NCBI GenBank assembly: GCA_035540675.1
Contig: DATLGB010000223.1
Location: forward strand, 4,502 to 68,501
From: Solirubrobacteraceae bacterium
GTDB lineage: Bacteria > Actinomycetota > Thermoleophilia > Solirubrobacterales > Solirubrobacteraceae
Direction of reading: 5' to 3'
Length of the DNA: 64,000 nucleotides
Shown: positions 1-64,000 of the stretch, piece after piece
Numbering within the stretch: the first letter of the stretch is position 1
How the letters are laid out: each line of letters opens with the position of its first letter
Notes under the pieces: generated by a model
Databases searched by the model: none
Told to the model about the DNA's origin: nothing
Seen by the model: only the letters and a program-made list of their open reading frames with translations
Made by a program: the position numbers and the translations under genes

Positions 1-1021
1 AGGTCGCCTCCGGCGGCAGGTGCTCCTCGAGCGCCGCCAGCATCACGTCGCGCCGGCGGCGGTAGTGCTCGCACAGGTCGGCGACGTACCGGCGCCAGTC
101 GCCGTGGGCGAAGTAGCCGGCCACGAAATGCTGCGTCAGCGACGACGAGCACAGGTCGGCGCCCTGCTTGCCGAGGTTCATCTTCTCCAGCACGGCGCGG
201 GGCGCCGCGGCCCAGCCGAGCCGCAGGCCCGCCGAGAGGATCTTCGAGAAGGTGCCGAGGTAGATGACGTACTCGCCGCCGTCCAGCGAGCGCAGCGTCG
301 GCAGCGACTCACCCTCGTAGCGCAGCAGGCCGTACGGGTTGTCCTCGAGCACCAGCAGCTCGCGCGAGCGGGCGAGGGCGACCAGCCGCCGCCGCCGCTC
401 GAGCGACATCGTGACGCCGGCCGGGTTCTGGAAGCTCGGGATCGTGTAGATGAACTTCGGCGTGCGGCCCTGCGCCGCCAGCTCGTCGAGCCGCGCCTCG
501 AGCAGGTCGACGCGCATGCCCTCGGTGTCCATCTCGATCTGGACCACGTCGGCCTGGTACGCCGAGAAGGTGGGGACGGCCCCGGGGTACGTGGGTCCCT
601 CGGCCATCACCACGTCGCCGGGATCGAGCAGCGTCTTGCACACCAGGTCGATGACCTGCTGTCCACCCGTGGTGACGAGCAGGTCGCCGGCGTCGACGCG
701 CATCCCCTCAGCGGCCATGACCTCGCCGATGCACGCCTTGACCTCCGCGGCGCCCTCGGTCGGGCCGTACTGCAGCGCCCGCGCCAGGCGCTCCGCGGCG
801 ATGGACTGCATGACGCCGGCGAACGAGTCGGCCGGGAACGTGCTGGTGTCGGGCAGCCCGCCGGCGAGCGAGATGACCTCCGGCCGCTCCGTGATCGCCA
901 TCAGGTCGCGCATGGCCGAGGACTTCATGCCCTGGGTCCGGCGCGCGAAGAGCCCGGCGTAGCGCGCCAGCTCGTGCTGCGTCGTGGGTCGCTCGCGCGG
1001 TGTGGCGGGCCGATCGGGCAT
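1..1021 (-). CDS. PLP-dependent aminotransferase, class I/II (2-aminoadipate/aromatic transaminase-like); C-terminus lies beyond window start
   Basis: Manual minus-strand translation (absent from the track because it runs off the edge): MPDRPATPRE...MKSSAMRDLM...FIYTIPSFQNPAG...GTFSKILSAGLRLGW (PLP-lysine SK motif). ATG at 1021-1019. Confidence 0.8.
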   Translation of the reverse strand, partial: MPDRPATPRERPTTQHELARYAGLFARRTQGMKSSAMRDLMAITERPEVISLAGGLPDTSTFPADSFAGVMQSIAAERLARALQYGPTEGAAEVKACIGEVMAAEGMRVDAGDLLVTTGGQQVIDLVCKTLLDPGDVVMAEGPTYPGAVPTFSAYQADVVQIEMDTEGMRVDLLEARLDELAAQGRTPKFIYTIPSFQNPAGVTMSLERRRRLVALARSRELLVLEDNPYGLLRYEGESLPTLRSLDGGEYVIYLGTFSKILSAGLRLGWAAAPRAVLEKMNLGKQGADLCSSSLTQHFVAGYFAHGDWRRYVADLCEHYRRRRDVMLAALEEHLPPEAT

Positions 1022-1127
1022 CGCGCTGCCTGCTTCGACGCCGGACGCCGGGCCCCTCGGGGTGTCGTCTATCGTCATGCCGCCTCGCGCCGGCTCCAAG
1101 CCTGCGCGCGGGCCACCGTACCGCACG

Positions 1128-1718
1128 ATGGATCTCGTACTCGACCTCCTCCAGGCCGCCGGCATCGGCGCCGCGATCGGGATTCGGCCGTTCCTGCCGG
1201 CCCTGCTCGTCGCCGCGCTGGCGACCGGCAACCTCGGCGTCGACTTCGACGGCACGGCCTTTGCGTTCCTCGAGCAGAGGCCCTTCCTGTTCGCCGTGCT
1301 CGTCGCCCTCGTCGTCTTCGATCTGGCCCGCCGCCGCGTCGGCGACGAGCGGCTGGAGGCGGGACCCGGCCTGATCGCGCTGGCGGTCATCGCGGTAGCG
1401 CTCGCCGCGCTGATCGGCGGCGGCTCGCTCGAGGACCGCGGCAACCCCGCGATCATCGGGATCCTGGCCGGCGTCGCAGCGGCCGCGCTCGGGCTGTACG
1501 CGACCCGGCCGATCTTCGAGCGCGTCCGCGGCCGCCTCGACGCCGGCGCCGCGGCCGTGCTGCCGCTCTACCGCGAGGCCGCCGCGCTGCTCGCCGCCGC
1601 GCTGTCGATCCTCTTCCCGCCGCTCGCGGTCGTGCTCCTCGGCGGGCTGGCCTTCCTGGCCATCGGCGGCCGCCGGCGCGCGGGCGAGAAGTACGCCGGG
1701 CTGCGGATCCTGCGGTGA
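1128..1718 (+). CDS. DUF4126-like integral membrane protein
   Basis: Inner ATG of track ORF 984..1718. MDLVLDLLQAAGIGAAIGIRPFLPALLVAALATGNLGVDF, several hydrophobic helices. The upstream 48 codons overlap the divergent aminotransferase start. Confidence 0.6.
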   Translation: MDLVLDLLQAAGIGAAIGIRPFLPALLVAALATGNLGVDFDGTAFAFLEQRPFLFAVLVALVVFDLARRRVGDERLEAGPGLIALAVIAVALAALIGGGSLEDRGNPAIIGILAGVAAAALGLYATRPIFERVRGRLDAGAAAVLPLYREAAALLAAALSILFPPLAVVLLGGLAFLAIGGRRRAGEKYAGLRILR

Positions 1719-3292
1719 GCCGCGGGGCCTCCCGCCCCCCGAAGCTGGTCCTGGCGGTGGTCGACGCCATGAAGCCGGCGATGCTCGAGCGCGCCGTCTC
1801 CACCGGGAGGGCTCCCGCGATGAAGCTCCTCATGGAGCGCGGCGTGTACGTCGACGACTGCGTCGCGTCGTTCCCGTCGGTGACGCCGGTCTGCGCCGCC
1901 TCGATCGCGACCGGCACCGGCCCCGACCGGCACGGGATCCCGTCGATGAACTGGTACCACCGCCGCGAGGGCCGCTACGTCGAGTACGGCACGAGCTTCA
2001 GCGCGTCGCGGACCTTCGGCTTCAAGCGCTCGCTGACGGACACGATCTACAACATGAACAGCGAGCACCTGTCGGCCGACGTCGCGACGGTGTTCGAGTC
2101 GCTCGACGACGCGGAGGTGCGGACGGCCGGGACGACCTACCTGATGTACCGCGGCCGTCACCGCCACGAGCCGGCGGTCGACACGGCGCTGGCGCGGCTG
2201 GCGACGCAGGTGTTCCGCAAGCCCGTGCTGGGCCCGCGCGAGTTCTTCTACGCCGACATCTTCGCGTCGCGCCGGACGGGCTGCCGCGCGCAGCTGGGGC
2301 TTCCGGGGGTCCGCGACCAGCACGCCGGCTGCGTCGGGGCGCACCTGATCGAGAACGACCTGTTCGACTTCCTGCTGCTGTCGCTGCCCGACAACGACAC
2401 GCACTCGCACCGCAACGGCCCCTTCGCCCAGGTGGGCTCGATCGCCGAGGCCGACCGCCAGATCGAGCGCCTCATGCACGCCGCCGGGGGGCCGGACGCG
2501 TTCCTGGCGGAGCACGCCGTCATCGTCTGCTCGGACCATTCGCAGTCCAAGGTCGAGGCCGAGATCGACCTGTTCGCAACCTTCGAGGACTTCGCCGTCC
2601 TGCCGCCGGACGCCTCGAAGCCCGAGGACGCGACGATCGCGCTGTGCCCCGCCTCGCGCTCGGCGCAGGTGTACCTCCTCGACGGGGCGGACGCGGCGCT
2701 GCTCGGGCGCGTCGAGCGCGCCGCGCTGGAGACCGACGGCGTCGACATCGTGATGCGGCTCACCGACCATCCCGACGGCGAGGCGCTCGTGCGGACGAGC
2801 CGCGGCGAGCTGCGCTTCTCGCCCGGCGGCGCCCTGCGCGACCTGCGCGGCGGGCGCTGGAGCCTCGACGGCGACCCGTCGATCCTGGCGCTCGAGACGG
2901 CGGACGGCGAGGTCGCCTCCGCGACGTATCCGGACGCGCTCGGGCGCATCTGGTCGGCGCTGCGCTGCCGCACCGCCGGCGACGTGCTGCTCTCCGCCGC
3001 GCCGGGGTACGAGTTCCTCGACTGGGGTCGCGCGCACCACGTCGGCGGCGGGTCCCACGGCTCGCTGCATGCCAACGACTCGCACGGCGTGCTGCTGTGG
3101 TGCGGCGCCGGCCTGCCGGAGCGCGACGCGCGGCCGCAGTGGTCGCTGGACGACATCACGCCCATGATCCGCGAGCACTTCGGCGCCACGGGGGACGCGG
3201 CCGGCGCGAGCCGCGGCGCGGCGGTGGGTGCCGCCAAGGGCGCCGCGAAGGGCGGCGGGAAACGGCGCGGCCGCGCGAAGGGCGAGCGCTGA
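1715..3292 (+). CDS. Alkaline phosphatase / nucleotide pyrophosphatase superfamily protein
   Basis: GTG at 1715 overlaps the upstream TGA (GTGA). Frame of track ORF 20..3292. Motifs LAVVDAMKP, FPSVTPVCAASIATG, SLPDNDTHSHRNGP, GGGSHGSLH. Lys/Gly/Ala-rich C-terminal tail. Confidence 0.7.
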   Translation: MSRGASRPPKLVLAVVDAMKPAMLERAVSTGRAPAMKLLMERGVYVDDCVASFPSVTPVCAASIATGTGPDRHGIPSMNWYHRREGRYVEYGTSFSASRTFGFKRSLTDTIYNMNSEHLSADVATVFESLDDAEVRTAGTTYLMYRGRHRHEPAVDTALARLATQVFRKPVLGPREFFYADIFASRRTGCRAQLGLPGVRDQHAGCVGAHLIENDLFDFLLLSLPDNDTHSHRNGPFAQVGSIAEADRQIERLMHAAGGPDAFLAEHAVIVCSDHSQSKVEAEIDLFATFEDFAVLPPDASKPEDATIALCPASRSAQVYLLDGADAALLGRVERAALETDGVDIVMRLTDHPDGEALVRTSRGELRFSPGGALRDLRGGRWSLDGDPSILALETADGEVASATYPDALGRIWSALRCRTAGDVLLSAAPGYEFLDWGRAHHVGGGSHGSLHANDSHGVLLWCGAGLPERDARPQWSLDDITPMIREHFGATGDAAGASRGAAVGAAKGAAKGGGKRRGRAKGER

Positions 3293-3300
3293 GGACGGCG

Positions 3301-4977
3301 GTGCTGGCGGCGCTGGCCGCCGCCGCCGCGCTCGCGGCGCCGGCGCCCGCGGCGCAGGCCCAGACCGCCGGCTCCGCCGAGCCCGGGGCGGGACGCACGC
3401 TCACCGTCGCGCCGCCCTCGGGCACGGCCCCGCCCGGGCGCCGGCGGACGGCGAGCGATATCACGCGGCGCGCGCTGCGGCACCCGCGGATGGTCCGCCT
3501 GCGCGCGCGGCACCCGGAGGCGACCACGCGGTCGTTCCTGCTGCCCGAGAACCGCTGGCAGGTCTCGGTGTACGACCGCGGCGGCGGGCGGCGGCGCGAG
3601 GTCGGCCAGGTGATCCTCGACGACCGGACGGGCCGGGTGCTGGAGGCGTGGACGGGCGTGCAGGTCCAGTGGCCGATGGCGCGCGGCTACGCCGGCGCCT
3701 TCGGGCGGCGGGCCAGCGCGGTCTACGTCTGGCTTCCGCTGCTCGTCCTGTTCCTGCTGCCGTTCCTGCGCCCGCCGTACCGGCTGGTCCATCTCGATCT
3801 GGCGGCGGTGGCGCTGCTGTCGGTCTCGTACGCGTTCTTCAACGCGGCCGAGATCGGCGCGTCGGTCCCGCTCGCGTACCCGCCGCTGATCTACCTGCTG
3901 ATCCGCATGCTGCTGCTGGCGCGGTCACGCGGTCGCGGCGCCGGGGGCGAGCCGCCGCCGCTGCGAACGCTGGTCGGGCCGGACTTCCTCGGCCTGGCGA
4001 TCGTCTTCCTGCTCGGGTTCCGGCTCGGGCTCAACATCACGTCGTCGAACGTCATCGACGTCGGCTACGCGAGCGTGATCGGCGCCGACCTGCTGGCGCA
4101 CGGCGAGCCGGTCTACGGCAACTTCCCGCCCAGCAACGCGCACGGCGACACCTACGGGCCGGCGAACTACCTCGCGTACGTGCCGTTCGAGCTCATCGCT
4201 CCGTGGAGCGGCGCGTGGGACGACCTGCCGGCGGCGCACGCGGCGGCGTTCACGTTCGACCTCGCCTGCCTGGGCGGCCTGTGGCTGGCGGGACGGCGCC
4301 TGCGCGGCCCGCGCCTCGGGTTGCTGCTCGCCTACCTGTGGCTCGCCTGTCCGTTCACCCTGCTCGCGGTCAACTCGGGCAGCAACGACGCGCTGGTCGG
4401 GGCGCTCGTGCTCGGGGCGTTCCTGCTCGCCCGGCGGCCGCTCGCGCGCGGCGCGCTGATCGGCGTGGCCGGCCTGACGAAGTTCGCGCCGCTCGCGCTC
4501 GCGCCGCTGTTCGCGGCTCACGGCGGCGGCGGTCGCGCGGCGGCGCGGACGCTGGCCGGCACCGGCGCCGCGACCGCGCTGCTGCTGGCGGTGGTGATCG
4601 CGACCGACGGCGGGCTCGGCGGCCTGTGGGAGCGCGCCATCGGCTACCAGGCCGGCCGCGACTCGCCGTTCTCGGTCTGGGGCTGGTACGGCCTGCCCGG
4701 TCCGCAGCTGGCGGTGCAGGTCGCCGCGGTCGCCCTCGCGCTGGCCGTGGCCTTCGTGCCCCGCCGCCGCGACGACGTGAGCCTGGCCGCCCTGGCCGCC
4801 GCCGTGCTGCTGGCGCTCCAGCTCGGCGTCAGCCACTGGTTCTACCTCTACGTCGTGTGGTTCCTGCCGCTCGTGCTGATCGCCGGGCTCGCGGCGCACG
4901 GCGAGCCGGTCACGGGGCGGGCCGCAGGACGGGCTCGATCGACGCCGCCCGCCGCGGCTCCTGGGCGCAGCGGATGA
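3301..4977 (+). CDS. Polytopic membrane protein, GT-C/DUF2029 (GT87)-like glycosyltransferase candidate
   Basis: GTG at 3301 in the frame of ORF 2644..4977. Signal-like VLAALAAAAALAAPAPAAQA followed by at least 9 predicted helices. Family assignment is tentative. Confidence 0.5.
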   Translation: MLAALAAAAALAAPAPAAQAQTAGSAEPGAGRTLTVAPPSGTAPPGRRRTASDITRRALRHPRMVRLRARHPEATTRSFLLPENRWQVSVYDRGGGRRREVGQVILDDRTGRVLEAWTGVQVQWPMARGYAGAFGRRASAVYVWLPLLVLFLLPFLRPPYRLVHLDLAAVALLSVSYAFFNAAEIGASVPLAYPPLIYLLIRMLLLARSRGRGAGGEPPPLRTLVGPDFLGLAIVFLLGFRLGLNITSSNVIDVGYASVIGADLLAHGEPVYGNFPPSNAHGDTYGPANYLAYVPFELIAPWSGAWDDLPAAHAAAFTFDLACLGGLWLAGRRLRGPRLGLLLAYLWLACPFTLLAVNSGSNDALVGALVLGAFLLARRPLARGALIGVAGLTKFAPLALAPLFAAHGGGGRAAARTLAGTGAATALLLAVVIATDGGLGGLWERAIGYQAGRDSPFSVWGWYGLPGPQLAVQVAAVALALAVAFVPRRRDDVSLAALAAAVLLALQLGVSHWFYLYVVWFLPLVLIAGLAAHGEPVTGRAAGRARSTPPAAAPGRSG

Positions 4978-5689
4978 CCACGGCGTTCAGCCACGGGTCG
5001 TCCACGGCCGCGTCGTAGCGGACCGGCATCTGCGTCTTGAGGTGCTCGATCGAGCTCTCGCGGGTGACGCCGATGACGCCGCCGCGGCCGCCGGTCATGC
5101 CGACGTCCGTGATGTAGGCGGTGCCGCCCGGCAGCACGCGCGCGTCGTTGGTCGGGACGTGCGTGTGCGTGCCGACGACGGCGGTCACGCGGCCGTCGAG
5201 GTACCAGCCGAGGGCGACCTTCTCGCTCGTCGCCTCGGCGTGCATGTCGACGACGACCTGATCGGCGCTCGCGACCTCGCCGAGGGCGATGTCGACCTCC
5301 ACGAGCGCCGGCCGCGACGCCCGCATGAACAGGTTGCCGCTGAGGTTGACGACGCCGAGCGACACGCCGTGGTGCTCGACGACGCAGGTCCCGCGCCCCG
5401 GCTGGGAGGGCAGGTAGTTCGCCGGGCGCACGATCCGCGGGTGCTCGTCTAGGTAGCGGTAGGCGTCGCGGTGGCGGTAGGTGTGGTTGCCCAGCGTGAT
5501 GACGTCCGCGCCGGCGTCGAACAGGTCGTCCGCGGTCTTGGGCGTGATCCCGACCCCGCCCGCCGCGTTCTCGCCGTTGACCACGACGAAGTCGAGCCCG
5601 AGCTCCTCCCGCAGCGCGGGCAGCAGCGCGCGGAAGGCCCGGCGGCCAGGGGCGGCGACCACGTCGCCGACGAACAGGATGGTCGTCAC
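4910..5689 (-). CDS. YmdB-like metallophosphoesterase (TIGR00282 family)
   Basis: C-terminal part of track ORF 4910..6118. GTG at 5689. ILFVGDVV, NGENAAGG, LGNHT, GTHTHVPTND, GMTG motifs. Confidence 0.85.
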   Translation of the reverse strand: MTTILFVGDVVAAPGRRAFRALLPALREELGLDFVVVNGENAAGGVGITPKTADDLFDAGADVITLGNHTYRHRDAYRYLDEHPRIVRPANYLPSQPGRGTCVVEHHGVSLGVVNLSGNLFMRASRPALVEVDIALGEVASADQVVVDMHAEATSEKVALGWYLDGRVTAVVGTHTHVPTNDARVLPGGTAYITDVGMTGGRGGVIGVTRESSIEHLKTQMPVRYDAAVDDPWLNAVVIRCAQEPRRAASIEPVLRPAP

Positions 5690-5747
5690 GGAGCAGACGC
5701 TACGGCTTCGCCGGCGGGCCCGCCCCGCCAGCACGCATACTTGGGGC

Positions 5748-7103
5748 ATGGCCGGGACCGACCAGCTCGACGACGCGCCGGAGGCTCCGCCGCCCGGCGG
5801 CGGCGCGCCGCCGCCCGCACCCGTGGCGCCCGCGGCCACGCCACTCGCGCCGGCGGTGCTGCCGCGCTGGCTGCAGCTCGTGCTGCTGCCGCTGACCATC
5901 CTCGGCGCGTACGCGCTGCTGCAAGCGGCGGGTGGCGTCCTGCTGCTGTTCATCATCGCCGCGCTGATCGCGCTCCTGCTCAACCCGTCCGTGATGGTCC
6001 TGCGGCGGGCGCGCGTCCCGCGCGGGCTGGCCGTGCTGCTCGTGTTCCTCGCGCTGCTGACGGTGCTCGGCGGCGTCGGCGTGCTGCTGGCGAACCCGAT
6101 CGCCGACCAGGTGACCACGTTCCAGCGCGACGTGCCGACCTACGTCCGCGACGCCAACCAGGCGCTCGCCGACGTCGAGTCGTGGCTGCACGACCGCGGC
6201 ATCAACGTCGAGATCGCCGAGCAGGGCCAGACGGCGCTGCAGACGCTCGGGCAGCGGCTGACGGAGGGCTCGGGCGACCTCGTCAGCTTCACGCGCGAGG
6301 CACTCACGGCGCTGGTCGAGGCGTCGCTGGCGCTGATCCTCATCATCGTCCTGAGCGTCTACATGCTGCTCTACGGCGAGCGCATCGGCGCCGGCGTCCG
6401 GACCCTGGTGCCGCGCGGCGACGGCACGGCGGCCGACGACTTCCCGACGCGCATCCAGGCGGCGGTGTTCGGCTACGTCCGCGGCCAGCTGCTGTTCTCG
6501 ACGATCATGGGGGCGAGCGCCGGGCTGATGCTGTGGGTGCTCGGCAGCGTCGGGATCTTCCCCGAGGGCAAGACGTACGCCCTGTTCTTCGGCGCGTTCT
6601 ACGGCTTCGCCGAGCTGATCCCGTACATCGGGCCCGCCATCGGCGCGTCCCCGGCGGTGATGATCGCGCTGTTCGGGCCCGAACCACTCGACGCCGTGTG
6701 GCTGGTCATCGCGTTCACGGCGCTCCAGCAGATCGAGGGCCACATCGTGGCGCCGAACGTGTTCGCGCAGGCCCTGCGGATCAACCCGATCCTGGTGATC
6801 TTCGCCCTGCTCATGGGCCACTCGGTCTACGGGCTGATCGGCGCGTTCGTCGCCCTGCCGATCGCCGCGATGCTGCGCGAGACCGTCGTCTACATGCGCC
6901 GCCACGTCGTCCTCGAGCCATGGCCGCGGGTGGCGGTGGCGGGTGCCGGCCTCACCTCCGGGGTGCCGCCGCCGCAGGCGGCCGGCTCGTGCCCCGAGTG
7001 CGCGGCGCCGCTGCCGGCGGGGGCCGCCTTCTGCCCGGCGTGCGGCACGGAGGTCGACGAGCCCGGCGCGCAGGCTGCGGCGACGTCGGCGGCGCCGGGG
7101 TAG
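5748..7103 (+). CDS. AI-2E (PerM/UPF0118) family transporter with C-terminal zinc-ribbon
   Basis: Inner ATG of ORF 5481..7103. Multi-helix core ending ELIPYIGPAIG...QQIEGHIVAPNV. C-terminal CPECAAPLPAGAAFCPACG. Confidence 0.75.
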   Translation: MAGTDQLDDAPEAPPPGGGAPPPAPVAPAATPLAPAVLPRWLQLVLLPLTILGAYALLQAAGGVLLLFIIAALIALLLNPSVMVLRRARVPRGLAVLLVFLALLTVLGGVGVLLANPIADQVTTFQRDVPTYVRDANQALADVESWLHDRGINVEIAEQGQTALQTLGQRLTEGSGDLVSFTREALTALVEASLALILIIVLSVYMLLYGERIGAGVRTLVPRGDGTAADDFPTRIQAAVFGYVRGQLLFSTIMGASAGLMLWVLGSVGIFPEGKTYALFFGAFYGFAELIPYIGPAIGASPAVMIALFGPEPLDAVWLVIAFTALQQIEGHIVAPNVFAQALRINPILVIFALLMGHSVYGLIGAFVALPIAAMLRETVVYMRRHVVLEPWPRVAVAGAGLTSGVPPPQAAGSCPECAAPLPAGAAFCPACGTEVDEPGAQAAATSAAPG

Positions 7104-7114
7104 CCTCCCCCGGG

Positions 7115-7852
<738 letters not shown>

Positions 7853-7855
7853 CGC

Positions 7856-9205
7856 GTGCGCTGGCTGCTGCTCAAGGACCTGCAGATCCTGCGCCGCTCG
7901 CCGCTGCTCGTCGCGCTGCTCGTCGTCTACCCCGTCGCGGTCTCGCTGCTGGTGGGCGCGTCGGTGTCGGGAGGGCCGACGAAGCCGCGCGTGGCGTTCG
8001 CCAACCTCCTGCCCGCCGACAAGGACGAGTTCGCCATCGGCGGCGAGCGCCTGCGCGCGTCGGACTACATCGACGACCTGTTCGAGACGATCGACCCGAT
8101 CCGCGTGCGCACGCGCGAGGAGGCGATCGAGCAGGTGCGCAACGGCAACGCGATCGCCGCGTTCGTCATCCCGGCCGACGTCACCGACCGCCTGCAGGGG
8201 ACGCTCAACCTGTCCGGCGGCCCGCGGCCGGAGGTGGAGGTCCTCTACAACGCCGAGAACCCGGCCAAGCGCCGCGAGGTGGAGTCCGCCATCCGGTCGC
8301 GCCTGTCGGAGGCCAACCAGGCGCTGGCCGAGCGGCTGACGCGGATCGCCGGCAGCTACCTCGGCATCATCACGTCCGGCGGCGAGTTCTCGGTCCTGGG
8401 AAGGGAGTTCGAGGTGCTCGGGCTGCGCCGCGCGCGGACGATCATCGAGGCGACGATCGCGTCGCTGCCCGCCGACGCACCGGAGCGGACCGCGCTGGCG
8501 CAGGTCTCGCGCTTCGCCCAGCTCGCCGCCGACAACCTCGACGTCTCCGAGCCGATCCTCGCGTCGATCGGCGAGCCGGTGCAGGTCAAGCAGACGGTGG
8601 TCGGCGGCAGCCGCTCGACGCTCGAGGTCTACATGGCGCAGGTCGCCGTCTCGATCTCGATGATGTTCGTGACCCTCCTGCTCGTGGCCGGGATGCTGGC
8701 GATCGAGCGCGAGGAGCACGCCTTCTCGCGGCTCGTACGGGGGCTCGTGAGCCGCACCGGCCTGCTGGCGGAGAAGATCGTGCTCGGCGCCGTCTGCGCG
8801 GTGCCGCTCTCGCTCGGGATGCTGGCGATTCTCAGCCTGTTCCTGGACGTCGACCGGTCGCGCGCGCCGCTGTGGGTGCCGGCCGCCGTGCTGGCGGCCC
8901 TCGCGTTCGCGGCCATGGGCGCCGCCATCGGCGCGGTGGCGCGCGACGTGCGCGCGGCGTCGCTGCTGGCGTTCGCGCTGTGCCTGCCCGTCGCGGCCCT
9001 GGCGCTCGTGCCGTCCGGCGCCGTGGCCGGCTGGATCTACGACGTCATCTCGGCCGTGTCGGCGGCCTTCCCGTTCCGCCCGTGCCTCGATGCCTTCGAC
9101 GCCGCCGTCAGCGGGGGCGACCTCGGGCGGCCGCTGGTGCACCTCGCCGCGCTGGCGCTGGCCTTCGGGCTGCTCGGCCGCCTGGCGCTCAGGCGCTTCG
9201 GCTGA
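7856..9205 (+). CDS. ABC-2 type transporter permease
   Basis: Track ORF 7856..9205. N-terminal helix, large extracytoplasmic loop, then a C-terminal bundle of 5 helices. Immediately follows the ATPase. Confidence 0.8.
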   Translation: MRWLLLKDLQILRRSPLLVALLVVYPVAVSLLVGASVSGGPTKPRVAFANLLPADKDEFAIGGERLRASDYIDDLFETIDPIRVRTREEAIEQVRNGNAIAAFVIPADVTDRLQGTLNLSGGPRPEVEVLYNAENPAKRREVESAIRSRLSEANQALAERLTRIAGSYLGIITSGGEFSVLGREFEVLGLRRARTIIEATIASLPADAPERTALAQVSRFAQLAADNLDVSEPILASIGEPVQVKQTVVGGSRSTLEVYMAQVAVSISMMFVTLLLVAGMLAIEREEHAFSRLVRGLVSRTGLLAEKIVLGAVCAVPLSLGMLAILSLFLDVDRSRAPLWVPAAVLAALAFAAMGAAIGAVARDVRAASLLAFALCLPVAALALVPSGAVAGWIYDVISAVSAAFPFRPCLDAFDAAVSGGDLGRPLVHLAALALAFGLLGRLALRRFG

Positions 9206-9235
9206 GCCGCCGCGCCGTTACCCTGGATCGAACGG

Positions 9236-10210
9236 ATGCCCTTCCCCGCCACCCGCATGCGCCGGTTGCGCCGCACCGGCCTCCTGCGCGACCTGGTGCG
9301 CGAGACGAGCCTCGAGCCGCGCCACCTGGTGTCGCCGATGTTCGTGGCGTCCGGCGTGCGCGGCCGGGCGCCGATCGCGGCCATGCCAGGCGTCGACCAT
9401 CTCTCGATCGACGCCGCCGTCGAGGAGGCCGGGCAGGTCGCGGCGCTCGGGATCCCGGCCGTCCTGCTGTTCGGGCTGCCGGCGGCCAAGGACGAGGAGG
9501 GCTCGGGCGCCTGGGACGACGAGGGCGTCGTCCAGCTCGCGACGCGGGCGATCAAGGCGGCGCATCCCGACCTGCTCGTGATGGCGGACCTCTGCCTGTG
9601 CGAGTACACGAGCCACGGCCACTGTGGCCTGCTGCGCGCCGACGGCTCCGTCGACAACGATGCGACGCTCGAGCTGCTGGCGCGGACCGCCGTGTCGCAG
9701 GTCGAGGCCGGCGCCGACGTCGTCGCGCCGAGCGACATGATGGACGGGCGCGTGGGCCACCTGCGGGCGGCGCTCGACGAGCACGGCCTCGCCGACACGC
9801 CGATCATGGCCTACAGCGCCAAGTTCGCCTCGGCCTTCTACGGGCCGTTCCGCGAGGCGGCCGGCTCGACGCCGGCGCACGGCGACCGCCGCGGCTACCA
9901 GGTGGATCCGGCCAACGCCGACGAGGCGCTGCGCGAGGTGCGGCTCGACGTCGAGGAGGGCGCCGACATCGTGATGGTCAAGCCGGCGCTGCCGTACCTC
10001 GACGTCATCCGGCGCGTCAAGGACGAGACGCGGATGCCGGTGGCGGCGTACAACGTCAGCGGCGAGTACGCGATGATCAAGGCCGCAGCCGCGGCGGGCC
10101 TGCTCGACGAGCGCGGCGCCGTGCTCGAGGCGCTGACCGGCATCCGCCGCGCCGGCGCCGACATCGTCATCACCTACCACGCCAAGGACGTCGTCAAGTG
10201 GCTCGAGTAG
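9236..10210 (+). CDS. hemB: Porphobilinogen synthase (delta-aminolevulinic acid dehydratase)
   Basis: MRRLRRTGLLRDLVRET, DLCLCEYTSHGHCG, ADIVMVKPALPYLDVI (Schiff-base Lys region), YNVSGEYAM. Confidence 0.95.
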   Translation: MPFPATRMRRLRRTGLLRDLVRETSLEPRHLVSPMFVASGVRGRAPIAAMPGVDHLSIDAAVEEAGQVAALGIPAVLLFGLPAAKDEEGSGAWDDEGVVQLATRAIKAAHPDLLVMADLCLCEYTSHGHCGLLRADGSVDNDATLELLARTAVSQVEAGADVVAPSDMMDGRVGHLRAALDEHGLADTPIMAYSAKFASAFYGPFREAAGSTPAHGDRRGYQVDPANADEALREVRLDVEEGADIVMVKPALPYLDVIRRVKDETRMPVAAYNVSGEYAMIKAAAAAGLLDERGAVLEALTGIRRAGADIVITYHAKDVVKWLE

Positions 10211-11274
10211 CCATCCCCAAGACACGTAGCCGCAAGGGTGGCTCCGCCATCCCGCTCGACGACACCGACAAGGCGCTGCTGAACCTCCTGCAGGGCCGGT
10301 TCCCGGTCGAGCGCCGGCCGTTCGCCCGCGTGGCCGAGGCGGCCGGGCTCAGCGAGGAGGAGGTGCTCGCGCGTACGCAGCGCCTCGTCGAGGGGCGCAT
10401 CATCCGCGAGATCACGCCGATCTTCGACACGCGCGCGCTCGGCTACCAGTCGATGCTCGTCGCGGCGAAGGTGGATGCCGAGCACCCGCACCGCGCGGCG
10501 CAGTTCATCAACTCGCACCCGGGCGTCACCCACAACTACCTGCGCAATCACGACTTCAACCTGTGGTTCACCATCGCCGTGGAGCCCGACTCGCGGCTCG
10601 GGCTGCAGGGGACGCTCGACGTCATCGCCGAGCGCACCGGCGCGGAGTCGATCCGCCAGCTGCCGACGCTGAAGCTGTTCAAGATCCGTATGGACCTCGA
10701 GATGGTCCAGGGCACGGAGGCGCTCGCGCAGGCGGCCGAGGCGGCCGAGCCGATGGAGCTCGACCCGATCGACGTCACCGACGACGACATCGCCGTCATC
10801 CGCGCGACGCAGGGGCCGATGCCGGTCGTGCCCGAGCCCTTCGCGCCGGCGGCGGAGCGCCTCGGCGCCACGCAGGAGGACGTCTTCGCCGCGCTGCAGT
10901 CGCTGCGCGAGCGCAAGGCGCTGCGGCGCGTCGCCGCGATCCTGTTCCACCGCCGGGCGGGCTTCTCCGCCAACGGGATGGGCGTCTGGAAGGTGCCGGA
11001 GGACCGCGTCGTCGAGCTCGGCAAGCGCATGGCCGCGACCCGCGGTATCTCGCACTGCTACGAGCGGCCCACGTACGCGGACTGGCCGTACGCCCTGTTC
11101 ACGATGGCCCACGGGCGCTCCAAGGAGGAGTGCGACGCCATCCTCGAGTCGATCGCGAACGACACCGGGATCCACGAGCGCGCCACGCTGTACTCCTCCA
11201 CCGAGTACAAGAAGGTCCGCATGCTCTACTTCACGGAGGACTTCGCGAACTGGGAGCGCGAGCACGCTCCGTGA
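10198..11274 (+). CDS. Fused AhbA/AhbB (NirD/L/G/H-type) siroheme decarboxylase-like protein
   Basis: GTG 10198 in the frame of ORF 6943..11274, overlapping the hemB end by 13 nt. Two tandem Lrp/AsnC-like modules: HPGVTHNYLRNHDFNLWFTIAV and GISHCYERPTYADWPYALFTMAHG. Confidence 0.75.
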   Translation: MARVAIPKTRSRKGGSAIPLDDTDKALLNLLQGRFPVERRPFARVAEAAGLSEEEVLARTQRLVEGRIIREITPIFDTRALGYQSMLVAAKVDAEHPHRAAQFINSHPGVTHNYLRNHDFNLWFTIAVEPDSRLGLQGTLDVIAERTGAESIRQLPTLKLFKIRMDLEMVQGTEALAQAAEAAEPMELDPIDVTDDDIAVIRATQGPMPVVPEPFAPAAERLGATQEDVFAALQSLRERKALRRVAAILFHRRAGFSANGMGVWKVPEDRVVELGKRMAATRGISHCYERPTYADWPYALFTMAHGRSKEECDAILESIANDTGIHERATLYSSTEYKKVRMLYFTEDFANWEREHAP

Positions 11275-12560
11275 CCGCCTCCGTCACCGACACGAAGTCC
11301 TCCACGCTGTTCGCCCGCGCCCAGGCGGTGCTGCCGGGCGGCGTCAACTCGCCCGTGCGCGCGATGCGCGCGATCGGGCGCGACCCGCTGTTCATCGACC
11401 GCGCCGACGGCGCCGAGATCGTCGACGTCGACGGCAACCGCTACGTCGACTACGTCTGCTCCTGGGGGCCGCTGATCCACGGCCACGCCCACCCGGTGAT
11501 CCTCGGTGCCGTGGCCCGCGCGGCCGCGCTCGGAACGACCTTCGGCGCCCCGACGGAGGGCGAGGTCGTGCTGGCGGAGACGGTCGCCTCGCGCATGCCC
11601 GCCGTCTCGATGCTCCGCATGACCTCGAGCGGTACCGAGGCCTCGATGAGCGCGATCCGGCTCGCGCGCGCGGCCACGGGGCGCGAGAAGCTGCTCAAGT
11701 TCGCCGGCGCCTACCACGGGCACGTCGACGGGCTGCTGGCCGAAGCCGGCTCCGGGCTGGCGACGGGCGGCATCCCGGCCTCCCCCGGCGTGCCGGAGGC
11801 CGCCACCGCGAACACGGTGATCGTCCCCTGGAACGACTTCGACGCCGTCGACCGCGCGCTCGAGCGGCACGAGTTCGCGGCCATCCTGGCCGAGCCGTAC
11901 CCCGCGAACATGGGGCTGGTCCGCCCGCGGGAGGGCTTCCTCGAGCGCCTGCGCGACCGCGCCACCGAGACCGGCGCGCTGCTGGTCTTCGACGAGGTCA
12001 TCACCGGCTTCCGCGTGGCGCGCGGCGGCGCGCAGGAGCTGACCGGGGTGCTTCCCGACCTGACGGTGATGGGGAAGGTGATCGGCGGCGGCCTGCCGGC
12101 CGCGGCCTACGGCGGCTCGGTCGAGCTGATGGAGCTGATCGCGCCGGCCGGCGACGTCTACCAGGCGGGGACGCTGTCCGGGAACCCGCTCGCGGTGGCG
12201 GCCGGGCTGGCGGCGCTCGAGCTGCTCGACGAGATGGCCTACGCGCGGCTGAGCGCCACCACCACCGCGCTGGCCGAGGGCCTGCGGGAGGCGGCCGAGG
12301 CGGCGCGCCGCCCCGTGCAGGTCGAGCACATCACCGGGCTGCTGACCGTCTTCTTCTCCGAGGAGCCGGTGCGCGACTACGCCGGCGCGGCCCGCTGCGA
12401 CCTCGAGGGCCACGCCGCCTGGTGCCGCGCGCTGCTCGCCCGCGGCGTCTACCCGCCGCCCTCGCAGTTCGAGGCCTGGTTCCCGTCCCTGGCGCACACG
12501 TCCGAGCACGTGACGCGCACGCTCGAGGCGGCCGCGGCGGCGTTCGCCGAGGTGTCGTGA
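11271..12560 (+). CDS. hemL: Glutamate-1-semialdehyde 2,1-aminomutase
   Basis: GTGA overlap with the upstream stop. LPGGVNSPVRA, MGKVIGGGLP (PLP Lys), GTLSGNPLA. Confidence 0.95.
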   Translation: MTASVTDTKSSTLFARAQAVLPGGVNSPVRAMRAIGRDPLFIDRADGAEIVDVDGNRYVDYVCSWGPLIHGHAHPVILGAVARAAALGTTFGAPTEGEVVLAETVASRMPAVSMLRMTSSGTEASMSAIRLARAATGREKLLKFAGAYHGHVDGLLAEAGSGLATGGIPASPGVPEAATANTVIVPWNDFDAVDRALERHEFAAILAEPYPANMGLVRPREGFLERLRDRATETGALLVFDEVITGFRVARGGAQELTGVLPDLTVMGKVIGGGLPAAAYGGSVELMELIAPAGDVYQAGTLSGNPLAVAAGLAALELLDEMAYARLSATTTALAEGLREAAEAARRPVQVEHITGLLTVFFSEEPVRDYAGAARCDLEGHAAWCRALLARGVYPPPSQFEAWFPSLAHTSEHVTRTLEAAAAAFAEVS

Positions 12561-12991
12561 GCGTCCTCGAGCGCCTGGCGGCGGAGCTGCGGGCCGAGGG
12601 CGGGTTGCTGGCGGAGGCGGCGGTCGACCCGTCCCCCGGCGCCGACGCCGGCCACGGCGAGGAGGCCGCGAGCGGCCCGCGGGCCGCGGCCGCGCCCGCC
12701 GAGTACGCCCTGCTCGTGGAGGCCATCCGGGAGGGCTACCTCGCCCACTACGGCGAGCCGCGCGTGCTGCGGACCGACGACCGCGACCTGGCGCTGCTGG
12801 CCGGCGATCATCTGTACGCGCTCGGCCTCGAGCGGCTGGCGGCGCTGGGCGACCTGCACGCGGTGCGCGCGCTCGCCGACGTCATCGCGGCCTGCGCCCG
12901 CGCGGCCGCCGAGGAGCGCCCGCAGGACGCGGAGGCCGCGTGGCGGCGCGGCGTCAGGTCGGTCGCCGGGACCGATCGGGCGCGCTCTTGA
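12557..12991 (+). CDS. Hypothetical helical protein
   Basis: GTGA-coupled to hemL. GC3-consistent frame of ORF 12422..12991. No family recognised. Confidence 0.45.
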   Translation: MSVLERLAAELRAEGGLLAEAAVDPSPGADAGHGEEAASGPRAAAAPAEYALLVEAIREGYLAHYGEPRVLRTDDRDLALLAGDHLYALGLERLAALGDLHAVRALADVIAACARAAAEERPQDAEAAWRRGVRSVAGTDRARS

Positions 12992-13039
12992 TCTTCCGGG
13001 TCGATAGAGTTCCCGCCCCCTGACTCCCCTCTCCTGATC

Positions 13040-13711
13040 GTGGCTTCAGCTCGCAAGACGCCCAAGTCGAAGTACACCGCGGACCGCAACATCCCCGGTG
13101 CCTTCGAGGGCGAGACCATCACCCGCCGGCGGCTCATGACGCTCACGGCGCACGGCGCCGGTGCGGCCGCCACCATGGCGTTCACGCTGCCCGTGCTCGG
13201 GTTCGCGATCGGCACCCCGGTGTTCGAGCGCCCCGAGCCGATCTGGACGCCGGTCGGCACCCCTGAGAGCTTCCCGAACGACACCTACGTCCCCAAGGTC
13301 GTGAACATGGTCGAGGGCGTGGGCGAGATCGGCAAGACGACCGCCTACGTGCGCGCGTACAACCCGGACATCGACGGGCCGGACCCGGTCCACCCGTTCA
13401 TCGCGGTGTCGACGCGCTGCATGCACCTCGGCTGTCCCGTCCGCTACGTCGACGCCGCCAAGCGCTTCATCTGCCCGTGCCACGGCGGCGTCTACGACGT
13501 CCGCGGCGACGTGACCGGCGGCCCGCCGGTGCGGCCGCTCGACCGCTTCTACGTGCGCCTGCGCAACGGCCAGGTCGAGGTCGGCCCGCGCTACTCGGTC
13601 AACAGCGAGCTCGACATCTTCCCGTCGTACCGCGACCCGGGCCAGGACCTGGACGGCATCGGCCAGTACCTCTACCCCGGCCGCTTCTCGACGCCGAGGA
13701 GAGAGAAGTGA
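13040..13711 (+). CDS. qcrA: Rieske [2Fe-2S] subunit of menaquinol:cytochrome c reductase
   Basis: Tat-like TRRRLMTLTAHGAGAAA. Rieske boxes CMHLGC and CPCHGG. Confidence 0.9.
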   Translation: MASARKTPKSKYTADRNIPGAFEGETITRRRLMTLTAHGAGAAATMAFTLPVLGFAIGTPVFERPEPIWTPVGTPESFPNDTYVPKVVNMVEGVGEIGKTTAYVRAYNPDIDGPDPVHPFIAVSTRCMHLGCPVRYVDAAKRFICPCHGGVYDVRGDVTGGPPVRPLDRFYVRLRNGQVEVGPRYSVNSELDIFPSYRDPGQDLDGIGQYLYPGRFSTPRREK

Positions 13712-14514
13712 AGCTCCCCAAGCTCCCCGCGCCCCCGCTTCCCGAGGCGCTGCAGCCGTCCCCGCCGCGTCCCGGCGCCGACAAGCCCAAGAAGCCGCTC
13801 GAGCAGGCCAAGGAAGCCGGCATCTCGGCGGTCGACTGGGTCGACGAGCGCACCGCGCTGTCGGGCAGCCTGCGCTGGATGCTCTTCCGGAAGGTCCCGA
13901 AGGGGACCAACTGGTTCTACACGCTCGGGTCGGCGTCGATGTTCGCCTTCCTGTCGCAGGCGATGACGGGCGTGTTCCTCGCGATGTACTACCGGCCCGA
14001 CGCCGCCGGCGGCGCGTACGAGTCGGTGGGCCACCTCACCAACGAGGTCTTCCTCGGCGAGTTCGTCCGCGGCATGCACCGCTGGGGATCGTCGGTGATG
14101 GTGATCCTGGTCTTCCTGCACATGGGCCGGACCTTCTTCTTCGGCGCCTACAAGTACCCGCGCGAGCTGAACTGGATCATCGGCGTCGTGCTGCTCATCC
14201 TCACGATGACCATGTCGTTCACCGGCTACCTGCTGCCGTTCGACCAGCGCTCCTACTGGGCGACGGTGGTCGGCGTGAACATCAACGGCACCGGGCCGCA
14301 CCTCGGCCCGTACCTGTCGGACTTCCTGCGCGGCGGCGCGGAGTTCAACGCGACGACGTTGCCACGCTTCTACGCCATCCACATGCTGCTGGTGCCAGGG
14401 GCGATAGCCGCCATGATCGGCGCGCACCTGTACCTGGTCGCGCGCCAGGGCACCACGGCGCCGCCGTGGCTGAAGGCCGAGCCGGACGAGAACCTCAGGA
14501 CGGACGAGGTCTAG
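13708..14514 (+). CDS. qcrB: Cytochrome b (b6-like, N-terminal four-helix half)
   Basis: GTGA overlap with qcrA. Frame of ORF 13477..14514. Haem-ligand His pairs in GMHRWGSSVMVILVFLHMGRTFF and FYAIHMLLVPGAIAAMIGAHL. Confidence 0.9.
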   Translation: MKLPKLPAPPLPEALQPSPPRPGADKPKKPLEQAKEAGISAVDWVDERTALSGSLRWMLFRKVPKGTNWFYTLGSASMFAFLSQAMTGVFLAMYYRPDAAGGAYESVGHLTNEVFLGEFVRGMHRWGSSVMVILVFLHMGRTFFFGAYKYPRELNWIIGVVLLILTMTMSFTGYLLPFDQRSYWATVVGVNINGTGPHLGPYLSDFLRGGAEFNATTLPRFYAIHMLLVPGAIAAMIGAHLYLVARQGTTAPPWLKAEPDENLRTDEV

Positions 14515-14542
14515 GAGTGGCCCGCCCCGAGGAGAACCACGG

Positions 14543-15409
14543 ATGAACCAGCGCGAGAAGGAGGCGTACCTCCGCGAGTACGCCCTGCTGAAGGCCAAGG
14601 GCAAGCCGTTCTTCCCGTACGCGGTCGCCAAGGACGGGATCATGGCCTGCCTGGTGATGGCCGCCATCATCCTGATGTCGCTCGTGCTCGGCGCCGAGCT
14701 CGGCCCGAAGGCCGACCCGACGACGACCACCTACGTGCCGCGGCCCGAGTGGTACTTCTTCTTCCTGTTCGAGCTGCTGCGCGTCATCAAGCCGGCGATC
14801 CTCACGCCGGTCGCGACGATCGGCGTGCCGACGATCTGCATCATCCTGCTGATCCTGCTGCCGTTCTACGACCGCAACCCCGAGCGGCGGCCGGAGCGGC
14901 GGCCGATCGCGACGACCGCCGGCATCCTCACGATCTTCGCGATGGGCTACCTGACCTACCTCGGCGCGTCCGCCGGCTCGCCGAACGAGATCGACATGGA
15001 GGTCCCGGCGGCGCTCGAGCCGGGCAAGCTCGTCACGGCGCAGGCCGGCTGCCTCGCGTGCCACAAGATCGGCGAGAACGGCAACGACGGCCCGGGGCCC
15101 GACCTCACCGAGATCGGCGACAAGCTGCTGCCCGGCGCGCTCAAGCGCACGCTGGACAACCCGACCGCGCCGATGCCCTCCTTCCGCGGGCTGCCCGACG
15201 AGAAGAAGGAGCAGCTCGTCGCCTTCCTGTCGTCGCTGCGCGGCCAGCAGCCCTCCGGCAGCGGCACCGGCGGCGGTGGCGGCGGGATCGGCGGCTCGTC
15301 CTCGGAGACCCAGGGCGGAGCGAGCGGCCCGGGGACCAACGAGGGCACGGGCACCGACGACGGTGAGGGGCCCGCCGGGGGCCCGCCCACCACCGACGGC
15401 TCCGAGTAG
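14543..15409 (+). CDS. qcrC: Subunit IV-like cytochrome b C-terminal half fused to a monohaem cytochrome c
   Basis: PRPEWYFFFLFELLR (subunit IV/PEWY region) followed by CLACH haem-c site and PMPSF. Gly-rich C-terminal tail. Confidence 0.85.
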   Translation: MNQREKEAYLREYALLKAKGKPFFPYAVAKDGIMACLVMAAIILMSLVLGAELGPKADPTTTTYVPRPEWYFFFLFELLRVIKPAILTPVATIGVPTICIILLILLPFYDRNPERRPERRPIATTAGILTIFAMGYLTYLGASAGSPNEIDMEVPAALEPGKLVTAQAGCLACHKIGENGNDGPGPDLTEIGDKLLPGALKRTLDNPTAPMPSFRGLPDEKKEQLVAFLSSLRGQQPSGSGTGGGGGGIGGSSSETQGGASGPGTNEGTGTDDGEGPAGGPPTTDGSE

Positions 15410-15428
15410 CCGCGGCGCGCCGCGCGCG

Positions 15429-16127
15429 ATGGGCTCGACGTCGGCACGCACGGGGACCCTCCAGGAGGGGCAGGTCCGCGCGATGTTCGACCGCATCGCC
15501 GGCGTCTACGACGTCATGAACTCGGTCATGACGGCCGGGCTGCACCACCGCTGGCGCGAGCGCGCGGCCGACCTGGCCGAGCTCGAGCCCGGCGGCCGGG
15601 CCCTCGACGTCGCGACCGGCACCGGCGACCTCGCGATCGAGCTGGCGCGGCGCGTGCGCCCGGGCGGCGTGGTCGTGGGGTCGGACTTCTCGGAGGGGAT
15701 GCTGGCGCGCGCGCGAGAGAAGGACCCGAGCCTGCGTTGGGAGTGGGCCGACGCCATGCAGCTCGGCTACGGCGACGGCGAGTTCGACGCCGCCACGGTC
15801 GGCTTCGGCGCGCGCAACTTCGGCGACCTCGAGCGCGGTTTGAGCGAGATGGCGCGCGTCGTGCGGCCCGGCGGCAAGGTCGTCGTGCTGGAGATCACGA
15901 CGCCGCAGCGCCCGCCGCTGTCGACGTTCTTCTCGCTGTGGTTCGACCGGCTGGTCCCGCTGCTCGGCCGCTTCGACGACGCGTACACGTACCTTCCGGC
16001 GTCGGTGAAGCGCTTCCCGCAGCCGCCCGCGCTGGCCGCCGCCATGGTGCGGGCCGGCCTGACCGACGTGCGCTGGATCCTCACGGCGGGCGGCATCATC
16101 GCCATCCACCACGGGCGGGTCGCCTGA
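15429..16127 (+). CDS. menG: Demethylmenaquinone / ubiquinone methyltransferase
   Basis: Inner ATG of ORF 15276..16127. MFDRIAGVYDVMNSVMT, LDVATGTGD, FGARNF. Confidence 0.9.
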   Translation: MGSTSARTGTLQEGQVRAMFDRIAGVYDVMNSVMTAGLHHRWRERAADLAELEPGGRALDVATGTGDLAIELARRVRPGGVVVGSDFSEGMLARAREKDPSLRWEWADAMQLGYGDGEFDAATVGFGARNFGDLERGLSEMARVVRPGGKVVVLEITTPQRPPLSTFFSLWFDRLVPLLGRFDDAYTYLPASVKRFPQPPALAAAMVRAGLTDVRWILTAGGIIAIHHGRVA

Positions 16128-16128
16128 G

Positions 16129-17103
16129 ATGGCCTCGGCCGAGGCCGTCCTCGCGGTCATCGAGGCCGGCGGCGCCCACGTCCCGCCGCTGATGGAGCGC
16201 GTCGAGCAGCGGCTCGCCGCCCTCGCGGCCGGGCACGGCGACGTGCTCGCCGAGCACGCGGGGACGACGATCGCGGCGGGCGGCAAGCGCCTGCGCCCCC
16301 TGCTCGTGCTGCTGGCCGCCGGACCGCCGGCGGCGGGCGGCGAGGATCGGCTGGTGCGCGCGGCGGCGGCGGTGGAGCTCGTGCACTCGGCGACGCTCGT
16401 GCACGACGACGTCCTCGACGCCGCGCCGCTGCGCCGCGGGCGCCCGACCGTCTTCGCGGCCGCCGGCGCGCGGATGGCGACCGCGACCGGCGACCTGCTG
16501 TTCTCCCGCGCGTTCGCGGAGCTGGCACGCAACGAGCGGGCCGACCAGGTGCGCGTCCTGTCGACGGCGTCGAGCGCGCTGGCGCAGGGCGAGCTGCTGC
16601 AGCGCGCGGACGCGTGGAACCTCGGCGTCCCCCGTGAGCGCTACCTGCGGCGCTGCGACCTCAAGACGGCGCGGCTGTTCCAGGCGGCGTGCGAGCTCGG
16701 TGCGCTCGAGACCGGCGGCTCGGCCGAGCTGCTCGGGGAGTTCGGGCGCCGCATCGGCCTCGCCTTCCAGCTGCTCGACGACGTGCTCGACGTGTCGGGA
16801 CCGGCGGAGCGCACGGGCAAGCACCGCGGCACCGACCTGCTCGACGGCACGGTCACCCTGCCGCTGATCCTCGCGCGCGAGCGCGACGGCGCCGTGGCGG
16901 GGCTCGACCTGCGCGCGGTCCGGACCCCGGCGGAGGCCGAGGCCGTCTGCGACGCGATCGCGGCCACGGGCGCGCTCGAGACCGCGCGCTCGCAGGCGCT
17001 CGAGATGGTCGCCGCCGCCAAGGCCTCGCTGCCCGAGCTGCCCGAGGCGCAGCGCGGCGCCCTCGAGCTGGTCGCCGACGGCGTCGTCGACCGCTACGCC
17101 TGA
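16129..17103 (+). CDS. trans-Polyprenyl diphosphate synthase (hepta/octaprenyl-type)
   Basis: GKRLRP, first DDxxD LVHDDVLD, second FQLLDDVLD, KHRGTDL. Confidence 0.9.
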   Translation: MASAEAVLAVIEAGGAHVPPLMERVEQRLAALAAGHGDVLAEHAGTTIAAGGKRLRPLLVLLAAGPPAAGGEDRLVRAAAAVELVHSATLVHDDVLDAAPLRRGRPTVFAAAGARMATATGDLLFSRAFAELARNERADQVRVLSTASSALAQGELLQRADAWNLGVPRERYLRRCDLKTARLFQAACELGALETGGSAELLGEFGRRIGLAFQLLDDVLDVSGPAERTGKHRGTDLLDGTVTLPLILARERDGAVAGLDLRAVRTPAEAEAVCDAIAATGALETARSQALEMVAAAKASLPELPEAQRGALELVADGVVDRYA

Positions 17104-17123
17104 GCCGGCGCCGAGGCGCCGGC
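17104..17123. terminator. GC-rich palindromic hairpin between convergent genes
   Basis: gccggcgcc-ga-ggcgccggc, 9-bp arms, between stop 17103 (+) and stop 17134 (-). No U-tract. Confidence 0.4.
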
Positions 17124-17133
17124 CGAGGTCGGT

Positions 17134-17562
17134 CTAGAAGTCCTCCGGAAGGATCGCGTCGACCGCCAGCGCGCGTGCGAAGCGCTCGACCTCGTCCTCC
17201 ATGTTGGCGCGCGTCAGGCGCTTGAGGTCGCGCACGAGCGCCTCGGTGCCGCGGTCGAGCTCCTCGTCGAAGCGGTCGACGCTCTCCTGCGTGAAGCGGC
17301 CGGTGCTCTCCCACTCGCAGTTGGGGCAGCGCAGCACGACGTCCCAATGCGCGGCGCCGGCCTCCTCCCAGTCCATCGGGTAGACGAGGCGCTGCTCGCA
17401 GGCGGGGCAGACGTGGAGGTCCTCGACCGGGTGGTCGGAACCTGGATGCAGGGTCTGCGGCGACTCCGGCTCGCCGTTCTCGAAGTACACGACCTCGATG
17501 GCGCGACCGGACGGCAGCACCACGCGGCGGACGTAATGGCTGTTGTCGGGGTGGTCACTCAT
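17134..17562 (-). CDS. Hypothetical zinc-ribbon protein
   Basis: Track ORF. CPACEQ...CPNCEW four-Cys pattern, acidic C-terminal helix. Confidence 0.6.
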   Translation of the reverse strand: MSDHPDNSHYVRRVVLPSGRAIEVVYFENGEPESPQTLHPGSDHPVEDLHVCPACEQRLVYPMDWEEAGAAHWDVVLRCPNCEWESTGRFTQESVDRFDEELDRGTEALVRDLKRLTRANMEDEVERFARALAVDAILPEDF

Positions 17563-17711
17563 GGCTGGGGTTCCACTGGTGGCCCATCAATCGGCATCCA
17601 GCCGATGCGCCTTTAGGGGTTCCGTGCTCCCGAAGGGGCGGGGCCGCTCCGCTAGGCTCTGTAGCCGACCATCGAACGGTGGTCGCAGCGCGTTTCTGCC
17701 GCGTCGCCGCC

Positions 17712-17945
17712 ATGCCCAACATCGGCATCCCCGAGCTCCTGATCATCCTCTTCGTGCTGCTGCTCGTCTTCGGCCCGAAGCGCCTGCCCGGCCTCGGCCG
17801 GACCGTCGGCGGGGAGCTGCGCGAGTTCAAGGACACGGTCACCGGCAAGAACCGCCGCGACGAGGAGCCAGCGCCGCAGGTCGAGCCGCCGAAGGACGAC
17901 GGCGAGGTCGTGCAGGGCGAGGTCGTCTCCGAGCGCCGGCAGTAG
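17712..17945 (+). CDS. tatA: Twin-arginine translocase protein TatA/E
   Basis: Inner ATG of ORF 17679..17945. MPNIGIPELLIILFVLLLVFGPKRLPGLGR. Confidence 0.9.
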   Translation: MPNIGIPELLIILFVLLLVFGPKRLPGLGRTVGGELREFKDTVTGKNRRDEEPAPQVEPPKDDGEVVQGEVVSERRQ

Positions 17946-17955
17946 GCGTCGCGCG

Positions 17956-18939
17956 ATGGCGGCGGTCCTGCGACCGGTCTCGCACGACGCGAAGCTGAGC
18001 CTCGTCGAGCACCTGGACGAGCTGCGCACGCGGCTCATCGTCAGCGTCGCCTCCTTCATCGTCCTGTTCGGGCTGTGCTTCTGGCAGAACGACCGGATCC
18101 TCGACGTCGTCAACCGGCCGTTCGAGCAGGCGACCGTCGGCCAGACGCCGCGCGGGCCGCTGGCCAAGACGCAGCGCGACCTGGGCGCCTTCGCCGCCGA
18201 CGCGCGGCGCCTGGCGGACGCGGTCGCCGCCGATCCCGACGCCTCGCCCGCCACGCGCGCGGCGGCGCGCGACCTCGCCATCAGCGCGGAGCGGGTTGCC
18301 GGCAACCCGACGCCGGCGCAGCGCGAGCCCGTGACGCTCGGCGTGGCCGAGCCGTTCACCGCGACCTTCAAGGTCGCCGCCTACGCGGCGCTCCTGCTCG
18401 CCCTGCCGATCCTGCTCTGGCAGGCGTACGCCTTCATCCTGCCGGCGTTCTCCCGGCGCGAGCGGCAGGCCGCGGTCCCGCTGATGGCGATGGTGCCCCT
18501 GCTGTTCATCGGCGGCGCCGTGTTCGCCTACTTCGTCGTGCTGCCGAGCGCGATCCGGGTGCTGCAGAACTTCAACGCGGACAACTTCGACATCCTGATC
18601 CAGGCCAAGGACCTCTACCGCTTCACGATCCTCACCTGCATGGCGATGGGCGCGCTGTTCCAGGTGCCGATCGGGATCCTGCTGCTGACCCGGATGGAGA
18701 TCCTGACCGTCGCGCAGCTGCGCGCCAACCGCCGCTACGCCGTCCTGATCATCGCCGTGCTGGCGATGCTGCTGCCCGGCACGGACCCGATCACGATGCT
18801 CCTCTCGATGGCCCCGCTCGTCGTCCTCTACGAAGGGTCTATCCTCCTAGCCGCGCTGCTCGACCGCCGAGCTGCGCGCCGTACAGCGGAACCGGACGAC
18901 GAGCCGGAGACGCTGGCGCTTCCCGACGACGACGACTGA
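17956..18939 (+). CDS. tatC: Twin-arginine translocase subunit TatC (with enlarged first periplasmic loop)
   Basis: LSLVEHLDELRTRLI start motif. Six-helix core with LLPAFS..ER and LLPGTDP motifs. About 70-aa insertion after TM1. Confidence 0.85.
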   Translation: MAAVLRPVSHDAKLSLVEHLDELRTRLIVSVASFIVLFGLCFWQNDRILDVVNRPFEQATVGQTPRGPLAKTQRDLGAFAADARRLADAVAADPDASPATRAAARDLAISAERVAGNPTPAQREPVTLGVAEPFTATFKVAAYAALLLALPILLWQAYAFILPAFSRRERQAAVPLMAMVPLLFIGGAVFAYFVVLPSAIRVLQNFNADNFDILIQAKDLYRFTILTCMAMGALFQVPIGILLLTRMEILTVAQLRANRRYAVLIIAVLAMLLPGTDPITMLLSMAPLVVLYEGSILLAALLDRRAARRTAEPDDEPETLALPDDDD

Positions 18940-18943
18940 ACCC

Positions 18944-19642
18944 ATGCTCTTCGACCTCCGCGGCCGCGGCCGCCGCAACACGATCAGGATCATCTACATC
19001 GGCCTCGCCTTCCTCATGGGCGGCGGCCTGGTGCTGTTCGGCATCGGCGGCGGGACGGCGCTCCAGGGCGGCCTGGTCGACGCCATCACCGGCGCCGGCG
19101 GTGGCACCGACGTGGCCGAGGAGCGCTTCGAGAAGCTCGAGCGCGAGGCGCTCGCGCGCACGCAGCGCAATCCGCGCGACGAGGCCGCCTGGATCCAGCT
19201 CGTCCGCGCGCGCGTGCAGCTCTCGACCTCGGGCGACCGCTACGACGCGGACAAGGGCACCTACACGGCGGCCGGCACGCGCGAGCTGCGCGAGGCCGCC
19301 GACGCGTGGGAGAAGTACCTCGCCATCGACCCCACCAACCGCCAGGAGCAGGCGCGCGTCGCCGGCCTGATGGTGCGCGCCTACCTCGCGCTCGGCGAGA
19401 CCCGTCAGGCGGCACGGGCGCAGGAGATCGTCGCGGAGGTGCGCGACGCCGCCGGCCCGTACTCGCAGCTGGCCGCGCTCTCCTACGAGGCGGGCGACAT
19501 CCGCAAGGGCGACCTCGCGGCCAAGAAGGCGCTGGCGCTGACCGACAAGGACCAGCGCGAGACGCTCAAGGCGCAGCTCGACAGCGCCAAGCAGCAGGCC
19601 GTCGTCAACCAGGTAACGCCCCAGACGACGCCCCAGGGCTGA
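18944..19642 (+). CDS. Hypothetical membrane-anchored helical (TPR-like) protein
   Basis: Track ORF. N-terminal helix IRIIYIGLAFLMGGGLVLFGIGG followed by a helical soluble domain. Confidence 0.55.
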   Translation: MLFDLRGRGRRNTIRIIYIGLAFLMGGGLVLFGIGGGTALQGGLVDAITGAGGGTDVAEERFEKLEREALARTQRNPRDEAAWIQLVRARVQLSTSGDRYDADKGTYTAAGTRELREAADAWEKYLAIDPTNRQEQARVAGLMVRAYLALGETRQAARAQEIVAEVRDAAGPYSQLAALSYEAGDIRKGDLAAKKALALTDKDQRETLKAQLDSAKQQAVVNQVTPQTTPQG

Positions 19643-19651
19643 GCCCGAGAC

Positions 19652-19673
19652 CGGTCGCTAGGATTGGCGACCG
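19652..19673 (+). terminator. Small hairpin after ORF 18944..19642
   Basis: cggtcgc-N8-gcgaccg followed by cttct. Weak. Confidence 0.3.
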
Positions 19674-19680
19674 CTTCTGC

Positions 19681-19753
19681 GCCCCTGTAGCTCAATTGGC
19701 AGAGCAGCGGACTCTTAATCCGAAGGTTGAAGGTTCGATTCCTTCCGGGGGCA
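19681..19753 (+). tRNA. tRNA-Lys (anticodon CUU)
   Basis: Hand-folded cloverleaf. Acceptor gcccctg/cgggggc (one G-U), D arm gctc-aattggca-gagc, anticodon loop cuCUUaa, T arm gaagg-ttcgatt-ccttc, discriminator A. CCA not encoded. Confidence 0.9.
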
Positions 19754-19857
19754 TGCTCCGAGAGCCCTGCTGACGCGGGGCGTTCGCCGTCGACGGGCCG
19801 GCGCGGGACGCGGCGCGGCGCTCGGTGGAGCCGAGGTGCCGACGGCTGACGCCGGGC

Positions 19858-20529
19858 CTACGACGCCGGCAACGGCAGCCGCCAGAAGGGGCCGGTGAGC
19901 CCGAGCCCGTCGAGGATCGCCTGGTTGGCGTCGCGCGTTCGCGGGCGCCAGTCCGGCGCGAGCCGGTCGCCCCACCAGGCATGGGCGAGCTCGCACAGCA
20001 GCGCCGCGCCGATCGTCGCGCCCGGCGGCCGGTCGCCGAGCCAGCGCGCCACGTGCTCCTCCGACCGGAAGAGGTTCATGGTGCTTCAGGTGAAGACGAT
20101 GTCCTCCCACCAGCGCGCGGCGGGCACGAGGCAGTGGAACAGCAGGTCCTCGCGGTCGGGCCGGCCGTCGCGGACCTCGATCGCGAGCGGCTCGCCGCAG
20201 TCGGGGCACGAGGTCTCGATGCGCCCGTCGGCGTGCAGCGCGGCGCAGACGCCGAACGCGTCCCAGGCGCAGTTGGCGTACCACCAGCGCTCGCGCGCGT
20301 GGACCCGGTAGGCCGTCGGCACCGCCGAGAACGGGTTGGCCATCCGCAGCTCGTCGGTCCCGGGGCTGAGCACGAGCGCGTGCGCGTCGTGCAGGCGCCG
20401 CCAGCTCGCGCGCACGGCGTCGCCGTCGCGGCCGGTGGCCGCGGCGACTTCGCGGATCGTCGGCGCGCGGCCGAGCGCCACGAACCGCTCGTAGGTGGCG
20501 TTGCGCACGTCGAGGTCGAGCGCCTGCAC
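19858..20529 (-). CDS. Alkylmercury lyase (MerB)-like protein with in-frame TGA (codon 148) at the position of catalytic Cys159 of MerB; probable selenoprotein (alternatively a pseudogene)
   Basis: Track ORFs 20086..21117(-) and 19858..20079(-) are in the same frame, separated by TGA-AGC-ACC. Joined reading: ...WWYANCAWDAF (MerB WCALDTL, Cys96/Asp99)...DIVFT-U-STMNLFRSEEHVARW (MerB [11 protein letters not shown]). GTG start at 20529. Total 223 aa, as expected for the family. Confidence 0.65.
20056..20073 (-). promoter_or_regulatory. Candidate bacterial SECIS hairpin (MerB-like gene)
   Basis: mRNA: UGA-N12-CUCUUCC[GGUC]GGAGGAG. 7-bp stem (one G-U), GGUC tetraloop. Confidence 0.55.
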
Positions 20530-20589
20530 CCCGCGACCATCCCACCCGTTCCCACCGCGCGCAAGGCGTGAAGGAATAGCCTGCGCGGG

Positions 20590-21378
20590 GTGAGCGAGCT
20601 TCTCGCCTCCGTCGACGGCGCGATCACCCCCGCCGGCCAGGCGGTCATTCCCGTCGCCGACGAGGGGCTCCTGCGCGGCGACGGCGCCTTCGAGGTCATC
20701 CGCCTCTACGGCGGGCGGCCGTTCGCCCTCGACGAGCACGTGGAGCGGCTCGGGCGCTCCTGCGAGGGCCTGAAGCTCCCCGTCGACCTCGGCGTCCTGC
20801 GGGCGGAGGTGGACGCCCTGCTCGAGGCCGGCGCGGTCGACGGGCTGCTGCGCCTGGTCGTCACCCGCGGCGGCCGCCGGATCGCGATCGTCGAGCCGCG
20901 GCCGCAGTACGGCGCCACGGCGCGCGTCGCGACCGTGACCTTCTCGCCGTCGCGGGTGCTCGACGGCCTCAAGACGCTGTCGTACGCCGGCAACATGCTC
21001 GCCCTGCGCATCGCCAAGGAGCAGGGAGCCGACGAGGCGCTGTTCGTGACCCCGCACGGCCGCGTCCTCGAGGGCACCACGTGGACGTTCTTCTGGGTGG
21101 ACGGGGGGCGGCTGCACACGCCGCCGCTGTCCGAGCGCATCCTGGACTCGATCACCCGCCGGCGCCTGCTGGAGGAGTGCGACGTCGAGGAGCGCATCTG
21201 CACCCTCGACGGCCTGCGCGCCGCCCAGGAGGCGTTCATCGCCTCGACGGTGCGCGAGGTCATGCCGATCGCGGCGGTCGACGACCGCGCGCTGCCGGAG
21301 GCGCCGGGGCCGGTCACCGCGCGGGCGGCCGAGGCGCTGCGGGCGCGCATCGAGCGGGAGCTCGGCGCCGCCCGGTGA
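20590..21378 (+). CDS. Fold-type IV aminotransferase (branched-chain aminotransferase / aminodeoxychorismate lyase family)
   Basis: EGLLRGDGAFEVIR, RLVVTRGGG-like, LEGTTWTFFWV. Confidence 0.8.
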   Translation: MSELLASVDGAITPAGQAVIPVADEGLLRGDGAFEVIRLYGGRPFALDEHVERLGRSCEGLKLPVDLGVLRAEVDALLEAGAVDGLLRLVVTRGGRRIAIVEPRPQYGATARVATVTFSPSRVLDGLKTLSYAGNMLALRIAKEQGADEALFVTPHGRVLEGTTWTFFWVDGGRLHTPPLSERILDSITRRRLLEECDVEERICTLDGLRAAQEAFIASTVREVMPIAAVDDRALPEAPGPVTARAAEALRARIERELGAAR

Positions 21379-22445
21379 GGGTCCTCACCGTCATCGGCAA
21401 CCGGCCCCAGTTCGTCAAGGCGGCCGCCGTCTCCGGCCACCTGCGCGCGGCGGCGACCGAGGTGATGGTCCACACGGGCCAGCACTACGACGACGAGATG
21501 TCGCGCGTGTTCTTCGACGAGCTCGGCCTGCCGCGGCCCGAGCACCGGCTCGAGGCCGGCGGCGGCTCCAACACCGAGCAGACGGCCCGCATGCTGCTGG
21601 CGGTCGGCGACCTGCTGCGCGCCGAGGCGCCCGACCTCGTGCTCGTCTACGGCGACACGAACTCCACGCTCGCCGGCGCGCTGGCGGCGGCGCAGGCGCG
21701 GGTGCCCGTCGCGCACGTCGAGGCGGGCATGCGCTCGTTCGACCGCTCGATGCCCGAGGAGCTCAACCGCGTCCTCACCGACCAGTGCAGCGACCTGCTG
21801 CTGTGCCCGTCCGAGGGGCCGGCGGAGAACCTGCGGCGGGAGGGCGCGCCCGGCGCGATCGCCGTCGTGGGCGACGTGATGGTGGACGTCGCGCAGCTCG
21901 TCGCCCCGCGGGCGCGCGCGCGGACGCGCGCGCTCGAGGAGCTCGGCGTGCGCAGCGGCGAGTACGTGCTGGTCACCGCCCACCGCGCCGGCAACGTCGA
22001 CGTCCCCGAGCGCCTCGAGAGGCTGGTGGCGCTGCTGGAGGCGCTGCCGCTGCCGGTCCTGCTGCCGCTGCACCCGCGCACCCGCGGCCGGCTGGCGGAC
22101 GCCGCGCTGCTCGCGCGGCTCGAGGCCGCGCCGGGGATCCGGCTGGCGCCGCCGCTCGGCTACCTGGACTTCACCGCCCTGCTGCTGCACGCGCGCGCGG
22201 TCCTGACCGACTCCGGCGGCGTGCAGAAGGAGGCCTACCTGGCCGGGGTGCCGTGCGTGACGCTGCGCGACACCACCGAGTGGGTGGAGACCGTGCAGGC
22301 CGGCTGGAACGTCCTGGTCGACCTCGACGCGGCCGCCGCGCTGGCGGCGCTCGAGCGGCCGCGGCCGGCCGAGCGCCCGCCGCTGTACGGCGACGGCCGT
22401 GCGGGCGAGCGCGTCGTGGCCGCTCTCGTAGGATCCCGCGCGTGA
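21375..22445 (+). CDS. wecB: UDP-N-acetylglucosamine 2-epimerase (non-hydrolysing)
   Basis: GTGA-coupled. VIGNRPQFVKAA, GQHYD, VYGDTNSTLAGALAA, AHVEAGMRS, TDSGGVQKEA. Confidence 0.9.
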   Translation: MRVLTVIGNRPQFVKAAAVSGHLRAAATEVMVHTGQHYDDEMSRVFFDELGLPRPEHRLEAGGGSNTEQTARMLLAVGDLLRAEAPDLVLVYGDTNSTLAGALAAAQARVPVAHVEAGMRSFDRSMPEELNRVLTDQCSDLLLCPSEGPAENLRREGAPGAIAVVGDVMVDVAQLVAPRARARTRALEELGVRSGEYVLVTAHRAGNVDVPERLERLVALLEALPLPVLLPLHPRTRGRLADAALLARLEAAPGIRLAPPLGYLDFTALLLHARAVLTDSGGVQKEAYLAGVPCVTLRDTTEWVETVQAGWNVLVDLDAAAALAALERPRPAERPPLYGDGRAGERVVAALVGSRA

Positions 22446-23443
22446 TCCGCGTCGGCGTCGCCGGCCTCGGCTACTGGGGCCCGAACCTGGCCCGCAACTT
22501 CGCGGCGATCGGCGGGTGCGAGCTCGCGTGGCTGTGCGACGCCTCCGAGGACGCGCTGGCGCGCGTGGGCGCCGCGCTCCCGGGCGCGCGGCGAACGACC
22601 TCGCTGGACGACCTGCTCGACGACGCCGCGCTGGACGCCGTGGTGCTGGCCACGCCGGTGCCGACGCACGCGCCGCTGGCCGAGCGCGTCCTGCGGGCGG
22701 GCAAGCACTGCTTCGTCGAGAAGCCGCTCGCGCAGTCGGTCGCCGACGCCGAGCGGGCGGTGGCCGCGGCGGCCGAGCACGACCGCCTGCTGATGGTGGG
22801 GCACCTGCTGGAGTACCACCCGGGCGTGGCGAAGCTCAAGGAGATCGCGACGTCCGGCGAGCTCGGCGACATCCACTACGTCTACTCGCACCGCCTCAAC
22901 CTCGGCAAGCTGCGCGCCGACGAGAACGCGCTGTGGTCGCTCGGCGCCCACGACGTCTCCGTCCTGCTGCACCTGCTCGACGAGGAGCCGAGCGACGTCG
23001 AGGCGCGCGGTGAGTCCTACATGCGGCCCGGGATCGAGGACGTCGTGTTCTGCTTCATCCGCTTCCCGTCCGGCCGCGCCGCGCACATGCACCTGTCGTG
23101 GCTGGACCCGCACAAGGCGCGCCGCTTCACCGTCGTCGGGTCGAAGCGAATGGCCACGTTCGACGACATGGACCTCGAGCGCAAGGTCACCGTCTACGAC
23201 AAGGGCTTCGACGAGGACGCCCGCTCCTACGGCGAGTACATCACCCGTTCGGGCGACATCTACAGCCCGCGCATCCCGAACCGCGAGCCGCTTCGGATCG
23301 AGTGCGAGCACTTCGTCGAATGCATCCGCACCGGCGCCGCGCCGCTGTCGGACGGGCACAGCGGCCTGCGGGTGGTGCGGGTCCTCGAGGCGCTGCAGGC
23401 GCGGCTCGACGCGACGCGGAGGGACGTGGGTGCGCCTCTCTGA
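22442..23443 (+). CDS. Gfo/Idh/MocA-family sugar-nucleotide oxidoreductase (WbpB/WlbA-like)
   Basis: GTGA-coupled. Rossmann VGVAGLGYWGPNLARNF, CFVEKPLA, LWSLGAHD. Confidence 0.8.
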   Translation: MIRVGVAGLGYWGPNLARNFAAIGGCELAWLCDASEDALARVGAALPGARRTTSLDDLLDDAALDAVVLATPVPTHAPLAERVLRAGKHCFVEKPLAQSVADAERAVAAAAEHDRLLMVGHLLEYHPGVAKLKEIATSGELGDIHYVYSHRLNLGKLRADENALWSLGAHDVSVLLHLLDEEPSDVEARGESYMRPGIEDVVFCFIRFPSGRAAHMHLSWLDPHKARRFTVVGSKRMATFDDMDLERKVTVYDKGFDEDARSYGEYITRSGDIYSPRIPNREPLRIECEHFVECIRTGAAPLSDGHSGLRVVRVLEALQARLDATRRDVGAPL

Positions 23444-24137
23444 CCGCGCCCCCGGCCTGGTGCTGGGCCCCGGGGCGGTCGTGCCCGACTCGGTCCGCCT
23501 CGGCGCCCACGTCGTGATCCACGCCGGGACGGTCGTCGGGGAGGGCTGCGAGATCCAGGACGGCGCGATCCTGGGCAAGCCGCCCAAGCTCGCGCGGACG
23601 TCGACCGCCCCGGCCGAGCCGCCGCGGCCGCTCGAGATCGGCGCCGGCAGCGTCGTCTGCGCGGCGGCGATCGTGCTGGCCGGCGCGCGCCTGGGCGACG
23701 GCGTGATCGTCGGCGACCAGGCCTACGTCCGCGAGCGGGCGGTGGTCGGCGACGGCTCGCTGGTCGGCCATCGCGCGACTCTCGAGAGCGACGTGGTGGT
23801 GGGGCAGCGCGTGAGGATCCAGACCGGCGCGTACGTCACGCGCTGGACGGTGGTCGAGGACGACGTGTTCGTGGGGCCGGGCGCCAGCACCACCAATGAC
23901 GACACGATGGGCCGCCACGGGCCGGACTACGAGCTGCGCGGCGCGACGCTGCGGCGCGCCTGCCGGGTCGGCGGCAGCGCCGTGCTGTGTCCCGGCGTAG
24001 AGGTCGGCGAGGAGGCGTTCGTGGCCGCCGGGGCGGTGGTGACGCGCGACGTGCCGCCGCGTGCCGTCGTGATGGGTGTCCCCGCGCGCGTGGTGCGTGA
24101 GGTGCCGGAGGGCGACCGGCTCGAGCGCTGGCGGTGA
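23430..24137 (+). CDS. Left-handed beta-helix (hexapeptide) acetyltransferase (WbpD-like)
   Basis: GTG 23430 in the frame of ORF 23010..24137. Repeated [LIV]-G-x4 hexapeptides (VVIHAGTVVGEGCEIQDGAILG...). Confidence 0.75.
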   Translation: MRLSDRAPGLVLGPGAVVPDSVRLGAHVVIHAGTVVGEGCEIQDGAILGKPPKLARTSTAPAEPPRPLEIGAGSVVCAAAIVLAGARLGDGVIVGDQAYVRERAVVGDGSLVGHRATLESDVVVGQRVRIQTGAYVTRWTVVEDDVFVGPGASTTNDDTMGRHGPDYELRGATLRRACRVGGSAVLCPGVEVGEEAFVAAGAVVTRDVPPRAVVMGVPARVVREVPEGDRLERWR

Positions 24138-24808
24138 GGCGCCGGCACGGGACCCGCGCGCTCGCGGCCCTGGCGGTCGGCCTGACGGCCGGGGTCGTCG
24201 CGCTCGAGTACGCGCACGTGTGGCGGCGCGGCCACGCGCCGCTGCCCACCAGCGACAGCGAGCCCGCCGAGGTCGTGGCCGCCGGCCGCGAGGCGGCGAT
24301 CGAGACTTACGAGGTGGCGGTCGCCGGCTACCGCTCCGGCTCGCCGCGCGAGAACGCGCTGCTGAACCTGCTCATCGCCTATGCGGCCACGGCCGGCATC
24401 GTCCGGCTGTCGACGCACTCCATCCGCGAGACCGGCAGCTTCGGCCCGTTCCGCAACGTCCTGCTCGCCGACCGCCACATCCACCACTTCATCCCCGGGA
24501 TCGTGCTGGCGTTCCTCTCGGGCGGCGCGTCGATCATCTCGCGCGACGAGCGGCTCGACCGCTACCTGGCGGTCCCGTTCGGCGTCGGCACGGCGCTGAC
24601 CCTGGACGAGGCGGCGCTCCTGGTCGAGCTGGAGGACGTCTACTGGAGCGAGAGGGGGATCCTGTCGGTGCAGGTGACGCTGGCGGCCATGGCGCTGCTC
24701 GGCGCCCTCTCCCTCGGGCTGCGCCTGCTGCGGCGCGGCGAGACGCTGGTGCTCGAGCCGCGGACGCCCCGGGACGAGCCGCACCAGAGCGTCGGCGCGC
24801 CCAGATAG
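24134..24808 (+). CDS. Hypothetical integral membrane protein
   Basis: Track ORF, GTGA-coupled to the acetyltransferase. 4-5 predicted helices. Confidence 0.55.
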   Translation: MRRRHGTRALAALAVGLTAGVVALEYAHVWRRGHAPLPTSDSEPAEVVAAGREAAIETYEVAVAGYRSGSPRENALLNLLIAYAATAGIVRLSTHSIRETGSFGPFRNVLLADRHIHHFIPGIVLAFLSGGASIISRDERLDRYLAVPFGVGTALTLDEAALLVELEDVYWSERGILSVQVTLAAMALLGALSLGLRLLRRGETLVLEPRTPRDEPHQSVGAPR

Positions 24809-24818
24809 CGTACGCCGC

Positions 24819-25487
24819 GTGAGCGATCCCACGCAGCCGCCCTCCAACCAGCCGCCGCCCGGTCCGTCGTCCGGCGGCGGCCTCACGTCCGGCGACCCGC
24901 TCGGAGGCAGCGGGAGCCCCGCGCCCGGGCCGCCGTCGTATCCGCCGGGCTACTCGTCGCCCGCGCCGCCCGGCGCCGGTGGCACGGGCGTCTCGCCCGC
25001 CTTCGGCTCCGCGCCGGCCACCGGCGGCCACCAGCTCGGCAGCTGGGGCGCGCGCGCCGGGGCGGCGATCATCGACGGGCTGATCATCACGGTCCCGAGC
25101 GTCATCCTGTTCACGGTGTTCGGCGTCGGCATCGCGAACTCCGACGGCGGCGCCGGCACCGGGGTGGCGATCGGCGGGCTGCTGGTGAGCCTGCTCGTGT
25201 ACCTCGCGGTGGCGCTGCTCTACGCGCCGGTGCTGATGTCGCGCTGGAACGGCCAGACGATCGGGCGCCGCGTGACCAACATCCGCGTGATCCGCGCCGA
25301 CGGGCAGCCGATGACCTTCGGCTTCGCCGCCCTGCGCGAGATCGCCGTCAAGGGCCTGCTCGTCGGCACGGCCGGCTCGTTCACCTTCGGCATCGCGTAC
25401 CTCGTCGACTTCCTGTGGCCGCTGTGGGACGACGAGAACCGCGCGCTGCACGACATGGTGGTCAACACGCGCGTCGTGAAGGCCTGA
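24819..25487 (+). CDS. RDD-family membrane protein with Pro/Gly-rich N-terminus
   Basis: GSWGARAGAAIIDGLI...RWNGQTIGRRVTNIRV...ALHDMVVNTRVV. Confidence 0.7.
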   Translation: MSDPTQPPSNQPPPGPSSGGGLTSGDPLGGSGSPAPGPPSYPPGYSSPAPPGAGGTGVSPAFGSAPATGGHQLGSWGARAGAAIIDGLIITVPSVILFTVFGVGIANSDGGAGTGVAIGGLLVSLLVYLAVALLYAPVLMSRWNGQTIGRRVTNIRVIRADGQPMTFGFAALREIAVKGLLVGTAGSFTFGIAYLVDFLWPLWDDENRALHDMVVNTRVVKA

Positions 25488-25519
25488 TCCGGGCGCCGGG
25501 CCCGCTCCGCCGGGGCGGG

Positions 25520-25544
25520 CCCGCCCGCGGCCGTCGCGGGCGGG
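25520..25544. terminator. Perfect 10-bp GC hairpin between convergent RDD gene and purA
   Basis: cccgcccgcg-gccgt-cgcgggcggg. A second 8-bp hairpin (gggcccgc...gcgggccc) lies at 25498..25522. Confidence 0.5.
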
Positions 25545-25548
25545 AAGG

Positions 25549-26880
<1,332 letters not shown>

Positions 26881-27678
26881 CTAGGCGGGCGGCTCGCCGT
26901 AGCGGGCGGGGGCGACGAACGCCATCCGGCCCGCCCCCGCGCCCCGGCCCGGCTCGCGCAGATGGGCAGGGATCTCCACCTGCTTGCGGTGGTCCTCGCC
27001 GAACAGCGCCAGCGGGTCGCCGCACATCTCCACGATGCGCGAGACCGTGCGCTCGCCGATCTGCTCGGTCAGCGCGTCGGGCTTTAGGTTCGTCGTCAGC
27101 AGCAGCGCCCGCTCCTCCTCGTAGCGCGCGTTGACGATCGAGTACAGCTGCTCGAGGACCCACTCGCTCGTGCGCTCGGCGCCGACGTCGTCGACGTGCA
27201 GCAGGTCGACGGCCGCGAGCGTGTCGAGCAGCTGCAGGTAGGACAGGTCGGAGCCCTCGTCGTAGGTCTTGCGCAGCTCGGCCAGCAGGCGCGGCAGCGA
27301 GTAGATGACGACGCTGCGCCCGCGCTCGAGCGCCGCGCGCGAGATCAGCATCGCCAGCGTCGTCTTGCCCGTCCCGACGTCGCCGGTCAGCCACAGCCCC
27401 TTGCCGGCATCGAGGTTGGCGTCGAGGTCGCGGACGTACTGGCGCACCGGCCGCACGACGTGGTCGTCGATCAGCGTCACCGGCGGCGTGGCGAAGGACA
27501 CGTGGCGGTACTTCTTCGGGATCACCGACGACAGCCGGCGCGCCTTCGCCTTGGCGATCCGCTCCGGCCGGCAGCGGCACTCGCGCGTCGTCCGCGCCTC
27601 CGTGTCGACGACGAAGCCGGAGCCGTCGCACTCGTCGAAGCGGCAGCGCGAGCCGCCGTGGTCGACGGTGAGCCTCAT
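26881..27678 (-). CDS. DnaC/DnaI/IstB-like AAA+ helicase-loader candidate with N-terminal Cys cluster
   Basis: ATGA overlap with the dnaB stop. CRFDECDGSGF..CRC zinc-like N-terminus, Walker A GDVGTGKTT, Walker B LLHVDDVG. Confidence 0.75.
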   Translation of the reverse strand: MRLTVDHGGSRCRFDECDGSGFVVDTEARTTRECRCRPERIAKAKARRLSSVIPKKYRHVSFATPPVTLIDDHVVRPVRQYVRDLDANLDAGKGLWLTGDVGTGKTTLAMLISRAALERGRSVVIYSLPRLLAELRKTYDEGSDLSYLQLLDTLAAVDLLHVDDVGAERTSEWVLEQLYSIVNARYEEERALLLTTNLKPDALTEQIGERTVSRIVEMCGDPLALFGEDHRKQVEIPAHLREPGRGAGAGRMAFVAPARYGEPPA

Positions 27679-30353
27679 GCGTAGCGGTCGGGGTCGCGGA
27701 TCCCGGGCATGAAGCGCGGGTACTCGTGCTGGAACACGAGCGGCACCGTCCCCAGCCCGCCGTTGCGGTGCTTGGCGATGATCAGCTCGGCCTCGCCCTG
27801 GCGCTCGGAGTCGTCCTCGTAGTACTCCTCGCGGTAGATGAACATCACCAGGTCGGCGTCCTGCTCGATCTGCCCGGACGAGCGCAGGTCGGACAGCATC
27901 GGGCGCTTGTCGTGGCGCTGCTCGACGGCGCGGTTGAGCTGCGACAGCGCCACCACCGGCACCGACAGCTCGCGCGCGAGCGTCTTGAGCCCCTTGGAGA
28001 TCTCGCCGATCTGCTCGACCACGCTGTCCGAGCGCGAGTCCGCGCGCATGAGCTGCAGGTAGTCGACGACGACCAGCCCGAGCTTGCCGTCCACCTGCGT
28101 CGACAGCCGCCGCGCCTTCGCGCGGATGTCGAGCACGGACAGGTCGCTCGAGTCGTCCACCCACAGCGGCGCCGAGTTGAGCGCCTTCAGCGCGCCCGTC
28201 ACCTTCTGCCAGGAGACCTTGCCGCGCCGCAGGTCGTTGCCTTTGATCGAGCCCTGCGACGCGATGAACCGCTGCGCCAGCTCGGACTCGGACATCTCGA
28301 GCGAGAACATCACCGCCGGCCGGTCGAAGCGCACGGCCGCGTTCTCGAGGAAGTTGGCGGCGAGCGCGCTGTTGTGCACGACCACGTCGCCCGCGACGAA
28401 GTTGTGATCGCCCGGCACCGTCAGGTCGAACGTCTCGCGCTCGCCCACCGGCTCGACCGCGACGATCTCGTCCCACCACACGTCCGACGTCGCCAGCTGG
28501 CGCAGCTCCTCGTCGCCGATCGCGTCCGCGAGCTTGGCCAGCTGCGGCCGCGACACGCCCCGCGTGCCGACGTGCCAGTTGTGGTTGCGCGGGTGCCCGG
28601 CGGCGGCCGACACCTCCGCCCACGAGCGCTCGCCCTTCGCGGCTGAGACGAGCCGCCAGATGCCGGCCGGGACGGTGTCGACGTTCGTCTTGGACCGCAC
28701 CGACCCGAGGCCGGCGACGACGCGAGCGAGGCAGCTCCGCTTGCCGCACACCGCAACCTGCTCGGCGAACGCACGCAGGTCCTCCTGGCCCGTGATCAGC
28801 ACCTCGAGCGCGACCTTCCCGGTGCCCTCGTAGACCGGCCGGCGCAGCTCGCGCAGCTTGGAGACGATGCCCAGCCGTAGCAGCAGGTGCTGGACGTCGC
28901 GCGCCAGCCGCTCGCTGATCGTGCTGTAGCCGACCTGCCACAGCCGGTCACTCGCGTAGACGTGGCCGTCGCAGCCGTAGAGCACCGACAGGAAGCGCGC
29001 GATGCGCCCGCGGTCGAGGCCGAACACCATCTCCGGGACGAACTTCGACTCCGACCGCGTGCCCCAGATGCCGTGCCGCTCGCACAGCTCGCGCACCGGG
29101 TTCGGCCGCGTGCGGTCGCCCGTGCTGATCGTCCCGGTGCCCCAGCCGGCGGCCGGGACGTGCAGGCGCGCGCCCATCGCCTCGGCCGCCTCGGCCACCT
29201 CGTCGACCACCGGCGAGTCCGGCCCCCAGCAGAACCGCGGGGTCCGCTCGGTCAGGTTGCCGTCGGCGAGCAGGGCCGCGAGCATGACCAGCTCGGCGTC
29301 GGGCATCGTCTGCTCGACCACCGGCGCGGGCAGGGTCCGCGGCACCGCGATCCGGTCTCCCGGCGCCAGCCCTCCGAGCTCGCGCCACCCGTCGATGGTG
29401 AGCAGCGGGTGGTTGGCCGTGGCCTCGATCCGGCGGCCGAGCTTCGTGGTGAGCCGCAGCACCGGCCTGACGCCGTTGCGGAAGCCGGCGGTCACCCGCG
29501 TGGGGCGCAGCCTGAGGTCGGGCCCGAGCGACGCCACCCACGCCTCCTCGGCCCCGTGCTCGAGTTCGGCCACCACGTCCTCGATGCGGCGCCGCGCGCC
29601 GCTCCACGGGTCGTAGACCGGCGTGCCCGCGCTCAGGCACTTGCCCATCGACGGGCGTGCGGCCAGGATGATCAGGTTGCCGGGCTGGAAGCCGCCGGTG
29701 ATCTCGTCGAGGTCGTTGAAGCCGGACGGGGTGCCCGTGACCGTCTTGCCGGCCTCCGACAGCGCGGCGAGCTTCTCGATCTCCTCGTCGAGGACCTCGT
29801 GGATCTTGCGGAAGTCCTTGCGGCGGTCGTCGTGGCCGACCTCGAGGATCGCCCGCTCGGCCTGGTCGACCAGCTCGCGCGGGTCGCCGCCGCGCTCGGC
29901 CACCTGCTGCTGGATGCGGTAGGTGGCGGTGAGGAGGTTGCGCACCAGCGCCGCCTCCTTGACGATCTTGCCGTAGTGCGCCGCGTTGCCGACCACGGGC
30001 GGCGCGGCGGCCAGTGCCTCGATCGCGGCGGCGCCGCCGGCGGCCTCCAGGCTGCCGGACTGCTTGAGCTTCTCGGTGACCGTGAGCTTGTCGACCGGCT
30101 CGCTCTGCTCGTAGAGCGCGAGCATGGCGGCGTAGATCACCGCGTGGCCCGGCCGGTAGAAGTCGTCGGGCTGCAGGTTGAGCTGGACGCGCAGCGCGTA
30201 GAGCGTCTGGTCGGAGAGCAGGATGGCGCCGAGAACGGACTGCTCGGCCTCGATGCTCTGCGGCGGCACGAGCCCGGCGGGCGGCGCGCCGTTGGCGCCG
30301 CTGCCGTTGCTGCCGTTGGTGCGCTCGGGGACGCTCATGGGATCGCCGAGCAT
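27675..30353 (-). CDS. dnaB: Replicative DNA helicase DnaB, interrupted by an intein (extein 469 aa)
   Basis: PPQSIEAEQSVLGAIL, GFxDLD, Walker A split ARPSMGK|C...HN|SALA, IEQDADLVMFIYRE. Confidence 0.95.
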   Translation of the reverse strand: MLGDPMSVPERTNGSNGSGANGAPPAGLVPPQSIEAEQSVLGAILLSDQTLYALRVQLNLQPDDFYRPGHAVIYAAMLALYEQSEPVDKLTVTEKLKQSGSLEAAGGAAAIEALAAAPPVVGNAAHYGKIVKEAALVRNLLTATYRIQQQVAERGGDPRELVDQAERAILEVGHDDRRKDFRKIHEVLDEEIEKLAALSEAGKTVTGTPSGFNDLDEITGGFQPGNLIILAARPSMGKCLSAGTPVYDPWSGARRRIEDVVAELEHGAEEAWVASLGPDLRLRPTRVTAGFRNGVRPVLRLTTKLGRRIEATANHPLLTIDGWRELGGLAPGDRIAVPRTLPAPVVEQTMPDAELVMLAALLADGNLTERTPRFCWGPDSPVVDEVAEAAEAMGARLHVPAAGWGTGTISTGDRTRPNPVRELCERHGIWGTRSESKFVPEMVFGLDRGRIARFLSVLYGCDGHVYASDRLWQVGYSTISERLARDVQHLLLRLGIVSKLRELRRPVYEGTGKVALEVLITGQEDLRAFAEQVAVCGKRSCLARVVAGLGSVRSKTNVDTVPAGIWRLVSAAKGERSWAEVSAAAGHPRNHNWHVGTRGVSRPQLAKLADAIGDEELRQLATSDVWWDEIVAVEPVGERETFDLTVPGDHNFVAGDVVVHNSALAANFLENAAVRFDRPAVMFSLEMSESELAQRFIASQGSIKGNDLRRGKVSWQKVTGALKALNSAPLWVDDSSDLSVLDIRAKARRLSTQVDGKLGLVVVDYLQLMRADSRSDSVVEQIGEISKGLKTLARELSVPVVALSQLNRAVEQRHDKRPMLSDLRSSGQIEQDADLVMFIYREEYYEDDSERQGEAELIIAKHRNGGLGTVPLVFQHEYPRFMPGIRDPDRYA
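28371..29639 (-). mobile_element. DnaB intein (423 aa) with LAGLIDADG homing-endonuclease domain, inserted in the P-loop
   Basis: Block A CLSAGTPV (Cys1 at 29639-29637), block B TANHPLLT, LAGLIDADG motifs LAALLADGNL and LSVLYGCDGHVY, blocks F/G FDLTVPGDHNFVAGDVVVHN, +1 Ser. Confidence 0.9.
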
Positions 30354-30393
30354 AGGTCGGGGAGCGGCGGCGAGAAACGGTTCTTGCCGCTCG

Positions 30394-30430
30394 CTGCGGC
30401 CTTTGTCACGAAGGCCGCAGATTTGTCACG
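30394..30430. promoter_or_regulatory. Hairpin plus direct 9-mer repeat between the hypE stop and the dnaB start
   Basis: ctgcggcc-N11-ggccgcag (30394..30420). TTTGTCACG occurs twice (30402-30410 and 30422-30430), 20 nt apart. Confidence 0.3.
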
Positions 30431-30460
30431 GATGCGCGCCGCGGGCCGCCGCCGGCGCGC

Positions 30461-31549
30461 TCAGCAGATGCGCGGGAGCGGGTCGCCCGCGAGCATGTCG
30501 ACCACGCGGGACCCGCCGAAGGAGGTCTCGAGCACGACCATGCCCGGGGGCTCCGCGCGGACCTCGCCCACCACCGCGGCGTCGGTCCCCAGCGGATGGG
30601 CGCGCAGCGCCGCCAGCGCCTCCGCCTCCGCCTCCGGCGCCACCACCGCCAGCAGCTTGCCCTCGTTGGCCACGTAGAGCGGGTCGATGCCGAGGATCTC
30701 GCACGCGCCGGCGACGGCGGGACGCACGGGGATGGAGGCCTCGTCGAGCACGATCGCGACCTCGGCGCTCATGGCGAGCTCGTTCAGCACGGTGGCGACG
30801 CCGCCGCGCGTCGGGTCGCTCATGCAGCGCAGGTTCTCGCCCGCGGCGGCGCGCAGGGCGCCGGCGAGCTCGTGCAGCGGCGCCGAGTCGCTGCGCAGGT
30901 CGGCTTCGAGCTCGAGGCCGCCGCGGGCGACCATGATCGCCATCCCGTGATCGCCGATCGTGCCGGAGCACAGCACGCGATCGCCCGGCCGGATCGCCAT
31001 CGGCGAGAGCCGGTGGCCCTCGCGCACGCCGATGCCCGTCGTGCTCACGTACAGGCCGTCGGCCTTGCCGCGCTCGACCACCTTGGTGTCGCCGGTGACG
31101 ATGGCGACGCCGGCGCCGGCGGCCGCTTGCGCCATCGAGGCGACGTAGCGCTGGAGGTCGGAGACCGGCAGCCCCTCCTCGAGGACGACGCCCAGCGCGA
31201 GGAAGCACGGCCGCGCGCCGCTGACGGCGAGGTCGTTGATCGTGCCGTGCACCGCCAGCGAGCCGATGTCGCCGCCCGGGAAGTCGAGCGGCCGGACCAC
31301 GTAGGTGTCCGTCGAGATCGCGAGCGGCGCGCCGCCGGCGTCCACGACGGCGGCGTCGCCGAGCTCGGCCAGCGCCGGGTTGTCGAAGGCTCGCGCGAAG
31401 ACGGTCTCGATCAGGACGTGCGACGAGCGCCCGCCGGCGCCGTGGCTGAGCGTGATCCGCTCATCCATCAGCTTGACGTGCGGGCGACGCCGGCGGCGCT
31501 CGATCGCCTCGAGCACCTCCTCCTCGGAGCGCGTCGTCCTGCCGATCAC
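30461..31549 (-). CDS. hypE: Hydrogenase maturation protein HypE (carbamoyl dehydratase)
   Basis: C-terminal part of ORF 30461..31852. LSHGAGG, GDTKV, C-terminal PRIC. GTG 31549 overlaps the hypD stop (GTGA). Alternative ATG at 31471 (MDERITLSHG). Confidence 0.9.
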   Translation of the reverse strand: MIGRTTRSEEEVLEAIERRRRRPHVKLMDERITLSHGAGGRSSHVLIETVFARAFDNPALAELGDAAVVDAGGAPLAISTDTYVVRPLDFPGGDIGSLAVHGTINDLAVSGARPCFLALGVVLEEGLPVSDLQRYVASMAQAAAGAGVAIVTGDTKVVERGKADGLYVSTTGIGVREGHRLSPMAIRPGDRVLCSGTIGDHGMAIMVARGGLELEADLRSDSAPLHELAGALRAAAGENLRCMSDPTRGGVATVLNELAMSAEVAIVLDEASIPVRPAVAGACEILGIDPLYVANEGKLLAVVAPEAEAEALAALRAHPLGTDAAVVGEVRAEPPGMVVLETSFGGSRVVDMLAGDPLPRIC

Positions 31550-32679
31550 GCCGGCTCCATCGCCGCGTCGCGGCCGGCGCGGCGCTGGAAGCGGCCGAAG
31601 TTGTAGTACGCGGCGCAGGCGCCCTCGCTCGACACCATGCAGGTTCCGATCGGCCGGTCCGGGGTGCAGGCCGTGCCGAACACCTTGCACTCCCACGGCT
31701 TGATCACGCCCTTGAGCACCTCGCCGCACTGGCACGCCTTCGGGTCGGCCACCCGCACGCCGGGGACCGCGAAGCGCACCTCCGCATCCCAGTCGGCGAA
31801 GTCGTCGCGCAGCTTCAGCGCGCTCTGGGAGATGAAGCCCAAGCCACGCCACTCGAACGTCGTCCGCAGCTCCATCGTCTGCGCGATGGCCTGCAGCGCG
31901 AGCGGGTTGCCCTCCTCGCGCACCACGCGCGTGTACTGGTTCTCGACCTCGCTGCGACCCTCGGCGAGCTGCTTGAGCACCTGGTAGACGCCCTGCAGGA
32001 TGTCCAGCGGCTCGAACCCGGCCACGACGACGGGGCGCCCGTGGTCGCGCGCGATCCAGCGGTACGGGCGGGTGCCGATGACCGTCGACACGTGCCCCGG
32101 CCCGAGGAACCCGTCGAGGCGGAGGTCCGGCGAGTCGAGGATCGCTCGGATCGCCGGGATGATCGTCACGTGGTTGGCGAACACGCTGAAGTTGCGGATG
32201 CCCTCCGCGCGGGCGCGCAGCAGCGTCAGGGCCGTCGAGGGCGCCGTGGTCTCGAACCCGATCGCGAAGAACACGACCTCGCGGTCAGGGTTCTCGCGCG
32301 CGACCTTCAGCGCGTCCAGCGGCGAGTAGACCATCCGCACGTCGGCGCCGCGCGCCTTGGCGTCGAGCAGCGAGCCGCGGCTCGCGGGCACCCGCATCAT
32401 GTCGCCGAACGTGGTGAAGATCACCTCGGGGCGCTCGGCGATGGCGACGGCGTCGTCCTGCCGGCCCATCGGGATCACGCAGACGGGGCAGCCGGGGCCA
32501 TGGACCAGCTCGACGTTGGGCGGCAGCAGGTCCTCGATGCCGTGCTTGTAGATCGTGTGCGTGTGGCCGCCGCACACCTCCATCACCTTGTAGCCGCGGC
32601 CGGGATCCACCAGCGCCGCGATCTGCGCCGCCAGGCGCCGGGCGACGTCGCCGTCGCGGTACTCGTCGACGAACCTCAT
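31546..32679 (-). CDS. hypD: Hydrogenase maturation protein HypD
   Basis: MRFVDEYRD, MEVCGGHTH, GPGCPVCV, FxPGHVS-type motif GPGHVSTVIG, C-terminal Cys cluster. Confidence 0.95.
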   Translation of the reverse strand: MRFVDEYRDGDVARRLAAQIAALVDPGRGYKVMEVCGGHTHTIYKHGIEDLLPPNVELVHGPGCPVCVIPMGRQDDAVAIAERPEVIFTTFGDMMRVPASRGSLLDAKARGADVRMVYSPLDALKVARENPDREVVFFAIGFETTAPSTALTLLRARAEGIRNFSVFANHVTIIPAIRAILDSPDLRLDGFLGPGHVSTVIGTRPYRWIARDHGRPVVVAGFEPLDILQGVYQVLKQLAEGRSEVENQYTRVVREEGNPLALQAIAQTMELRTTFEWRGLGFISQSALKLRDDFADWDAEVRFAVPGVRVADPKACQCGEVLKGVIKPWECKVFGTACTPDRPIGTCMVSSEGACAAYYNFGRFQRRAGRDAAMEPA

Positions 32680-34010
32680 GGCCTCCCGATCCGGTCGAGC
32701 AGCAGGTGCGAGATCGTGGCGTGCGCCTCCTGCAGGCGCGGGACGTAGTCGCCGGGGACGCCGATGTGGTGGTCAAGCCAGCCGGCGCCGGCCAGACGGC
32801 CCCCGTCGTAGCCCGTGACGGCGACGGTCAGCATCCCGCGGCGGCGGGCCTCCTCGAGCCCGGCAAGGACGTTCGGCGACGACCCGCTCGTGGAGAACGC
32901 GATCGCCACGTCGCGCGCGCGGCCGAGCGGGATCAGCTGCCGGGCCCAGACGTTCTCGAAGCCGACGTCGTTGGCCACCGCGGTGACCGTCGGCGCGTCG
33001 TCGACGAGCGCGACCGCCGGCCAGCCCGCCGCCTGCGCGTCGAAGGCGAGGTCCTGGGCGTCGGTGGCCGAGCCGCCGTTGCCGAACGCGAGCAGGCGGC
33101 CGCCGGCGTCGAGGCGCGCGCGCACGGCCGCGGCGCACGCCGCGATCGCGTCGGCGTCGATCGTCCGCCGCAGCTCGATGGCGTCGCGCCCCTTGCGCAG
33201 TGTCGACGCGCGCACGTCGGCCAGGACGGCCTCGAGGTCGCGCTCGTCACCTTCGAGGAACGGATACAGGAAGCCCGTCGCCTCCGCCGGCGCGGCCGCG
33301 CGCTCGAGGCGCTCCAGCGCGACGCCGGCGTGGCAGAGCAACCGGTCGCCGGGTGCGACGGGCCCGACGAGGTCCACCGCGACCGTCTCGCGCGCGCCGC
33401 CGTGCTCGACGACCGCCGCCGTCCCCTCCACCGCGACGACCTCGACCTCCACCGCCACGTCGCCGCAGGTCAGGCACGCGTCGTCGAGCAGCCCCGGGTG
33501 CTCGAAGAAGACGTGCACGAGCTCCCACAGCACGTGGTACGTCGTCTCCTGCACCTCCTGGACGATCTCGGGCGCGGCAGCGGGCACCACGAACGCGTGG
33601 TCGGCGGCGAGCCGCTCCGCGCCGGCACCGAGCGCGATCGTCAGCATGCCGCGCCGTCGCGCTTCCTCCAGGAACGCGTCCAGCCGGCCGGGCTCGTGCG
33701 CCATCCCGATCGCGATGTCCTGCGGTCCGCCGAACGCCAGCGCCCGCTCCGGGCCGCCGGCGGGCGCGAGCGCCGGCAGCGCCCGCTTGCCGACGATCAC
33801 GGGGTGCATGAACTCGACCGCCACGTGGGCGGCGTCCGTGACGGCGGCGCCCGCGCCGTGCGCGATCAGCACGCCGCCGCGCGCGAAGGCGCGGGCGAGG
33901 TCGTGGCAGGCGCGCGCCAGCCGGTCCTGCTCGCGCTCGAGGAACGCCTCGAGCACCCGCTCGCGCTCGGCGATCGCGGTGGCGCTGGGACTGGTGGCGG
34001 AGGGCGTCAT
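32676..34010 (-). CDS. Fusion protein: degenerate SIS domain, HypC/HupF-like OB domain, then GmhA-like SIS domain
   Basis: ATG 34010 (ATGA with the hypC stop); its stop overlaps the hypD start (ATGA). The N-terminal SIS lacks S/T motifs (HGAGAAVTDAAHVAVEF). Middle CLTCGDVAVEVEVVAV...GDRLLCHAGVALERL. C-terminal AFGNGGSATDAQDLAFD and AFSTSGSSPNVLAGLEEARRRGMLTVAVTG. Confidence 0.7.
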   Translation of the reverse strand: MTPSATSPSATAIAERERVLEAFLEREQDRLARACHDLARAFARGGVLIAHGAGAAVTDAAHVAVEFMHPVIVGKRALPALAPAGGPERALAFGGPQDIAIGMAHEPGRLDAFLEEARRRGMLTIALGAGAERLAADHAFVVPAAAPEIVQEVQETTYHVLWELVHVFFEHPGLLDDACLTCGDVAVEVEVVAVEGTAAVVEHGGARETVAVDLVGPVAPGDRLLCHAGVALERLERAAAPAEATGFLYPFLEGDERDLEAVLADVRASTLRKGRDAIELRRTIDADAIAACAAAVRARLDAGGRLLAFGNGGSATDAQDLAFDAQAAGWPAVALVDDAPTVTAVANDVGFENVWARQLIPLGRARDVAIAFSTSGSSPNVLAGLEEARRRGMLTVAVTGYDGGRLAGAGWLDHHIGVPGDYVPRLQEAHATISHLLLDRIGRP

Positions 34011-34285
34011 TCGATCGAGGACGACCGCAGGTCGTCGAGCTCCTGCTCGAAGGCCTCGCCGAGCTCGACGAGGAACGCGCGCGTGGCCTCCGCCTCGGCC
34101 TCGTCGATCTTCGACATCGCGAAGCCGACGTGGATGAGCACCCAGTCGCCGACGTCGACGGCGTCGGGGCCGCCGCTGAGCAGGCCGACGTTGATCGCAC
34201 GCCGCACCCCCGAGACCTCCGCCTTGGCGATGTGGTGCTCGGGGTCGACCCACTCTACGATCTGGCCGGGAATTCCTAGGCACAT
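34007..34285 (-). CDS. hypC: Hydrogenase maturation chaperone HypC
   Basis: MCLGIPGQIVEW...GDWVLIHVGFAMSKIDEAEA. C-terminal part of ORF 34007..35698. Confidence 0.9.
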   Translation of the reverse strand: MCLGIPGQIVEWVDPEHHIAKAEVSGVRRAINVGLLSGGPDAVDVGDWVLIHVGFAMSKIDEAEAEATRAFLVELGEAFEQELDDLRSSSIE

Positions 34286-36462
34286 GACGCACGCATCCTC
34301 GCGGCCGCGACCGCAGCTTGTCCATAGGCGATCCCGCCGTCGTTCGGAGGCAGACGCCGGTGGGTCAGGACGCGGAACCCCGCCGCCTCGAGCCGCCGGC
34401 GCAGCGACCGGGCCAGCCGCCGGTTCTGCAGGCACCCCCCGCTGAGCGCGACGGTGTCGCCCGGAGTCGCCGCGGCGGCGCAGGCGGCGGCGAAGGCCGC
34501 GGCGAGGCCCTCGTGCACCGCGGCGGCGATCGCCGCCGCCGGGCGCCCGCCCCGCAGATCGTCGTGCGCGGCCCGCACGAGGTCGCTGCCGCGGATCACG
34601 CCGCCGGCGACCCGGCAGGGATAGGCGCGCGCCTCGGCGTCGCCAGCGAGCTGCTCGAGCTCGATCGCGGCCTGCCCCTCGTAGCTGATCACCTCGCGCA
34701 CGCCGAGCAGCGCCGCGACCGCGTCGAGCAGCCGCCCGGCGCCCGACGACGGGGGCGCGTTGACCGCCAGCGACTGGCGAACGAGCCTCCAGCGCTCCCA
34801 CGGCACCGGGCGCCCCGCCCGCTCGAGGTGCGCCGCGGCCGCGCGCCACGGCTCGCGGATGGCGGCCTCGCCTCCGGGCAGCGGCACCGGCTCGAGGTGC
34901 GCGACGCGCTCGAAGTCCGCCAGGTCGCACCGCAGCAGCTCGCCGCCCCAGAGCGTGCCGTCGGTCCCGTAGCCCGTCCCGTCGAGCACGATCGCCAGCG
35001 CGGGCGCCGTCTCGCCGTGCTCGGCCAGGCAGGCGGCGGCGTGCGCGTGGTGGTGCTGCACGCCGACGAGCTCGGCCTCCTGCTCCAGCGCCCAGCGCGT
35101 CGAGCGGTACTCGGGGTGCAGGTCGTGCGCGACGACCGCCGGCCGAATGCCGAGCATCTCCAGGTACAGGCGCAGGTCGTCGCCGAAGGCGAGCACCGCC
35201 GCCTCCGAGGAAAGGTCGCCGAGGTGCCCCGACGGGAACGCGCGCGCCCCGACCGCGACGCAGAACGCGCTCTTGAGGTCGGCTCCGGCGGCCACCAGCG
35301 GCTCCGGCGCCGCCAGCGGCAACGACAGCGGCGCCGGCGCCAGCCCGCGCGAGCGCCGCAGCGGATGCGCCGCCCGCACCACCGAGTCCTCGCAGCGCCG
35401 CTGGATTGGGCGGTCGTGGCCGAGGAAGGCGTCCGCGATGTCGCGCAGCCGGTCGTGCGCCTCGTCGTCGCCGACCGCGATCGGCTCGTCGCCGCGGTTG
35501 CCGCTGGTCATCACGAGCGGGCCGCCGAAGTCGTGCGCCAGCAGGTGGTGCAGCGGCGTGTAGGGGAGCATCACCCCGAGCTCCCGGGCGCCGGGCGCGA
35601 CCGACGGCGCGACGGGCGCGGCGGCCAGGCGCTCGAGCAGCACGATCGGCCGTGATGGCGCTTGCAACAGCGCCCGCTCGTCCGGCGATACCCGGCACAG
35701 CGCGTCCGGGTCGCCCGTCATCAGCGCGAACGGCTTGGCGTCGCGCGCCTTGCGCGCGCGCAGCCGCGCGACCGCGAGCTCATCGGCGGCGTCGCAGGCG
35801 AGATGCCAGCCGCCGAGGCCCTTCACGGCGAGGATGCCGCCGGCGCGCAGCACCGCGACCGCCTCCTCGAGCGGCATCGACAGGCGCGGCCCGCAGGCGG
35901 GACAGGCGATCGCCTCGGCGTGGAAGCGGCGGTCGGCCGGATCCTCGTACTCCGCCCGGCAGTCGCCGCAGAGGGGAAAGCCGGCCAGGGTCGTCCGCTC
36001 GCGGTCGTAGGGCAGCGCCCGCACGATCGTGAAGCGCGGCCCGCAGTTGGTGCAGGTCAGGAACGGGTAGCGGTGGCGCCGGTCGGCCGGGTCGAACAGC
36101 TCCCGCAGGCAGTCGGCGCACGTCGACAGGTCCGGCCCGATCGCCGGCGCCCCGGCGCCCCCGGCGCTCGTCGCGACGGCGAACCGGCGCTCTCCGCTCG
36201 GCGCCACGGACGTCTGCACGACGCCGTCGAGGGCGGCCGCGGCGGGCGCCTCGGCCACGAGCGCGGTGGCGAACGCATCCAGCGCCGCCGGCGACCCCTC
36301 GACCTCGACCTCGACGCCGGCGGCGGTGTTGCGGACATGGCCGCCGAGGCCGTGCCGGACGGCCAGGCCGTGCACGAAGGGCCGGAACCCCACGCCCTGC
36401 ACGATGCCCGTGATCTCGAGGCGGCGGCGCGCGGCCGGGACTGCGTCGGAGGCGACCGCCAC
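34276..36462 (-). CDS. hypF: Carbamoyltransferase HypF
   Basis: Acylphosphatase-like GIVQGVGFRPFV. Zn fingers CADCLRE..CTNCGPRFT and CGDCRAEY..CPACGPR. YrdC-like and Kae1-like C-terminal domains. Confidence 0.95.
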   Translation of the reverse strand: MAVASDAVPAARRRLEITGIVQGVGFRPFVHGLAVRHGLGGHVRNTAAGVEVEVEGSPAALDAFATALVAEAPAAAALDGVVQTSVAPSGERRFAVATSAGGAGAPAIGPDLSTCADCLRELFDPADRRHRYPFLTCTNCGPRFTIVRALPYDRERTTLAGFPLCGDCRAEYEDPADRRFHAEAIACPACGPRLSMPLEEAVAVLRAGGILAVKGLGGWHLACDAADELAVARLRARKARDAKPFALMTGDPDALCRVSPDERALLQAPSRPIVLLERLAAAPVAPSVAPGARELGVMLPYTPLHHLLAHDFGGPLVMTSGNRGDEPIAVGDDEAHDRLRDIADAFLGHDRPIQRRCEDSVVRAAHPLRRSRGLAPAPLSLPLAAPEPLVAAGADLKSAFCVAVGARAFPSGHLGDLSSEAAVLAFGDDLRLYLEMLGIRPAVVAHDLHPEYRSTRWALEQEAELVGVQHHHAHAAACLAEHGETAPALAIVLDGTGYGTDGTLWGGELLRCDLADFERVAHLEPVPLPGGEAAIREPWRAAAAHLERAGRPVPWERWRLVRQSLAVNAPPSSGAGRLLDAVAALLGVREVISYEGQAAIELEQLAGDAEARAYPCRVAGGVIRGSDLVRAAHDDLRGGRPAAAIAAAVHEGLAAAFAAACAAAATPGDTVALSGGCLQNRRLARSLRRRLEAAGFRVLTHRRLPPNDGGIAYGQAAVAAARMRASCA

Positions 36463-36468
36463 CCGTAC

Positions 36469-36822
36469 CTACGGCGTCGCCGGCCGCGGCAGGTCGGCGC
36501 GCGAGTCGATGTCGGCGGGCGAGGCGGCGGCCGTGCCGGCCTCCGTCGGGCCGCCCGAGGTCGTCTGCTCGGCGGGTGGCGCCGGCTCGCCCACGACCTC
36601 CTGCAGCGCGGTGGCCACCTGGGTGAGCGCCGCGTTGACGTCGCCGAGCGCCTGGCCGATCGGCGCCGTCTGCGACTCGATCGCGCGCACGCCGAACGTC
36701 ACGAGGCCGAGGGTCTTGGAGATGTTGCGCAGCGTCCGGGCGATCGCGATCAGGTAGCCCGCGAGCACGACGACGAGCAGCAGGACCTCGACGAGCGTGA
36801 GGACGATCAGCAGGGTGTTCAC
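36469..36822 (-). CDS. Small single-pass membrane protein, paralog 4 of 4 (117 aa)
   Basis: GTG 36822 (GTGA with the upstream stop). VNTLLIVLTLVEVLLLVVVLAGYLIAIARTLRNISK..., Pro/Ala-rich tail. Ends 7 nt before the hypF start. Confidence 0.6.
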   Translation of the reverse strand: MNTLLIVLTLVEVLLLVVVLAGYLIAIARTLRNISKTLGLVTFGVRAIESQTAPIGQALGDVNAALTQVATALQEVVGEPAPPAEQTTSGGPTEAGTAAASPADIDSRADLPRPATP

Positions 36823-37091
36823 GATTGGCCCCTCCCGGCTTGGCGATGGCGCTCGACTTCCTCGGCGAGCTCGGTTCCACGGGCGACGGTCGCCCCCAGC
36901 AGGTACGACGTCTGCGTGTTCTGGGCGACGAGCTTGCCGGTGTCCCACAGCACGGCCACGCCCTCGTCGATCCGCTTGACCGTGCGGCGCAGCGCCTCGA
37001 GGAGGGCCCACACCACCAGGGCCACCACGAGACCCACCGCGAGCGTGATCCACCACGCGGTCTGGTTCGACGTCATCGCGATCACGGTCAT
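36819..37091 (-). CDS. Small single-pass membrane protein, paralog 3 of 4 (90 aa)
   Basis: Track ORF. ATGA overlap. AWWITLAVGLVVALVVWALLEALRRTVKRIDEG... Confidence 0.6.
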   Translation of the reverse strand: MTVIAMTSNQTAWWITLAVGLVVALVVWALLEALRRTVKRIDEGVAVLWDTGKLVAQNTQTSYLLGATVARGTELAEEVERHRQAGRGQS

Positions 37092-37360
37092 ACGAGCCCC
37101 AGCTTCTTGAGGTAGCCGACGGCGAGGCCCGGAACGGCGCCGCCGAGGCGGCGGGTCGTGGCGAGCTGCTCGACGCCGTCGAGGTTGGTGGCGATGCCCA
37201 CGCCGGCCTGCAGGATGTCCTTCGCGTAGGAGTCGATCTCGCGCGCGGGCGCCATGATCCGCTGGAAGAGCGCGATCACGACGGCGAGCACCACGACGCC
37301 GAGCACGAGCCCGACGATCGCGAGCACGGCGCCGGCGGTCGACACGGCCAGGACGCTCAT
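37088..37360 (-). CDS. Small single-pass membrane protein, paralog 2 of 4 (90 aa)
   Basis: ATG 37360 (ATGA overlap). MSVLAVSTAGAVLAIVGLVLGVVVLAVVIALFQRIMAPAREID... Confidence 0.6.
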   Translation of the reverse strand: MSVLAVSTAGAVLAIVGLVLGVVVLAVVIALFQRIMAPAREIDSYAKDILQAGVGIATNLDGVEQLATTRRLGGAVPGLAVGYLKKLGLV

Positions 37361-37608
37361 CCGAACAGCTTCTCCCGCGCGGCGGCGAGGCTGCGCGTTA
37401 TGCGGTCGACGGTGTGGTTGGTCGTCCGGACCTCCCACAGCGGGTCCGTGTTCGCCGCCGCGCCCGCCAGGGCGCGCGTGATGTCCCCCGCCTGGCGCAC
37501 GATGCGCCGGCCCTCGCCGATGATCACCAGCAGCAGCGTCGCCGCGATCAGCACGACCACGAGCCCGACGCCCCAGCCGACGTACCAGCCGTAGGAGAGC
37601 GCGGTCAC
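37357..37608 (-). CDS. Small single-pass membrane protein, paralog 1 of 4 (83 aa)
   Basis: GTG 37608 (GTGA overlap with the DUF1059 stop). VTALSYGWYVGWGVGLVVVLIAATLLLVIIGEGRRIVRQAGDI... Confidence 0.55.
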   Translation of the reverse strand: MTALSYGWYVGWGVGLVVVLIAATLLLVIIGEGRRIVRQAGDITRALAGAAANTDPLWEVRTTNHTVDRITRSLAAAREKLFG

Positions 37609-37790
37609 TTCGACGGGAGGTCGCGGATCGCGGAGCGCGCGTAGCGGGCCAGCGTCGACGACTGCGAGAGGTCGACGCCGTGGACCTCCTTGGCGTGCTC
37701 GACCGCCTTCGCGAGGACCTCCTCCTCGGTCTCGCCCCGCACCTCGGCCTTGCACAGGACGCCGGCGTCCGCGCACTTGAAGCTCTTCAC
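37605..37790 (-). CDS. DUF1059-type small metal-binding protein (61 aa)
   Basis: GTG 37790 inside ORF 37605..37841. (M)KSFKCADAGVLCKAEVRGETEEEVLAKAVEHAKEVHG. Confidence 0.7.
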   Translation of the reverse strand: MKSFKCADAGVLCKAEVRGETEEEVLAKAVEHAKEVHGVDLSQSSTLARYARSAIRDLPSK

Positions 37791-37806
37791 GACGGGACCT
37801 CCACCG

Positions 37807-37870
37807 TTGACCTCTCCGCTCCCAGGCGGTAGATGTACCATACATACAGTGCCCGGTCCACCCGGACCGG
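37807..37870 (+). promoter_or_regulatory. Candidate sigma70-like promoter, overlapping palindrome and 5'-UTR hairpin in the divergent hydrogenase/hyp intergenic region
   Basis: TTGACC (37807-12), 17-nt spacer, TAGATG (37830-35). Palindrome ATGTA-cca-TACAT (37833-45) in the only AT-rich patch. Hairpin ccggtcc-accc-ggaccgg (37853-70). SD GGGAGGGAG at 37876-84. Confidence 0.3.
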
Positions 37871-37891
37871 CGTGTGGGAGGGAGAGCGACG

Positions 37892-39283
37892 GTGGCGACG
37901 CGAGCGAGGACGTCCGAGAAGACTCCGGCCGAGCGGCTGCTCGACGCCCTCGGCCCGGTCGAGGGGTTCAACCCCGACCATGGCGACTTCGGGTCACCGG
38001 CGCGGATGACGATGGAGGACTACCTCGCGCCCCACGCCGTCGCCGACGAGTCGACGCGCCTCGGCCCGCTCGAGAAGGTGCACCTCTTCTGGTTCGCCGG
38101 GATGAGCTGCGACGGCTGCAGCGTCGCGGTCACCGGCGCGCAGGCGCCGACCCTCGAGGGGCTGCTGATGGGCGCCCACCCGGGCCTGCCGCGCGTCGTG
38201 CTGCACCACCCGGTGGTCAACCTCGAGGCCGGCCCGGCCTACGTCCGCGCGGCCGAGCAGGCGCTCGCGGGAACGCTCGACGCGCCGTACGTGATCGTGC
38301 TCGAGGGTTCGATCAGCGACGAGACGATCCCGTACGCGTTCGGCGGCTACTGGGCGGGCCAGGGCGAGGAGCCCTGGGGGCCCGACGGCGAGCAGCGGAC
38401 CGTCACGGCCGACGAGTGGATCGCACGCATGGCCGACGGCGCCGCGGCGATGATCGCCATCGGCACGTGCGCCACCTGGGGCGGCATCCCGTCGGCGGCC
38501 GGCAACCCGACGGGGGCCATGAGCCTGATGGACTTCCTCGGCCGCGACTACCGCAGCACCTTCGGGGTGCCGGTCATCAACGTCCCGGGCTGCCCGCCGA
38601 TCGGCGACAACTTCACGGAGGCCGTCGCCGCGGTCGTGTACTTCCTGCAGGGCTTCGGGCCGCTGCCGGAGTTCGACGAGCTCGGACGGCCGGCCTGGCA
38701 GTTCGGCGAGACGGTGCACCGCCACTGCACGCGCGGCGCGTACTACGAGGAGGGCAACTTCGCGAAGGAGTACGGCGACAAGGAGTGCCTCGTCGAGCTC
38801 GGCTGCTGGGGCCCGGTCGTCAACTGCAACATCACCTCGCGCGGCGCCATCAACCACCACGGCGGGTGCATGAACGCCGGCGGCCCCTGCATCGGCTGCA
38901 CGATGCCCGGCTTCCCCGACAAGTTCACGCCGTTCTACAAGGCGCCGCCGGGCTCGAAGGTCTCCAGCACGATGTCGCGGATGCTCGGCTCCTTCATCCG
39001 CCCGCTGCGCGAGTACTCGAACGAGCACCTCAACCGGGAGGTGCGCTGGGACCTCGAGGGCCACGTCCCCAGCGGGTGGGCGCGGCGCCAGGAGGAGCCG
39101 GGGCCCATCCGGGCCGTCGGGCACCGCTTCTACGACCGGATGCGCCAGTCGACCGACGGCGCACGGCGCTCCGGCGAGACGTGGGGCAAGCGCGACGAGT
39201 TCACGTTGATGAAGGACCCGTCGCTGGATCGCCGCCTCCCGGGCGGCGAGGAGGAGACGCTCACCATCGACGAGGGGCGCTAG
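37892..39283 (+). CDS. [NiFe]-hydrogenase small subunit, no Tat signal, long hydrophilic C-terminal extension
   Basis: GTG 37892, 7 nt after GGGAGGGAG (track start 37874 also possible). FWFAGMSCDGCS, GTCATWGGIP, PGCPPIGDN, HRHC..C, CLVELGCWGPVVNC, GGCMNAGGPCIGCTMPGFPD. No RRxF motif. Confidence 0.9.
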   Translation: MATRARTSEKTPAERLLDALGPVEGFNPDHGDFGSPARMTMEDYLAPHAVADESTRLGPLEKVHLFWFAGMSCDGCSVAVTGAQAPTLEGLLMGAHPGLPRVVLHHPVVNLEAGPAYVRAAEQALAGTLDAPYVIVLEGSISDETIPYAFGGYWAGQGEEPWGPDGEQRTVTADEWIARMADGAAAMIAIGTCATWGGIPSAAGNPTGAMSLMDFLGRDYRSTFGVPVINVPGCPPIGDNFTEAVAAVVYFLQGFGPLPEFDELGRPAWQFGETVHRHCTRGAYYEEGNFAKEYGDKECLVELGCWGPVVNCNITSRGAINHHGGCMNAGGPCIGCTMPGFPDKFTPFYKAPPGSKVSSTMSRMLGSFIRPLREYSNEHLNREVRWDLEGHVPSGWARRQEEPGPIRAVGHRFYDRMRQSTDGARRSGETWGKRDEFTLMKDPSLDRRLPGGEEETLTIDEGR

Positions 39284-39287
39284 CGCC

Positions 39288-41189
39288 GTGTGCTTCAAGA
39301 ACCTCCCCATCGAGTTCGACGAGGGCGGCGTCGCCACCCTGCGCGGCGGCATCCCCAATCCCTACGCCGTCGAGGTGTCAAAGCCCCACGTGGGGATGAC
39401 CAACGACGAGCAGCGCGAGCAGATCGAGCGCCTCGTCGCGTCCAACGGGCACATCCGCGAGATCAACATGGACCCGGTCACGCGCGTGGCCGGCGCCATC
39501 GCGCTCAACATCGCCGCCAACCTCGACGACGGCAAGTACCTCGACGCGCGCTCGCAGGCGACGCTGTTCCGCGGCTACGAGGTGATCCTCATGGGCCGCG
39601 ACCCGCGCGACGCGATCTTCGTGTCCTCGCGCGCGTGCGGCGTCTGCGGCGGCGTCCACGCTCACTGCTCGGCCTACGCGATCGAGATGGCGATGGGCGT
39701 CGCGCCGCCGCCGATGGGGACCGTCGTGCGCAACCTCGGCGAGGCCGCCGAGATGGGCTACGACAACCCGCTGCACCTCTACCTGCTGGCCGGCCCCGAC
39801 TACTCCGAGATCGTCGTCCGCGCCACCAACCCGGAGATCTGGGAGAAGGCGCAGACGTGGAAGTGCCCCGGCGCCGAGCACCACGGCTTCAAGACCATGG
39901 GCGAGCTGATGACGGCGCTGAACCCGCTGACGGGCCGCCTGTACCGCGAAGGACTGGACTTCACCCGGCTGGCGCGCGAGATGTTCGTGCTGCTGCACGG
40001 CAAGTACCCGCACCCGCAGGCGATCGTCCCCGGCGGCGTCACCTCGACGATCTCGCTGCAGACGCTCAACGAGTACCAGGCCAAGCTCGGGCGCATCTTC
40101 GACTACGCCCAGCGCCTGGTCGCGGTGTGGGACGACATCCCGGAGTTCTTCTACGAATGCGACGAGCGCTACAAGCTCGTCGGCTCGCGGCCGGTCAACC
40201 TCGTCGACACCGGCTTCTGGGACGACCCCTACGCCTACGACGCCACGTACGAGAACTGCAACGAGTGGGGCGCGCGCCGCTGGTCGACGCCGGGCGCGAT
40301 CATCGACGGCGAGCTGGTCACGACGCGCCTGACCGACCTCAACATGGGCATCGAGGAGTTCGTCGAGCACTCCTACTACGAGCAGTGGGCGGGCGACCGC
40401 TACGAGACCGACCCGCTCGGCAACCCGCTCTCGCCCTACCACGCGTGGAACAAGCAGACGCTGCCCAAGCCGAGCGGGCGCAGCTGGAAGGACAAGTACA
40501 CCTGGGCCTGCACGCCGCGCTGGGACCGCCACGTCGTCGAGGCCGGCGCCTACAACCGCCTGTTCATGACGGCGCTGGCGCAGCAGCAGCCCGAGAACGA
40601 CTTCATCGAGGCCACCGGCACCGGCATCCGCATGTCGATCCCCAAGGGCTACACGAAGGCCGCCGAGGCCGAGTGGCGGATCCCGGACTCCTGGAACGCG
40701 TTCGAGCGCAACCGGGGGCGCGCCTACCACTACCTGTTCTCGCAGCTCGTCGGCCTGTCGAGCCTGCTCGAGGCCTACAAGCTCTTCCGCGCGGGTGAGA
40801 CGCGGGTCGCCGCGCTGAACTCCAAGGAGCTCGAGAAGGCGATGCCGCGCGACGAGCGGCGCGGCGTCGGCTTCTGGGGCGCCGGCCGGGGCTGGCTGAC
40901 GCACCACATCGTCATGGACAACGGCAAGATCACCAACTACCAGATCAACACCCCGTCGACCATCAACGCCTCGCCGCGCGACCCGTGGGGACAGCCCGGG
41001 CCGTACGAGCAGGCGGTCCAGAACACGCCGATCCTCGAGAAGTTCTCGAGTCCCGACGAGTTCACGTCGATCGACATGCTGCGGGCGCTGCGGTCGTTCG
41101 ACCCGTGCATGCCGTGCACGACCCACACGGCCACCGGCAACGGCACCGTGATCGGCCAGGTGAACACCTGCTCGTGCGGCGCCGACTGA
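39288..41189 (+). CDS. [NiFe]-hydrogenase large subunit (subgroup unassigned)
   Basis: L1 RACGVCGGVHAHC, L2 RSFDPCMPCTTH followed by a 20-aa cleavable-type tail. GC3-rich from the GTG at 39288. Atypical DPVTRVAGA and GAGRGWLTHH. Confidence 0.9.
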   Translation: MCFKNLPIEFDEGGVATLRGGIPNPYAVEVSKPHVGMTNDEQREQIERLVASNGHIREINMDPVTRVAGAIALNIAANLDDGKYLDARSQATLFRGYEVILMGRDPRDAIFVSSRACGVCGGVHAHCSAYAIEMAMGVAPPPMGTVVRNLGEAAEMGYDNPLHLYLLAGPDYSEIVVRATNPEIWEKAQTWKCPGAEHHGFKTMGELMTALNPLTGRLYREGLDFTRLAREMFVLLHGKYPHPQAIVPGGVTSTISLQTLNEYQAKLGRIFDYAQRLVAVWDDIPEFFYECDERYKLVGSRPVNLVDTGFWDDPYAYDATYENCNEWGARRWSTPGAIIDGELVTTRLTDLNMGIEEFVEHSYYEQWAGDRYETDPLGNPLSPYHAWNKQTLPKPSGRSWKDKYTWACTPRWDRHVVEAGAYNRLFMTALAQQQPENDFIEATGTGIRMSIPKGYTKAAEAEWRIPDSWNAFERNRGRAYHYLFSQLVGLSSLLEAYKLFRAGETRVAALNSKELEKAMPRDERRGVGFWGAGRGWLTHHIVMDNGKITNYQINTPSTINASPRDPWGQPGPYEQAVQNTPILEKFSSPDEFTSIDMLRALRSFDPCMPCTTHTATGNGTVIGQVNTCSCGAD

Positions 41190-41202
41190 GTCGCGGCGGC
41201 GC

Positions 41203-41688
41203 GTGATCCTCGTCGCCGGGGTCGCCGAGCTCTACCAGGGCGACCTCGACCTCGGGCGCGTCGCCGTCGCGCGGCTGCAGGAGGCCGGCCTCGGCGACGA
41301 CGTGCGGGTGGAGGAGCTCTCCTACGGCGCCGTGGCCGTGACGCAGCGGCTGCAGGAGCTGCGGCCGGACGCACTCGTCCTGATCGCGGCGCACCCGCGC
41401 GGCCGCGAGCCCGGCAGCGTCGAGCGGCGCGACGTCGGCCCCAGCGACCTCCCCGCGGCCGAGCTGCAGACGGCCATCGGCGACGCGATCACCGGCTACG
41501 TGACGGTCGACCTGCTCGTCGAGGTGGCGACGGCGCTGGAGGCGCTGCCGCCGCGAGTGGTCGCCATCGAGGTCGAGCCGGCGCGGGTCGAGCCGGTCGA
41601 CGAGCTGTCCGAGCCGGCGCGGGCGGGGCTCGAGCGGGCGCTCGAGCTCGTGCGCACGGAGGTCGAGCGCCTGCGGGCGCGCAGCTAG
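41203..41688 (+). CDS. Degenerate HyaD/HupD-family hydrogenase maturation protease-like protein
   Basis: Fold-level resemblance (ILVAGVAELYQGDLDLGRVAV...ALVLIAAHP...). By my alignment the GNxxxxD(D/E)GxG motif and the Glu/Asp/His metal ligands are not conserved. Confidence 0.55.
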   Translation: MILVAGVAELYQGDLDLGRVAVARLQEAGLGDDVRVEELSYGAVAVTQRLQELRPDALVLIAAHPRGREPGSVERRDVGPSDLPAAELQTAIGDAITGYVTVDLLVEVATALEALPPRVVAIEVEPARVEPVDELSEPARAGLERALELVRTEVERLRARS

Positions 41689-42419
41689 AGCGCCGGCACG
41701 ATCTCGTCCGGCGGCTCGAGCCGGGCGAGGTGCTGCGGGCGGACGGCGATCCGCCGCCCGTCGGGCTGCTCGATCACGAGCGCACCGTCGCGCAGCACGC
41801 TCGTCGCGGTGCCGGTGATCTGGACTCCATCCGGCCAGGTGGGGATGAGGTGCGCCCGGACCGGACGGCCGAGCGTCGCGCAACGCTCGCGATAGCGCGC
41901 GAGGGCGGCGTCGTCGGGCTCCTGGAGGCGCTCCACGGCCGCCGCCAGGCGGGCGATCAGCTCGCCGCGCGGGGAGGGCGCGTCGAGCACGAGCAGGTTG
42001 ACGACCGCCCACTCCACGCCGGTGGGACCGAGCCCCGCGTGCCCGGCCACGTCGGCCAGCCGGCGCTCGGTCGCCCACACCTGGTCGGGCCACTCGATCG
42101 CCGCAGCGGGATCGACCGCGTCGACCACGGCGGCCGCGGCGGCGACGAACAGCCAGCCCTCGTCGTCGGGCGCGAGCTGCGGCCGCAGCAGCAGCGAGAA
42201 GCACAGGTCGCGGCCCGGGCGAGGCGTCCACGGCAGGCCGCCGCGGCCGCGCGCGGCGGCCTGGTAGTCGGCGGTGACGACGGCGCCCGCAGGCCCGCCG
42301 GCGCGCGCCCAGGCGACGGCGTCGGCGTCGGTCGACATGACGGCGGGATAGGTGCGGACGGGGCGATCGCCGAGCGCGCGCGCGAGCGCGTCGGGGGTGA
42401 GGTCGTCGCTCAGCGCCAC
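41685..42419 (-). CDS. Biotin/lipoate protein ligase (BirA catalytic domain)-like protein
   Basis: Track ORF. ADYQAAARGRGGLPWTPRPGRDLCFSLLLRP resembles the GRGRxGRxWxSPxGxxL motif, but degenerate. Confidence 0.5.
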   Translation of the reverse strand: MALSDDLTPDALARALGDRPVRTYPAVMSTDADAVAWARAGGPAGAVVTADYQAAARGRGGLPWTPRPGRDLCFSLLLRPQLAPDDEGWLFVAAAAAVVDAVDPAAAIEWPDQVWATERRLADVAGHAGLGPTGVEWAVVNLLVLDAPSPRGELIARLAAAVERLQEPDDAALARYRERCATLGRPVRAHLIPTWPDGVQITGTATSVLRDGALVIEQPDGRRIAVRPQHLARLEPPDEIVPAL

Positions 42420-43645
42420 GGCCCGGGATCACCGTGGTCGAGCGCCGCCTGCGCGAAGACGTCCTGCAGCCGCATCCACTGCGGGATGTGGAAGCGCGCC
42501 ATGGCGCGGCGGACGGCCTCGCGGAACGTCTCGGCCGTGTCAGCGTCGGTCGCCGCCAGCGCCTGCATCGCGCTCGCCACGAGCCGGTCGAGCGCGTCCG
42601 ACGGCAACTCGAGCAGGGCGCCGAGCCAGATCTGCGCGACGTCGGTGGGGTCGCGACGGGCGCGCGCGTGGACCGCTACCCACTCCGCGGCATCGGAGCG
42701 GCGGGCGTCGTCGCCGGCGTCGGCGCTGCGCAGCAGCTCCTCCCGCGCGAGCTGCTCGGCCGCGAGGTCGCCGGCGGCATCGAGGGCGGTGCCGAGGTCC
42801 TCGGCCTGCGGGACCCCCAGGCGCCGGATTAGCTCAGCCGCCTGCGCGCGCACCGGCTCGGCGGCGCCGGGCGCCGCGAGCGCCTGCCGCGCCGCCAGGC
42901 GCGCCCGTGGCGCGTCGCCCGCGCGCTCGAGCGCCAGCGCCAGGTTGGCCTTGGCCATCGCGAAGGCGTCGGGGCGCAGCGCGCGCGGGCTCGAGGCGAC
43001 GGCGACCGCGAACGCCTCGGTCGCGGCCTCGGGACGTCCCCCGGCCAGTCGCGCCAGCCCCAGCGCGTTGGCGGCGGCGGCGCGCCCGGGGGCGTCCCCC
43101 GCGCGCTCGCTCAGCTCCACCGCAGCCTCGAGTGCCGCCTCGGCACCGTCGGCGTCGCCGGCGTCGAGCCGCGCGGCGCCGAGCTCGCGCAGTGCGGCGG
43201 CGGCCTGCGCCGGCACGCGCCGCTCGTCGAGGCGCTCCACCGCCCGCTCGAGCACGCGGGCGGCGGCCTCGGCGCGTCCTCCCTCGCGCATCACCAGCCC
43301 GAGGTTGTACAGCGCGGCGCCCTCGTCGAGGGGCAGGCCGGCGGCGGCCAGCCCGGCGGCGGCGTGCTCGAGCGCCCGCTCGGCGACGTCGAGGCGGCCG
43401 GCGGCACGCAGCGTGGCGCCGAGCCCGTTGAGCGCCTTCGCCTGCTCCGGACGCGCGCCGCGCAGGCCGAACAGGCCGGCCGCGGTCGTGAACGCCTCCT
43501 CGGCGGCGTCGAGCGCGCCCTGCGCGAGGAGCACGCCTCCGAGGTGGAACTGGACGGTGGCGTGCTGGAGCGGGTGGCGGTGCGCGTCGTAGCGCTCCAG
43601 CCGCCCGCGCAGCTCGTCGAGGACGTCGTCGGGAGCCGCCGCCAC
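42410..43645 (-). CDS. TPR-repeat protein
   Basis: Track ORF. At least 6 Ala/Leu/Gly-rich TPR-like repeats (ALNGLGATLRAAGRLDVAERALEHA...). Unrelated C-terminal helical domain. Confidence 0.6.
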   Translation of the reverse strand: MAAAPDDVLDELRGRLERYDAHRHPLQHATVQFHLGGVLLAQGALDAAEEAFTTAAGLFGLRGARPEQAKALNGLGATLRAAGRLDVAERALEHAAAGLAAAGLPLDEGAALYNLGLVMREGGRAEAAARVLERAVERLDERRVPAQAAAALRELGAARLDAGDADGAEAALEAAVELSERAGDAPGRAAAANALGLARLAGGRPEAATEAFAVAVASSPRALRPDAFAMAKANLALALERAGDAPRARLAARQALAAPGAAEPVRAQAAELIRRLGVPQAEDLGTALDAAGDLAAEQLAREELLRSADAGDDARRSDAAEWVAVHARARRDPTDVAQIWLGALLELPSDALDRLVASAMQALAATDADTAETFREAVRRAMARFHIPQWMRLQDVFAQAALDHGDPGPWR

Positions 43646-44266
43646 CTAGGCGTCCGCGCCGCCGCGCGGCAGGCGCGTCTCGATCTGCAGCAGCCCGGCA
43701 TCGGCCGGCCCCGCGGCCGGGGGCGGGAAGGCGTCGATCTGCAGCAGCGTCGGTCCGGGCGGCGGATGCGGCAGGGCGTCGTCCTCCTCGACCTCCATGG
43801 CCACGAAGCCGGGCATGCCCTCGCGCAGCGCCTCCTCCACGCCCCGGCGCAGCGTGATCGTCGACGCGGTGCAGCCCGAGCAGGCGCCCGAGAGCCGCAC
43901 GCGCACGACGCCGCCGGCGGCCTCGACGACGCTGACGTCTCCGCCGTGCGAGTGCAGGTAGGGGCGAACGCCGTCCAGCGCCGCCTCGGCCGCCGCGCGC
44001 TCGTCGACGCCGACGGCATACGCGTTCAGCAGCCAGCCGACGGCCGGGTCGGCGCCGCGCAGCCGCTCGACCTCGTCCGGATGCAGCGCGGCGGCGAGGC
44101 GGTGGAGCGCGTGTCGGTGGACGGCGTCGATGCCGTCGAGCAGCGAGAAGACCCGCGCGCGCACGGCCTCGTCGAGAGCGTCGACCGCCCGCAGGTCGTC
44201 CTCCATGTCGTCGAGCAGGTCGTCGAAGTCCGTCACCGGCGAAGTACCTTTCGTCACTTGGACCAT
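43646..44266 (-). CDS. NifU C-terminal (Nfu)-domain protein
   Basis: ATG 44266 in the frame of ORF 43646..45682. VRPYLHSHGGDVSVVEAAGGVVRVRLSGACSGCTASTITLR. Confidence 0.75.
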   Translation of the reverse strand: MVQVTKGTSPVTDFDDLLDDMEDDLRAVDALDEAVRARVFSLLDGIDAVHRHALHRLAAALHPDEVERLRGADPAVGWLLNAYAVGVDERAAAEAALDGVRPYLHSHGGDVSVVEAAGGVVRVRLSGACSGCTASTITLRRGVEEALREGMPGFVAMEVEEDDALPHPPPGPTLLQIDAFPPPAAGPADAGLLQIETRLPRGGADA

Positions 44267-44731
44267 ACCGGCCGCATCATCGTCGCGTGCGTGGGCAACG
44301 TCCTGCGGCTCGACGACGGTTTCGGGTACGCGGTCGCCGAGCGGCTCGGCGACGTGCCGCCGGGCGTCGAGGTGCTGGAGAGCGGCATCGGCGGCATGAT
44401 GGTCGTGCAGGAGCTGCTGGTCGGGGCGGACGGGCTGATCATCGTGGACGCCGTGGACCGCGGCGCGGCGCCCGGCACGCTGTTCGTGATCGAGCCGGAG
44501 GTGGAGCCGCCGTCGCAGGTCGGCGACATCCACCTGTCCAACCCGGACAAGGTGCTGTCGCTGGCCGGCGGCCTCGGGTGCCTGCCTGAGCGGCTCCTGC
44601 TGGTCGGCTGCCAGCCGCGCGACGTCGAGGGCATGGGTCGCCGCCTGTCGCCGGAGGTCGAGCGAGCCGTGGACCTGGCGGTCGACCGCATCCACGCGAT
44701 CCTGCGCGAGTGGACGGCCGCCCCGGCGTGA
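44258..44731 (+). CDS. Hydrogenase maturation endopeptidase (HyaD/HupD/HybD family), canonical
   Basis: IIVACVGNVLRLDDGFGYAV, LIIVDAV, GDIHLSNP. The start is uncertain: TTG 44258 is the only in-frame start upstream of the first strand, and it overlaps the divergent NifU-like start by 9 nt. Confidence 0.75.
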   Translation: MDHTGRIIVACVGNVLRLDDGFGYAVAERLGDVPPGVEVLESGIGGMMVVQELLVGADGLIIVDAVDRGAAPGTLFVIEPEVEPPSQVGDIHLSNPDKVLSLAGGLGCLPERLLLVGCQPRDVEGMGRRLSPEVERAVDLAVDRIHAILREWTAAPA

Positions 44732-45336
44732 GCGGCGACCGCGAGCGCTGGAACGAGCGGCACGCCGCCGCGCTGGCCGCCGGGCGGGCGAACGGGCCGC
44801 CGAGCGCGTGGCTGCTCGAGCACGCCGGTGTCGTGGCGGCGCAGCCGCGCGGCCGCGCGCTCGACGTCGCGTGCGGCCTCGGCCGCAACGCGCTGCACCT
44901 CGCCGCGATGGGCTTTCGGGTTCTCGCCCTGGACGTCTCCGACGTCGCGGTCGAGCACGTGGCGCGGCGCGCGCGCGAGCGGGGTCTGGCGGTGGAGGCG
45001 CGACGGGTCGACCTCGGTCGCGAAGCGCTGCCGCCGGGACCCTTCGAGGTCGTCGTGGTCGCGTCCTTTTTGGACCGCCGCCTGCTCGGGCCGCTGGCGC
45101 GGGCGCTCGCCCCGGGCGGGCTGCTGCTCTACGACACGTTCCTGGCCGATGCGACGGCGACCTGCGGCCCGCGCGATCCCGCGCACGTCCTGCGGCCGGG
45201 GGAGCTCTCCGCGGCCTTCGCCGGCCTCGAGCGGCTGGATCTGCGCGAAGGCGCCCCGGCGCCCGGCGAGCGCGCGCGGGCCCGGCTCCTCGCCCGCCGC
45301 CGCGACGGGTTGCCGGTGTGTGTTCCAGACACGTAG
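44728..45336 (+). CDS. Class I SAM-dependent methyltransferase (TehB/TPMT-like)
   Basis: GTGA-coupled to the protease. WNERH...ALDVACGLGRNALHLAAMGFRVLALDVS. Confidence 0.7.
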   Translation: MSGDRERWNERHAAALAAGRANGPPSAWLLEHAGVVAAQPRGRALDVACGLGRNALHLAAMGFRVLALDVSDVAVEHVARRARERGLAVEARRVDLGREALPPGPFEVVVVASFLDRRLLGPLARALAPGGLLLYDTFLADATATCGPRDPAHVLRPGELSAAFAGLERLDLREGAPAPGERARARLLARRRDGLPVCVPDT

Positions 45337-45346
45337 AATCGCGCCC

Positions 45347-46099
45347 ATGAAGCTCGTCGTGGCCGGCAAGGGCGGCTCGGGGAAGACGTCCATCTCGGGG
45401 ACGCTGGCGCGCCTGCTCGCCCGCTCGGGCCGGCGCGTGCTGGCGATCGACGCCGACTCCAATCCGAACCTGTCGCTGACGCTCGGCATCCCGGCCGACC
45501 GCTTCAACTCGGTGCCCACGCTGCCGCGCGACCTGCTGCAGCGCACGCCGGATGGCGCACGGCTGTCGAAGTCGCTCGACGAGATCCGGTCCTCGCACTC
45601 CCTCGACGGGCCCGACGGCGTCAGCCTGCTCGTCATGGCCCACCCGCAGCACGCGGGCACCGGGTGACTGTGCTCCATGCACGCTACGGTCCGTAGCGTC
45701 ATCGAGGTGTCAGGCGAGGGTCCCGCGGACGTGACGATCCTCGACACGGAAGCGTCGCCGGAGCACCTCTCGCGCGGGACGGCGATGCACGCCGACGCGA
45801 TGCTCGTGGTCGTCGAGCCCTACTTCAAGTCGCTCGAGACGGGCCGGCGGATGGCGGCGCTCGGCACCGACCTCGGGCTGCCGCGCGTCGCGCTCGTGGC
45901 CAACAAGATGCGCGACGAGCGCGACGAGGCCGCCGTGCGCGAGTTCGCCGAGCAGCACGGGCTCGAGGTGGCGGGGACCATCCCCTTCGACGAGGCGATG
46001 CCGGCCGCCGAGCGCGCCGGCGTCTCACCGCTCGACCACGATCCCGGCGCGCCGAGCGTCGCGGCGATCGGCGAGCTCGCCCGGAGCTTCGTGCGATGA
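45347..46099 (+). CDS. CooC/AcsF-like MinD-family Ni-insertion ATPase with in-frame TGA (codon 107) replacing the first Cys of the CxC metal site; probable selenoprotein (alternatively a pseudogene)
   Basis: Tail of track ORF 44828..45667 and ORF 45677..46099 share one frame. Joined: MKLVVAGKGGSGKTS (deviant Walker A)...LLVMAHPQHAGTG-U-LC-SMHATVRSV...ILDTEASPEHLSRGT...VVVEP. 250 aa, typical CooC length. U-x-C aligns with CooC Cys-x-Cys. Confidence 0.7.
45681..45699 (+). promoter_or_regulatory. Candidate bacterial SECIS hairpin (CooC-like gene)
   Basis: UGA-N13-ACGCUAC(G)[GUC](C)GUAGCGU. 7-8 perfect bp, apical GGUCC/GUC loop. Confidence 0.6.
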
Positions 46100-46461
46100 G
46101 CGACCTCGAGCGGCTGAAGATCCTCGACGAGGTCCTGCAGGCGATGTACTGGATGCACGCCGAGGGCATCTCGTCGGTACCGACCGCGGACGAGCTCTCG
46201 CGCTTCCTGGGCGTGCCGTCGGGGACGCTCGCGCCCCACCTGGAGGGCTTCGCCGACGACGGCCTGCTCGAGCGCGAGGCGGGCGGCTACCGCCTCAGCG
46301 CCGAGGGGGAGCAGCGCGGCAAGCGGACGTTCGCCGACGAGTTCGCGGGCCTGACCGGCGCCTCGCACGGCGAGTGCGACGAGAACTGCTGGTGCCACGA
46401 TTCGCCGGAGGCGGCGGCGAGCTGTCTGGAGGAGCGCAGCGGGCATGCCCACCAGCACTGA
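46096..46461 (+). CDS. Small DtxR-like winged-helix protein with Cys/His-rich C-terminal tail (metal sensor or metallochaperone candidate)
   Basis: ATGA-coupled to the CooC-like gene. LQAMYWMHAEGISSVPTADELSRFLGVPSGTLAPHLEGFADDGLLERE... then HGECDENCWCHDSPEAAASCLEERSGHAHQH. Confidence 0.55.
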   Translation: MSDLERLKILDEVLQAMYWMHAEGISSVPTADELSRFLGVPSGTLAPHLEGFADDGLLEREAGGYRLSAEGEQRGKRTFADEFAGLTGASHGECDENCWCHDSPEAAASCLEERSGHAHQH

Positions 46462-46834
46462 GCCGGCGGCGCCGCTGCTGCCGCGCAACTTCCTGCGCCC
46501 GTGCGTCCTGCTGTTGCTGCGCGAATCCCCCGCTCACGGTTACGACCTGCTCGAGCGGCTCGCGGCCTTCGGGTTCGCCAAGCAGGATCCGGGCGGCCTG
46601 TACCGCGCGCTGCGGGCGCTGGAGGACGAGGGCCTCGTGCGCTCCTCGTGGGAGGCGTCCGACCAGGGCCCGGACCGCCGCATCTACGAGATCACGCGCG
46701 CGGGCGCCGAGCACCTGCACGAGCACGCGCTCGCGCTGCAGTCGACCGCCGACGTGCTGCACGCGTTCCTTGGCCGCTACGAGGAGTTCGTCGCGCTGCC
46801 GGAGCGCCCCCGCGCGGCGCGGGCGCTGCGCTGA
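46445..46834 (+). CDS. PadR-family transcriptional regulator
   Basis: LLLLRESPAHGYDLLERL...GGLYRALRALEDEGLVRSSWE...RRIYEITRAG. Confidence 0.85.
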   Translation: MPTSTEPAAPLLPRNFLRPCVLLLLRESPAHGYDLLERLAAFGFAKQDPGGLYRALRALEDEGLVRSSWEASDQGPDRRIYEITRAGAEHLHEHALALQSTADVLHAFLGRYEEFVALPERPRAARALR

Positions 46835-46835
46835 C

Positions 46836-47213
46836 TCAGCGGGCGAGCACCATCCACAGGCCGGTGGCGGCGACGGGCGGTCCCGCGCTGAGGTGCAGGA
46901 GCCCGGTGAGCGCGGGCGCCGTCCCGTCGAGGATCTCCGGCAGCAGGGGGACGTGCGTCGCGGTGATCCACAGGCCGGCGAGCAGCGCGACGGCGGCAGC
47001 CGCCAGCCACGGAGCGCTGCCCGGGCGCCAGCCCGCTCCGAGGACCGCTCCGGCCGCGGCGAGCAGGATCACGCCGGGCACCACGTGATCGACCACCTCG
47101 ACCGTCGGGTCCACGTCGAGCCGGGCGAGGTAGGGGACGGCGATCGCCCACGCCGCCGCGACCACCAGGATCCACGGCTGCGGCCGGCGCGGCGTCTGCG
47201 GGCGTGCGGTCAC
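46836..47213 (-). CDS. Hypothetical membrane protein (4 helices)
   Basis: Track ORF. Hydrophobic throughout. No family recognised. Confidence 0.45.
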   Translation of the reverse strand: MTARPQTPRRPQPWILVVAAAWAIAVPYLARLDVDPTVEVVDHVVPGVILLAAAGAVLGAGWRPGSAPWLAAAAVALLAGLWITATHVPLLPEILDGTAPALTGLLHLSAGPPVAATGLWMVLAR

Positions 47214-47257
47214 GACCGCGGATCATCGCGCAGCACGGCGGCGGCGGCCGCGGCAGG

Positions 47258-48781
47258 ATGCCGCGGGTGACCGCTGAGCCGGGCAGATCGCGTCCCTGGG
47301 CCGGCGGCGCGCTGCTGGCGGCCACCGGCGCGGCGATGCTGGCGGCGGCTCTGCTCGGCGACCCGGCGCCGGTGGCGGTGCCGGCGCAGGCCGATCGCCC
47401 GGTGAGCGCCCGCGCGGGCGACCGGGGCGACATCCGCGCGCACAACTCGCCGACGCTCGCGCGCAACCCCCGCCGGCCGGCCGAGCTCGCGGTCACGAGC
47501 CGGATCGACACGCCTCGCTTCTCGTGCGCGCTGCGCGTGTCGCCCGACGGCGGCCGCTCCTGGCGCAGCACCCGCGTGCCGATCCCGGCGGGCGAGCAGC
47601 GCAAGTGCTACGCGCCCGACGCCGCCTTCGGGCCGGACGGCACGCTGTACATGAGCTACGTCACCCTGCGCGGGATCGGCAACGTCCCGAACGCCGTGTG
47701 GCTCGCGCGCTCGCGCGACGGCGGCCGCACGCTGGAGCCGCCCCGCCGCGTCGCGGGGCCGCTGGCCTTCCAGGTGCGCCTGGCGGTCGACCCGGCCGCC
47801 CCCGGGACGCTGTACGTGACCTGGCTGCAGGCGCGCGAGGTCGGGCCGCTGCGCTTCACCGCGCCCGGCAACCCGATCGTCGCCAGCTCCTCGACCGACG
47901 GCGGGCGCACCTGGTCGCGGCCCGCGCGCGTCAGCAGCGCGGCGCGCGGCCGGGTGCTCGCGGGGACGCCGCGAGTCGGGCGCGACGGCGAGCTGTACGT
48001 CGCGTACCTCGACCTCGGCGACGACCGGCTCGACTACGAGGGCGGGCACGACGCGCTCGGCGGACCGCCCCACCCGGGGCCGTTCACGCTGGTGGTCTCC
48101 CGCTCGCGCGACCGCGGTGCGACGTGGGAGGAGTCGGTGGCCGACGACGCCATCCGGCCGACCCGTCGCTTCGTCGCCTTCCTGCCGCCGTTCCCGGCCC
48201 TGGCGATCGATCGTCGCAGCGGCCGGATCCACGTCGCGTTCGAGGATCGCCGCCACGGCAGCGCCGACGTGCACGTGTGGACGCTGGCGCCGGGAGCGAG
48301 CGACTGGAACGGCCCGGTGCGACTGGACGACGCGCCCGCGATCGACCGCTCCGCGCAGTACCTGCCGCAGCTCGATGTCGCGCCGAGTGGGCGCCTCGAC
48401 GTCGCCTACTACGACCGCCGCGGCGATCCGCGCGGCCGCCGGACGGAGGTCTCGCTGCAGTCCTCCCACGACGACGGCGGGTCGTTCGGCGAGCGGGTCC
48501 GGCTGTCGAGCCGGACCTTCGACGGCGGGATCGGGGCAGGCAGCGAGCGCGGCCTGCCCGACCCCGGCAGCCGCATCGGCCTCATCTCCGGCCCCGCCGA
48601 CGCGATGGCCGCGTGGAGCGACACGCGCGCCGGCACGGAGGCATCGAACAAGCAGGAGATCCGCGCCGCGCGCGTCACCTTCCGCGGCGGGACCCGGCCG
48701 GGCAGCGGCTTGTGGCTTGGCGGCGGCGGGCTGCTGCTGATCGCCGCCGGCGCGCTGCTGGCCGCGCGGTCTCGGCGCTGA
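47258..48781 (+). CDS. BNR/sialidase-like beta-propeller protein, N- and C-terminally anchored (paralog 1)
   Basis: Inner ATG of ORF 47204..48781. BNR Asp-boxes SPDGGRSW, SRDGGRTL, STDGGRTW, SRDRGATW, SHDDGGSF. C-terminal helix plus RSRR. Confidence 0.75.
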   Translation: MPRVTAEPGRSRPWAGGALLAATGAAMLAAALLGDPAPVAVPAQADRPVSARAGDRGDIRAHNSPTLARNPRRPAELAVTSRIDTPRFSCALRVSPDGGRSWRSTRVPIPAGEQRKCYAPDAAFGPDGTLYMSYVTLRGIGNVPNAVWLARSRDGGRTLEPPRRVAGPLAFQVRLAVDPAAPGTLYVTWLQAREVGPLRFTAPGNPIVASSSTDGGRTWSRPARVSSAARGRVLAGTPRVGRDGELYVAYLDLGDDRLDYEGGHDALGGPPHPGPFTLVVSRSRDRGATWEESVADDAIRPTRRFVAFLPPFPALAIDRRSGRIHVAFEDRRHGSADVHVWTLAPGASDWNGPVRLDDAPAIDRSAQYLPQLDVAPSGRLDVAYYDRRGDPRGRRTEVSLQSSHDDGGSFGERVRLSSRTFDGGIGAGSERGLPDPGSRIGLISGPADAMAAWSDTRAGTEASNKQEIRAARVTFRGGTRPGSGLWLGGGGLLLIAAGALLAARSRR

Positions 48782-48859
48782 CCGTCCAGAGGTTCCGACG
48801 GCCGCTTTGCGGTGATACGGTGCGTCAGTACAGGGGTCGCACGGGAGGAGAGGACCGGC

Positions 48860-49423
48860 ATGACCGACAGTCGTCGGAGGTTGATCACTCTGGTGGTCGT
48901 CGCAGCGGTGGCCGTGCCGCTCGCCGTCGCCGCGACAGCGTTCGCGTGCGCGCGGCTCGCGACCTTGAAGCTCGACCGCGCGGGCGGCACGCCGGGTGAC
49001 CGCGTCACCGCCGTCGGGCGCAACTTCAACAGCACGGCATCATCGTCGCCGGTCAGCATCCGCTTCAACAGCCGCAATGGCCGCGTGCTCTGGGAGGGCC
49101 GGCCGGACGCGCAGGGCCGCTTCCGCGGGACGTTCGAGATCCCGCGGGGGCGCGCGGGCCACTACGTGATCCTCGCGACGCAGTCGCTCGCCAACGGCTC
49201 GCCGGCCCCGGGCACCCCGGGCCGCGCGCCGCTGCGGATCCGGCGCGCCGACGCATCGCGCTCGGTCGCCGTCGTGCCGCCCGGCACCGGCGCCGGCCCC
49301 TCCGGGCCGCCCGCCGGCGTCGGCCTGGTCGGGGCGCTGGCGCTCCTGGCCCTGGGCGGTGCCGCCGCCGTCGGCCGCGTGCGCTCGCGCAGCAGCCTCC
49401 GCTCCGTCGCCCAGCCGTCGTAG
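48860..49423 (+). CDS. Secreted Ig-like-domain protein with C-terminal helix and basic tail (paralog A)
   Basis: ATG 48860 preceded by GGGAGGAG. Signal peptide, GDRVTAVGRNF...VSIRFNS..G.VLWEG.PD..GRFRGTFEIP...GHYVILATQ, Pro/Gly linker, TM plus RVRSR. Confidence 0.65.
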   Translation: MTDSRRRLITLVVVAAVAVPLAVAATAFACARLATLKLDRAGGTPGDRVTAVGRNFNSTASSSPVSIRFNSRNGRVLWEGRPDAQGRFRGTFEIPRGRAGHYVILATQSLANGSPAPGTPGRAPLRIRRADASRSVAVVPPGTGAGPSGPPAGVGLVGALALLALGGAAAVGRVRSRSSLRSVAQPS

Positions 49424-49427
49424 CCGG

Positions 49428-51920
49428 ATGAAGCCCATCGCATCGCGCCGCGCCCGCTGCACCCGGGCGGTGGTCGCCGCGCTCGCGGTCGCCGCCGCCG
49501 GCACCGCCGTCCCCTCGGCCGACGCCGCCGTGCGCGTCAGCCCGAACATCCTGATGCTGCCCGACCGCAACCCGGTCCACGGGCGCGACGCGCTCGGCCT
49601 CGCGGTCAACCCGCGCAACCCCCGTCACATCGTCGCCGTCTACGCCGACTGGCACAGCCTCTGGTGCGAGGTGGCCATGACGCGCAACGCCGGCCGCACC
49701 TGGCGCAAGAGCCGCCTGAAGGCGCCCGAGGGATTCGTCTGGCCGCCGTGCACGGTCGGCGGCCACCTCTCCGGACAGCTCGACCAGAGCATCGCCTTCG
49801 GGCGCGGCGGCAACGTTTACACCACCTTCTCGTCTGCCGTCGTGCTGCCGAACGGCGACTTCGCCGGCCAGTCGGCGCTCGTCGCGAAGTCCACGGACGG
49901 CGGACGCAGCTTCGGCACCGGCAGGGTCGTCCTCCGCGGCGGCGAGTCGAGCACCCAGGGGCCGGAGTACATCCTGCCCAAGCTCGCCGTCGACCCCGCA
50001 CGGCGCCGCGGCGGCGAGGACCGCATCTACGTCGTGGCCGGCGAGTCCGAGCAGGACGCGAACCGCGTCGTGCAGGAGCGGACGGTCCTGACCGTCTCGC
50101 GCGACGGCGGCGCGACCTGGTCGCCGCGGCGGGTGGCGAGTCCCGCCGACCAGAACGCGATCGAGCAGTCCCAGCCCGCGATCGGCAAGGGCGGCGTGTT
50201 GCACGTCGCCTGGCGTGAGCGGGGCCGTGGCACGCGCCCGGGCCAGCACCGGCCCGAGGGCGCGGTCGTGGTCGGCACGTCGCGCGACGGCGGCGCGACG
50301 TGGGAGACGGAGAAGGTCGCCGAGGTCCGCGGCTACGTCTACGAGGGCCCACCGACCCCGCCCTTCGCCGCCGGCGGGTCGTTCACCGCGTCGACGTTCC
50401 CGCGGTTGGTCGCCGACCGGCGCCGCGGGCGCGTCTACCTCGTCTACGGCGATGCCGGCGCCCGCGCTCCGGGCTCGGCGAGCGCCTCCGACCACTTCAT
50501 CCACCCGGACATGGACGTCTACTTCCAGCGTTCGGGCGACGGCGGCGATACGTGGTCGCCGCCCCGGCGCATGAACGGCGAGCCCGAGGTCCAGACCGAG
50601 TCGATCACGCAGACGCGCCATCCGAACCTCGCGGTGGCACGCAACGGCCGCGTCGACCTGGCCTGGCACGACCGCCGCCACTGGTACCGCGGTTGCACGC
50701 ACACGCACACGATCTGCGACGAGGCGCGGCTCGGCGACACCTACTACCGCCACTCCGACGACGGCGGGCGCAGCTTCTCGCGGGACCGCCGCGTCACCGA
50801 CCGGTCGATCAACAACGACGTCGGCTTCGACTACCGCTTCGGGACCTACTGGGACTTCGGCCCGTTCGTGGTCCCGCGCGGCCGCGACCGCGCGCTGATC
50901 GGCTGGATGGACTCCCGCCTCGGCAACCCCGACACGGACACGCAGAGCCTGTTCCTGGCCGAGGTCGATCACGACGCTCCGAAGCGCGTGCCGGTGGAGC
51001 GCCTGCGGGCGCGGTCGGCGGACCGCTTCGCCGTCGGCATGTCGCAGCGCACCTTCCCGGGTGGCGGCGAGTCGGTGCTCGCCGGCACGTTCGCCTCGCG
51101 GCCGTTCACGCGCGTCGTGATCGTCAACCGCCGTGACGCGGCCTCCGCGCTCGCCGGCGGCGTGCTGGCGCGCGCGTTCGTCGGGCCGGTGCTGCTGACC
51201 GGCCGGGGCGGGATGTCGCCCGCGACGCGCGCCGAGCTGGCGCGGCTCGCGCCGGTGGGCGCCTTCGTCGTCGGCGGCACGAACGCGGTCTCGGACACCG
51301 TCGTCGCGCAGCTCGCCGCGGCGCGAATCCCCCGCGAGGAGATCCGCCGGCTGGCCGGCGCCGATCGGGCGGCGACGGCGCGACTGATCGCCGAGGCGGC
51401 CGACCGCCGCACGGATGCGCAGCGGCGCGAGGGCCGGGCGGCGTTCGACGCCGCGATCCTGGTCAACCCGAACAGCCGCGACGCCTACGCCGCGTCCGTG
51501 CTGGCCGCGAACCGGCGACTGCCGGTCCTCATGACCGGTCGCGACGAGCTGCCGGCGGCGACCGCCGAGGCGCTGCGCTCGCTCGGCATCACGCGCACGC
51601 TGCTCGTCGGGTCGCGGCGCGAGATCTCGTCGCAGGTCGCCGCGCAGGTGCCGCGCCCGCAGCGCCTGGGCGGGAGCAACGCCTACCGCACCTCGCGTGC
51701 CGTGATCGCGGAGTCCCGACGCCGGCCGGTGCCGGACAACATCGTCTACAGCGTCGACAGCCGGCGCAGCACGTGGGCGGCGCTGCTCGGCGCCACGGCC
51801 GGCCGGGCCGGCGGCGTCCTGCTGCTCACGCAGCGCGGCGGCCACGGACCGCGGCGGGCCGTCGCCCGCATGGACATGAACGACCGCGTCGACCGCATCG
51901 TGGTCGCGCGCCGCAGGTGA
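49428..51920 (+). CDS. BNR/sialidase-like domain fused to three cell-wall-binding (CWB2-type) repeats
   Basis: Inner ATG of ORF 49359..51920. Signal peptide. STDGGRSF, SRDGGATW (x2), SGDGGDTW, SDDGGRSF. C-terminal repeats with ADRFAVG, GADRAATARLIAE, GSNAYRTSRAVIAE. Confidence 0.75.
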   Translation: MKPIASRRARCTRAVVAALAVAAAGTAVPSADAAVRVSPNILMLPDRNPVHGRDALGLAVNPRNPRHIVAVYADWHSLWCEVAMTRNAGRTWRKSRLKAPEGFVWPPCTVGGHLSGQLDQSIAFGRGGNVYTTFSSAVVLPNGDFAGQSALVAKSTDGGRSFGTGRVVLRGGESSTQGPEYILPKLAVDPARRRGGEDRIYVVAGESEQDANRVVQERTVLTVSRDGGATWSPRRVASPADQNAIEQSQPAIGKGGVLHVAWRERGRGTRPGQHRPEGAVVVGTSRDGGATWETEKVAEVRGYVYEGPPTPPFAAGGSFTASTFPRLVADRRRGRVYLVYGDAGARAPGSASASDHFIHPDMDVYFQRSGDGGDTWSPPRRMNGEPEVQTESITQTRHPNLAVARNGRVDLAWHDRRHWYRGCTHTHTICDEARLGDTYYRHSDDGGRSFSRDRRVTDRSINNDVGFDYRFGTYWDFGPFVVPRGRDRALIGWMDSRLGNPDTDTQSLFLAEVDHDAPKRVPVERLRARSADRFAVGMSQRTFPGGGESVLAGTFASRPFTRVVIVNRRDAASALAGGVLARAFVGPVLLTGRGGMSPATRAELARLAPVGAFVVGGTNAVSDTVVAQLAAARIPREEIRRLAGADRAATARLIAEAADRRTDAQRREGRAAFDAAILVNPNSRDAYAASVLAANRRLPVLMTGRDELPAATAEALRSLGITRTLLVGSRREISSQVAAQVPRPQRLGGSNAYRTSRAVIAESRRRPVPDNIVYSVDSRRSTWAALLGATAGRAGGVLLLTQRGGHGPRRAVARMDMNDRVDRIVVARRR

Positions 51921-51942
51921 ACTGACGACCGGAGGTATGCGC

Positions 51943-52791
51943 ATGGTTCGAACTGACAGCCGTCGCGAGCGCAGGACACGGGTGCTGGCCGCCGGTGTGC
52001 TGGCGTGCGGCGCGCTCGGCCTCGCCGCTCCGGCGTACGCCGATCACCCCGGCAGCGCGAGCGGCATGGGCGCCAACTGCCCGATGGGGTCCGACGGGTC
52101 CGGCTCCGCCGGAGCCGGCCCGTCGCCGATGAACCAGTCGAGCGGGAGCGGGCCGCTGTCGATGGCGGGCCGGTCCTCCGGCCTGTCGACCGGCCGCTCG
52201 GGCGGCGCCACGCGCGCACCCGTCGCGCAGGCCGCGCCGGTCGCGCAGCCGGCCGCCGTTCCGGCCCAGGCGGCGACGGGCGCCGCCGCCCAGCCCGCGG
52301 CGGCGACCCAGGGTGCGGGTGTCCTAGCCGCGGTGCGGCCCGACCCCGCCGCGGTCGAGCGCGCGCGGCAGGCGCGCGTGCGCGCCGAGGCACGGCGCCG
52401 GGAGGCGCGACTCGCCGCCACCATCGCCCGCGCCCGCTCGCAGGCGCTCCGCGCCCGCACCGCGGCCGCCGAGCGCTGGCACGCCCCTGCCGCGGGCAGC
52501 ACGCTGCCGGCCGAGCCGGCCGCGGCACCCGCTGCGGCGACGACCGAGGCGCGCGACGTCATGCCGCTCGCCCTGATGGCCCTCGCCCTGCTCGCGCTCG
52601 CCGGCCTCGGCGCCGCCGGGCTGCGCCTGCGCCGGCGCGGCACCGGTGGGGCGCCGGCGATCCGCGTCGAGACGCCGCTCCTCCCGCCGCTGGCGGATCC
52701 GGCGAGCGTCGAGGCGGCGCTGCAGGAGATGCTCGCCGAGGAGCGGGCGGCGCGCCTGCTCGATCGCGGCGAGGTCCTCAGCCGCGACTGA
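51943..52791 (+). CDS. Low-complexity secreted/anchored Ala-Pro-rich protein
   Basis: ATG 51943, 7 nt after GGAGG (track start 51937). Signal peptide ...APAYA, Ala/Gln/Pro-rich region, one internal helix followed by LRLRRRG. Confidence 0.5.
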   Translation: MVRTDSRRERRTRVLAAGVLACGALGLAAPAYADHPGSASGMGANCPMGSDGSGSAGAGPSPMNQSSGSGPLSMAGRSSGLSTGRSGGATRAPVAQAAPVAQPAAVPAQAATGAAAQPAAATQGAGVLAAVRPDPAAVERARQARVRAEARRREARLAATIARARSQALRARTAAAERWHAPAAGSTLPAEPAAAPAAATTEARDVMPLALMALALLALAGLGAAGLRLRRRGTGGAPAIRVETPLLPPLADPASVEAALQEMLAEERAARLLDRGEVLSRD

Positions 52792-52800
52792 CCGATCGCA

Positions 52801-52832
52801 CCGTCCCTGCCCGCCCGTGCGGGCGGGGACGG
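52801..52832. terminator. 14-bp GC-rich hairpin between convergent genes
   Basis: ccgtccctgcccgc-ccgt-gcgggcggggacgg (one G-U). Confidence 0.55.
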
Positions 52833-52845
52833 CCGCCCGCGGCGC

Positions 52846-53622
52846 TCACGCCCGCCGCCGGGTGCCGTACTGCGCCGTCAGGCGCGTCGCGAGCGCCTCG
52901 ATCGCGGCCACGGCGTCCGAGCCCGGCGCATGCTCGATCAGCGGCCGCCCGAGCCGCTCGGCGTCCGCGACCGCCGCGTCCCGCGGCACGACGGCGACCG
53001 CGCGCGTCCCGAGGAAGCGCTCGATCCGCTGCAGGTCCTGCGCGCCTGACACCTTCGAGGCGACCAGGCTCACCGTCGGACCGGGGCGCTGCGACACTAT
53101 CCGTGCCACCCGCCGGGCCGTCAGCAGCGACTGCATGGTCGGCTCGGCCACCAGCAGGAACGTCTTCGCGTACGGCGCCCAGTCGAACGCCACCTGGCGC
53201 GGCCCCGCCGGCAGGTCGCCGACGAACGCCCAGTCGCGCAGGGCGGCTGCGTCGCCGATGCCGTGGACGACGCGCCAGAACGCCTGCACGGCCGGCATGA
53301 ACTCGGCCTGACCGCCGGGGCCCGCCTTGCCCAGCTCCAGCAGGCGCACGCCGTCCGGCGCGTCGTAGGCGAACCGCTGGACCGCGCGAACGGGGCCGAT
53401 CCCGCGCGCGAAGCGCCAGCGACCGTTCTCGCCGCGCTCCGCCGCGACCATCAGCGCGGGCTGCGGCGGCGTCCGGGCCCCGAGCACGAACGCCATGCCC
53501 GGCATCACGTCGGAGTCGAGCGCCAGCACGCGCTCGCCGCGCCGCGCCAGCACGCGAGCCAGCGTGCCGGCGACGACGGACTTCCCGGCCCCGCCCTTGC
53601 CGACGACCGCCACTCGCGTCAT
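52846..53622 (-). CDS. MinD/ParA/CooC-superfamily ATPase lacking the CxC metal motif
   Basis: ATG 53622 (ATGA with the upstream stop). MTRVAVVGKGGAGKSVVAGTLARVLARRGERVLALDSD. C-terminal part of ORF 52846..54897. Confidence 0.7.
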   Translation of the reverse strand: MTRVAVVGKGGAGKSVVAGTLARVLARRGERVLALDSDVMPGMAFVLGARTPPQPALMVAAERGENGRWRFARGIGPVRAVQRFAYDAPDGVRLLELGKAGPGGQAEFMPAVQAFWRVVHGIGDAAALRDWAFVGDLPAGPRQVAFDWAPYAKTFLLVAEPTMQSLLTARRVARIVSQRPGPTVSLVASKVSGAQDLQRIERFLGTRAVAVVPRDAAVADAERLGRPLIEHAPGSDAVAAIEALATRLTAQYGTRRRA

Positions 53623-55136
53623 CGCGGCGGCGCCACCGTCCGCCGCGGGCGGCGGCGCAGGAGCAGCAGAACGCCGGCGGCGGCCGCCCCGATCCCGCCG
53701 ACCCGCAGCGCGTGCTCGGCGGGGCCGCCGAGTCGCGGCGGGACGGAGAACGTCACGAGGCCGCTGGCGATGTCCTGCTTGTGCGAGGCGCGGGTGCCCG
53801 CGCGCGTGTCGGTCCACACCGCCAGCGCCGCGGTGTCCGTCGAGGCCAGCCCGAGGCGGCTGCCGAGCTCGGGCATCCCGCGCTCGGCGCCGAACCCGAT
53901 GCCGGTGTCGAAGGCGCGATCGCTGACCGCGATCCTGTCGCTGAACGTCTGGCCACCGTCGAACGACGACTGCAGCGAGACCTCTGCGCGCGTGCCGGAC
54001 GGGTCGCCCCGGCGGTCGTAGTAGGCGACGTCGATCCGCCCGCCCGGCGCCAGCGCGATCCGCGGAAGCGACTGGTGCGTGCCGTCGCGCCGCGGCGTGT
54101 CGTTCACGCGCGCGGGAGCGGCGAACGTGGCCCCGCGGTCCTCCGATGCCCACAACCACACGTCGGCGTCCCCGAGGCGCCCGTCGTGGAAGCTCGCGTA
54201 GACACGCGCGCCCGCTGCAGCGATCGAGGGGTAGGGCGGCGTGAACACGACGAAGCGCTCCACCGGCACCAGACGCTCGTCGACCACGCGCTCCTGCCAG
54301 CTGTCGCCGCCGTCGCCGGAGCGCGAGAGGACGAGCTGCCACGGCCCGGGATGCGGCGGGCCGCCGCGCCCCTCGTGGCCGCCCTCGTAGTCGAGACGGT
54401 CCTCCCCCAGGTCGAGGTAGAGCACGTACAGCGCGCCGTCGCCGATCGCCGGCGCGCCGGCGACGACGCGCTCGCGCGCGCCGCCGCTGACCCGCGCGGG
54501 CGGGCTCCACCCGATGCCGCCGTCGTCGGAGCGGGCCGACATGATCGGGTTGCCGGTCCGCGCGAAGCGGAAGGGCCCCACCTCCTGCGCCTGAAGCCAC
54601 GTCAGGTGCAGCCGCCGCGCGACCCGCGGGTCCGCGACCAGCCGGACCTGGAAGGCGAGCGGGCCGAGGACGCGCGCGGGCGCCGACAGCGTGTCCCCGT
54701 TGTCGCTCGACTGCACCAGCCACGCCGCGCCCGGCACGTTGCCCTCGCCGCGCAGCGTCACGAACACCAGGTACAGCGTGCCGTCGGCGCCGTAGGCGAC
54801 GTCGGGCGCGTAGCACTTGCGGCCGGCTCCGCTCGGGATCGGGATCGTGACCTGCCGCCAGGACACGCCGCCGTCGGAGGAGACCTGCAGCGCGCACGAG
54901 TAGTCCGGCTCGTCGATCCGGTTGGCGACCGCCAGCTGGTCGCCGTCGCGCGGGTTGCGGACGAGCGCCGGCGAGTTGTGGGCGCTGATGTCGCCCGCCA
55001 CCGTGGCGCTGGCGTTGACCGGCCGGTTGCCGTCGGCCCGGACCGCCGCGCGCTGCGCGCCGAAGGCGCCCGAGAGCACGATTGCCCCGGCGCCGACGAG
55101 GATCAGCGCGACGCCGGTGACGAGCGGGACCTTCAG
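53619..55136 (-). CDS. BNR/sialidase-like beta-propeller protein, anchored (paralog 2)
   Basis: Frame of ORF 53619..55562. Collinear with 47258..48781 (GDISAHNSPALVRNP, SSDGGVSW, SSDNGDTL, SDDGGIGW, SGDGGDSW, SFDGGQTF). The start is uncertain: CTG 55136 is the only start-like codon before the signal-anchor helix, and the next ATG upstream overlaps the preceding gene by about 160 nt. Confidence 0.65.
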   Translation of the reverse strand: MKVPLVTGVALILVGAGAIVLSGAFGAQRAAVRADGNRPVNASATVAGDISAHNSPALVRNPRDGDQLAVANRIDEPDYSCALQVSSDGGVSWRQVTIPIPSGAGRKCYAPDVAYGADGTLYLVFVTLRGEGNVPGAAWLVQSSDNGDTLSAPARVLGPLAFQVRLVADPRVARRLHLTWLQAQEVGPFRFARTGNPIMSARSDDGGIGWSPPARVSGGARERVVAGAPAIGDGALYVLYLDLGEDRLDYEGGHEGRGGPPHPGPWQLVLSRSGDGGDSWQERVVDERLVPVERFVVFTPPYPSIAAAGARVYASFHDGRLGDADVWLWASEDRGATFAAPARVNDTPRRDGTHQSLPRIALAPGGRIDVAYYDRRGDPSGTRAEVSLQSSFDGGQTFSDRIAVSDRAFDTGIGFGAERGMPELGSRLGLASTDTAALAVWTDTRAGTRASHKQDIASGLVTFSVPPRLGGPAEHALRVGGIGAAAAGVLLLLRRRPRRTVAPPR

Positions 55137-55155
55137 GGCGCGGCGGGCTTCGGCG

Positions 55156-56073
55156 CTACCGGACGAGCCGGCGGCGACGCACGGCCACGGTGCCGAAGCC
55201 GCCTGCCAGTGCGAGCAGGCCCAGGGCCAGCAGCCCGACGCCGTAGGCGAGGGTCGGGTTCGCGGTGACCGCGGCCGGCGCATCCGACAGCCCGCGCCGG
55301 GCCGAGCCCGGGGCGAAGCCGCTCCAGATGTCCCCGCCGGCGGTGGCCTGGGACGGCTGCACGGCCGCTGCGAGCGGCGTCTGCGGTGCCGGTGCCGCCG
55401 CCGGCGGCGAGGGCGTGGTCGCGGTGGCGCGCGTGGTCGAGGCGGCGGCCGTCCGGTCGCGGATGCGGGCCGGCGCACCGCCGGTCGTGGCGGCATCGCG
55501 CTGGCGCGCGGAGCGGCGGGTGGGTGCCGCGGGCGCCGGGCGCCGCGGCGCGGAACGGGCATCCGGCCGCGCGGTCGCGGGCCGCGACGGCCGGCCGGCC
55601 GCGGGCGGCGCGCTCGACGCCGGCGCGGGCGCCGGGGCCTGCGCCGTCGCCGGATCCGGCGACGCGGGAGCCGTGGTCGGTGGCGCGGCGGGCGCCTGCT
55701 GCTCGGCGGGCGGCCCGACCGTGAAGCTCGCGCGCGAGGTGTAGCGCGGGTCCTGCGGGATCGCGAGGATCACGTGGTTCCCGTCGGGCGCGTCCGCCGG
55801 GATGCGGACCGTCGTCCTGAACGTCTCCTGCGCGGTCGGGCGCACCGTCGCCAGCAGCGGCCCGTTCTCGTCGTTCCAGCGGATCCGCACGGGGTGGTCC
55901 GCCTCGAACCCGCGGCCGCTGATGGAGACGTCGGAACCGGCCTCTCCGGCCGCCGGAGCGGGCGGGTCCAGCGACGCGCGCGGCGAGCAGGCCCATGCGA
56001 GGCCCGCCCATACGACCGCCAGCGACAGGATCGTCAGCAACGCGACCAGCGGGCGACGCGACCGGTTCGTCAT
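55156..56073 (-). CDS. Secreted Ig-like-domain protein with long Pro/Ala-rich linker and C-terminal helix and basic tail (paralog B)
   Basis: ATG 56073 (track TTG 56082). Signal peptide, GSDVSISGRGF..HPVRIRWNDENGPLLATV.P....FRTTVRIP...DGNHVILAIPQ, TM plus RRRRLVR. Confidence 0.65.
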   Translation of the reverse strand: MTNRSRRPLVALLTILSLAVVWAGLAWACSPRASLDPPAPAAGEAGSDVSISGRGFEADHPVRIRWNDENGPLLATVRPTAQETFRTTVRIPADAPDGNHVILAIPQDPRYTSRASFTVGPPAEQQAPAAPPTTAPASPDPATAQAPAPAPASSAPPAAGRPSRPATARPDARSAPRRPAPAAPTRRSARQRDAATTGGAPARIRDRTAAASTTRATATTPSPPAAAPAPQTPLAAAVQPSQATAGGDIWSGFAPGSARRGLSDAPAAVTANPTLAYGVGLLALGLLALAGGFGTVAVRRRRLVR

Positions 56074-56082
56074 GCCCGGCAA

Positions 56083-56110
56083 AAACTAGTCACTTCTGTG
56101 ACGAAGTCAA
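56083..56110 (-). promoter_or_regulatory. Candidate internal promoter giving a (near-)leaderless transcript of 55156..56073
   Basis: Minus strand: TTGACT, 16-nt spacer, TAGTTT, 9 nt, ATG. The -35 contains the RTX gene stop codon. Spacer holds GTCAC-nnnn-GTGAC. Confidence 0.3.
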
Positions 56111-58893
56111 GGCTCGCGGGCGATCCTGAAGCGCTGGCGCGAGACCCGCGACACGTTGCCGGCGGCGTCGCGGGCGCGGCCGCTGAGCCGGTACAGGCCC
56201 GGCCGCAGCGCGCGACCGGAGAGGCGTCCCGAGAAGCCGGCGCGGTTCGGCCCGGCGCGGCCCGCCAGTGTCACCCTGCCGCGCAGCGGCCTGACGCGGC
56301 CGCCGCGCAGGCGTTGGACCGTGATCGTGAGGGTCGCCGGCTCGCTGAGCTGGTAGCGCAGGCGCGCTCCGCGGCGCCCGCGGCGCTTGCGCGTGGTCGA
56401 GCCGGAGCGGTGGGCGGCGAACCGGCGCGGCGACAGGACGAGCCGCAGCCGCGGCGGCGTCACGTCGGCCTGGGGGGCGGCCGGTGGCGGCGGCGCCGGA
56501 GGCCGGGCCGTCCCGTCGTCGACGCTCTCGCAGTTGGGCTGGACGGTGTCGCGGGCGTCGGCGACCACGGCGTCCGTGCCCGCGCCGCAGGTGATGAGCG
56601 GCTCCGCCAGGCCGTCGCGCGTCAGCAGGAGGTCGTCGCCGTCATCGCCGCTGAAGACGTCCAGCCCCGGGCCGCCGGCGAGCCGATCCGGCCCGCCGTC
56701 GCCGCCGAGGTAGTCCCCGCCGTCGCCGCCGTCCGCGGCGTCCGCGCCGTCGCCCCCGGACAGCCTGTCGGCGCCGGGACCGCCCGCGAGCGCGTCGTCG
56801 CCCGCGCCGCCCTCGAGGGTGTCGCCGTCGGCGCCGCCGGCCAGCGTGTCCGCCCCGGGCCCGCCCGCCAGCAGGTCGGCCTCGGCGTCGCCGTCGAGCA
56901 CGTCGTCGCCCTCTCCGCCCTCGACGGTGTCCGCGCCGTCGCCGCCGCCGATCCGGTCGGGCCCGAAGTCGCCGTGCAGCCGGTCGGCGCCGGCGCCGCC
57001 GGCGATGTCGTCGGCTCCCTCGCCGCCCGTGACCGTGTCCGCGCCCGCGCCGCCGGCCAATGTGTCGTCGCCGTCGCCGCCCGAGATCTCATCGCCGCCG
57101 GGGCCGCCCCGCACGACGTCGCCGCCGCCGCCGCCGGACAGGATCGCCGGCCCGGGGAACTCCGAGGCGTCGAGCGTGTTGGCGCCGGCGCCCCCGCGCA
57201 GCGTCGCGGTCTCGATGCCGGCCAGGACGTCGGCGCCGCGACCCGCGAGCGCGTCGCCGGTGAGCGTGAAGTCGGCGTCGCCGGACTCGAGGACGCGGTC
57301 CGTGCCGCCGCCGCCGGTGAGGACGTCGTCGCCCTCGCCGCCGGTCAGCGTGTCGGCGCCCGGCCCGCCGGTGAGGGCGTCGTCGCCGGCGCCGCCGTCG
57401 ATCGCAACGGGCCCGGAGAAGCCGGCGGCGTCGATGCGGTTGTCGTGCGGGCCGCCGGTCAGCACGGCGGCCTCGATGCTCTCCAGCGTGTCGGCGCCGC
57501 GGCCGGCGAGCGACGCGTCCGTCAGGGTGAGGTCCGCCTCCGCCAGCTCGTGGAGCTGGTCGGTTCCGGCTCCGCCGCGGAGCACGTCGTCGCCGTCGCC
57601 CCCGGTCAGCGTGTCGGACCCGGAGCCGCCGGTCAGGCGGTCGTGGCCGCCGCCGCCCTCCAGCAGCACCCGGCCGCCGAAGCCGGTGGCGTCGAACTCG
57701 TCGGCGCCGTCGCCGCCGACCAGCCGGACCTCCTCGATCGTCCGGGCGCCGGCGGTCGGCAGGAGGGTGTCCCGGCCGCGGCCGGTCAGCCCGGTGTCGT
57801 CGAGCCGGAACGTGCTCCCCCACTCGACGATGCGGTCCGTCCCGAGGGGGTCGCTGAAGACGTCGTCGCCGTCGTTGCCGGTGAGCACGTCGTCGCCGCC
57901 GCCGCCGTCGAGGCCGTCGACCCCCGAGCCACCGATCAGGCGGTCGCCGCCCGGGCCGCCGTTGAGCAGGGTCCGAAGCGACGCCGCCGACGCGTCGATG
58001 GTGTCGAACGTCGCGTCGCCGGTGAGCTCGGCGTGCTCGATCTCGACGAACGAGTCCGTCCCCGGTCCCGTGAGCGTGAAGTCGGTGAGGACCATCGGGC
58101 CCTGGGCCACGCCTGCGAGATCCGCTGCGACGAGCGTGTCCGTGCCCGGGCCGCCCTCGATGCGGTCGTCGCCGGCCGTGTCGAAGCCGGCAAGCATCCC
58201 GCTGACGCCCGGCGGATCGCCGCTCAGGCGGTCGTCCCCATCGCCGCCGCGCAGCACGTCGGACGCCTGGCCGCCCTGGAGGCTGTCGGCGCCCGCGCCG
58301 CCCTCGAGCGTGTCGGCCCCGAGCCCGCCGGTGATGGAGTCCTGACCGTCGCCGCCCGAGAGGAGGTTCGCCCCGAGGCGGTCGACGATGGTGTCGTCGC
58401 CGCCGCCGCCCGCGAGGGCGTCGTCGCCGTGCTCGCCGAACAGCGCGTCGTGGTTCGGCCCGCCGTCGAGGGCGTCGGCGCCGTCGAAGCCCAGCAGCTC
58501 GTCGCCGGCCTCGCTGCCGGTGATCGTGTCGCCGCCCGCGCCTCCGTCCACCGTCACCGGCCGCACGCCCGTCACCCGCGCCGGCAGGCGGGTGAAGTCG
58601 GCCAGCCGCACCCCGGAGAGATCGATCACGTTCGCGCCCGAGCCGCCCGTCACGTCGATGTGCCGCACGCTCGCGCACCGCACCGGCTGCGCCGTCCCCT
58701 GCCCGCCGTTGACGGTCACGTGCGACGCCGCGCAGCCGATGGCGATCGCGTCGCTCCCCTCGCCGGAGACCTCGAGCGTCGTGCCGTCGAAGCCGGCGCT
58801 GACGGCGGCGCCGGCGGCGGCCGGCATCAGCAGCGACACCGCCAGGGCGGCGGCGAGAGCCGGTCGATGGGGGATCCGGTGCCGGCCTCGCAC
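56107..58893 (-). CDS. RTX-type (haemolysin-type calcium-binding repeat) secreted protein
   Basis: Track ORF. Signal peptide, then dozens of GGxGxDxL/I nonapeptide repeats (GGAGADTLTGGEGDDVLTGG...). Basic C-terminal domain. Confidence 0.85.
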   Translation of the reverse strand: MRGRHRIPHRPALAAALAVSLLMPAAAGAAVSAGFDGTTLEVSGEGSDAIAIGCAASHVTVNGGQGTAQPVRCASVRHIDVTGGSGANVIDLSGVRLADFTRLPARVTGVRPVTVDGGAGGDTITGSEAGDELLGFDGADALDGGPNHDALFGEHGDDALAGGGGDDTIVDRLGANLLSGGDGQDSITGGLGADTLEGGAGADSLQGGQASDVLRGGDGDDRLSGDPPGVSGMLAGFDTAGDDRIEGGPGTDTLVAADLAGVAQGPMVLTDFTLTGPGTDSFVEIEHAELTGDATFDTIDASAASLRTLLNGGPGGDRLIGGSGVDGLDGGGGDDVLTGNDGDDVFSDPLGTDRIVEWGSTFRLDDTGLTGRGRDTLLPTAGARTIEEVRLVGGDGADEFDATGFGGRVLLEGGGGHDRLTGGSGSDTLTGGDGDDVLRGGAGTDQLHELAEADLTLTDASLAGRGADTLESIEAAVLTGGPHDNRIDAAGFSGPVAIDGGAGDDALTGGPGADTLTGGEGDDVLTGGGGTDRVLESGDADFTLTGDALAGRGADVLAGIETATLRGGAGANTLDASEFPGPAILSGGGGGDVVRGGPGGDEISGGDGDDTLAGGAGADTVTGGEGADDIAGGAGADRLHGDFGPDRIGGGDGADTVEGGEGDDVLDGDAEADLLAGGPGADTLAGGADGDTLEGGAGDDALAGGPGADRLSGGDGADAADGGDGGDYLGGDGGPDRLAGGPGLDVFSGDDGDDLLLTRDGLAEPLITCGAGTDAVVADARDTVQPNCESVDDGTARPPAPPPPAAPQADVTPPRLRLVLSPRRFAAHRSGSTTRKRRGRRGARLRYQLSEPATLTITVQRLRGGRVRPLRGRVTLAGRAGPNRAGFSGRLSGRALRPGLYRLSGRARDAAGNVSRVSRQRFRIAREP
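56620..58590 (-). repeat. Coding tandem nonapeptide (GGxGxDxxx) repeat region of the RTX protein (approximate bounds)
   Basis: Repeated ggcggc..ggcgcc..gac units visible on the minus strand. Generates long spurious ORFs in the other five frames. Confidence 0.7.
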
Positions 58894-59042
58894 GTCCCGA
58901 CAACCCTGGAGCCATGGCGTGCGCGTGTCAAGCGCCTACGGAGCTATATGCCCCGCACACCTATTGCCGAATGGCGTCGCGTCTGAATAGGGTCGCCCGA
59001 CGGCGTCGGCCGGTCGCAAGCGAGGGAAGGAAGCCGGAAGCC

Positions 59043-60830
59043 ATGAAGGGTCGCACCACCTCCGCTCGATCGCGGGTCACGCGGCGAGCTCTCGTCCTGC
59101 TGGGCGCAGCCGGTCTCGCGGTCCCGGTGGCCGCGAGCCTCGAGGGCTCCGCGCGCGCCGCGTTCCCGGGGACGAACGGCAGGATCATCTGCTCGGGCGC
59201 CCTGGCGACCGAGATCCCGACGCCGACGCCCCAGGGCCAGTCGCGCCTCGAGCTGTTCTCCATGAACCCGGATGGCAGCGGCCAGACGCGCCTGATGCAC
59301 AACACCTTCAGCGACTACAGCCCGCGCTACTCGGCCGACGGCACGCGCGTCGCCTGGGTCCGCGAGACGACGAACAACGTCAGCCCGCAGATCTGGACGA
59401 TGAACGCGGACGGCAGCGACCAGACCGGTCCGCTCACCTCGCAGGGATCGCAGTCGTTCATGGGCGACTGGTCGCCCGACGGGACGAAGCTGGTGTTCCA
59501 GTCCAACCGGGACGGCAACTTCGAGGTCTACGTGATGAACGCCGACGGCTCGAACCAGGTGAACCTCACGAACAACGCGACAACCGGCCGCAACAACGAC
59601 TCGCAGCCCGCGTGGTCGCCTGACGGCACGAAGATCGCCTTCCACAGCAACCGCGACGGCAACTCGAACATCCACGTGATGGACGCCGACGGCACGAACG
59701 TCGTCAACCTCACCGCCGACTCGCCGGCCCAGGAGTCGGCTCCGCGCTGGTCGGCGGACGGCATGAGGATCGCCTTCCAGAGCAACCGCGACGCGTTCCC
59801 GCGCCCGAGCACGGAGGCGCCGAACTTCGAGATCTACCGGATGAACGCCGACGGGTCGGACGTCAAGCGCCTGACGTTCAGCGACTACACGGGGGGCGGC
59901 ACGACGAGCCCGTTCGACGTCACGGGCTACGACGTCTTCCCGGCCTGGTCGCCCGATGGCACGCGCATCGTCTTCCACAGCGGCCGCGCGCCGGAGTACC
60001 GGGACACCGGACAGGCGGGCGTGATCGGGCAGTGGGAGGTCTACACGATCGACGCCGAACTCGGTGAGGGCGCCGGCGGCGCCGGAGTGACGCGCCTGAC
60101 CAACCGGCCGGGCAACGACGAGCGCTGCGACTGGCAGCCGATCCCGCGGCAGGTCCTGACGGTGAGGAAGGCGGGTGACGGCTCGGGCACCGTCGTCAGC
60201 GCCCCGGCCGGCATCGATTGCGGCACCGACTGCACCGAGGAGTTCGCGCGCGACACCGAGGTCACGCTGGCCGCCAGTCCCGAGGACGGGTCGCGCTTCG
60301 AGGGCTTCACCGGCGGCGGGTGCAGCGGCACGGCCGCCTCCTGCACGGTGACGATGAGCGAGGCGCGGACGGTGACGGCCACCTTCGGGATCGCGCCGGT
60401 CGTCACGGTGACGCCGGACCCGACGCCGACGCCGACGCCCACTCCGACGACCACGCCGGCGCCGACGACCACGGCGACCCCGTACAGCCTCCCGCGGCGC
60501 GCCGCGCGGCTGTCGGTCCGGGTCCGGCCGAAGCGCGACACCCGCAAGCCCTTCCGCTTCACGGTCAGCGGCCGCCTGCGGTACCCGTCGTCGGTCCGCA
60601 AGGCCGACGCGTGCCGGGGCCGCGTGACCGTCCGCTTCAAGGCCGGCAAGCGCACGATCTCGACCCGCCGCGACCGCCTGGACCGGTCCTGCCGCTACGA
60701 GCAGCGCGTGACGTTCAAGCAGCCGCGCCGCTTCAACCGGCGCTCGAGACTGCGCGTGTGGGCGACGTTCGAGGGCAACAAGGTGCTGCTGCCCAAGAAG
60801 TCGAAGGTCATCTCCGCGCGCGTCAAGTAG
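59043..60830 (+). CDS. TolB-like PD40 beta-propeller protein with C-terminal Cys-containing and basic domains
   Basis: ATG 59043 after GGGAAGGAAG. Signal (Tat-like RVTRRAL). Repeats P.WSPDGTKIAF.SNRDGN..I.VM.ADGS. TPTPTPTPTT linker. Confidence 0.8.
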   Translation: MKGRTTSARSRVTRRALVLLGAAGLAVPVAASLEGSARAAFPGTNGRIICSGALATEIPTPTPQGQSRLELFSMNPDGSGQTRLMHNTFSDYSPRYSADGTRVAWVRETTNNVSPQIWTMNADGSDQTGPLTSQGSQSFMGDWSPDGTKLVFQSNRDGNFEVYVMNADGSNQVNLTNNATTGRNNDSQPAWSPDGTKIAFHSNRDGNSNIHVMDADGTNVVNLTADSPAQESAPRWSADGMRIAFQSNRDAFPRPSTEAPNFEIYRMNADGSDVKRLTFSDYTGGGTTSPFDVTGYDVFPAWSPDGTRIVFHSGRAPEYRDTGQAGVIGQWEVYTIDAELGEGAGGAGVTRLTNRPGNDERCDWQPIPRQVLTVRKAGDGSGTVVSAPAGIDCGTDCTEEFARDTEVTLAASPEDGSRFEGFTGGGCSGTAASCTVTMSEARTVTATFGIAPVVTVTPDPTPTPTPTPTTTPAPTTTATPYSLPRRAARLSVRVRPKRDTRKPFRFTVSGRLRYPSSVRKADACRGRVTVRFKAGKRTISTRRDRLDRSCRYEQRVTFKQPRRFNRRSRLRVWATFEGNKVLLPKKSKVISARVK

Positions 60831-62452
60831 CCGTTCGCGCCGTAGCCGCCGCCGTCCTGGCGACCCTCGCGGTCGCCGGGACGGCGCACGCGCAGACGCC
60901 GCTGCGGATCCCCTTCCCGCAGGACGACGGGACGCTCACGCCGTACACCTTCGAGCTCGGCTACCCGCTGGTCACGCTCGTCTACGACACCCTCACGTGG
61001 CGCGACCGGCGCGGCGTCCCGCGCCCCTGGCTGGCGCGCTCGGTCCGCGTGAGCCGCGGCGGGCGGCGCGCGACGATCCGGTTGCGCCCCGGCGTGCGCT
61101 GGCACGACGGCCGCGCGCTCACGGCGCGCGACGTCGCGTTCACCTTCCGGCGCTTCCGCGCGCGCCCGCACCCGCGCTTCACCCCGCAGCTCGCCGCCGT
61201 GGCGAGCGTCCGGGCGACGGACCGCACCACCGTGGTCGTCGAGCTGCGCCATGCGTCGCTCGGCTTTCGCGACCAGCCGCTGGCCGACGTGCCGATCCTG
61301 CCGCGGCACCTGTGGCGCGGCGTCCCGCGCGAGGAGCTCGCGCCGGCCGGCCTGCCGGTGGGCAGCGGGCCGTACCGGTTGGTCGAGCACCGGCCGGGCG
61401 CGGGCTACCGCTTCCGGGCCAACCGACGCTACTTCCGCGGGCGCCCCTCCGTCGCGCGCATCGACGTCCGCGTGATCGAGGGTGCGGGCGAGACGTTCTC
61501 GGCGTTCGAGCGGCGGGCGGTGGACGTCGTGCCCGCGCCGCTGCCGGAGCGCGAGCGCGCGAGGCTCGACGACCTCGGCGTCGAGATCGCGCGCGGCCCC
61601 TCGTACGCCGGCACCGTCCTGATGTTCAACCTCCGCCGGCCTCCGCTGGACCGCCTCGAGGTGCGGCGAGCGATCGCCGCGGCGCTCGACCCGGCCCGAC
61701 TCGCCCGGGCGGTCTCGGGCGCGGCGGCCGCCGATCGCGGCTACCTGCACCCGCGGTCGCCGTGGGCCCCGCGCGCGCCGCTCGAGCGGCCGCCGGCGGC
61801 GACGGTCGCCATGGCGCCGCTGACGATCGCCGTCTCCGACGCCGACCCGACGCGCCTGCAGGTGGGCCGGGAGGTCGTGCTCGCACTGCGTCGCGCCGGC
61901 GTCGACGCCGCCCTGCGGCCGCTGGCGCCGCCCCTGCTGGCTGCGGCGGTCGGGCAGGACGGGGCACCGCCTGACTTCGACGCGGCCATCTGGAGCTCTC
62001 CGCCGCTGGCCTCCTACGACCCCGACTTCCTGCGGGTGGTCTTCGGAGCCGGGCAGCCGCTCAACTACAGCGGCTTCAGCAGCCCGCGCTTCGAGGAGCT
62101 CGCCCAGCGCGTCGCCGCGGCGCCGACGCGCGCCGAGCGGCGGGCGGCGGTGCGCGAAGAGCTGCGGCTGCTGGCGGACGAGCTCCCGGTGGTCCCCCTG
62201 ATCTTCCAGGAGGGTACGTTCGCCTACCGGCGGGGGCGCCACGACGGCTGGGTCTTCGTCAAGGGCGCCGGCATCCTCGACAAGCGCTCCTTCTTCGCTC
62301 GGCGGCGGGCCGTCCGCCCGCGCGGCGCCGCACCGGCCCCTCCGGCGGCGGCCGGCGACTCCTCGACCGGCCTGGCCGGATGGCTCGCCGCCGGGGCGGC
62401 GATGGCCGCCCTCGCACTCGCGGGTGCTGCAGCGCGCCGCCGCCGCGGATAG
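60758..62452 (+). CDS. Family-5 (peptide/nickel, DppA/NikA-type) substrate-binding protein with C-terminal helix and RRRRG tail
   Basis: Frame of ORF 60218..62452. Signal ...LAVAGTAHA, VRWHDGRALTARDV, GSGPYRLVEHRPG. The start is uncertain: GTG 60758 is the nearest in-frame start. Confidence 0.65.
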   Translation: MGDVRGQQGAAAQEVEGHLRARQVAVRAVAAAVLATLAVAGTAHAQTPLRIPFPQDDGTLTPYTFELGYPLVTLVYDTLTWRDRRGVPRPWLARSVRVSRGGRRATIRLRPGVRWHDGRALTARDVAFTFRRFRARPHPRFTPQLAAVASVRATDRTTVVVELRHASLGFRDQPLADVPILPRHLWRGVPREELAPAGLPVGSGPYRLVEHRPGAGYRFRANRRYFRGRPSVARIDVRVIEGAGETFSAFERRAVDVVPAPLPERERARLDDLGVEIARGPSYAGTVLMFNLRRPPLDRLEVRRAIAAALDPARLARAVSGAAAADRGYLHPRSPWAPRAPLERPPAATVAMAPLTIAVSDADPTRLQVGREVVLALRRAGVDAALRPLAPPLLAAAVGQDGAPPDFDAAIWSSPPLASYDPDFLRVVFGAGQPLNYSGFSSPRFEELAQRVAAAPTRAERRAAVREELRLLADELPVVPLIFQEGTFAYRRGRHDGWVFVKGAGILDKRSFFARRRAVRPRGAAPAPPAAAGDSSTGLAGWLAAGAAMAALALAGAAARRRRG

Positions 62453-62462
62453 CGTCTCGGTC

Positions 62463-64000
62463 GTGCGGCGCCGGCGGCCAGCGGATGACAAGCCCTCGGT
62501 GGGGATCTGGTTCCTGGTCGCGATCCTGCTGCTGCTCGCGCTCTACCTGACCGCCGTCGAGCTCTCGCGGCCGCACGTCGACGGAGACCGGCTGCGCATC
62601 GACCAGTTCCTCACCGCCGTCGACGACGGTCGCGTGCGCACCGCGCGCGTGCTCGATGCCGACGGCATCGTCATCGGCTCGTACGAGCGGCCGGACGGCG
62701 TGATCGCCCGGTACAACGCGCGCTACCTGCGCATGGAGGGCCAGGGCTCGCTGGTCGACACCCTGGTCGACGCGGGCGTGCCGACCACGATCGACCAGCA
62801 GGACCTCAAGGCCCTCGTCCTGCCGGCGGTGCTCATCCTCTTCCCCGCGCTGATCGTCGTCCTGGTCTTCGCCTACTTCATCCTGTCGGCGCGCGCGCGA
62901 ACCGGGCTGTTCGCCGTCCGCAGCGGCGCGAGGCGGATCGGCTCCGAGCACACCCGCACGACCTTCGCCGCCGTCGCGGGGCAGGAGGTGGCGGTCGCCG
63001 AGATGCGCGAGGTCTCGGAGTTCCTGTCGGCGCCGAGGAAGTTCGCGGCGCTCGGCGTCTCGATGCCGAAGGGCGTCCTCCTCTACGGTCCCCCCGGCTG
63101 CGGCAAGACGCTGCTCGCCCGCGCGCTCGCGGGCGAGACGGGCGCGGCGTTCTTCTCGATCTCCGGCGCCGACTTCGTCGAGCTCTACGTGGGCGTCGGC
63201 GCGGCGCGCGTGCGGGACCTGTTCAAGGAGGCGCGCGAGCACGCGCCGGCCATCGTCTTCATCGACGAGCTCGACACGCTCGCCCGCCGGCGCAGCTCGG
63301 GGGCGGCCGCCGCCGCCTCGAGCGACAGCGAGCAGGAGCAGGCGCTCAACCAGCTGCTCGCCGAGATGGACGGCTTCTCGCCGCTGGACCGGATCCTCGT
63401 CGTGGGGGCCACCAACCGCCCGGACACGCTCGACCCCGCGCTGCTGCGGCCGGGGCGGCTCGACCGCTCGATCGGCCTCGAGCTGCCCGACGAACGCGGC
63501 CGCCATGCGATCCTCGAGGTCCACGCGCGGGGCAAGCCGCTGGCGGGCGACGTCGACCTGCGCGCCGTCGCCGAGGCGGCGGTCGGCCTCACCGGAGCCG
63601 ATCTCGCCAGCGTCGTCAACGAGGCCGGGCTGCTGGCGACGCGGGCGGGGCAGCGGCAGATCACGCGGGCGCACCTCGAGCAGGCCCTCCGGCGCATCGT
63701 CGAGGCGCCCGAGCGCCAGCGCCGCCTGTCGATGCGCGACCGCACCATCGGCCAGCGGACCCTCGCCGAGGACCGCGTGACGTTCGCCGACGTCGCCGGC
63801 GTCGACGCGGTCGTCGACGAGCTCAAGGAGATCCGCGACTACCTCAGCGCGCCCGACCGTTTCGCGGCGCTCGGCGCGCGCATTCCCCGTGGCTACCTGC
63901 TCTCGGGTCCGCCCGGGTGCGGCAAGACGCTGGTCGCGCGCGCGGTGGCCGGCGAGGCCAACGCCGTGTTCATCTCGGCGGCGGCGACGGCGTTCGTGGA
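62463..64000 (+). CDS. FtsH-like membrane AAA+ protein with a second AAA module where the M41 protease domain is expected (3' end beyond window)
   Basis: Manual translation (open to the window end). TM, FtsH-ext-like loop, TM. AAA-1: GPPGCGKTLLARALAGE, IVFIDELD, ATNRPDTLDPALLRPGRLDR. Then VTFADVAGVD...GPPGCGKTLVARAVAGE (AAA-2). Confidence 0.75.
   Translation, partial: MRRRRPADDKPSVGIWFLVAILLLLALYLTAVELSRPHVDGDRLRIDQFLTAVDDGRVRTARVLDADGIVIGSYERPDGVIARYNARYLRMEGQGSLVDTLVDAGVPTTIDQQDLKALVLPAVLILFPALIVVLVFAYFILSARARTGLFAVRSGARRIGSEHTRTTFAAVAGQEVAVAEMREVSEFLSAPRKFAALGVSMPKGVLLYGPPGCGKTLLARALAGETGAAFFSISGADFVELYVGVGAARVRDLFKEAREHAPAIVFIDELDTLARRRSSGAAAAASSDSEQEQALNQLLAEMDGFSPLDRILVVGATNRPDTLDPALLRPGRLDRSIGLELPDERGRHAILEVHARGKPLAGDVDLRAVAEAAVGLTGADLASVVNEAGLLATRAGQRQITRAHLEQALRRIVEAPERQRRLSMRDRTIGQRTLAEDRVTFADVAGVDAVVDELKEIRDYLSAPDRFAALGARIPRGYLLSGPPGCGKTLVARAVAGEANAVFISAAATAFV

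Follow-up and report, generated by a model that had tools for sequence, protein, structure and literature searches.

HyaC/HoxZ-type cytochrome b anchors are encoded together with uptake hydrogenases and are presumed to form their link to the quinone pool; they are four-helix, di-haem proteins which serve periplasmic, Tat-exported enzymes. For cytosol-facing hydrogenases of atmospheric H2, the electron route to the respiratory chain has been solved only for Huc, namely through its HucM stalk. HucM of the group 2a enzyme Huc is a helical accessory protein forming a coiled-coil tube, which links a cytosolic, Tat-less and O2-insensitive hydrogenase to the membrane and allows access to menaquinone (Grinter et al., 2023, PMC10017518). 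In group 1l loci, five short single-pass transmembrane (TM) proteins, HylTM1-5, are encoded between hylS and hylL, and a role as membrane anchor and electron relay has been proposed for them (Ortiz et al., bioRxiv 10.1101/2020.08.06.239558). The group 1l small subunit, HylS, has a four-cysteine motif for the proximal cluster, where group 1h has an aspartate, and its C-terminus is extended by ~100 aa (Ortiz et al., supplementary note 1). An AlphaFold model predicts that HylTM1-5 form tube-like scaffolds beside this extension (PMC13554262), and in the literature searched no experiment on HylTM-type proteins was found. Gene clusters of group 1m (Hhm), which occur in Actinobacteriota including the Solirubrobacteraceae, list a DUF1059 protein plus small single-TM proteins (Ray et al., 2022, PMC9561532).

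The window, i.e., the whole 64-kb stretch of DNA that was analysed, comes from a Solirubrobacteraceae MAG and was found to possess a cluster whose gene content agrees with that described for group 1m [NiFe]-hydrogenases; bin 90, used in defining group 1m, is also from the Solirubrobacteraceae. As in the group 1m cluster, the genes of the small subunit (463 aa, 37892..39283) and large subunit (633 aa, 39288..41189, Pfam PF00374), both on the plus strand and identified with Pfam, are adjacent, being 4 nt apart. They are followed by a block of accessory genes on both strands (41203..46834). On the plus strand this block encodes a 161-aa unknown protein, a HycI protease (157 aa), a methyltransferase (202 aa), a CooC-type ATPase (CbiA/CooC, 45347-46099), a 121-aa protein and PadR (46445-46834), and on the minus strand a BirA-like protein (244 aa), a TPR protein (411 aa, TPR_12 E=4.9e-19) and a protein with a NifU domain (196 aa, 43646-44236). 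A HybD/HycI protease, a NifU-type FeS protein, a CooC-type ATPase, a TPR protein and DUF1059 are common to the window and group 1m, and the group 1m BirA homologue has a weak match in the window (BPL domains at E about 0.07). The small single-TM proteins of group 1m have 82–92 aa, compared with 83, 90 and 90 aa for three such proteins in the window, where a fourth has 117 aa. However, the group 1m paper describes two of them, against four in the window and its relatives, and the paper draws no connection from them to HylTM1-5 (PMC9561532).

The N-terminus of the small subunit shows no twin-arginine motif when inspected by eye, in agreement with the sequence-only reading, in which the protein was said to lack a Tat signal. 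Its best PDB match is 5AA5_A of group 1h, which aligns with residues 58–387 of the 463, and ~76 aa extend beyond the C-terminus of 5AA5. The motif SCDGCS stands where 5AA5 has GCDGDS, so that CDGC replaces the CDGD of group 1h, and we infer that this additional cysteine is a ligand of the proximal cluster. Both small-subunit traits of groups 1l and 1m (extra cysteine and C-terminal extension) are thus present in the alignment with 5AA5_A. The large subunit is 54–58% identical to those of loci with the interposed (group 1l-type) gene order and 70–89% identical to those of window-type loci. It had been suggested that the cluster lacks a HucE/HhyE-like partner, but the 196-aa NifU protein weakens this view, as it aligns with the NifU half of the NifU-Rieske protein "HylE" of related loci, although it has no Rieske domain.

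An array of five small genes on the minus strand, here referred to as A to E in the order of transcription, lies upstream of the small-subunit gene, from which it diverges. Gene A (37605..37790), the first gene of the operon, encodes a soluble protein of 61 aa, whose identification as a DUF1059 protein was confirmed by Pfam (PF06348, E=1.7e-16). It is followed by B (37357..37608, 83 aa), C (37088..37360, 90 aa), D (36819..37091, 90 aa) and E (36469..36822, 117 aa), exactly the chain of five genes which had been proposed from the sequence. The four junctions are 4-nt overlaps, in order GTGA, ATGA, ATGA and GTGA. The distance from E to hypF, given earlier as 7 nt, is 6 nt (hypF start at 36462). 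The Pfam-assigned hyp genes continue downstream on the same strand with hypF (34276-36462), hypC (34007-34207), a HypC-SIS fusion (32676-34010), hypD (31546-32679) and hypE (30461-31549). Within the 101-bp divergent intergenic region an AT-rich palindrome, ATGTA-N3-TACAT (37833..37845), looks like an operator; similar motifs, as judged by eye, precede the DUF1059 start by 50–70 nt in ~20–25 of the 43 syntenic loci listed. A consensus scan of positions 36300-38000 returned no sigma-70 promoter and no terminator.

Many long spurious ORFs arise in DNA of high G+C content, and genes such as B to E could in principle be chance ORFs in a genome of 75% G+C. The chance that this is so is practically negligible. 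In the proposed frames, GC3 is 0.91–0.99 (0.98 for A) with GC2 of 0.43–0.52, and dN/dS against four orthologous loci is 0.23–0.65 for the array genes; the codon GC pattern and dN/dS rule out a spurious origin. Moreover, homologues number hundreds to thousands (304 for E, and at least 2359 homologue clusters for D). The small ORFs are kept in the syntenic loci of relatives, with the gene order, and in most cases the xTGA overlaps as well, recurring in ~50 independent loci of Thermoleophilia and Acidimicrobiia. A to E are real genes under purifying selection. The remark that several of them are missed or mis-started holds for a mechanical longest-ORF list, but not for the public gene calls, which on the identical contig have 61, 83, 90, 90 and 117 aa exactly.

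The architecture which B to E were said to share, a TM helix at the N-terminus with a helical segment behind it, was confirmed. A single, strongly hydrophobic 19-mer lies at the N-terminal end of each (Kyte-Doolittle mean of 2.4–3.3), and A has none. The TM helices are predicted at residues ~13–31 in B, ~9–31 in C, ~13–33 in D and ~4–27 in E, each followed by a cytoplasmic segment, which is helical in B and D and in E is a long helix with a disordered, variable tail. AlphaFold2 models, which among the four TM proteins cover D and E, give a single helix over residues 2–88 of D (pLDDT 78) and a helix over residues 2–77 of E (pLDDT 80). In all four families lysine and arginine are concentrated on the C-terminal flank of the TM helix (2.0–2.7 vs. 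0.0–0.8 on the N-terminal flank; 2.5 vs. 0.2 for the B family and 2.0 vs. 0.0 for the C family). The topology is accordingly predicted to be N-out/C-in, which fits a tether.

The loosely conserved pattern reported for the four proteins stands as a family-level motif, R-R/T-x-V after the TM helix with N-T/Q-T ~25 residues later, but outside the TM helix profile–profile similarity is only marginal. The description of the genes as paralogous fared similarly: full-length profile comparison looks strong for C-D, B-C and B-D, yet the TM helix contributes most of the score. The soluble parts add 12–16 score units for B-C, B-E and C-D and give no gain for C-E and D-E. Against shuffles, the soluble segments score 8–17 compared with 9.6±2 for shuffled columns, and C-D and B-E lie marginally above; the similarity can therefore be told from shuffled sequence in part only, and B to E are not called paralogues with confidence. 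Paralogy beyond the TM helix is only weakly supported by these comparisons. Pfam and NCBIfam searches with B, C and D gave sub-threshold matches of TM composition only, and no family was assigned.

The remark, made with reserve in the sequence-only reading, that runs of short TM ORFs occur in loci of aerobic uptake hydrogenases proved correct (Ortiz et al.; Ray et al., 2022). Profiles were built from window-type orthologues, and the comparison with HylTM proteins was made through the ORFs of interposed loci. In more than 20 such loci (hylS, five small ORFs, hylL) the ORFs match the profiles B, D, E, C and E in this order at E<1e-3, with 38–48 bits for B, 47–75 for D, 22–43 for C and 30–49 for E. 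B thus corresponds to the first ORF after hylS, D to the second, C to the fourth and E to both the fifth and the third; the HMM of B (46 orthologues) matches the first interposed ORF in loci L074 and L132-L161. By these profile matches B to E are assigned as HylTM homologues. B to E represent the published HylTM proteins in their actinobacterial form, so that the array finding is sound but not new. Both sets are short, single-pass TM proteins of low mutual identity, are tied to a Tat-less, high-affinity hydrogenase with an extended small-subunit C-terminus, and have the same proposed function. In contrast to the five HylTM proteins, the window has four members, with no further HMM match in the 64 kb. 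Furthermore, its array does not lie between the two subunit genes but heads the hyp genes, and it is led by a DUF1059 gene, unlike HylTM1-5. Window D, although orthologous to the tri-cysteine "HylTM4", has no cysteine tail (its C-terminus reads ...ERHRQAGRGQS), the motif being present only in interposed-type orthologues.

The array is closely associated with the hydrogenase. In a less biased, reverse test of co-occurrence, metagenome loci were retrieved solely via the large subunit; of the 37 whose upstream flank reached 3 kb or more, 35 have at least three TM ORFs and 36 at least one. The sequence-only reading had also put forward a maturation scaffold. In that role the proteins would assist the Hyp machinery, perhaps keeping the apo-enzyme membrane-bound while its metals are inserted, and would be absent from the mature enzyme. 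The array of the window, like those of many actinobacterial loci, does run in the same direction as hypF or hypC and nearly abuts it. However, this linkage is lineage-specific, as arrays occur elsewhere interposed between hylS and hylL, upstream on the same strand, divergent, or split 3+2, the split forms lying apart from hyp, next to NifU or the structural genes, and in some loci (L005, L029) hypF is encoded elsewhere. To our knowledge, no Hyp system (HypA-F) needs membrane proteins. We consider a maturation role quite improbable. Because of these varied layouts, the array is regarded as linked to the structural genes and not to hyp.

We favour the reading, with a probability of roughly 60%, that B to E form a small hetero-oligomeric membrane stalk for a cytosol-facing enzyme of group 1l/1m, as a four-gene, cysteine-free version of HylTM1-5; such a role has already been proposed in the literature for the latter. 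Each protein would be inserted with a short N-terminus outside and one TM helix, from which a helix of ~50–60 residues would run on into the cytoplasm. The cytoplasmic helices may pack as a coiled-coil bundle or tube and bind the C-terminal extension of the small subunit. The catalytic dimer would thereby be held at the membrane, where electrons from the distal FeS cluster could reach quinone, and translational coupling through the 4-nt overlaps would provide matched stoichiometry. HucM is the best mechanistic analogue of the array, but it is one protein, a homotetramer and peripheral, while B to E are four different TM-anchored proteins. No Huc chain (PDB 7UTD/7UUR) was recovered at E<=10 in PDB profile searches with the D and E families, which matched designed coiled coils only and no natural partner. 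Unlike the HyaC/HoxZ type, each of B to E has a single helix and lacks haem ligands, and the enzyme faces the cytoplasm. Against the stalk stand the number of members, four and not five, the lack of the C-terminal cysteine motif of HylTM4, and the existence of arrays without a nearby hydrogenase.

Of these stand-alone arrays, 28 are complete five-gene arrays at loci of Pseudonocardiaceae or related MAGs, where no hydrogenase is encoded within ±9 kb; in L057 and L067, too, no hydrogenase lies near the array. All-against-all clustering of the flanking ORFs gave no conserved neighbour for the Pseudonocardiaceae arrays. The module is therefore not obligatorily linked to hydrogenase. Such variable contexts would suit DUF948-like membrane proteins of a general kind, active in housekeeping or stress, which merely happen to be carried often beside hydrogenase genes. 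Like DUF948/YoxC (PF06103, COG4768), E has an N-terminal TM helix and then a helical segment; the DUF948 model picks up E as well as 21 of 27 homologues, all below threshold (best E=1.6e-4; 18.5 bits for E against a Pfam gathering threshold of 37.2). JGI labels homologues of E as "YoxC", and longer E-like proteins adjoin the array in L067. E may thus be a remote relative of the widespread DUF948/YoxC proteins, which are not hydrogenase-specific, and this resemblance also speaks against the stalk. On the other hand, the DUF948 model is not matched by B, C or D, which belong to no Pfam or NCBIfam family, and the linkage seen in the large-subunit-anchored loci outlasts several independent rearrangements of gene order. 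A general role has, in our estimation, only a small chance of being correct.

The TM proteins could instead be a module for quinone reduction or electron relay, which provides a quinone site, a hydrophobic conduit like that formed by HucM in Huc, or a carrier of a redox cofactor. The published model places the distal cluster close to the TM domains (PMC13554262), and in interposed loci the orthologue of D has a C-terminal tail, H-x3-C-x2-C-P-x-C, whose middle cysteine is replaced by an in-frame TGA in 12 loci, suggestive of a redox-active CxxU. The invariant residues of D are W13, N58-T59 and H82, the histidine being invariant even after the loss of the cysteines, and E has a conserved intramembrane glutamate (E12). 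The profile of E also resembles designed helical barrels; designed coiled-coil bundles and barrels were its sole matches in the PDB profile search, but this resemblance is compositional, and no quinone-site motif is known for comparison. In the window, B to E have no cysteine and H82 of D is their sole invariant histidine, and therefore neither haem b nor an FeS cluster can be bound by these proteins alone. A relay function is considered rather unlikely, and the membrane stalk remains the preferred reading.

Two candidate sites for selenocysteine were observed. The CooC ATPase gene of the window contains an in-frame TGA and is currently annotated as two ORFs, and selenocysteine is likely in this maturation ATPase. 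The 64-kb window contains no tRNA-Sec. In the HylTM4-type tails of the 12 other loci, where the TGA occupies the middle cysteine position, a selenocysteine variant of HylTM4 is likewise likely. An Rfam scan of the HylTM4-type TGA gave no SECIS match, the folding energies of these regions were no better than those of shuffles, and RNAalifold of nine sequences gave no shared helix, because two groups of sequences use hairpins in different registers. The selenocysteine call for HylTM4 therefore rests mainly on the pairing of Cys with TGA and on in-frame conservation after the TGA.

Among 41 orthologues of the DUF1059 protein A, C6, C13, H32 and H37 are invariant (C-x6-C ... H-x4-H); a PDB sequence search with A gave no meaningful relative. 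DUF1059 is present in 57 of 110 loci with a cysteine-less D vs. none of 21 with a Cys- or Sec-tailed D, counts which are uncorrected for phylogeny. A may be a soluble Cys2His2-type partner which travels with the cysteine-free arrays. It is conceivable, if speculative and on balance unlikely, that B to E and DUF1059 are one unit, in which the TM proteins form a HucM-like hydrophobic stalk or conduit and A supplies a redox or metal site in trans. This site would replace the C-terminal CxxC/CxxU tail of the group 1l HylTM4, a substitution for which the support is correlative.

Hydrogenases of groups 1l and 1m rank with the most abundant ones in soils of deserts and polar regions, and the way in which they are joined to the membrane is as yet only a model. 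The window represents a clean and compact example of this link, with four coupled genes devoid of cofactor ligands. The present results sharpen the choice of constructs for modelling and expression and leave the current picture unchanged; the selenocysteine candidates (CooC and some HylTM4 tails) may serve annotators more directly. The comparison adds an orthology map between four-gene and five-gene arrays, and the observations that arrays move with the structural genes, not with hyp, and that they can stand alone. If the TM proteins and DUF1059 do act as one unit, the module would be separable from the enzyme genes (cf. the stand-alone arrays of the Pseudonocardiaceae) and might serve hydrogenases encoded elsewhere.

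Five small overlapping genes are present on the minus strand upstream of hypF. The first, A (37790..37605), encodes a DUF1059 protein of 61 aa (Pfam E=1.7e-16), and is followed by B (37608..37357, 83 aa), C (37360..37088, 90 aa), D (37091..36819, 90 aa) and E (36822..36469, 117 aa), the products of which each possess one strongly hydrophobic N-terminal stretch. The A-B, B-C, C-D and D-E junctions are GTGA, ATGA, ATGA and GTGA overlaps, respectively, and E terminates 6 nt short of hypF, which begins with GTG at 36462. In the proposed frames of A-E the G+C content at the third codon position is 0.91–0.99 compared with 0.43–0.52 at the second position (the average for the window being 74.5%), and dN/dS of the array genes against four orthologous loci is 0.23–0.65. 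The array put forward by the sequence-only reading was thus confirmed by its ORFs, overlaps, codon composition and substitution pattern. The same reading held several of these genes to be missed or mis-started, which is true of a mechanical longest-ORF list only, as public gene calls for the identical contig give products matching all five exactly.

The genes for the small (37892-39283) and large (39288-41189) subunits of a [NiFe]-hydrogenase lie on the plus strand, transcribed divergently from the array across an intergenic region of 101 bp. Downstream of E on the minus strand are hypF, hypC, a HypC-SIS fusion, hypD and hypE, while past the large subunit are genes for an unknown protein of 161 aa, a protein weakly resembling BirA, a TPR protein, a NifU-domain protein of 196 aa, a protease of HycI type, a methyltransferase, a CooC-type ATPase and a PadR regulator. 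The same gene list has been reported for the "group 1m" hydrogenase of Actinobacteriota (Ray et al., 2022; PMC9561532), and one of the bins used there to define the group belongs to Solirubrobacteraceae. It had been claimed that the cluster lacks any HhyE-like protein; however, the 196-aa NifU protein aligns with the NifU half of HylE (a NifU-Rieske protein) from related loci, and the claim stands only in so far as the Rieske domain is absent. The best solved relative of the small subunit is the group 1h enzyme 5AA5, in which GCDGDS takes the place of the SCDGCS found here, and the window protein has ~76 further residues after the point at which the alignment stops. HylS, the small subunit of group 1l, has been reported to possess both of these features, the CDGC motif and the C-terminal extension (Ortiz et al., bioRxiv 10.1101/2020.08.06.239558, supplementary note 1), and the SCDGCS motif fits the published four-Cys proximal cluster of that group. 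No twin-arginine motif was visible by eye in the N-terminus of the small subunit.

Several other features of the region were observed. The HypC/HupF-SIS fusion (444 aa, 32676-34010, minus strand) follows a separate 66-aa HypC, a pair kept in related loci, and directly downstream of hypE is a replicative DnaB helicase gene split by an intein that contains a LAGLIDADG endonuclease domain (27675-30353, minus strand). An AT-rich palindrome, ATGTA-N3-TACAT, is located at 37833-37845 in the intergenic region that separates gene A from the small-subunit gene, in a genome of 75% G+C. Similar palindromes (e.g. TGTGTATCGTACATATA) were seen by eye in ~20–25 of the 43 syntenic loci listed, each 50–70 nt ahead of the DUF1059 start codon, and the window copy is possibly an operator for the PadR regulator encoded in the cluster (46445-46834).

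Homologues of E numbered 304 (E<=0.01) and those of the D-family profile formed at least 2359 clusters. On long metagenome contigs, four homologues of E lie in sets of four overlapping small genes that diverge from the genes for both hydrogenase subunits and are followed by hypF or hypC. Among GTDB species genomes, alignment of E matched 80 loci, all of them MAGs, of Solirubrobacterales, Thermoleophilaceae, Gaiellales, Acidimicrobiales, Pseudonocardiaceae and one Binatia, with the A-B-C-D-E order kept in ~50 of the 80 (tblastn with window proteins). As this sample is biased by its query, a less biased set of 80 metagenome loci was fetched by the large subunit alone and scanned with profile HMMs of A-E from syntenic orthologues. 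Among the 37 loci with 3 kb or more of sequence ahead of the large-subunit gene, 35 had at least three TM ORFs and 36 at least one, so the array does co-occur with the hydrogenase. Window-type large subunits (70–89% identity) are accompanied by a divergent four-gene array as in the window, by a tandem duplicate of B-C-D-E (comparison locus L092) or by a split arrangement with B-D-E upstream and C-E-DUF1059 downstream; L091, another close relative of the window, also has a duplicated array. Since several rearrangements keep the array with the structural genes, its linkage is to these and not specifically to the hyp genes, which argues against a role in maturation and leaves that explanation unlikely.

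Large subunits 54–58% identical to that of the window occur in the published layout of group 1l, in which five small ORFs are interposed between hylS and hylL, the small and large subunit genes. In more than 20 loci, L074 included, the successive interposed ORFs match the window-type profiles of B, D, E, C and E. A tri-cysteine motif marks HylTM4, one of the five short single-pass proteins HylTM1-5 (Ortiz et al., bioRxiv 10.1101/2020.08.06.239558). The second, D-like ORF is the sole one with a C-terminal H-x3-C-x2-C-P-x-C tail and, judged by this motif, must be HylTM4. By their profile matches to the interposed ORFs, B, C, D and E are assigned as HylTM homologues, representing four of the five families; the window D has lost the cysteines and kept the invariant histidine (H82). 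Profile HMMs found no fifth array member in the whole 64-kb window.

The description of B-E as paralogous found only weak support. Full-length profile-profile probabilities were 97.7% for C-D, 93.0% for B-D, 92.6% for B-C and 49.8% for B-E, with no match for C-E or D-E, and most of this signal is accounted for by the TM helix. When soluble columns were shuffled and TM columns kept, real scores exceeded shuffled ones by 12–16 units for B-C, B-E and C-D, whereas C-E and D-E showed no excess; soluble segments alone scored 8–17 against 9.6±2 in shuffles. A common origin is plausible, though the sequences do not demonstrate it, which is consistent with the mutual identity of 12–30% reported for HylTM1-5. 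E alone among the four is a sub-threshold relative of DUF948/YoxC, which favors a general DUF948-like role, although we consider such a role improbable.

In all four families Lys and Arg number 2.0–2.7 per 12 residues after the TM helix compared with 0.0–0.8 before it, so the C-terminal segments should be cytoplasmic, the side on which a Tat-less hydrogenase would sit. AlphaFold2 with family alignments predicted one continuous helix for D (residues 2-88) and for E (residues 2-77, followed by a disordered variable tail). PDB matches of the E profile were designed coiled-coil bundles and barrels only, a compositional signal and not homology. We suggest that B-E would form a hetero-oligomeric helical stalk anchoring the catalytic dimer to the membrane via the small-subunit extension. 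Such an anchor has previously been proposed for the HylTM proteins (Ortiz et al., bioRxiv 10.1101/2020.08.06.239558; model in PMC13554262), and its mode of action would be like that of the HucM stalk of Huc (PMC10017518), which PDB profile searches with D and E indicate to be unrelated in sequence. This is the best-supported reading, with a probability of roughly 60%. The data show that the genes are real and homologous to interposed HylTM-type ORFs, as well as their hydrogenase linkage, their topology bias and, for D and E, their predicted helicity, whereas the formation of a bundle, its contact with the small subunit and any part in quinone access are inferred. A more far-reaching version, with the quinone or redox site formed by the module itself, is doubtful: B-E contain no cysteine and H82 of D is their only invariant histidine, so on their own they cannot bind haem or an FeS cluster.

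The tether reading is weakened by arrays lacking an adjacent hydrogenase. Complete five-gene arrays in the order B-D-E-C-E, shared with group 1l arrays, are present in 28 loci of Pseudonocardiaceae and related MAGs (L058-L089; e.g. L073:7788-9222), and none of these has a hydrogenase or hyp gene within ±9 kb or any neighbour that is conserved. In Thermoleophilia, two loci (L057 and L067) likewise have arrays but no hydrogenase nearby. Extra array-family ORFs forming a partial second array were observed in L079 and L080, and longer E-like proteins of 229–368 aa, composed of a TM helix and repeated helical segments, next to the five-gene array at L067:3-3557.

In 12 group 1l-type loci of interposed layout, an in-frame TGA replaces the middle Cys of HylTM4, giving the tail C-P-G-TGA-P-x-C (L150:5761-6099, with TGA at 6061-6063; also L136, L139, L143-L145, L147-L149, L153, L158, and L164). 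In-frame conservation and synonymous changes continue past it to a second stop adjoining the start of the next gene, and gene callers truncate these forms. The hairpin evidence is weak and an Rfam scan at the TGA gave no match; the form is a candidate CxxU selenoprotein. The DUF1059 protein, with invariant C6, C13, H32 and H37 (window 37605-37790), is present in 57/110 loci with a Cys-less D and 0/21 with a Cys- or Sec-tailed D (raw counts, uncorrected for phylogeny). As it occurs only where the tail is missing, this hints that it may replace the function of that tail.

A second selenocysteine candidate was found in the CooC-type Ni-insertion ATPase, publicly annotated as two ORFs of 106 and 140 aa. 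The "split" gene (45347-45667 and 45677-46099) is one plus-strand reading frame, 45347-46099, with an in-frame TGA at 45665-45667 coinciding with the first Cys of a G-C-x-C motif. The aligned codon is TGA in 30 cases and TGC/TGT in 26. Downstream of the TGA on the plus strand, 45683-45687 pairs with 45693-45697. In TGA forms 97.3% of cells are paired at this 5-bp helix, which lies 15 nt downstream and has three pairs with compensatory changes; 0/500 shuffles reached that level of pairing (slid controls 12–45%), and in Cys forms the same columns are paired in 42.7% of cells. The TGA is a good candidate and likely encodes selenocysteine with a bacterial SECIS, for which no earlier report was found in the literature searched.

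The kind of element, its proposed function and the cluster type itself are already published. Added here are the presence of four TM proteins, not two, in group 1m-type loci, the one-to-one correspondence of these with HylTM families, the loss of the tail cysteines, the diversity of layouts and the stand-alone arrays.

Follow-up and report, generated by a model that had tools for sequence, protein, structure and literature searches.

Unusual active-site motifs in a Solirubrobacteraceae [NiFe] hydrogenase and their placement in the 1l/1m lineage

The question raised by this locus is whether a [NiFe] hydrogenase whose signature motifs depart from the textbook set represents a new kind of enzyme, a damaged one, or a member of a lineage that already has a name. 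The window, that is, the whole stretch of 64,000 nucleotides that was analyzed (~74% GC), encodes both structural subunits on its forward strand. The hhmS/hylS-type small subunit (37892..39283; Pfam PF01058 and PF14720) comprises 463 aa if translated from the GTG at 37892, or 469 aa from the GTG at 37874. The gene for the hhmL/hylL-type large subunit (39288..41189, 633 aa; PF00374) is adjacent, its start at 39288 following the small-subunit stop at 39283.

For the large subunit, the original prediction listed two Ni-binding pairs followed by a 20-aa tail, an N-terminal motif without its Glu and His, an altered EAPRG motif with the Arg kept, and about 60 residues ahead of DPVTR, and each of these features was recovered. 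Exactly 61 residues lie upstream of DPVTRVAGA (starting at residue 62), RACGVCGGVH starts at residue 115, GAGRGWLTHH at 531 and DPCMPCTTH at 605, and the tail past the last motif (TATGNGTVIGQVNTCSCGAD, 20 aa) ends in NTCSCGAD. The Ni/Fe ligands Cys117, Cys120, Cys607 and Cys610 and the active-site Arg534 are all retained. What is absent is the proton-transfer Glu of RxEGH, as Ala68 aligns with Glu28 of E. coli Hyd-1; the His of this L0 motif is also replaced by Ala, and the Glu of EAPRG by Gly. HMMER sets RVAGA opposite RIEGH of E. coli Hyd-1 and RIVGS of the solved enzyme 5AA5, and the register is confirmed by a MAFFT alignment of 51 large subunits. Neither alignment holds a Glu/His pair within a few residues of VAGA, so that the concern over a mis-registered motif falls away.

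Motif conservation was counted over the 120 closest representatives of large-subunit clusters formed at 90% identity. The pattern DP[VI]TR[VI]AG[AS] occurs in all 120, RACGVCGGVH and DPCMPCTTH in 119 each, and G[FW]WGAGRG in 113. Because the motifs are kept in 113 to 120 of these homologue clusters, they are not products of chance or sequencing error; on sequence grounds they are real and typical of the lineage that unites groups 1l and 1m, and do not mark a new kind of enzyme. Whether VAGA is specific to the clade has a two-part answer: the VAGA form is, but the loss of the Glu/His pair extends to group 1h (HhyLS), whose actinobacterial-type enzyme from C. necator, 5AA5, reads DPITRIVGS. A characterized subgroup with the same residues, which had been named as grounds for abandoning the idea of novelty, therefore nearly exists, although the window enzyme itself falls outside group 1h.

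The small subunit had been described as lacking a twin-arginine signal, as having all canonical cluster ligands, and as ending in about 115 hydrophilic residues with no transmembrane (TM) helix. The first and last points hold: no RR was found in a scan of residues 1-80 for a Tat signal, PGFPDKFTPF is followed by 115 residues (35% charged, mean hydropathy -1.17), and the highest 19-residue Kyte-Doolittle mean over the full length is 1.2, so that no TM helix is predicted. The ligands are indeed complete, with Cys79, 82, 199, 240, 285, 305, 311, 318, 332, 339 and 342 plus His282 (11 Cys and one His) providing 4+4+4 ligands, sufficient for three [4Fe-4S]-type clusters. This is, however, not the textbook group-1 set, in which the medial cluster is a [3Fe-4S] cluster held by three Cys; here the medial cluster has four Cys, and the three-[4Fe-4S]-type ligand set is that of 5AA5 and of NiFeSe enzymes. 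CDGC forms the proximal motif, with Cys82 at the position of an Asp in HofK, the small subunit of 5AA5, giving an all-Cys proximal cluster. CDGC is present in 47 of 47 1l/1m small subunits, whereas group 1h has CDGD and holds its proximal [4Fe-4S] cluster with three Cys and one Asp, a residue whose role has been described (PMC11023054). Relative to HofK, the small subunit also carries conserved extensions of ~45 aa at the N-terminus and ~75 aa at the C-terminus.

The genes on either side of the subunits belong to the hydrogenase cluster. On the reverse strand lie hypE (30461-~31474), hypD (31546-32679), a SIS-HypC-SIS fusion (32676-34010), hypC (34007-34282) and hypF (34276-36462), a maturation block (30461..36462) whose order is repeated in a related locus (L004). 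Four tandem genes for small single-TM proteins (36469-36822, 36819-37091, 37088-37360 and 37357-37608) and a gene for a 61-aa DUF1059 protein (37605..37790; PF06348, 1.7e-16) follow on the same strand, the latter divergent from the small-subunit gene. Directly 3′ of the large subunit, a 161-aa ORF (41203..41688, forward) scores 2.8e-10 against TIGR00072, below the curated cut-off; it is weakly similar to hydrogenase maturation proteases and is found directly after the large-subunit gene in 1m and 1l loci. The reverse strand then encodes a BirA-like biotin-ligase homologue of 244 aa (41685..42419; M. tuberculosis BirA, E 3e-7), which is conserved across 1m-type loci, a TPR protein of 411 aa (42410..43645; TPR_12, 4.9e-19) and a NifU-domain Fe-S assembly protein (43646..44263; PF01106, 4.9e-22). 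A HycI/HybD-type hydrogenase maturation endopeptidase (44276..44731, forward; TIGR00072, 2.6e-33; PF01750, 2.3e-17) is separated by an inserted SAM methyltransferase gene from a CooC-type Ni-insertion P-loop ATPase (45347..46099, forward; 3KJE, 1.3e-27). Next to it, on the forward strand (46096..46834), are an HTH-like protein of 121 aa, whose tail is rich in Cys and His, and a regulator of the PadR family. This pair adjoins a CooC gene in two other loci (L004 and L003), and a locus of an outlying large-subunit clade (L005) has a CooC gene, a PadR gene and a 152-aa ORF. No Rieske gene was matched by tblastn in the hydrogenase cluster; the sole one in the window by ORF scan (13040-13711) sits beside cytochrome b/c genes, 24 kb off.

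The CooC-type gene has a peculiarity of its own. At 45665-45667 the reading frame contains a TGA where the C-x-C metal-binding motif would have its first Cys, and a hairpin is found 3′ of it (~45681-45699). The same in-frame UGA at the metal-binding Cys is seen in 17 further loci, which with the window makes 18 distinct loci from four phyla. The codon probably specifies selenocysteine, which may be the most publishable item of the locus.

The closest published counterpart is group 1m (hhmSL), which Ray et al. (2022; PMC9561532) reported in MAGs of Actinobacteriota. That paper lists as cluster components adjacent small- and large-subunit genes, a HycI peptidase, NifU, CooC, TPR, BirA-like and DUF1059 proteins, and small single-TM proteins (~82-92 aa, one TM helix, no known domain, two per cluster), and gives the group as confined to Actinobacteriota. 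All eight components are present in the window, and the restriction to Actinomycetota and 5AA5 as best template are likewise shared. The window differs from this description in having four small TM proteins in place of two, an in-frame UGA in CooC, and the SAM methyltransferase gene between protease and CooC.

Group 1l (HylSL; Hymenobacter roseosalivarius) was delimited by Ortiz et al. (2021) as a separate lineage with large subunits less than ~40% identical to those of 1h and with a substituted proximal Fe-S ligand relative to 1h; HylTM1-5 are often, not always, encoded between the two subunits, and a Rieske-type HylE is linked. The window large subunit is 39-42% identical to 1h sequences (C. 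necator, Streptomyces, Mycobacterium), reads CDGC in place of CDGD, and groups with P0121, a 57% identical homologue with the same DPVTRVAGA, RACGVCGGVH and DPCMPCTTH motifs from a textbook 1l locus (small subunit, five small ORFs, large subunit, Rieske, HycI). Group 1l also has in common with the window the C-terminal CxC tail, the small-subunit C-terminal module, homologous TM proteins, the 161-aa ORF and a CooC-type gene, often with the UGA, at a large-subunit identity of 54-58%. The window departs from it in that the TM genes number four, not five, and lie upstream on the other strand rather than between the subunit genes, in that no Rieske HylE is linked, and in the addition of the BirA-like, TPR and DUF1059 genes.

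Among solved structures, 5AA5 is the best relative for both subunits (4.7e-144 for the large subunit, next match 7.5e-56; 1e-99 for the small subunit), and Foldseek with a predicted model also ranks it first (1e-41, TM-score 0.70-0.80). In neighbor-joining trees, the window clade joins P0121 apart from 1h at a bootstrap of 96, and an Actinomycetota-only clade containing the window is recovered at 98; the monophyly of 1l relative to 1m has bootstraps of 24-52. In a genome scan, relatives of at least 66% identity were all from Actinomycetota; their subunit genes are adjacent wherever the locus includes the small subunit, most loci have BirA-like and TPR genes, and a Rieske gene is linked in none save for one weak match (L026). 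At 54-58% the relatives belong to Acidobacteriota, Chloroflexota, Rubrobacteraceae and Proteobacteria, and most have a 1.5-kb gap between the subunit genes and a Rieske gene. The nearest relatives are from Actinomycetota ATA bin20 (88%) and a Baekduia sp. (87%). A homologue from Acidothermales, 73% identical to the window protein, has the 1m arrangement; a 2026 Antarctic paper labels an Acidothermales/Sporichthyaceae enzyme "1l" (PMC13554262). Where 1l ends and 1m begins is a matter of naming. As judged from these trees, the 1l/1m lineage radiated as a sister to the actinobacterial group 1h enzymes, and the locus as a whole is very probably explained by this lineage, specifically its Actinomycetota-only subclade named group 1m (HhmSL), with the mode of action proposed below. 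The evidence for the name 1m is the content of the gene cluster, the host phylum and the tree topology.

That the enzyme instead forms a truly new subgroup, apart from published 1l and 1m, is very unlikely: the match to 1m is to a description rather than to the authors' own sequences, and the count of small TM proteins disagrees, but the listed components, host phylum and template all agree, the motifs are identical to those of the classic 1l enzyme, and Actinomycetota MAGs and isolates account for more than 100 database clusters at 72-90% identity. By these comparisons the window enzyme is an additional member of an already named group, not a new class. The original suggestion that it is not a canonical 1h enzyme and may belong to a poorly characterized or new subgroup is thus upheld except for the word "new".

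An equally slim chance attaches to a catalytically crippled or H2-sensing hydrogenase, marked by the lost proton-transfer Glu. Mutation of this Glu abolishes activity in standard enzymes, and in the window protein the losses in L0 and in EAPRG coincide with regulator-like genes nearby (HTH protein and PadR), while a sister clade of large-subunit homologues (P0124, P0130 and P0134) has lost the Ni-ligand cysteines. Sensor hydrogenases, however, are not known to carry a cleaved C-terminal tail, and the window has the tail together with the HycI protease and the Hyp machinery. No histidine kinase is linked, and 119-120 of 120 homologues keep the catalytic Arg and the ligands of Ni and of the Fe-S clusters. 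Moreover, H2 is actively oxidized by 1h enzymes that have Val in the position of the Glu (PMC11023054), the 1l-bearing isolate H. roseosalivarius is described as an experimentally validated oxidizer of atmospheric H2 (PMC13554262), and hhmL reads equal hhyL and hylL reads in abundance in cold-desert metagenomes (Ray et al. 2022; PMC9561532).

Least tenable is an ordinary group 1h (Hhy/actinobacterial-type) high-affinity hydrogenase altered by sequence drift, for although 5AA5 is the top PDB match by sequence and structure and the absent Tat signal, the lost Glu/His pair, nearby NifU/SIS/Hyp genes and an Actinomycetota host are held in common, membership was rejected on the 39-42% identity (~46% in the small subunit), the Cys in place of the defining proximal Asp, L1 and L2 motifs unlike the RICGICGDNH and DPCLPCGVH verified in C. 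necator and M. intracellulare, and the separate clade (bootstrap 96-98), and the 1h accessory genes DUF5947 and DUF6084 found no match among the cluster ORFs in a general, not targeted, family scan. Group 1h further differs in an EAVRG motif that keeps its Glu, in shorter termini and in having no TM partner genes. Standard group 1 enzymes (E. coli Hyd-1/Hyd-2, Desulfovibrio) are more distant still, at 22-30% identity; they have in common with the window enzyme the fold, the four Ni Cys, the xxPRG Arg, the FRGxE Glu, the DPC Asp and, in the small subunit, the Fe-S cluster positions, but are Tat-exported, face the periplasm, read RIEGH and EAPRG, and usually have a [3Fe-4S] medial cluster.

The absence of a Tat signal means that the enzyme should stay on the cytoplasmic side, and to that extent the predicted cytosolic enzyme stands; a free soluble form is less likely than a tethered one. 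The four small TM ORFs encode 83-117 aa with one hydrophobic segment each and contain no Pfam family above cut-off. In searches of a small local database they match HylTM1-5 of the classic 1l locus at E 1e-7 to 1e-11, one-to-one, each matching a different HylTM. An AlphaFold3 model of the 1l enzyme places HylTM helices against HylS's C-terminal extension (PMC13554262). Tethering is favored because these homologues are encoded nearby, because the C-terminal extension is conserved and because of that model, and the enzyme is thus probably cytoplasm-facing yet membrane-tethered. Read from gene content, the 1m cluster is a 1l cluster in another arrangement, with four HylTM membrane-anchor genes retained, which argues for one membrane-tethered architecture in 1l and 1m.

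In the proposed mode of action, the enzyme would act at the cytoplasmic face, held by small TM proteins docked on the conserved small-subunit C-terminal extension. Electrons from H2, probably trace or atmospheric, would travel by way of the three clusters into the respiratory chain; as no Rieske HylE is linked, the acceptor may differ from that of 1l. Protons would have to leave by a route other than the canonical Cys-to-Glu path, because the Glu is Ala here and Val in 1h. Maturation would involve HypCDEF, the HycI protease and, as no HypB is visible, the CooC-type ATPase in its stead. For the 1m/1l enzymes we infer the affinity and O2 tolerance, the attachment to the membrane and the electron acceptor, and we know of no group 1m or 1l enzyme purified so far.

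Across 42 large subunits of 1l and 1m, Cys2 (directly after the start Met), Cys324 and the C-terminal Cys628-x-Cys630 show 100% conservation, and neither 1h nor standard enzymes have them. Asp11, Glu221, Glu262, Asp307 and Glu356 are conserved likewise; in three 1h sequences position 221 is also Glu, and position 262 is Asp. It is conceivable, if rather unlikely, that 1l/1m enzymes differ mechanistically from all characterized [NiFe] enzymes beyond the missing Glu, with the tail, Cys2 and Cys324 forming an extra metal or Ni-delivery site, or with a clade-specific carboxylate acting as a new proton exit. If so, the large-subunit tail would be more than a disposable maturation tag.

In desert and polar soils, groups 1l and 1m reportedly match 1h in abundance, and the oxidation of atmospheric H2 is attributed to their enzymes. 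Throughout the 1h/1l/1m super-lineage the textbook Glu for proton transfer is missing, and in 1l/1m the Glu of EAPRG is missing as well. The missing proton-transfer Glu makes these groups well suited to the study of alternative proton pathways, and biochemical tests are feasible because cultured carriers exist, namely Pseudonocardia kunmingensis and Haloechinothrix halophila, whose enzymes are ~75% identical to that of the window.

The large subunit is encoded at 39288..41189 on the + strand (ORF scan; Pfam PF00374), and its departures from the textbook [NiFe] signatures are fixed features rather than errors. As the original prediction held, DPVTRVAGA (starting at residue 62) stands in place of the RIEGH motif and GAGRGWLTHH (starting at residue 531) in place of the EAPRG motif, and both nickel-binding motifs are present, RACGVCGGVH at residue 115 and DPCMPCTTH at residue 605, the latter followed by a 20-residue tail. 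The N-terminal register that it claimed is also recovered, as HMMER sets RVAGA against RIEGH in E. coli Hyd-1 and RIVGS in 5AA5 (the solved group 1h hydrogenase of C. necator), and a 51-sequence MAFFT alignment gives the same register. In the 120 nearest representatives of 90%-identity clusters, which span 632-637 aa, DP[VI]TR[VI]AG[AS] occurs in every one (120/120), RACGVCGGVH and DPCMPCTTH in 119/120 each, and G[FW]WGAGRG in 113/120. A 24-sequence cluster represented by P0110 (72% identical to the window large subunit) reads DPCMPCTTQ at the second motif, with Gln instead of His at the canonical position for C-terminal cleavage and Mg binding in an otherwise intact enzyme. A protein identical to the window large subunit is already public (P0001).

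A search of 50%-identity representatives returned a single full-length relative, P0121, a classic group 1l large subunit with 57% identity that matches DPVTRVAGA, RACGVCGGVH and DPCMPCTTH exactly. On its contig five small ORFs separate the small-subunit gene from the large-subunit gene, after which come two ORFs, a Rieske gene and a HycI protease gene, in the order by which Ortiz et al. 2021 (preprint 10.1101/2020.08.06.239558) define group 1l. Group 1m (hhmSL), found in Actinobacteriota only, was split off by Ray et al. 2022 (PMC9561532); here the two subunit genes are adjacent, 5AA5 is the best modelling template, and the cluster "typically" contains two small single-TM proteins together with a HybD peptidase, a CooC-type ATPase, a protein for Fe-S assembly, a homologue of BirA, and TPR and DUF1059 proteins.

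Every component of this description is found in the window: a HycI peptidase (44276-44731, +; PF01750, 2.3e-17), NifU (43646-44263, -; PF01106, 4.9e-22), CooC (45347-46099, +; C. hydrogenoformans CooC1, 1.3e-27), a TPR protein (42410-43645, -; domain search), a BirA-like protein (41685-42419, -; M. tuberculosis BirA, 3e-7), a DUF1059 protein (37605-37790, -; PF06348, 1.7e-16) and four small single-TM ORFs (36469-37608, -). Upstream of the subunit genes lie hypE, hypD, a SIS-HypC fusion, hypC and hypF, and the same architecture is seen in a Pseudonocardia kunmingensis locus (75% identity) and a MAG locus (86% identity). The original prediction spoke of a poorly characterised or new subgroup, and only the first half of this stands; a wholly new subgroup is unlikely, as the window cluster fits 1m component by component and there is, in essence, a described subgroup with the same residues. 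A literature search on "hhmL" gave nothing relevant beyond Ray et al. In a 2026 paper (PMC13554262) the label "group 1l" is given to a modelled Acidothermales/Sporichthyaceae enzyme, and adjacent subunit genes, as in 1m, are found for an Acidothermales MAG protein 73% identical to the window large subunit. Since the 1l/1m naming is not uniform, the label used here is group 1m as in Ray et al., meaning an Actinomycetota branch within the 1l radiation. It is a further member of a group that is known but biochemically uncharacterised. We know of no 1l or 1m enzyme that has been purified to date.

A genome scan with one genome per species returned 59 loci, which form two tiers by large-subunit identity. 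The 66-88% tier is confined to Actinomycetota (Baekduia at 87%, Thermoleophilaceae, Gaiellales, Pseudonocardiaceae, Nocardioides, Nitriliruptorales, Acidimicrobiales, Euzebyaceae and Mycobacteriales); the subunit genes are adjacent in all of its loci that contain the small subunit, BirA-like and TPR genes lie downstream in most, and no Rieske gene was found in this tier save one weak match in locus L026. The 54-58% tier is hosted by Acidobacteriota, Chloroflexota, Rubrobacteraceae, Gammaproteobacteria and Rhizobiaceae, mostly with a ~1.5-kb gap between the subunit genes and a Rieske gene. In neighbour-joining trees the window clade together with P0121 stands apart from group 1h (bootstrap 96%), and an Actinomycetota-only clade holds the window (98%); support for 1m either as a sister of 1l or as a lineage inside it is low (bootstraps 24-52). 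The DNA probably comes from a member of the Solirubrobacterales or of another lineage of Thermoleophilia. Proteins P0127 and P0132 were left out of the classification because their contigs are too short. Of the candidates set aside, P0189 (728 aa, RECGICGEHH), considered as an insertion-rich 1l anchor, was traced by homologue search to a Sulfolobaceae enzyme, P0145 and P0151 are Crenarchaeota enzymes (Hyperthermus, Pyrodictium) with a normal RIEGH, and L067, listed at 39% identity, proved to be a 1l locus whose assembly is full of frameshifts rather than a divergent paralogue.

Several other genes were noted in and around the cluster. Directly 3′ of the large subunit is a 161-aa ORF (41203-41688, +), kept at this position in 1m and 1l loci, that weakly resembles hydrogenase maturation proteases (TIGR00072, 2.8e-10, below cut-off) and has no Pfam match; the cluster has a second, bona fide protease, HycI. 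The SIS-HypC fusion (32676-34010, -; ~444 aa) has SIS (GmhA-like) domains on both sides of a HypC/HupF domain, whereas the C. necator 1h locus encodes separate SIS and HypC proteins. A SAM-dependent methyltransferase gene (44710-45336, +) sits between the HycI protease and CooC genes, and is missing from this position in the 86% identical MAG locus L004. At 46096-46834 (+) lie a PadR regulator and, before it, a 121-aa HTH-like protein whose C-terminus is rich in Cys and His (...HGECDENCWCHDSPEAAASCLEERSGHAHQH); the two adjoin a CooC gene in loci L004 and L003 as well, and may be a metal-responsive regulator of the hydrogenase cluster. Locus L005 has a CooC gene, a PadR gene and a 152-aa ORF. 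The only Rieske gene from the ORF scan belongs to Rieske and cytochrome b/c fusion genes (bc1/qcr-like; 13040-15409, +), ~24 kb upstream of the hydrogenase and outside its cluster. At 27675-30353 (-) a DnaB replicative helicase is split by an intein that carries a LAGLIDADG homing-endonuclease domain.

By sequence the Ni ligands Cys117, Cys120, Cys607 and Cys610 are all present, Arg534 (GAGRG), Glu98 of FRGYE and the Asp of SFDPC are retained, the Fe-S ligand complement is full, and the C-terminal tail is accompanied by Hyp proteins and the HycI protease. Ala68 and Ala70 stand where RxEGH has Glu and His, and Gly531 where EAPRG has its first Glu. That such an enzyme might be a sensor or an inactive paralogue is unlikely; a ligand-less sister clade of large-subunit homologues does exist (P0124, P0130 and P0134), yet here every ligand is conserved, the maturation tail and its protease are present, no kinase is linked to the cluster, and hhmL is abundant in soils (PMC9561532). 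The three homologues are full-length proteins grouped beside the 1l/1m clade (bootstrap 86) that have lost the Ni-ligand cysteines, as has P0147, which falls among 1h sequences. In these four, the first motif reads SRTRGLSSGAH or GRACGTDSVAH and the second SFDP, SFDV or SFDS without Cys, and they appear to be non-catalytic hydrogenase-like proteins.

For both subunits 5AA5 is by far the best solved relative (large subunit 4.7e-144, as against 7.5e-56 for Hyd-1; small subunit 1e-99). It is also the top Foldseek match (1e-41, TM-score 0.70-0.80) for an AlphaFold2 model of the large subunit, which was built from 45 close homologues and has a mean pLDDT of 69.8, falling below 50 for residues 1-92 and the tail. 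True 1h enzymes (C. necator pHG1, Streptomyces, Kitasatospora, M. intracellulare) share 39-42% identity with the window large subunit; these do carry the RICGICGDNH pattern that the original prediction gave for 1h, along with DPCLPCGVH, and 1h small subunits have GCDGDS, with an Asp ligand, where the window has SCDGCS, with Cys. Plain membership of group 1h fails, for although the closest solved structure of both subunits is a 1h enzyme, the signature motifs, the Asp ligand, the identity and the accessory genes all speak against it.

The group 1m enzyme nevertheless resembles group 1h in lacking the RxEGH Glu and His (RIVGS in 1h). Group 1h is O2-insensitive and actively oxidises H2 at low turnover (table in PMC11023054), and a 1l-bearing isolate oxidises atmospheric H2 (PMC13554262). 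Given these activities, the canonical Cys-to-Glu proton exit should be dispensable in the 1h/1l/1m super-lineage, and protons must leave by an alternative route. Columns of 42 1l/1m large subunits were scanned for residues present in 100% of 1m and at least 96% of 1l and rare or absent in standard enzymes, which yielded Cys2, Cys324, Cys628, Cys630, Asp11, Tyr26, Glu221, Glu262, Asp307, Glu356 and Arg414; three 1h sequences have Glu at position 221 and Asp at position 262. The four cysteines are invariant (42/42) and missing from 1h and standard enzymes, and Cys628 and Cys630 form a CxC at the extreme end of the tail (NTC[SA]CG[AV][DE]), which is presumed to be cleaved off. These cysteines may serve as a site for an additional metal or for Ni hand-over.

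The small subunit (37874/37892..39283, +; ORF scan; Pfam PF01058, PF14720) is encoded in a window of ~74% G+C. Its ligand set is complete, as predicted (11 Cys and His282, or 4+4+4), but is of the three-[4Fe-4S] type rather than including the textbook [3Fe-4S] medial set; the medial site has four Cys, as in 5AA5 and NiFeSe enzymes. Residues 1-80 contain no RR, no 19-residue Kyte-Doolittle mean exceeds 1.2, and 115 residues (35% charged) follow PGFPDKFTPF, which bears out the claims that Tat signal and TM helix are missing and that about 115 hydrophilic residues extend beyond PGFPDKF. This extension holds a module, NRExRWD..PSGW..P..HxFY[DE][KR], kept across 1l and 1m.

In cross-locus comparison each of the four small TM ORFs has as its best match a different HylTM protein (HylTM1-5 being the small TM proteins of the classic 1l locus). 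The ORF at 37357-37608 (-) matches HylTM1 (40% identity), that at 36819-37091 (-) HylTM2 (32%), that at 37088-37360 (-) HylTM4 (40%), and that at 36469-36822 (-) both HylTM5 (E 3e-11) and HylTM3 (E 9e-9; shared motif FGVRAIExxT) at 32-36%, the E-values of 1e-7 to 1e-11 being indicative only, as the database searched was small and local and TM segments contribute to them. The window has four TM proteins, compared with two in the 1m description of Ray et al. and five in classic 1l; in L004 the four-gene set occurs twice in tandem (6055-8304, -; eight ORFs). Given the HylTM homology and the shared C-terminal module, 1m resembles a 1l enzyme with its anchor genes shifted from between the subunit genes to a divergent upstream operon. 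No promoter or terminator turned up in a scan of the intergenic region between the divergent genes. An AlphaFold3 model of the 1l complex places five TM helices beside the HylS C-terminal extension and distal cluster (PMC13554262). The enzyme, originally proposed to be cytosolic, would face the cytoplasm, having no Tat signal, but on the strength of this model and the HylTM homologues a membrane-tethered enzyme would be the better reading.

The CooC-type gene contains an in-frame TGA at 45665-45667 (...HAGTG-[TGA]-LCSMHATVR...), and gene callers render it as two ORFs. In alignment the codon falls on Cys112 of C. hydrogenoformans CooC1, the first Cys of the C-x-C metal site; homologues from other loci read GC[LM]C here, and close relatives have TGC or TGT instead of TGA. 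An in-frame TGA is found in the same column in 18 distinct loci including the window, from four phyla; the hosts are Thermoleophilaceae, Gaiellales, other Actinomycetota, Rubrobacteraceae, Acidobacteriota and Chloroflexota, and the frame runs on downstream in each. Outside the window the positions are L007:6530, L012:16045, L015:11167, L016:15136, L031:7614, L032:1336, L034:7944, L039:1867, L040:6681, L041:548, L042:482, L046:6597, L047:6713, L054:6219, L057:8188, L060:18465, L064:6680 and L066:6642. A nineteenth case is the frameshifted assembly L067.

A hairpin 14-33 nt past the UGA is kept by compensatory changes, with 79.7% of cells paired as against 18-45% in slid controls and double changes in 4/7 pairs; its score was reached by 0/500 shuffles, a control that is not a probability. 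De novo RNAalifold of the region gives a different, shorter hairpin register, an Rfam search of it gave no match, and the difference in MFE between Sec-type and Cys-type CooC genes is marginal (p = 0.04). No Sec machinery or tRNA-Sec was found within the 64-kb window, and no report of selenocysteine in CooC was found in the searchable literature. A UGA aligned with the Cys of homologues is the classic Sec/Cys-homologue signature, and on this basis CooC is probably a selenocysteine (U-x-C) protein, which suggests that 1l/1m hydrogenase clusters encode a selenocysteine-containing Ni-insertion ATPase.

Follow-up and report, generated by a model that had tools for sequence, protein, structure and literature searches.

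A CooC-like ATPase with an in-frame UGA at its predicted metal-binding site, encoded beside a [NiFe]-hydrogenase cluster, is very probably a previously uncatalogued selenoprotein

Introduction

HypB is a nucleotide-driven nickel chaperone that is encoded in hydrogenase clusters, and the ATPase-type HypB of archaea shows that a MinD-class ATPase is able to do HypB's job. CooC, CooC1 and AcsF (PDB 3kje-3kji), the nickel-insertion factors of Ni,Fe-CO dehydrogenase, combine a MinD-class fold with the deviant Walker A motif GKGGxGKT. In CooC1, Cys112 and Cys114 of a Cys-x-Cys motif bind Zn/Ni at the dimer interface, and the CooC protein from R. rubrum does not bind nickel tightly (PMC6006190).

Selenocysteine (Sec) is encoded by UGA in conjunction with a hairpin in the messenger RNA. 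The published model of the bacterial SECIS element (bSECIS) describes a stem of 4-16 bp and a loop of 3-9 nt with a G in the first two loop positions, located 16-37 nt from the UGA and folding with a minimum free energy of -7.5 kcal/mol or lower (PMC13188914). A catalogue of 119 prokaryotic selenoprotein families (May 2026) contains no CooC- or MinD-type ATPase, and in the literature searched we found no prior description of a Sec-containing CooC, CO dehydrogenase maturation factor, HypB or other metallochaperone. Both agree with a preliminary description of the locus studied here, which was aware of no Sec-containing chaperone of the CooC or HypB type.

Here we analyze a CooC-like gene with an internal UGA in a 64-kb stretch of DNA from a soil actinobacterium, referred to as the window.

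Results

A CooC-like ATPase with UGA at the predicted metal site

The gene has the following features:

45347..46099, + strand: CooC-like MinD-class ATPase gene, 250 codons including the internal UGA, with the stop codon TGA at 46097-46099
45365..45388, + strand: deviant Walker A motif GKGGSGKT, residues 7-14 (translation and alignment)
45665..45667, + strand: proposed selenocysteine codon UGA, residue 107, first position of the U-x-C site (alignment with CooC1)
45671..45673, + strand: TGC, Cys109, second position of the U-x-C site, aligned with Cys114 of CooC1
45677..45702, + strand: bSECIS-like hairpin, core stem 45681-45687 paired with 45693-45699

The TGA at 45665-45667 is the only internal stop in this frame. 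As the preliminary description had it, the tail of one open reading frame (44828..45667) and the whole of the next (45677..46099) share the frame and are separated by TGA CTG TGC TCC, and the read-through product contains the motifs GKGGSGKT, HAGTG-*-L-C-S, ILDTEA and VVVEP. The product is collinear over 217 residues with CooC1 from C. hydrogenoformans (PDB 3kje; HMMER E = 1.3e-27). In this alignment the TGA falls on the first cysteine of the Cys-x-Cys motif ('GSQCYC' in CooC1), again as had been claimed, so that the window protein reads U-x-C at the position where its Cys-containing orthologues read C-x-C. The Walker A motif is invariant among the orthologues and aligns with GKGGVGKT of CooC1. 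An AF2 model (pLDDT 88.8) has the MinD-class fold, with 3kje as its top fold match. The Pfam family of the protein is CbiA, and no HypB family is found among its Pfam and NCBIfam matches.

We compiled 81 orthologues from the window and 78 Thermoleophilia genome loci (GTDB species representatives), the best match to the window being 76%. Codon 107 is TGA in 36 of the 81 sequences and TGC or TGT in the other 45, referred to below as Sec forms and Cys forms, respectively; the 18 closest full-length database proteins all have cysteine in this column. The Sec form occurs in at least 35 fetched Thermoleophilia genome loci and in more than 100 metagenome protein clusters, miscalled as two fragments. 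Sec and Cys versions are sometimes present together in one genome.

The gene adjoins a [NiFe]-hydrogenase cluster

The relevant neighbors in the window are:

30464..36441, - strand: hypE, hypD, hypC-SIS fusion, hypC and hypF (Pfam)
37925-39283, + strand: [NiFe]-hydrogenase small subunit (Pfam NiFe_hyd_SSU_C, Oxidored_q6)
about 39396-41189, + strand: [NiFe]-hydrogenase large subunit (Pfam NiFeSe_Hases)
41188..41688, + strand: second hydrogenase maturation protease (NCBIfam TIGR00072)
43646..44242, - strand: protein with a NifU-like domain (Pfam NifU, E = 6e-22)
44264..44731, + strand, start approximate: hydrogenase maturation endopeptidase of the HycI/HupD type (Pfam HycI, E = 2.5e-17)
44710..45336, + strand: TehB-like class I SAM methyltransferase (Pfam and NCBIfam), between the protease and CooC-like genes
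46096..46461, + strand: conserved 121-aa partner gene, overlapping the stop codon of the CooC-like gene by ATGA
46445..46834, + strand: PadR-family regulator, third gene of a conserved triad (Pfam PadR, E = 1e-19; conserved synteny)

Among solved structures, 5aa5 is closest to the large subunit (E = 4e-144); we take it to be the actinobacterial-type (group 1h) hydrogenase of R. eutropha. The subunit keeps its C-terminal extension after DPCMPCTTH, and its gene contains no in-frame UGA. In place of the cooS or acs genes associated with CooC, the CooC-like gene has [NiFe]-hydrogenase genes as neighbors, and Pfam scans of the genes in the 64-kb window revealed no Ni-CODH domain. Neither tblastn with HypA and HypB of E. 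coli nor Pfam and NCBIfam scans gave a hypA or hypB match in the window. Among the fetched loci, tblastn found hypA and hypB in only two (L069 and L077), both with Cys forms; the coexistence of these genes indicates that the CooC-like protein is not simply a HypB replacement, and we rejected a constant replacement of that kind.

The 121-aa gene lies immediately 3' of the CooC-like gene in most loci of both kinds (Sec forms, 28 of 35; Cys forms, 42 of 45). Its product matches no Pfam or NCBIfam family and has a His-rich end and a Cys/His motif, HGECDxxCWCHxSPExAAxCL, that is conserved in 71 copies. The TehB-like methyltransferase was considered as a selenium link and rejected, since few loci have it in the vicinity of the CooC-like gene; it probably does not belong to the core of the locus. 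A second MinD-like gene (52846-53613, - strand) contains no cysteine, and was rejected as a candidate for another Sec/Cys paralogue.

Because the gene ends a [NiFe]-hydrogenase cluster that has hypCDEF and two endopeptidase genes, in a window without hypA, hypB or Ni-CODH, the most likely client would be the hydrogenase large subunit, and the most likely cargo Ni(II). The 'Ni-insertion' role named in the preliminary description is something we infer from homology and neighborhood.

The protein could, with Sec inserted, serve a different cargo, such as another metal or an Fe-S cluster of the kind handled by Mrp/NBP35-type and NifH-like ATPases; alternatively, it could form a metal- or redox-sensing module together with the 121-aa protein and the PadR regulator. 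These two genes, and not those of the hydrogenase, are its most tightly conserved neighbors. In a subclade of Sec-form loci (L019-L021, L023, L029, L043 and L047), the 6 kb around the gene contain no structural gene of a hydrogenase, and the 121-aa and PadR genes are missing downstream as well. The coexistence of hypAB with the gene in L069 and L077, the NifU-like genes nearby and the presence of NifH-type Fe proteins among the fold matches of the AF2 model would also suit such a role, but CooC1 is the best match in both sequence and fold, with its C-x-C motif exactly aligned, a homologue of the HycI/HupD-type protease lies shortly upstream in many loci, and the window holds hypCDEF with neither hypA nor hypB. 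We consider a different cargo or a sensing function possible, but rather unlikely.

A bSECIS-like hairpin accompanies the UGA

The hairpin reported in the preliminary description is present, and consists of ACGCTAC(G) at 45681-45688, GTC at 45689-45691 and (C)GTAGCGT at 45692-45699. Its apex reads GGUCC, or an eighth pair, G-C, closes a GUC loop. With a stem of 7-8 bp, a spacing of 20-21 nt from the UGA and a folding energy of -12.0 kcal/mol for the 27-mer (z-score -3.8; equally good folds in 1 of 200 shuffles), the hairpin lies within all limits of the bSECIS model (PMC13188914). The likeness to the apical loop of fdhF noted in the preliminary description proved right, GGUC starting 18 nt after the UGA in fdhF of E. 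coli K-12. An extension of the lower stem (AUG/CAU with a bulged C) was rejected as part of the element, because sequences with Leu at +4 do not keep it. Part of the loop, G-U, is fixed by the Val codon.

The hairpin is tied to the TGA. Relatives of both kinds that the preliminary description had asked for, with Cys or with TGA plus a conserved hairpin, were found: TGA and hairpin are kept in 35 other genomes, and the stem is absent from all 45 Cys forms. All seven stem pairs are formed in 35 of the 36 Sec forms and six in the remaining one, whereas only two to five of the seven can form in the Cys forms. Mean fold energies are -11.2 kcal/mol for Sec forms and -6.0 kcal/mol for Cys forms (Mann-Whitney p = 4e-12). 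The stem is maintained through rare codons, the Ala codon GCT and the Arg codon CGT each being used in 35 of 36 Sec forms and in none of the 45 Cys forms. Since the stem is nearly invariant, the support from covariation comes from one locus, L073, which has a compensatory change from C-G to U-A.

A second UGA gene and the decoding machinery

Another gene in the window has an in-frame UGA followed by a hairpin:

19858..20541, - strand: MerB-like lyase gene, UGA at 20086-20088 (coding-frame scan, Pfam MerB)
20056-20073, - strand: hairpin of the MerB-like gene, CUCUUCC-GGUC-GGAGGAG, with a GGUC loop

In alignments, its UGA occupies the column of the Cys in the 'GTCKQIHYF' segment of MerB2 (5c17) and that of the Sec in WP_238493467.1, a known MerB-like selenoprotein, which places the gene in that family. 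TGA and a conserved hairpin are present in 79 of its 80 metagenome relatives. We rejected an assignment as the SaoL equivalog (NF040728, 45.7 bits against a cut-off of 140). This predicted selenoprotein gene supports Sec decoding in the organism.

The closest named relative of the window is a metagenome-assembled genome of the Solirubrobacteraceae. Cultured Solirubrobacterales, namely strains of Solirubrobacter, Patulibacter and Conexibacter, have SelD, SelA and SelB (PMC5029168 Table S1). Using tblastn with SelA, SelB and SelD of E. coli, we obtained no true match in the window or in related loci totaling about 1 Mb; the single SelB-like match, in L094, was discarded as a TetM/EF-G-type GTPase. 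ARAGORN detected no tRNA-Sec in the window and 163 loci. Rfam models, applied to the window with their gathering thresholds, gave a tRNA-Lys as the sole match and no SECIS family. With no selA, selB, selD or tRNA-Sec in the sequence covered, the presence of the machinery is something we can only infer.

The absence of sel genes and tRNA-Sec from the sequence covered would also suit a reading of the UGA, independently of SelB, by a near-cognate tRNA that inserts Cys, Trp or Arg, with the hairpin only slowing termination and a full-length, selenium-free protein as the product. A UGA followed by C is a leaky stop context, as known from work in E. coli, and this context occurs in 35 of the 36 Sec forms. 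However, both the loop content of the hairpin and its distance from the UGA agree with the bSECIS model of the SelB type, the MerB-like gene of the same window has UGA at the Sec position of a selenoprotein family with the same GGUC loop, and relatives from the same order carry SelABD. Moreover, if an essential metal ligand depended on a leaky stop, most of the protein made would be wasted, and yet the UGA has persisted throughout a deep clade. Readthrough with a standard amino acid is therefore very unlikely.

The frame downstream of the UGA is under purifying selection

The frame 3' of the TGA is under purifying selection, with a median dN/dS of 0.24 at dS 0.75, and contains no stop or frameshift in any of the 36 Sec-form sequences. 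Cys109 is kept in 35 of them, L073 having U-L-S instead of U-L-C, and the Leu codon between the UGA and Cys109 varies synonymously (CTG, CTC, TTG). The Leu and Cys codons that precede the first Met are thus kept with synonymous changes, which fits a translated stretch.

If the TGA were a true stop, the gene would be split into a 106-aa P-loop protein and a separately initiated 140-aa fragment that assemble non-covalently, or the N-terminal fragment would function alone. Gene callers do split the gene at the TGA, and an ATG follows 9 nt after it in the window; yet this first Met is replaced by Leu (CTC, CTG or CTT) in 6 of the 36 Sec forms, so there is no conserved restart codon, and the Leu and Cys codons in between are conserved as codons. 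Each of the 45 Cys forms is a single chain. Neither fragment of a split protein would retain the metal ligands at positions 107 and 109, and a UGA-specific hairpin would be left without a role. We regard a split gene as extremely improbable.

A pseudogene, or an assembly or sequencing error, would take only a single-base change from TGC to TGA, and Cys is present in all of the best full-length database matches, but this reading is effectively refuted by the comparative data: the same TGA is found in 35 other genomes, the hairpin co-occurs with it, the downstream frame bears the constraint described above, and two other metagenome assemblies of closely related strains, from other sequencing runs, L082 and L083 (15 and 2 SNPs relative to the window, respectively), have the TGA too. 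Among database matches of the C-terminal half, the best 120 of 1419 (E <= 1e-20) are nearly all 'fragments' of 140-160 aa; together with the independent assemblies, they argue that the TGA is no sequencing error.

Discussion

Because 35 related genomes keep the same UGA and the same RNA hairpin, the CooC-like gene with UGA at a metal-site Cys very probably represents a previously uncatalogued selenoprotein family, as judged from sequence comparison. We are confident that the locus is best explained by a Sec-containing CooC-like ATPase with a bSECIS hairpin and, as likely client, the large subunit of the hydrogenase. The Sec reading put forward in the preliminary description gains support from the Cys/UGA column, the agreement with the bSECIS model, the restriction of the hairpin to UGA genes, the selection on the downstream frame and the two independent assemblies.

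We hypothesize that codon 107 of the 250-residue CooC-like, MinD-class P-loop ATPase is read as selenocysteine, and that the hairpin in the coding sequence acts as a bacterial SECIS, which would bring SelB and its bound Sec-tRNA(Sec) to a ribosome that has stalled at this codon. If the protein works like CooC1, two ATPase monomers may dimerize around a metal ion, with Sec107 and Cys109 of each monomer creating a site of two Se and two S ligands in place of four thiolates, and with metal uptake and release controlled by ATP, which would be bound and hydrolyzed at the deviant Walker A motif. The 121-aa Cys/His-rich protein and the PadR regulator are probable partners, or may constitute a sensor. 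We speculate that the use of Sec relates to the selenolate being fully ionized at neutral pH, to faster metal exchange and to easier re-reduction after oxidation, properties that could help an aerobe.

A further-reaching and tentative proposal is that many soil Thermoleophilia use the Sec-containing ATPase to insert nickel into their actinobacterial-type (group 1h-like) [NiFe]-hydrogenase. It would replace or outrank HypA/HypB there, and deliver the metal through an oxygen-resistant Ni(Se)2(S)2 site. We consider this rather unlikely; if true, H2 oxidation by this type of hydrogenase in Thermoleophilia would depend on selenium supply. The proposal would provide a testable connection between selenium availability and H2 oxidation by soil bacteria.

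With a selenolate among its metal ligands, the protein would be the first of its kind in the CooC/MinD class of metallochaperones, and would extend the role of Sec from redox catalysis to metal trafficking. An aerobe, at a locus adjoining an oxygen-tolerant hydrogenase, is an unexpected setting for Sec. The pairs of Sec and Cys forms offer a natural experiment on what selenium does at a nickel site. In public records, the split fragments of the CooC-like gene should be merged.

Comparison with known systems

The hairpin resembles the SECIS of E. coli fdhF in its location within the coding sequence and in its apical GGUC, at a spacing of 20-21 nt compared to 18 nt in fdhF. The two stems are unrelated in sequence, and no equivalent of the bulged U in fdhF is conserved in the hairpin family described here.

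Precedent for biological Ni-selenolate chemistry comes from the large subunits of [NiFeSe] hydrogenases, in which Sec replaces a Ni-ligating Cys (PMC13188914). In these enzymes, found in sulfate reducers and methanogens, Sec is part of the active site, whereas here it is predicted in an accessory ATPase of an aerobe. The CobW-related selenoprotein (NF041053; COG0523) is likewise a P-loop NTPase of a metallochaperone family with a predicted Sec in a Cys-type metal motif. However, it is a G3E GTPase and not a MinD ATPase, its motif is UxxC instead of UxC, and it occurs in other organisms.

The role proposed here is akin to that of HypB, and the ATPase-type (Mrp/MinD) HypB of Thermococcus kodakarensis (3vx3, 5auq) is among the fold matches of the window protein. 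Sequence similarity to the ATPase-type HypB is limited to the P-loop (E = 1.8e-5, residues 4-39). In contrast to HypB, the window protein is not a G3E GTPase, and both its metal motif and its family are CooC-like.

The closest relation is with CooC1, CooC and AcsF, which share the MinD-class fold and the GKGGxGKT motif with the window protein, as well as a putative two-ligand X-x-Cys motif at the position of the dimer-interface Zn/Ni site of CooC1. Identity with CooC1 is only about 25%, and the first ligand, a Cys in CooC1, is encoded by UGA and predicted to be Sec. The gene of the window protein is associated with [NiFe]-hydrogenase genes of aerobic Thermoleophilia in place of cooS or acs, and the conserved downstream genes encode the 121-aa Cys/His protein and the PadR regulator instead of CooT or CooJ.

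A CooC-like ATPase gene with an in-frame UGA at its predicted metal site

The gene at 45347-46099 (+) comprises 250 codons in a single frame, and on translation the only internal stop is the TGA at 45665-45667 (codon 107). The two same-frame ORFs reported in the preliminary description are the halves of this frame. The read-through product carries the motif GKGGSGKT at residues 7-14 and matches CooC1, the Ni-insertion ATPase of the Ni,Fe-CODH of C. hydrogenoformans, over residues 1-217 (PDB 3kje, E = 1.3e-27). 'HAGTG*LCS' aligns with 'KGGSQCYCR', with the TGA on Cys112 and the next cysteine on Cys114, and the TGA thus indeed falls on the first cysteine of the CooC Cys-x-Cys motif, as had been proposed. 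In CooC1 the pair binds Zn at the dimer interface, with Ni competing for the site (PMC6006190). An AlphaFold model of the CooC-like protein, with 19 sequences as input, is confident (pLDDT 88.8), and among PDB structures it resembles CooC1 most closely. The loop around residue 107 is the lowest-confidence region of the model; low confidence in an interface loop is not unusual.

The hairpin accompanies the UGA codon

A hairpin at 45681-45699, with a stem of 7 bp, a possible eighth G-C pair and the apex GGUC(C), has a spacing of 20-21 nt from the UGA. Folded as a 27-mer it has an energy of -12.0 kcal/mol (z-score -3.8). The published model of the bacterial SECIS includes a G in the first two loop positions and a distance of 16-37 nt from the UGA (PMC13188914), and the hairpin agrees with all four published criteria (loop size, stem length, loop G and spacing). 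The resemblance to E. coli fdhF proposed in the preliminary description is borne out by the K-12 sequence, in which the apical loop is also GGUC and starts 18 nt past the UGA.

Scanning a single genome for each GTDB species yielded 78 loci, all from Thermoleophilia MAGs (Gaiellaceae, Thermoleophilaceae and Solirubrobacteraceae), with 63-76% identity to the window protein. Together with the window and extra copies they form a set of 81 orthologues, which have either a Cys codon (45 sequences) or TGA and a conserved hairpin (36 sequences, the full seven-pair stem being present in 35).

Codon at the predicted metal site and hairpin features in the orthologues
Feature; 36 UGA forms; 45 Cys forms
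Codon at site; TGA; TGC or TGT
Stem Ala codon GCT; 35/36; 0/45
Stem Arg codon CGT; 35/36; 0/45
Stem pairs, of 7; 7 in 35, 6 in 1; 2-5
Mean fold energy; -11.2 kcal/mol; -6.0 kcal/mol

The difference in fold energy between the two forms is significant (Mann-Whitney p = 4e-12). The 35 nt past the UGA in the UGA forms contain CAC GCT ACN GTN CGT AGC GT, in which GCT and CGT are rare choices (third codon positions in the genome are 97% GC), whereas in the Cys forms Ala is encoded by GCC, GCG or GCA and Arg by CGC or CGG. A divergent UGA form, L073, has ACGUUAC...GUAACGU, with a compensatory exchange of C-G for U-A by which the encoded amino acids change as well. Among the UGA forms the loop varies as (C/G)GU(G/U/C)(C/A). 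In L073 (~6319) the motif is U-L-S, lacking the second cysteine.

The reading frame continues past the UGA

A sequencing or assembly error is rejected, as contigs from assemblies of two other sequencing runs, SRR8438987 and SRR8438990, with 15 and 2 SNPs relative to the window, respectively, show the same TGA and hairpin. Judged from its sequence, the frame 3' of the UGA is clearly translated. Its median pairwise dN/dS is 0.24 at a dS of 0.75, stops and frameshifts are absent 3' of the UGA from all 36 UGA-form sequences, and the Leu-Cys codons immediately 3' of the UGA are kept, with the synonymous variants CTG, CTC and TTG. The sole candidate for a translational restart, Met at +4, is Leu in 6 of the 36 UGA forms.

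The 140-aa C-terminal half has 1419 matches with E <= 1e-20 in the protein collection, and nearly all of the best 120 are 'proteins' of 140-160 aa, which are UGA forms cut in two by gene callers. The top match, annotated as 'hypothetical protein' in a Solirubrobacteraceae MAG, is 99% identical. The UGA form of the gene is neither an error nor rare.

A second UGA gene and probable selenocysteine decoding

Neither selA, selB, selD nor tRNA-Sec was found in the 64-kb window or the fetched related loci; the single SelB-like match is a TetM-type GTPase, not SelB. A scan for UGA codons flanked on both sides by coding-type sequence returned exactly two in the window, in the CooC-like gene and in the following one:

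19858-20541 (-), MerB-like (organomercurial-lyase-like) gene, UGA at 20086-20088, hairpin at 20056-20073

This UGA, in the motif F-T-U-S, aligns with the catalytic Cys of MerB2 (5c17) and with the Sec of a catalogued MerB-like selenoprotein (WP_238493467.1). The hairpin CUCUUCC-GGUC-GGAGGAG begins 12 nt past the UGA, with its loop at 19 nt (-9.5 kcal/mol), and shares the apex GGUC with that of the CooC-like gene. Among soil-metagenome relatives, 79 of 80 have TGA, and the hairpin-forming CGG and TCG codons are unchanged in nearly all. One gene of the window therefore belongs to a selenoprotein family that is already recognised. The gene is related to known MerB-like/SaoL selenoproteins (CU motif), but because it scores far under the cut-off of that model, it may represent a distinct subfamily.

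SelD, SelA and SelB are present in the cultured Solirubrobacterales Solirubrobacter soli, Solirubrobacter sp. URHD0082, Patulibacter americanus and Conexibacter woesei Iso977N (PMC5029168 Table S1). The MerB-like gene and the SelABD proteins of these relatives indirectly support Sec decoding by the organism.

Evolution of the UGA form

The neighbour-joining tree places the UGA forms in a single large, deep clade with three small Cys groups nested inside, a shape consistent with a single ancient change from Cys to Sec and occasional later reversions or paralogues. Two copies can share a contig: the UGA form L019 and the Cys form L064 do, a Cys copy lies 4.8 kb from the UGA copy in both L029 (1236, 6001) and L047 (1102, 6001), and L020 pairs with L049, each a UGA form. 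Such coexistence may point to copies that divide the work, instead of one simply replacing the other. One UGA-form locus, L028 (JADDQH010000117.1), is labelled as a Chloroflexota MAG and is nearly identical here to the Actinomycetota MAG L024; the label is probably a binning error.

Gene neighbourhood and proposed function

Annotation with Pfam and NCBIfam gave the following map around the CooC-like gene:

30.4-36.4 kb (-), hypE, hypD, hypC-SIS fusion, hypC, hypF
36.4-37.8 kb (-), small unknown ORFs and a DUF1059 gene
37925-41189 (+), [NiFe]-hydrogenase small and large subunits
41188-41688 (+), maturation protease
41685-43633 (-), BirA-like and TPR genes
43646-44242 (-), NifU-like gene
to 44731 (+), second maturation protease
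44710-45336 (+), TehB-like methyltransferase
45347-46099 (+), CooC-like gene
46096-46461 (+), 121-aa gene, ATGA overlap with the CooC-like stop
46445-46834 (+), PadR regulator

The fusion (32682-33989 (-), 436 aa, HupF/HypC and SIS domains) adjoins a normal 81-aa HypC. Between hypF and the hydrogenase small subunit (36469-37796 (-)) lie five small ORFs of 63-118 aa, of which just one belongs to a family, DUF1059; those of 118 and 70 aa recur in a few related loci. The TehB-like gene lies immediately 5' of the CooC-like gene, and its start overlaps the 3' end of the second protease gene. This placement is not conserved across the other loci. TehB enzymes use tellurite and selenite as methylation substrates. 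Elsewhere in the window are a DnaB helicase gene with an intein containing a LAGLIDADG endonuclease domain (27681-30341 (-)) and a second MinD-like ATPase without any cysteine (52846-53613 (-)).

The same gene order (protease, CooC-like gene, 121-aa gene, PadR) is seen repeatedly among the loci. Since many contigs are short, neighbour counts are lower bounds: the 121-aa gene directly follows in at least 28 of 35 UGA-form and 42 of 45 Cys-form loci, and hydrogenase-related genes lie within ~6 kb in at least 22 of 35 and 31 of 45. Pairs of MinD-like genes of the same kind as the second one in the window occur just 3' of the CooC-like, 121-aa and PadR genes in many loci (L009, L013, L017, L022, L026, L030 and others). 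The 121-aa protein belongs to no Pfam or NCBIfam family. Given its strongly conserved HGECDxxCWCHxSPExAAxCL motif and His-rich C-terminal tail, it probably binds metal, and is probably a metal-binding partner or sensor.

The closest solved relative of the hydrogenase large subunit is 5aa5 (E = 4e-144), the R. eutropha actinobacterial-type (group 1h) hydrogenase. The subunit has a C-terminal extension past DPCMPCTTH; in [NiFe]-hydrogenase maturation such an extension is cut off only once Ni is inserted. While hypC, D, E, F and two maturation proteases are present, no hypA, hypB or Ni-CODH genes were detected across the 64 kb. Homology and neighbourhood, the sole grounds for a functional proposal, suggest that the CooC-like protein would act as a CooC-type ATP-driven metal chaperone for the hydrogenase, with a predicted dimer-interface site formed by two Sec and two Cys residues. 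For delivery of Ni to the adjoining enzyme we see a slightly better than even chance. The protein does not simply stand in for HypB in all genomes, because hypAB adjoin the Cys-form genes in L069 and L077, the only loci where they were found, and the usual neighbours are missing from one subclade of UGA forms. Identity with HypB is rejected: the archaeal ATPase-type HypB is an analogy, with kinship only at the P-loop.

Comparison with known selenoproteins and metallochaperones

The preliminary observation of a CooC-like ATPase with an in-frame UGA at a Cys site is confirmed, and its reading as a probable selenoprotein is supported by the UGA and Cys orthologues, the UGA-specific hairpin and the downstream dN/dS. 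We regard it as very probable that the gene genuinely encodes Sec and founds a new selenoprotein family. No CooC, MinD, ParA or similar P-loop ATPase is among the 119 prokaryotic selenoprotein families catalogued in May 2026, and full-text literature searches brought up no account of a Sec-containing CooC-like ATPase, in line with what had been stated earlier; NCBIfam release 20 lacks a dedicated model for the family.

The protein is proposed to work like CooC1, but one feature that defines CooC, an association with Ni-CODH, is missing in the 64 kb, and it is therefore named CooC-like. Ni-Sec ligation is already known from [NiFeSe] hydrogenases (PMC13188914), and a CobW-related GTPase is already a predicted selenoprotein. 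The combination of a canonical bacterial Sec/SECIS gene with a CooC-type ATPase is so far undescribed.
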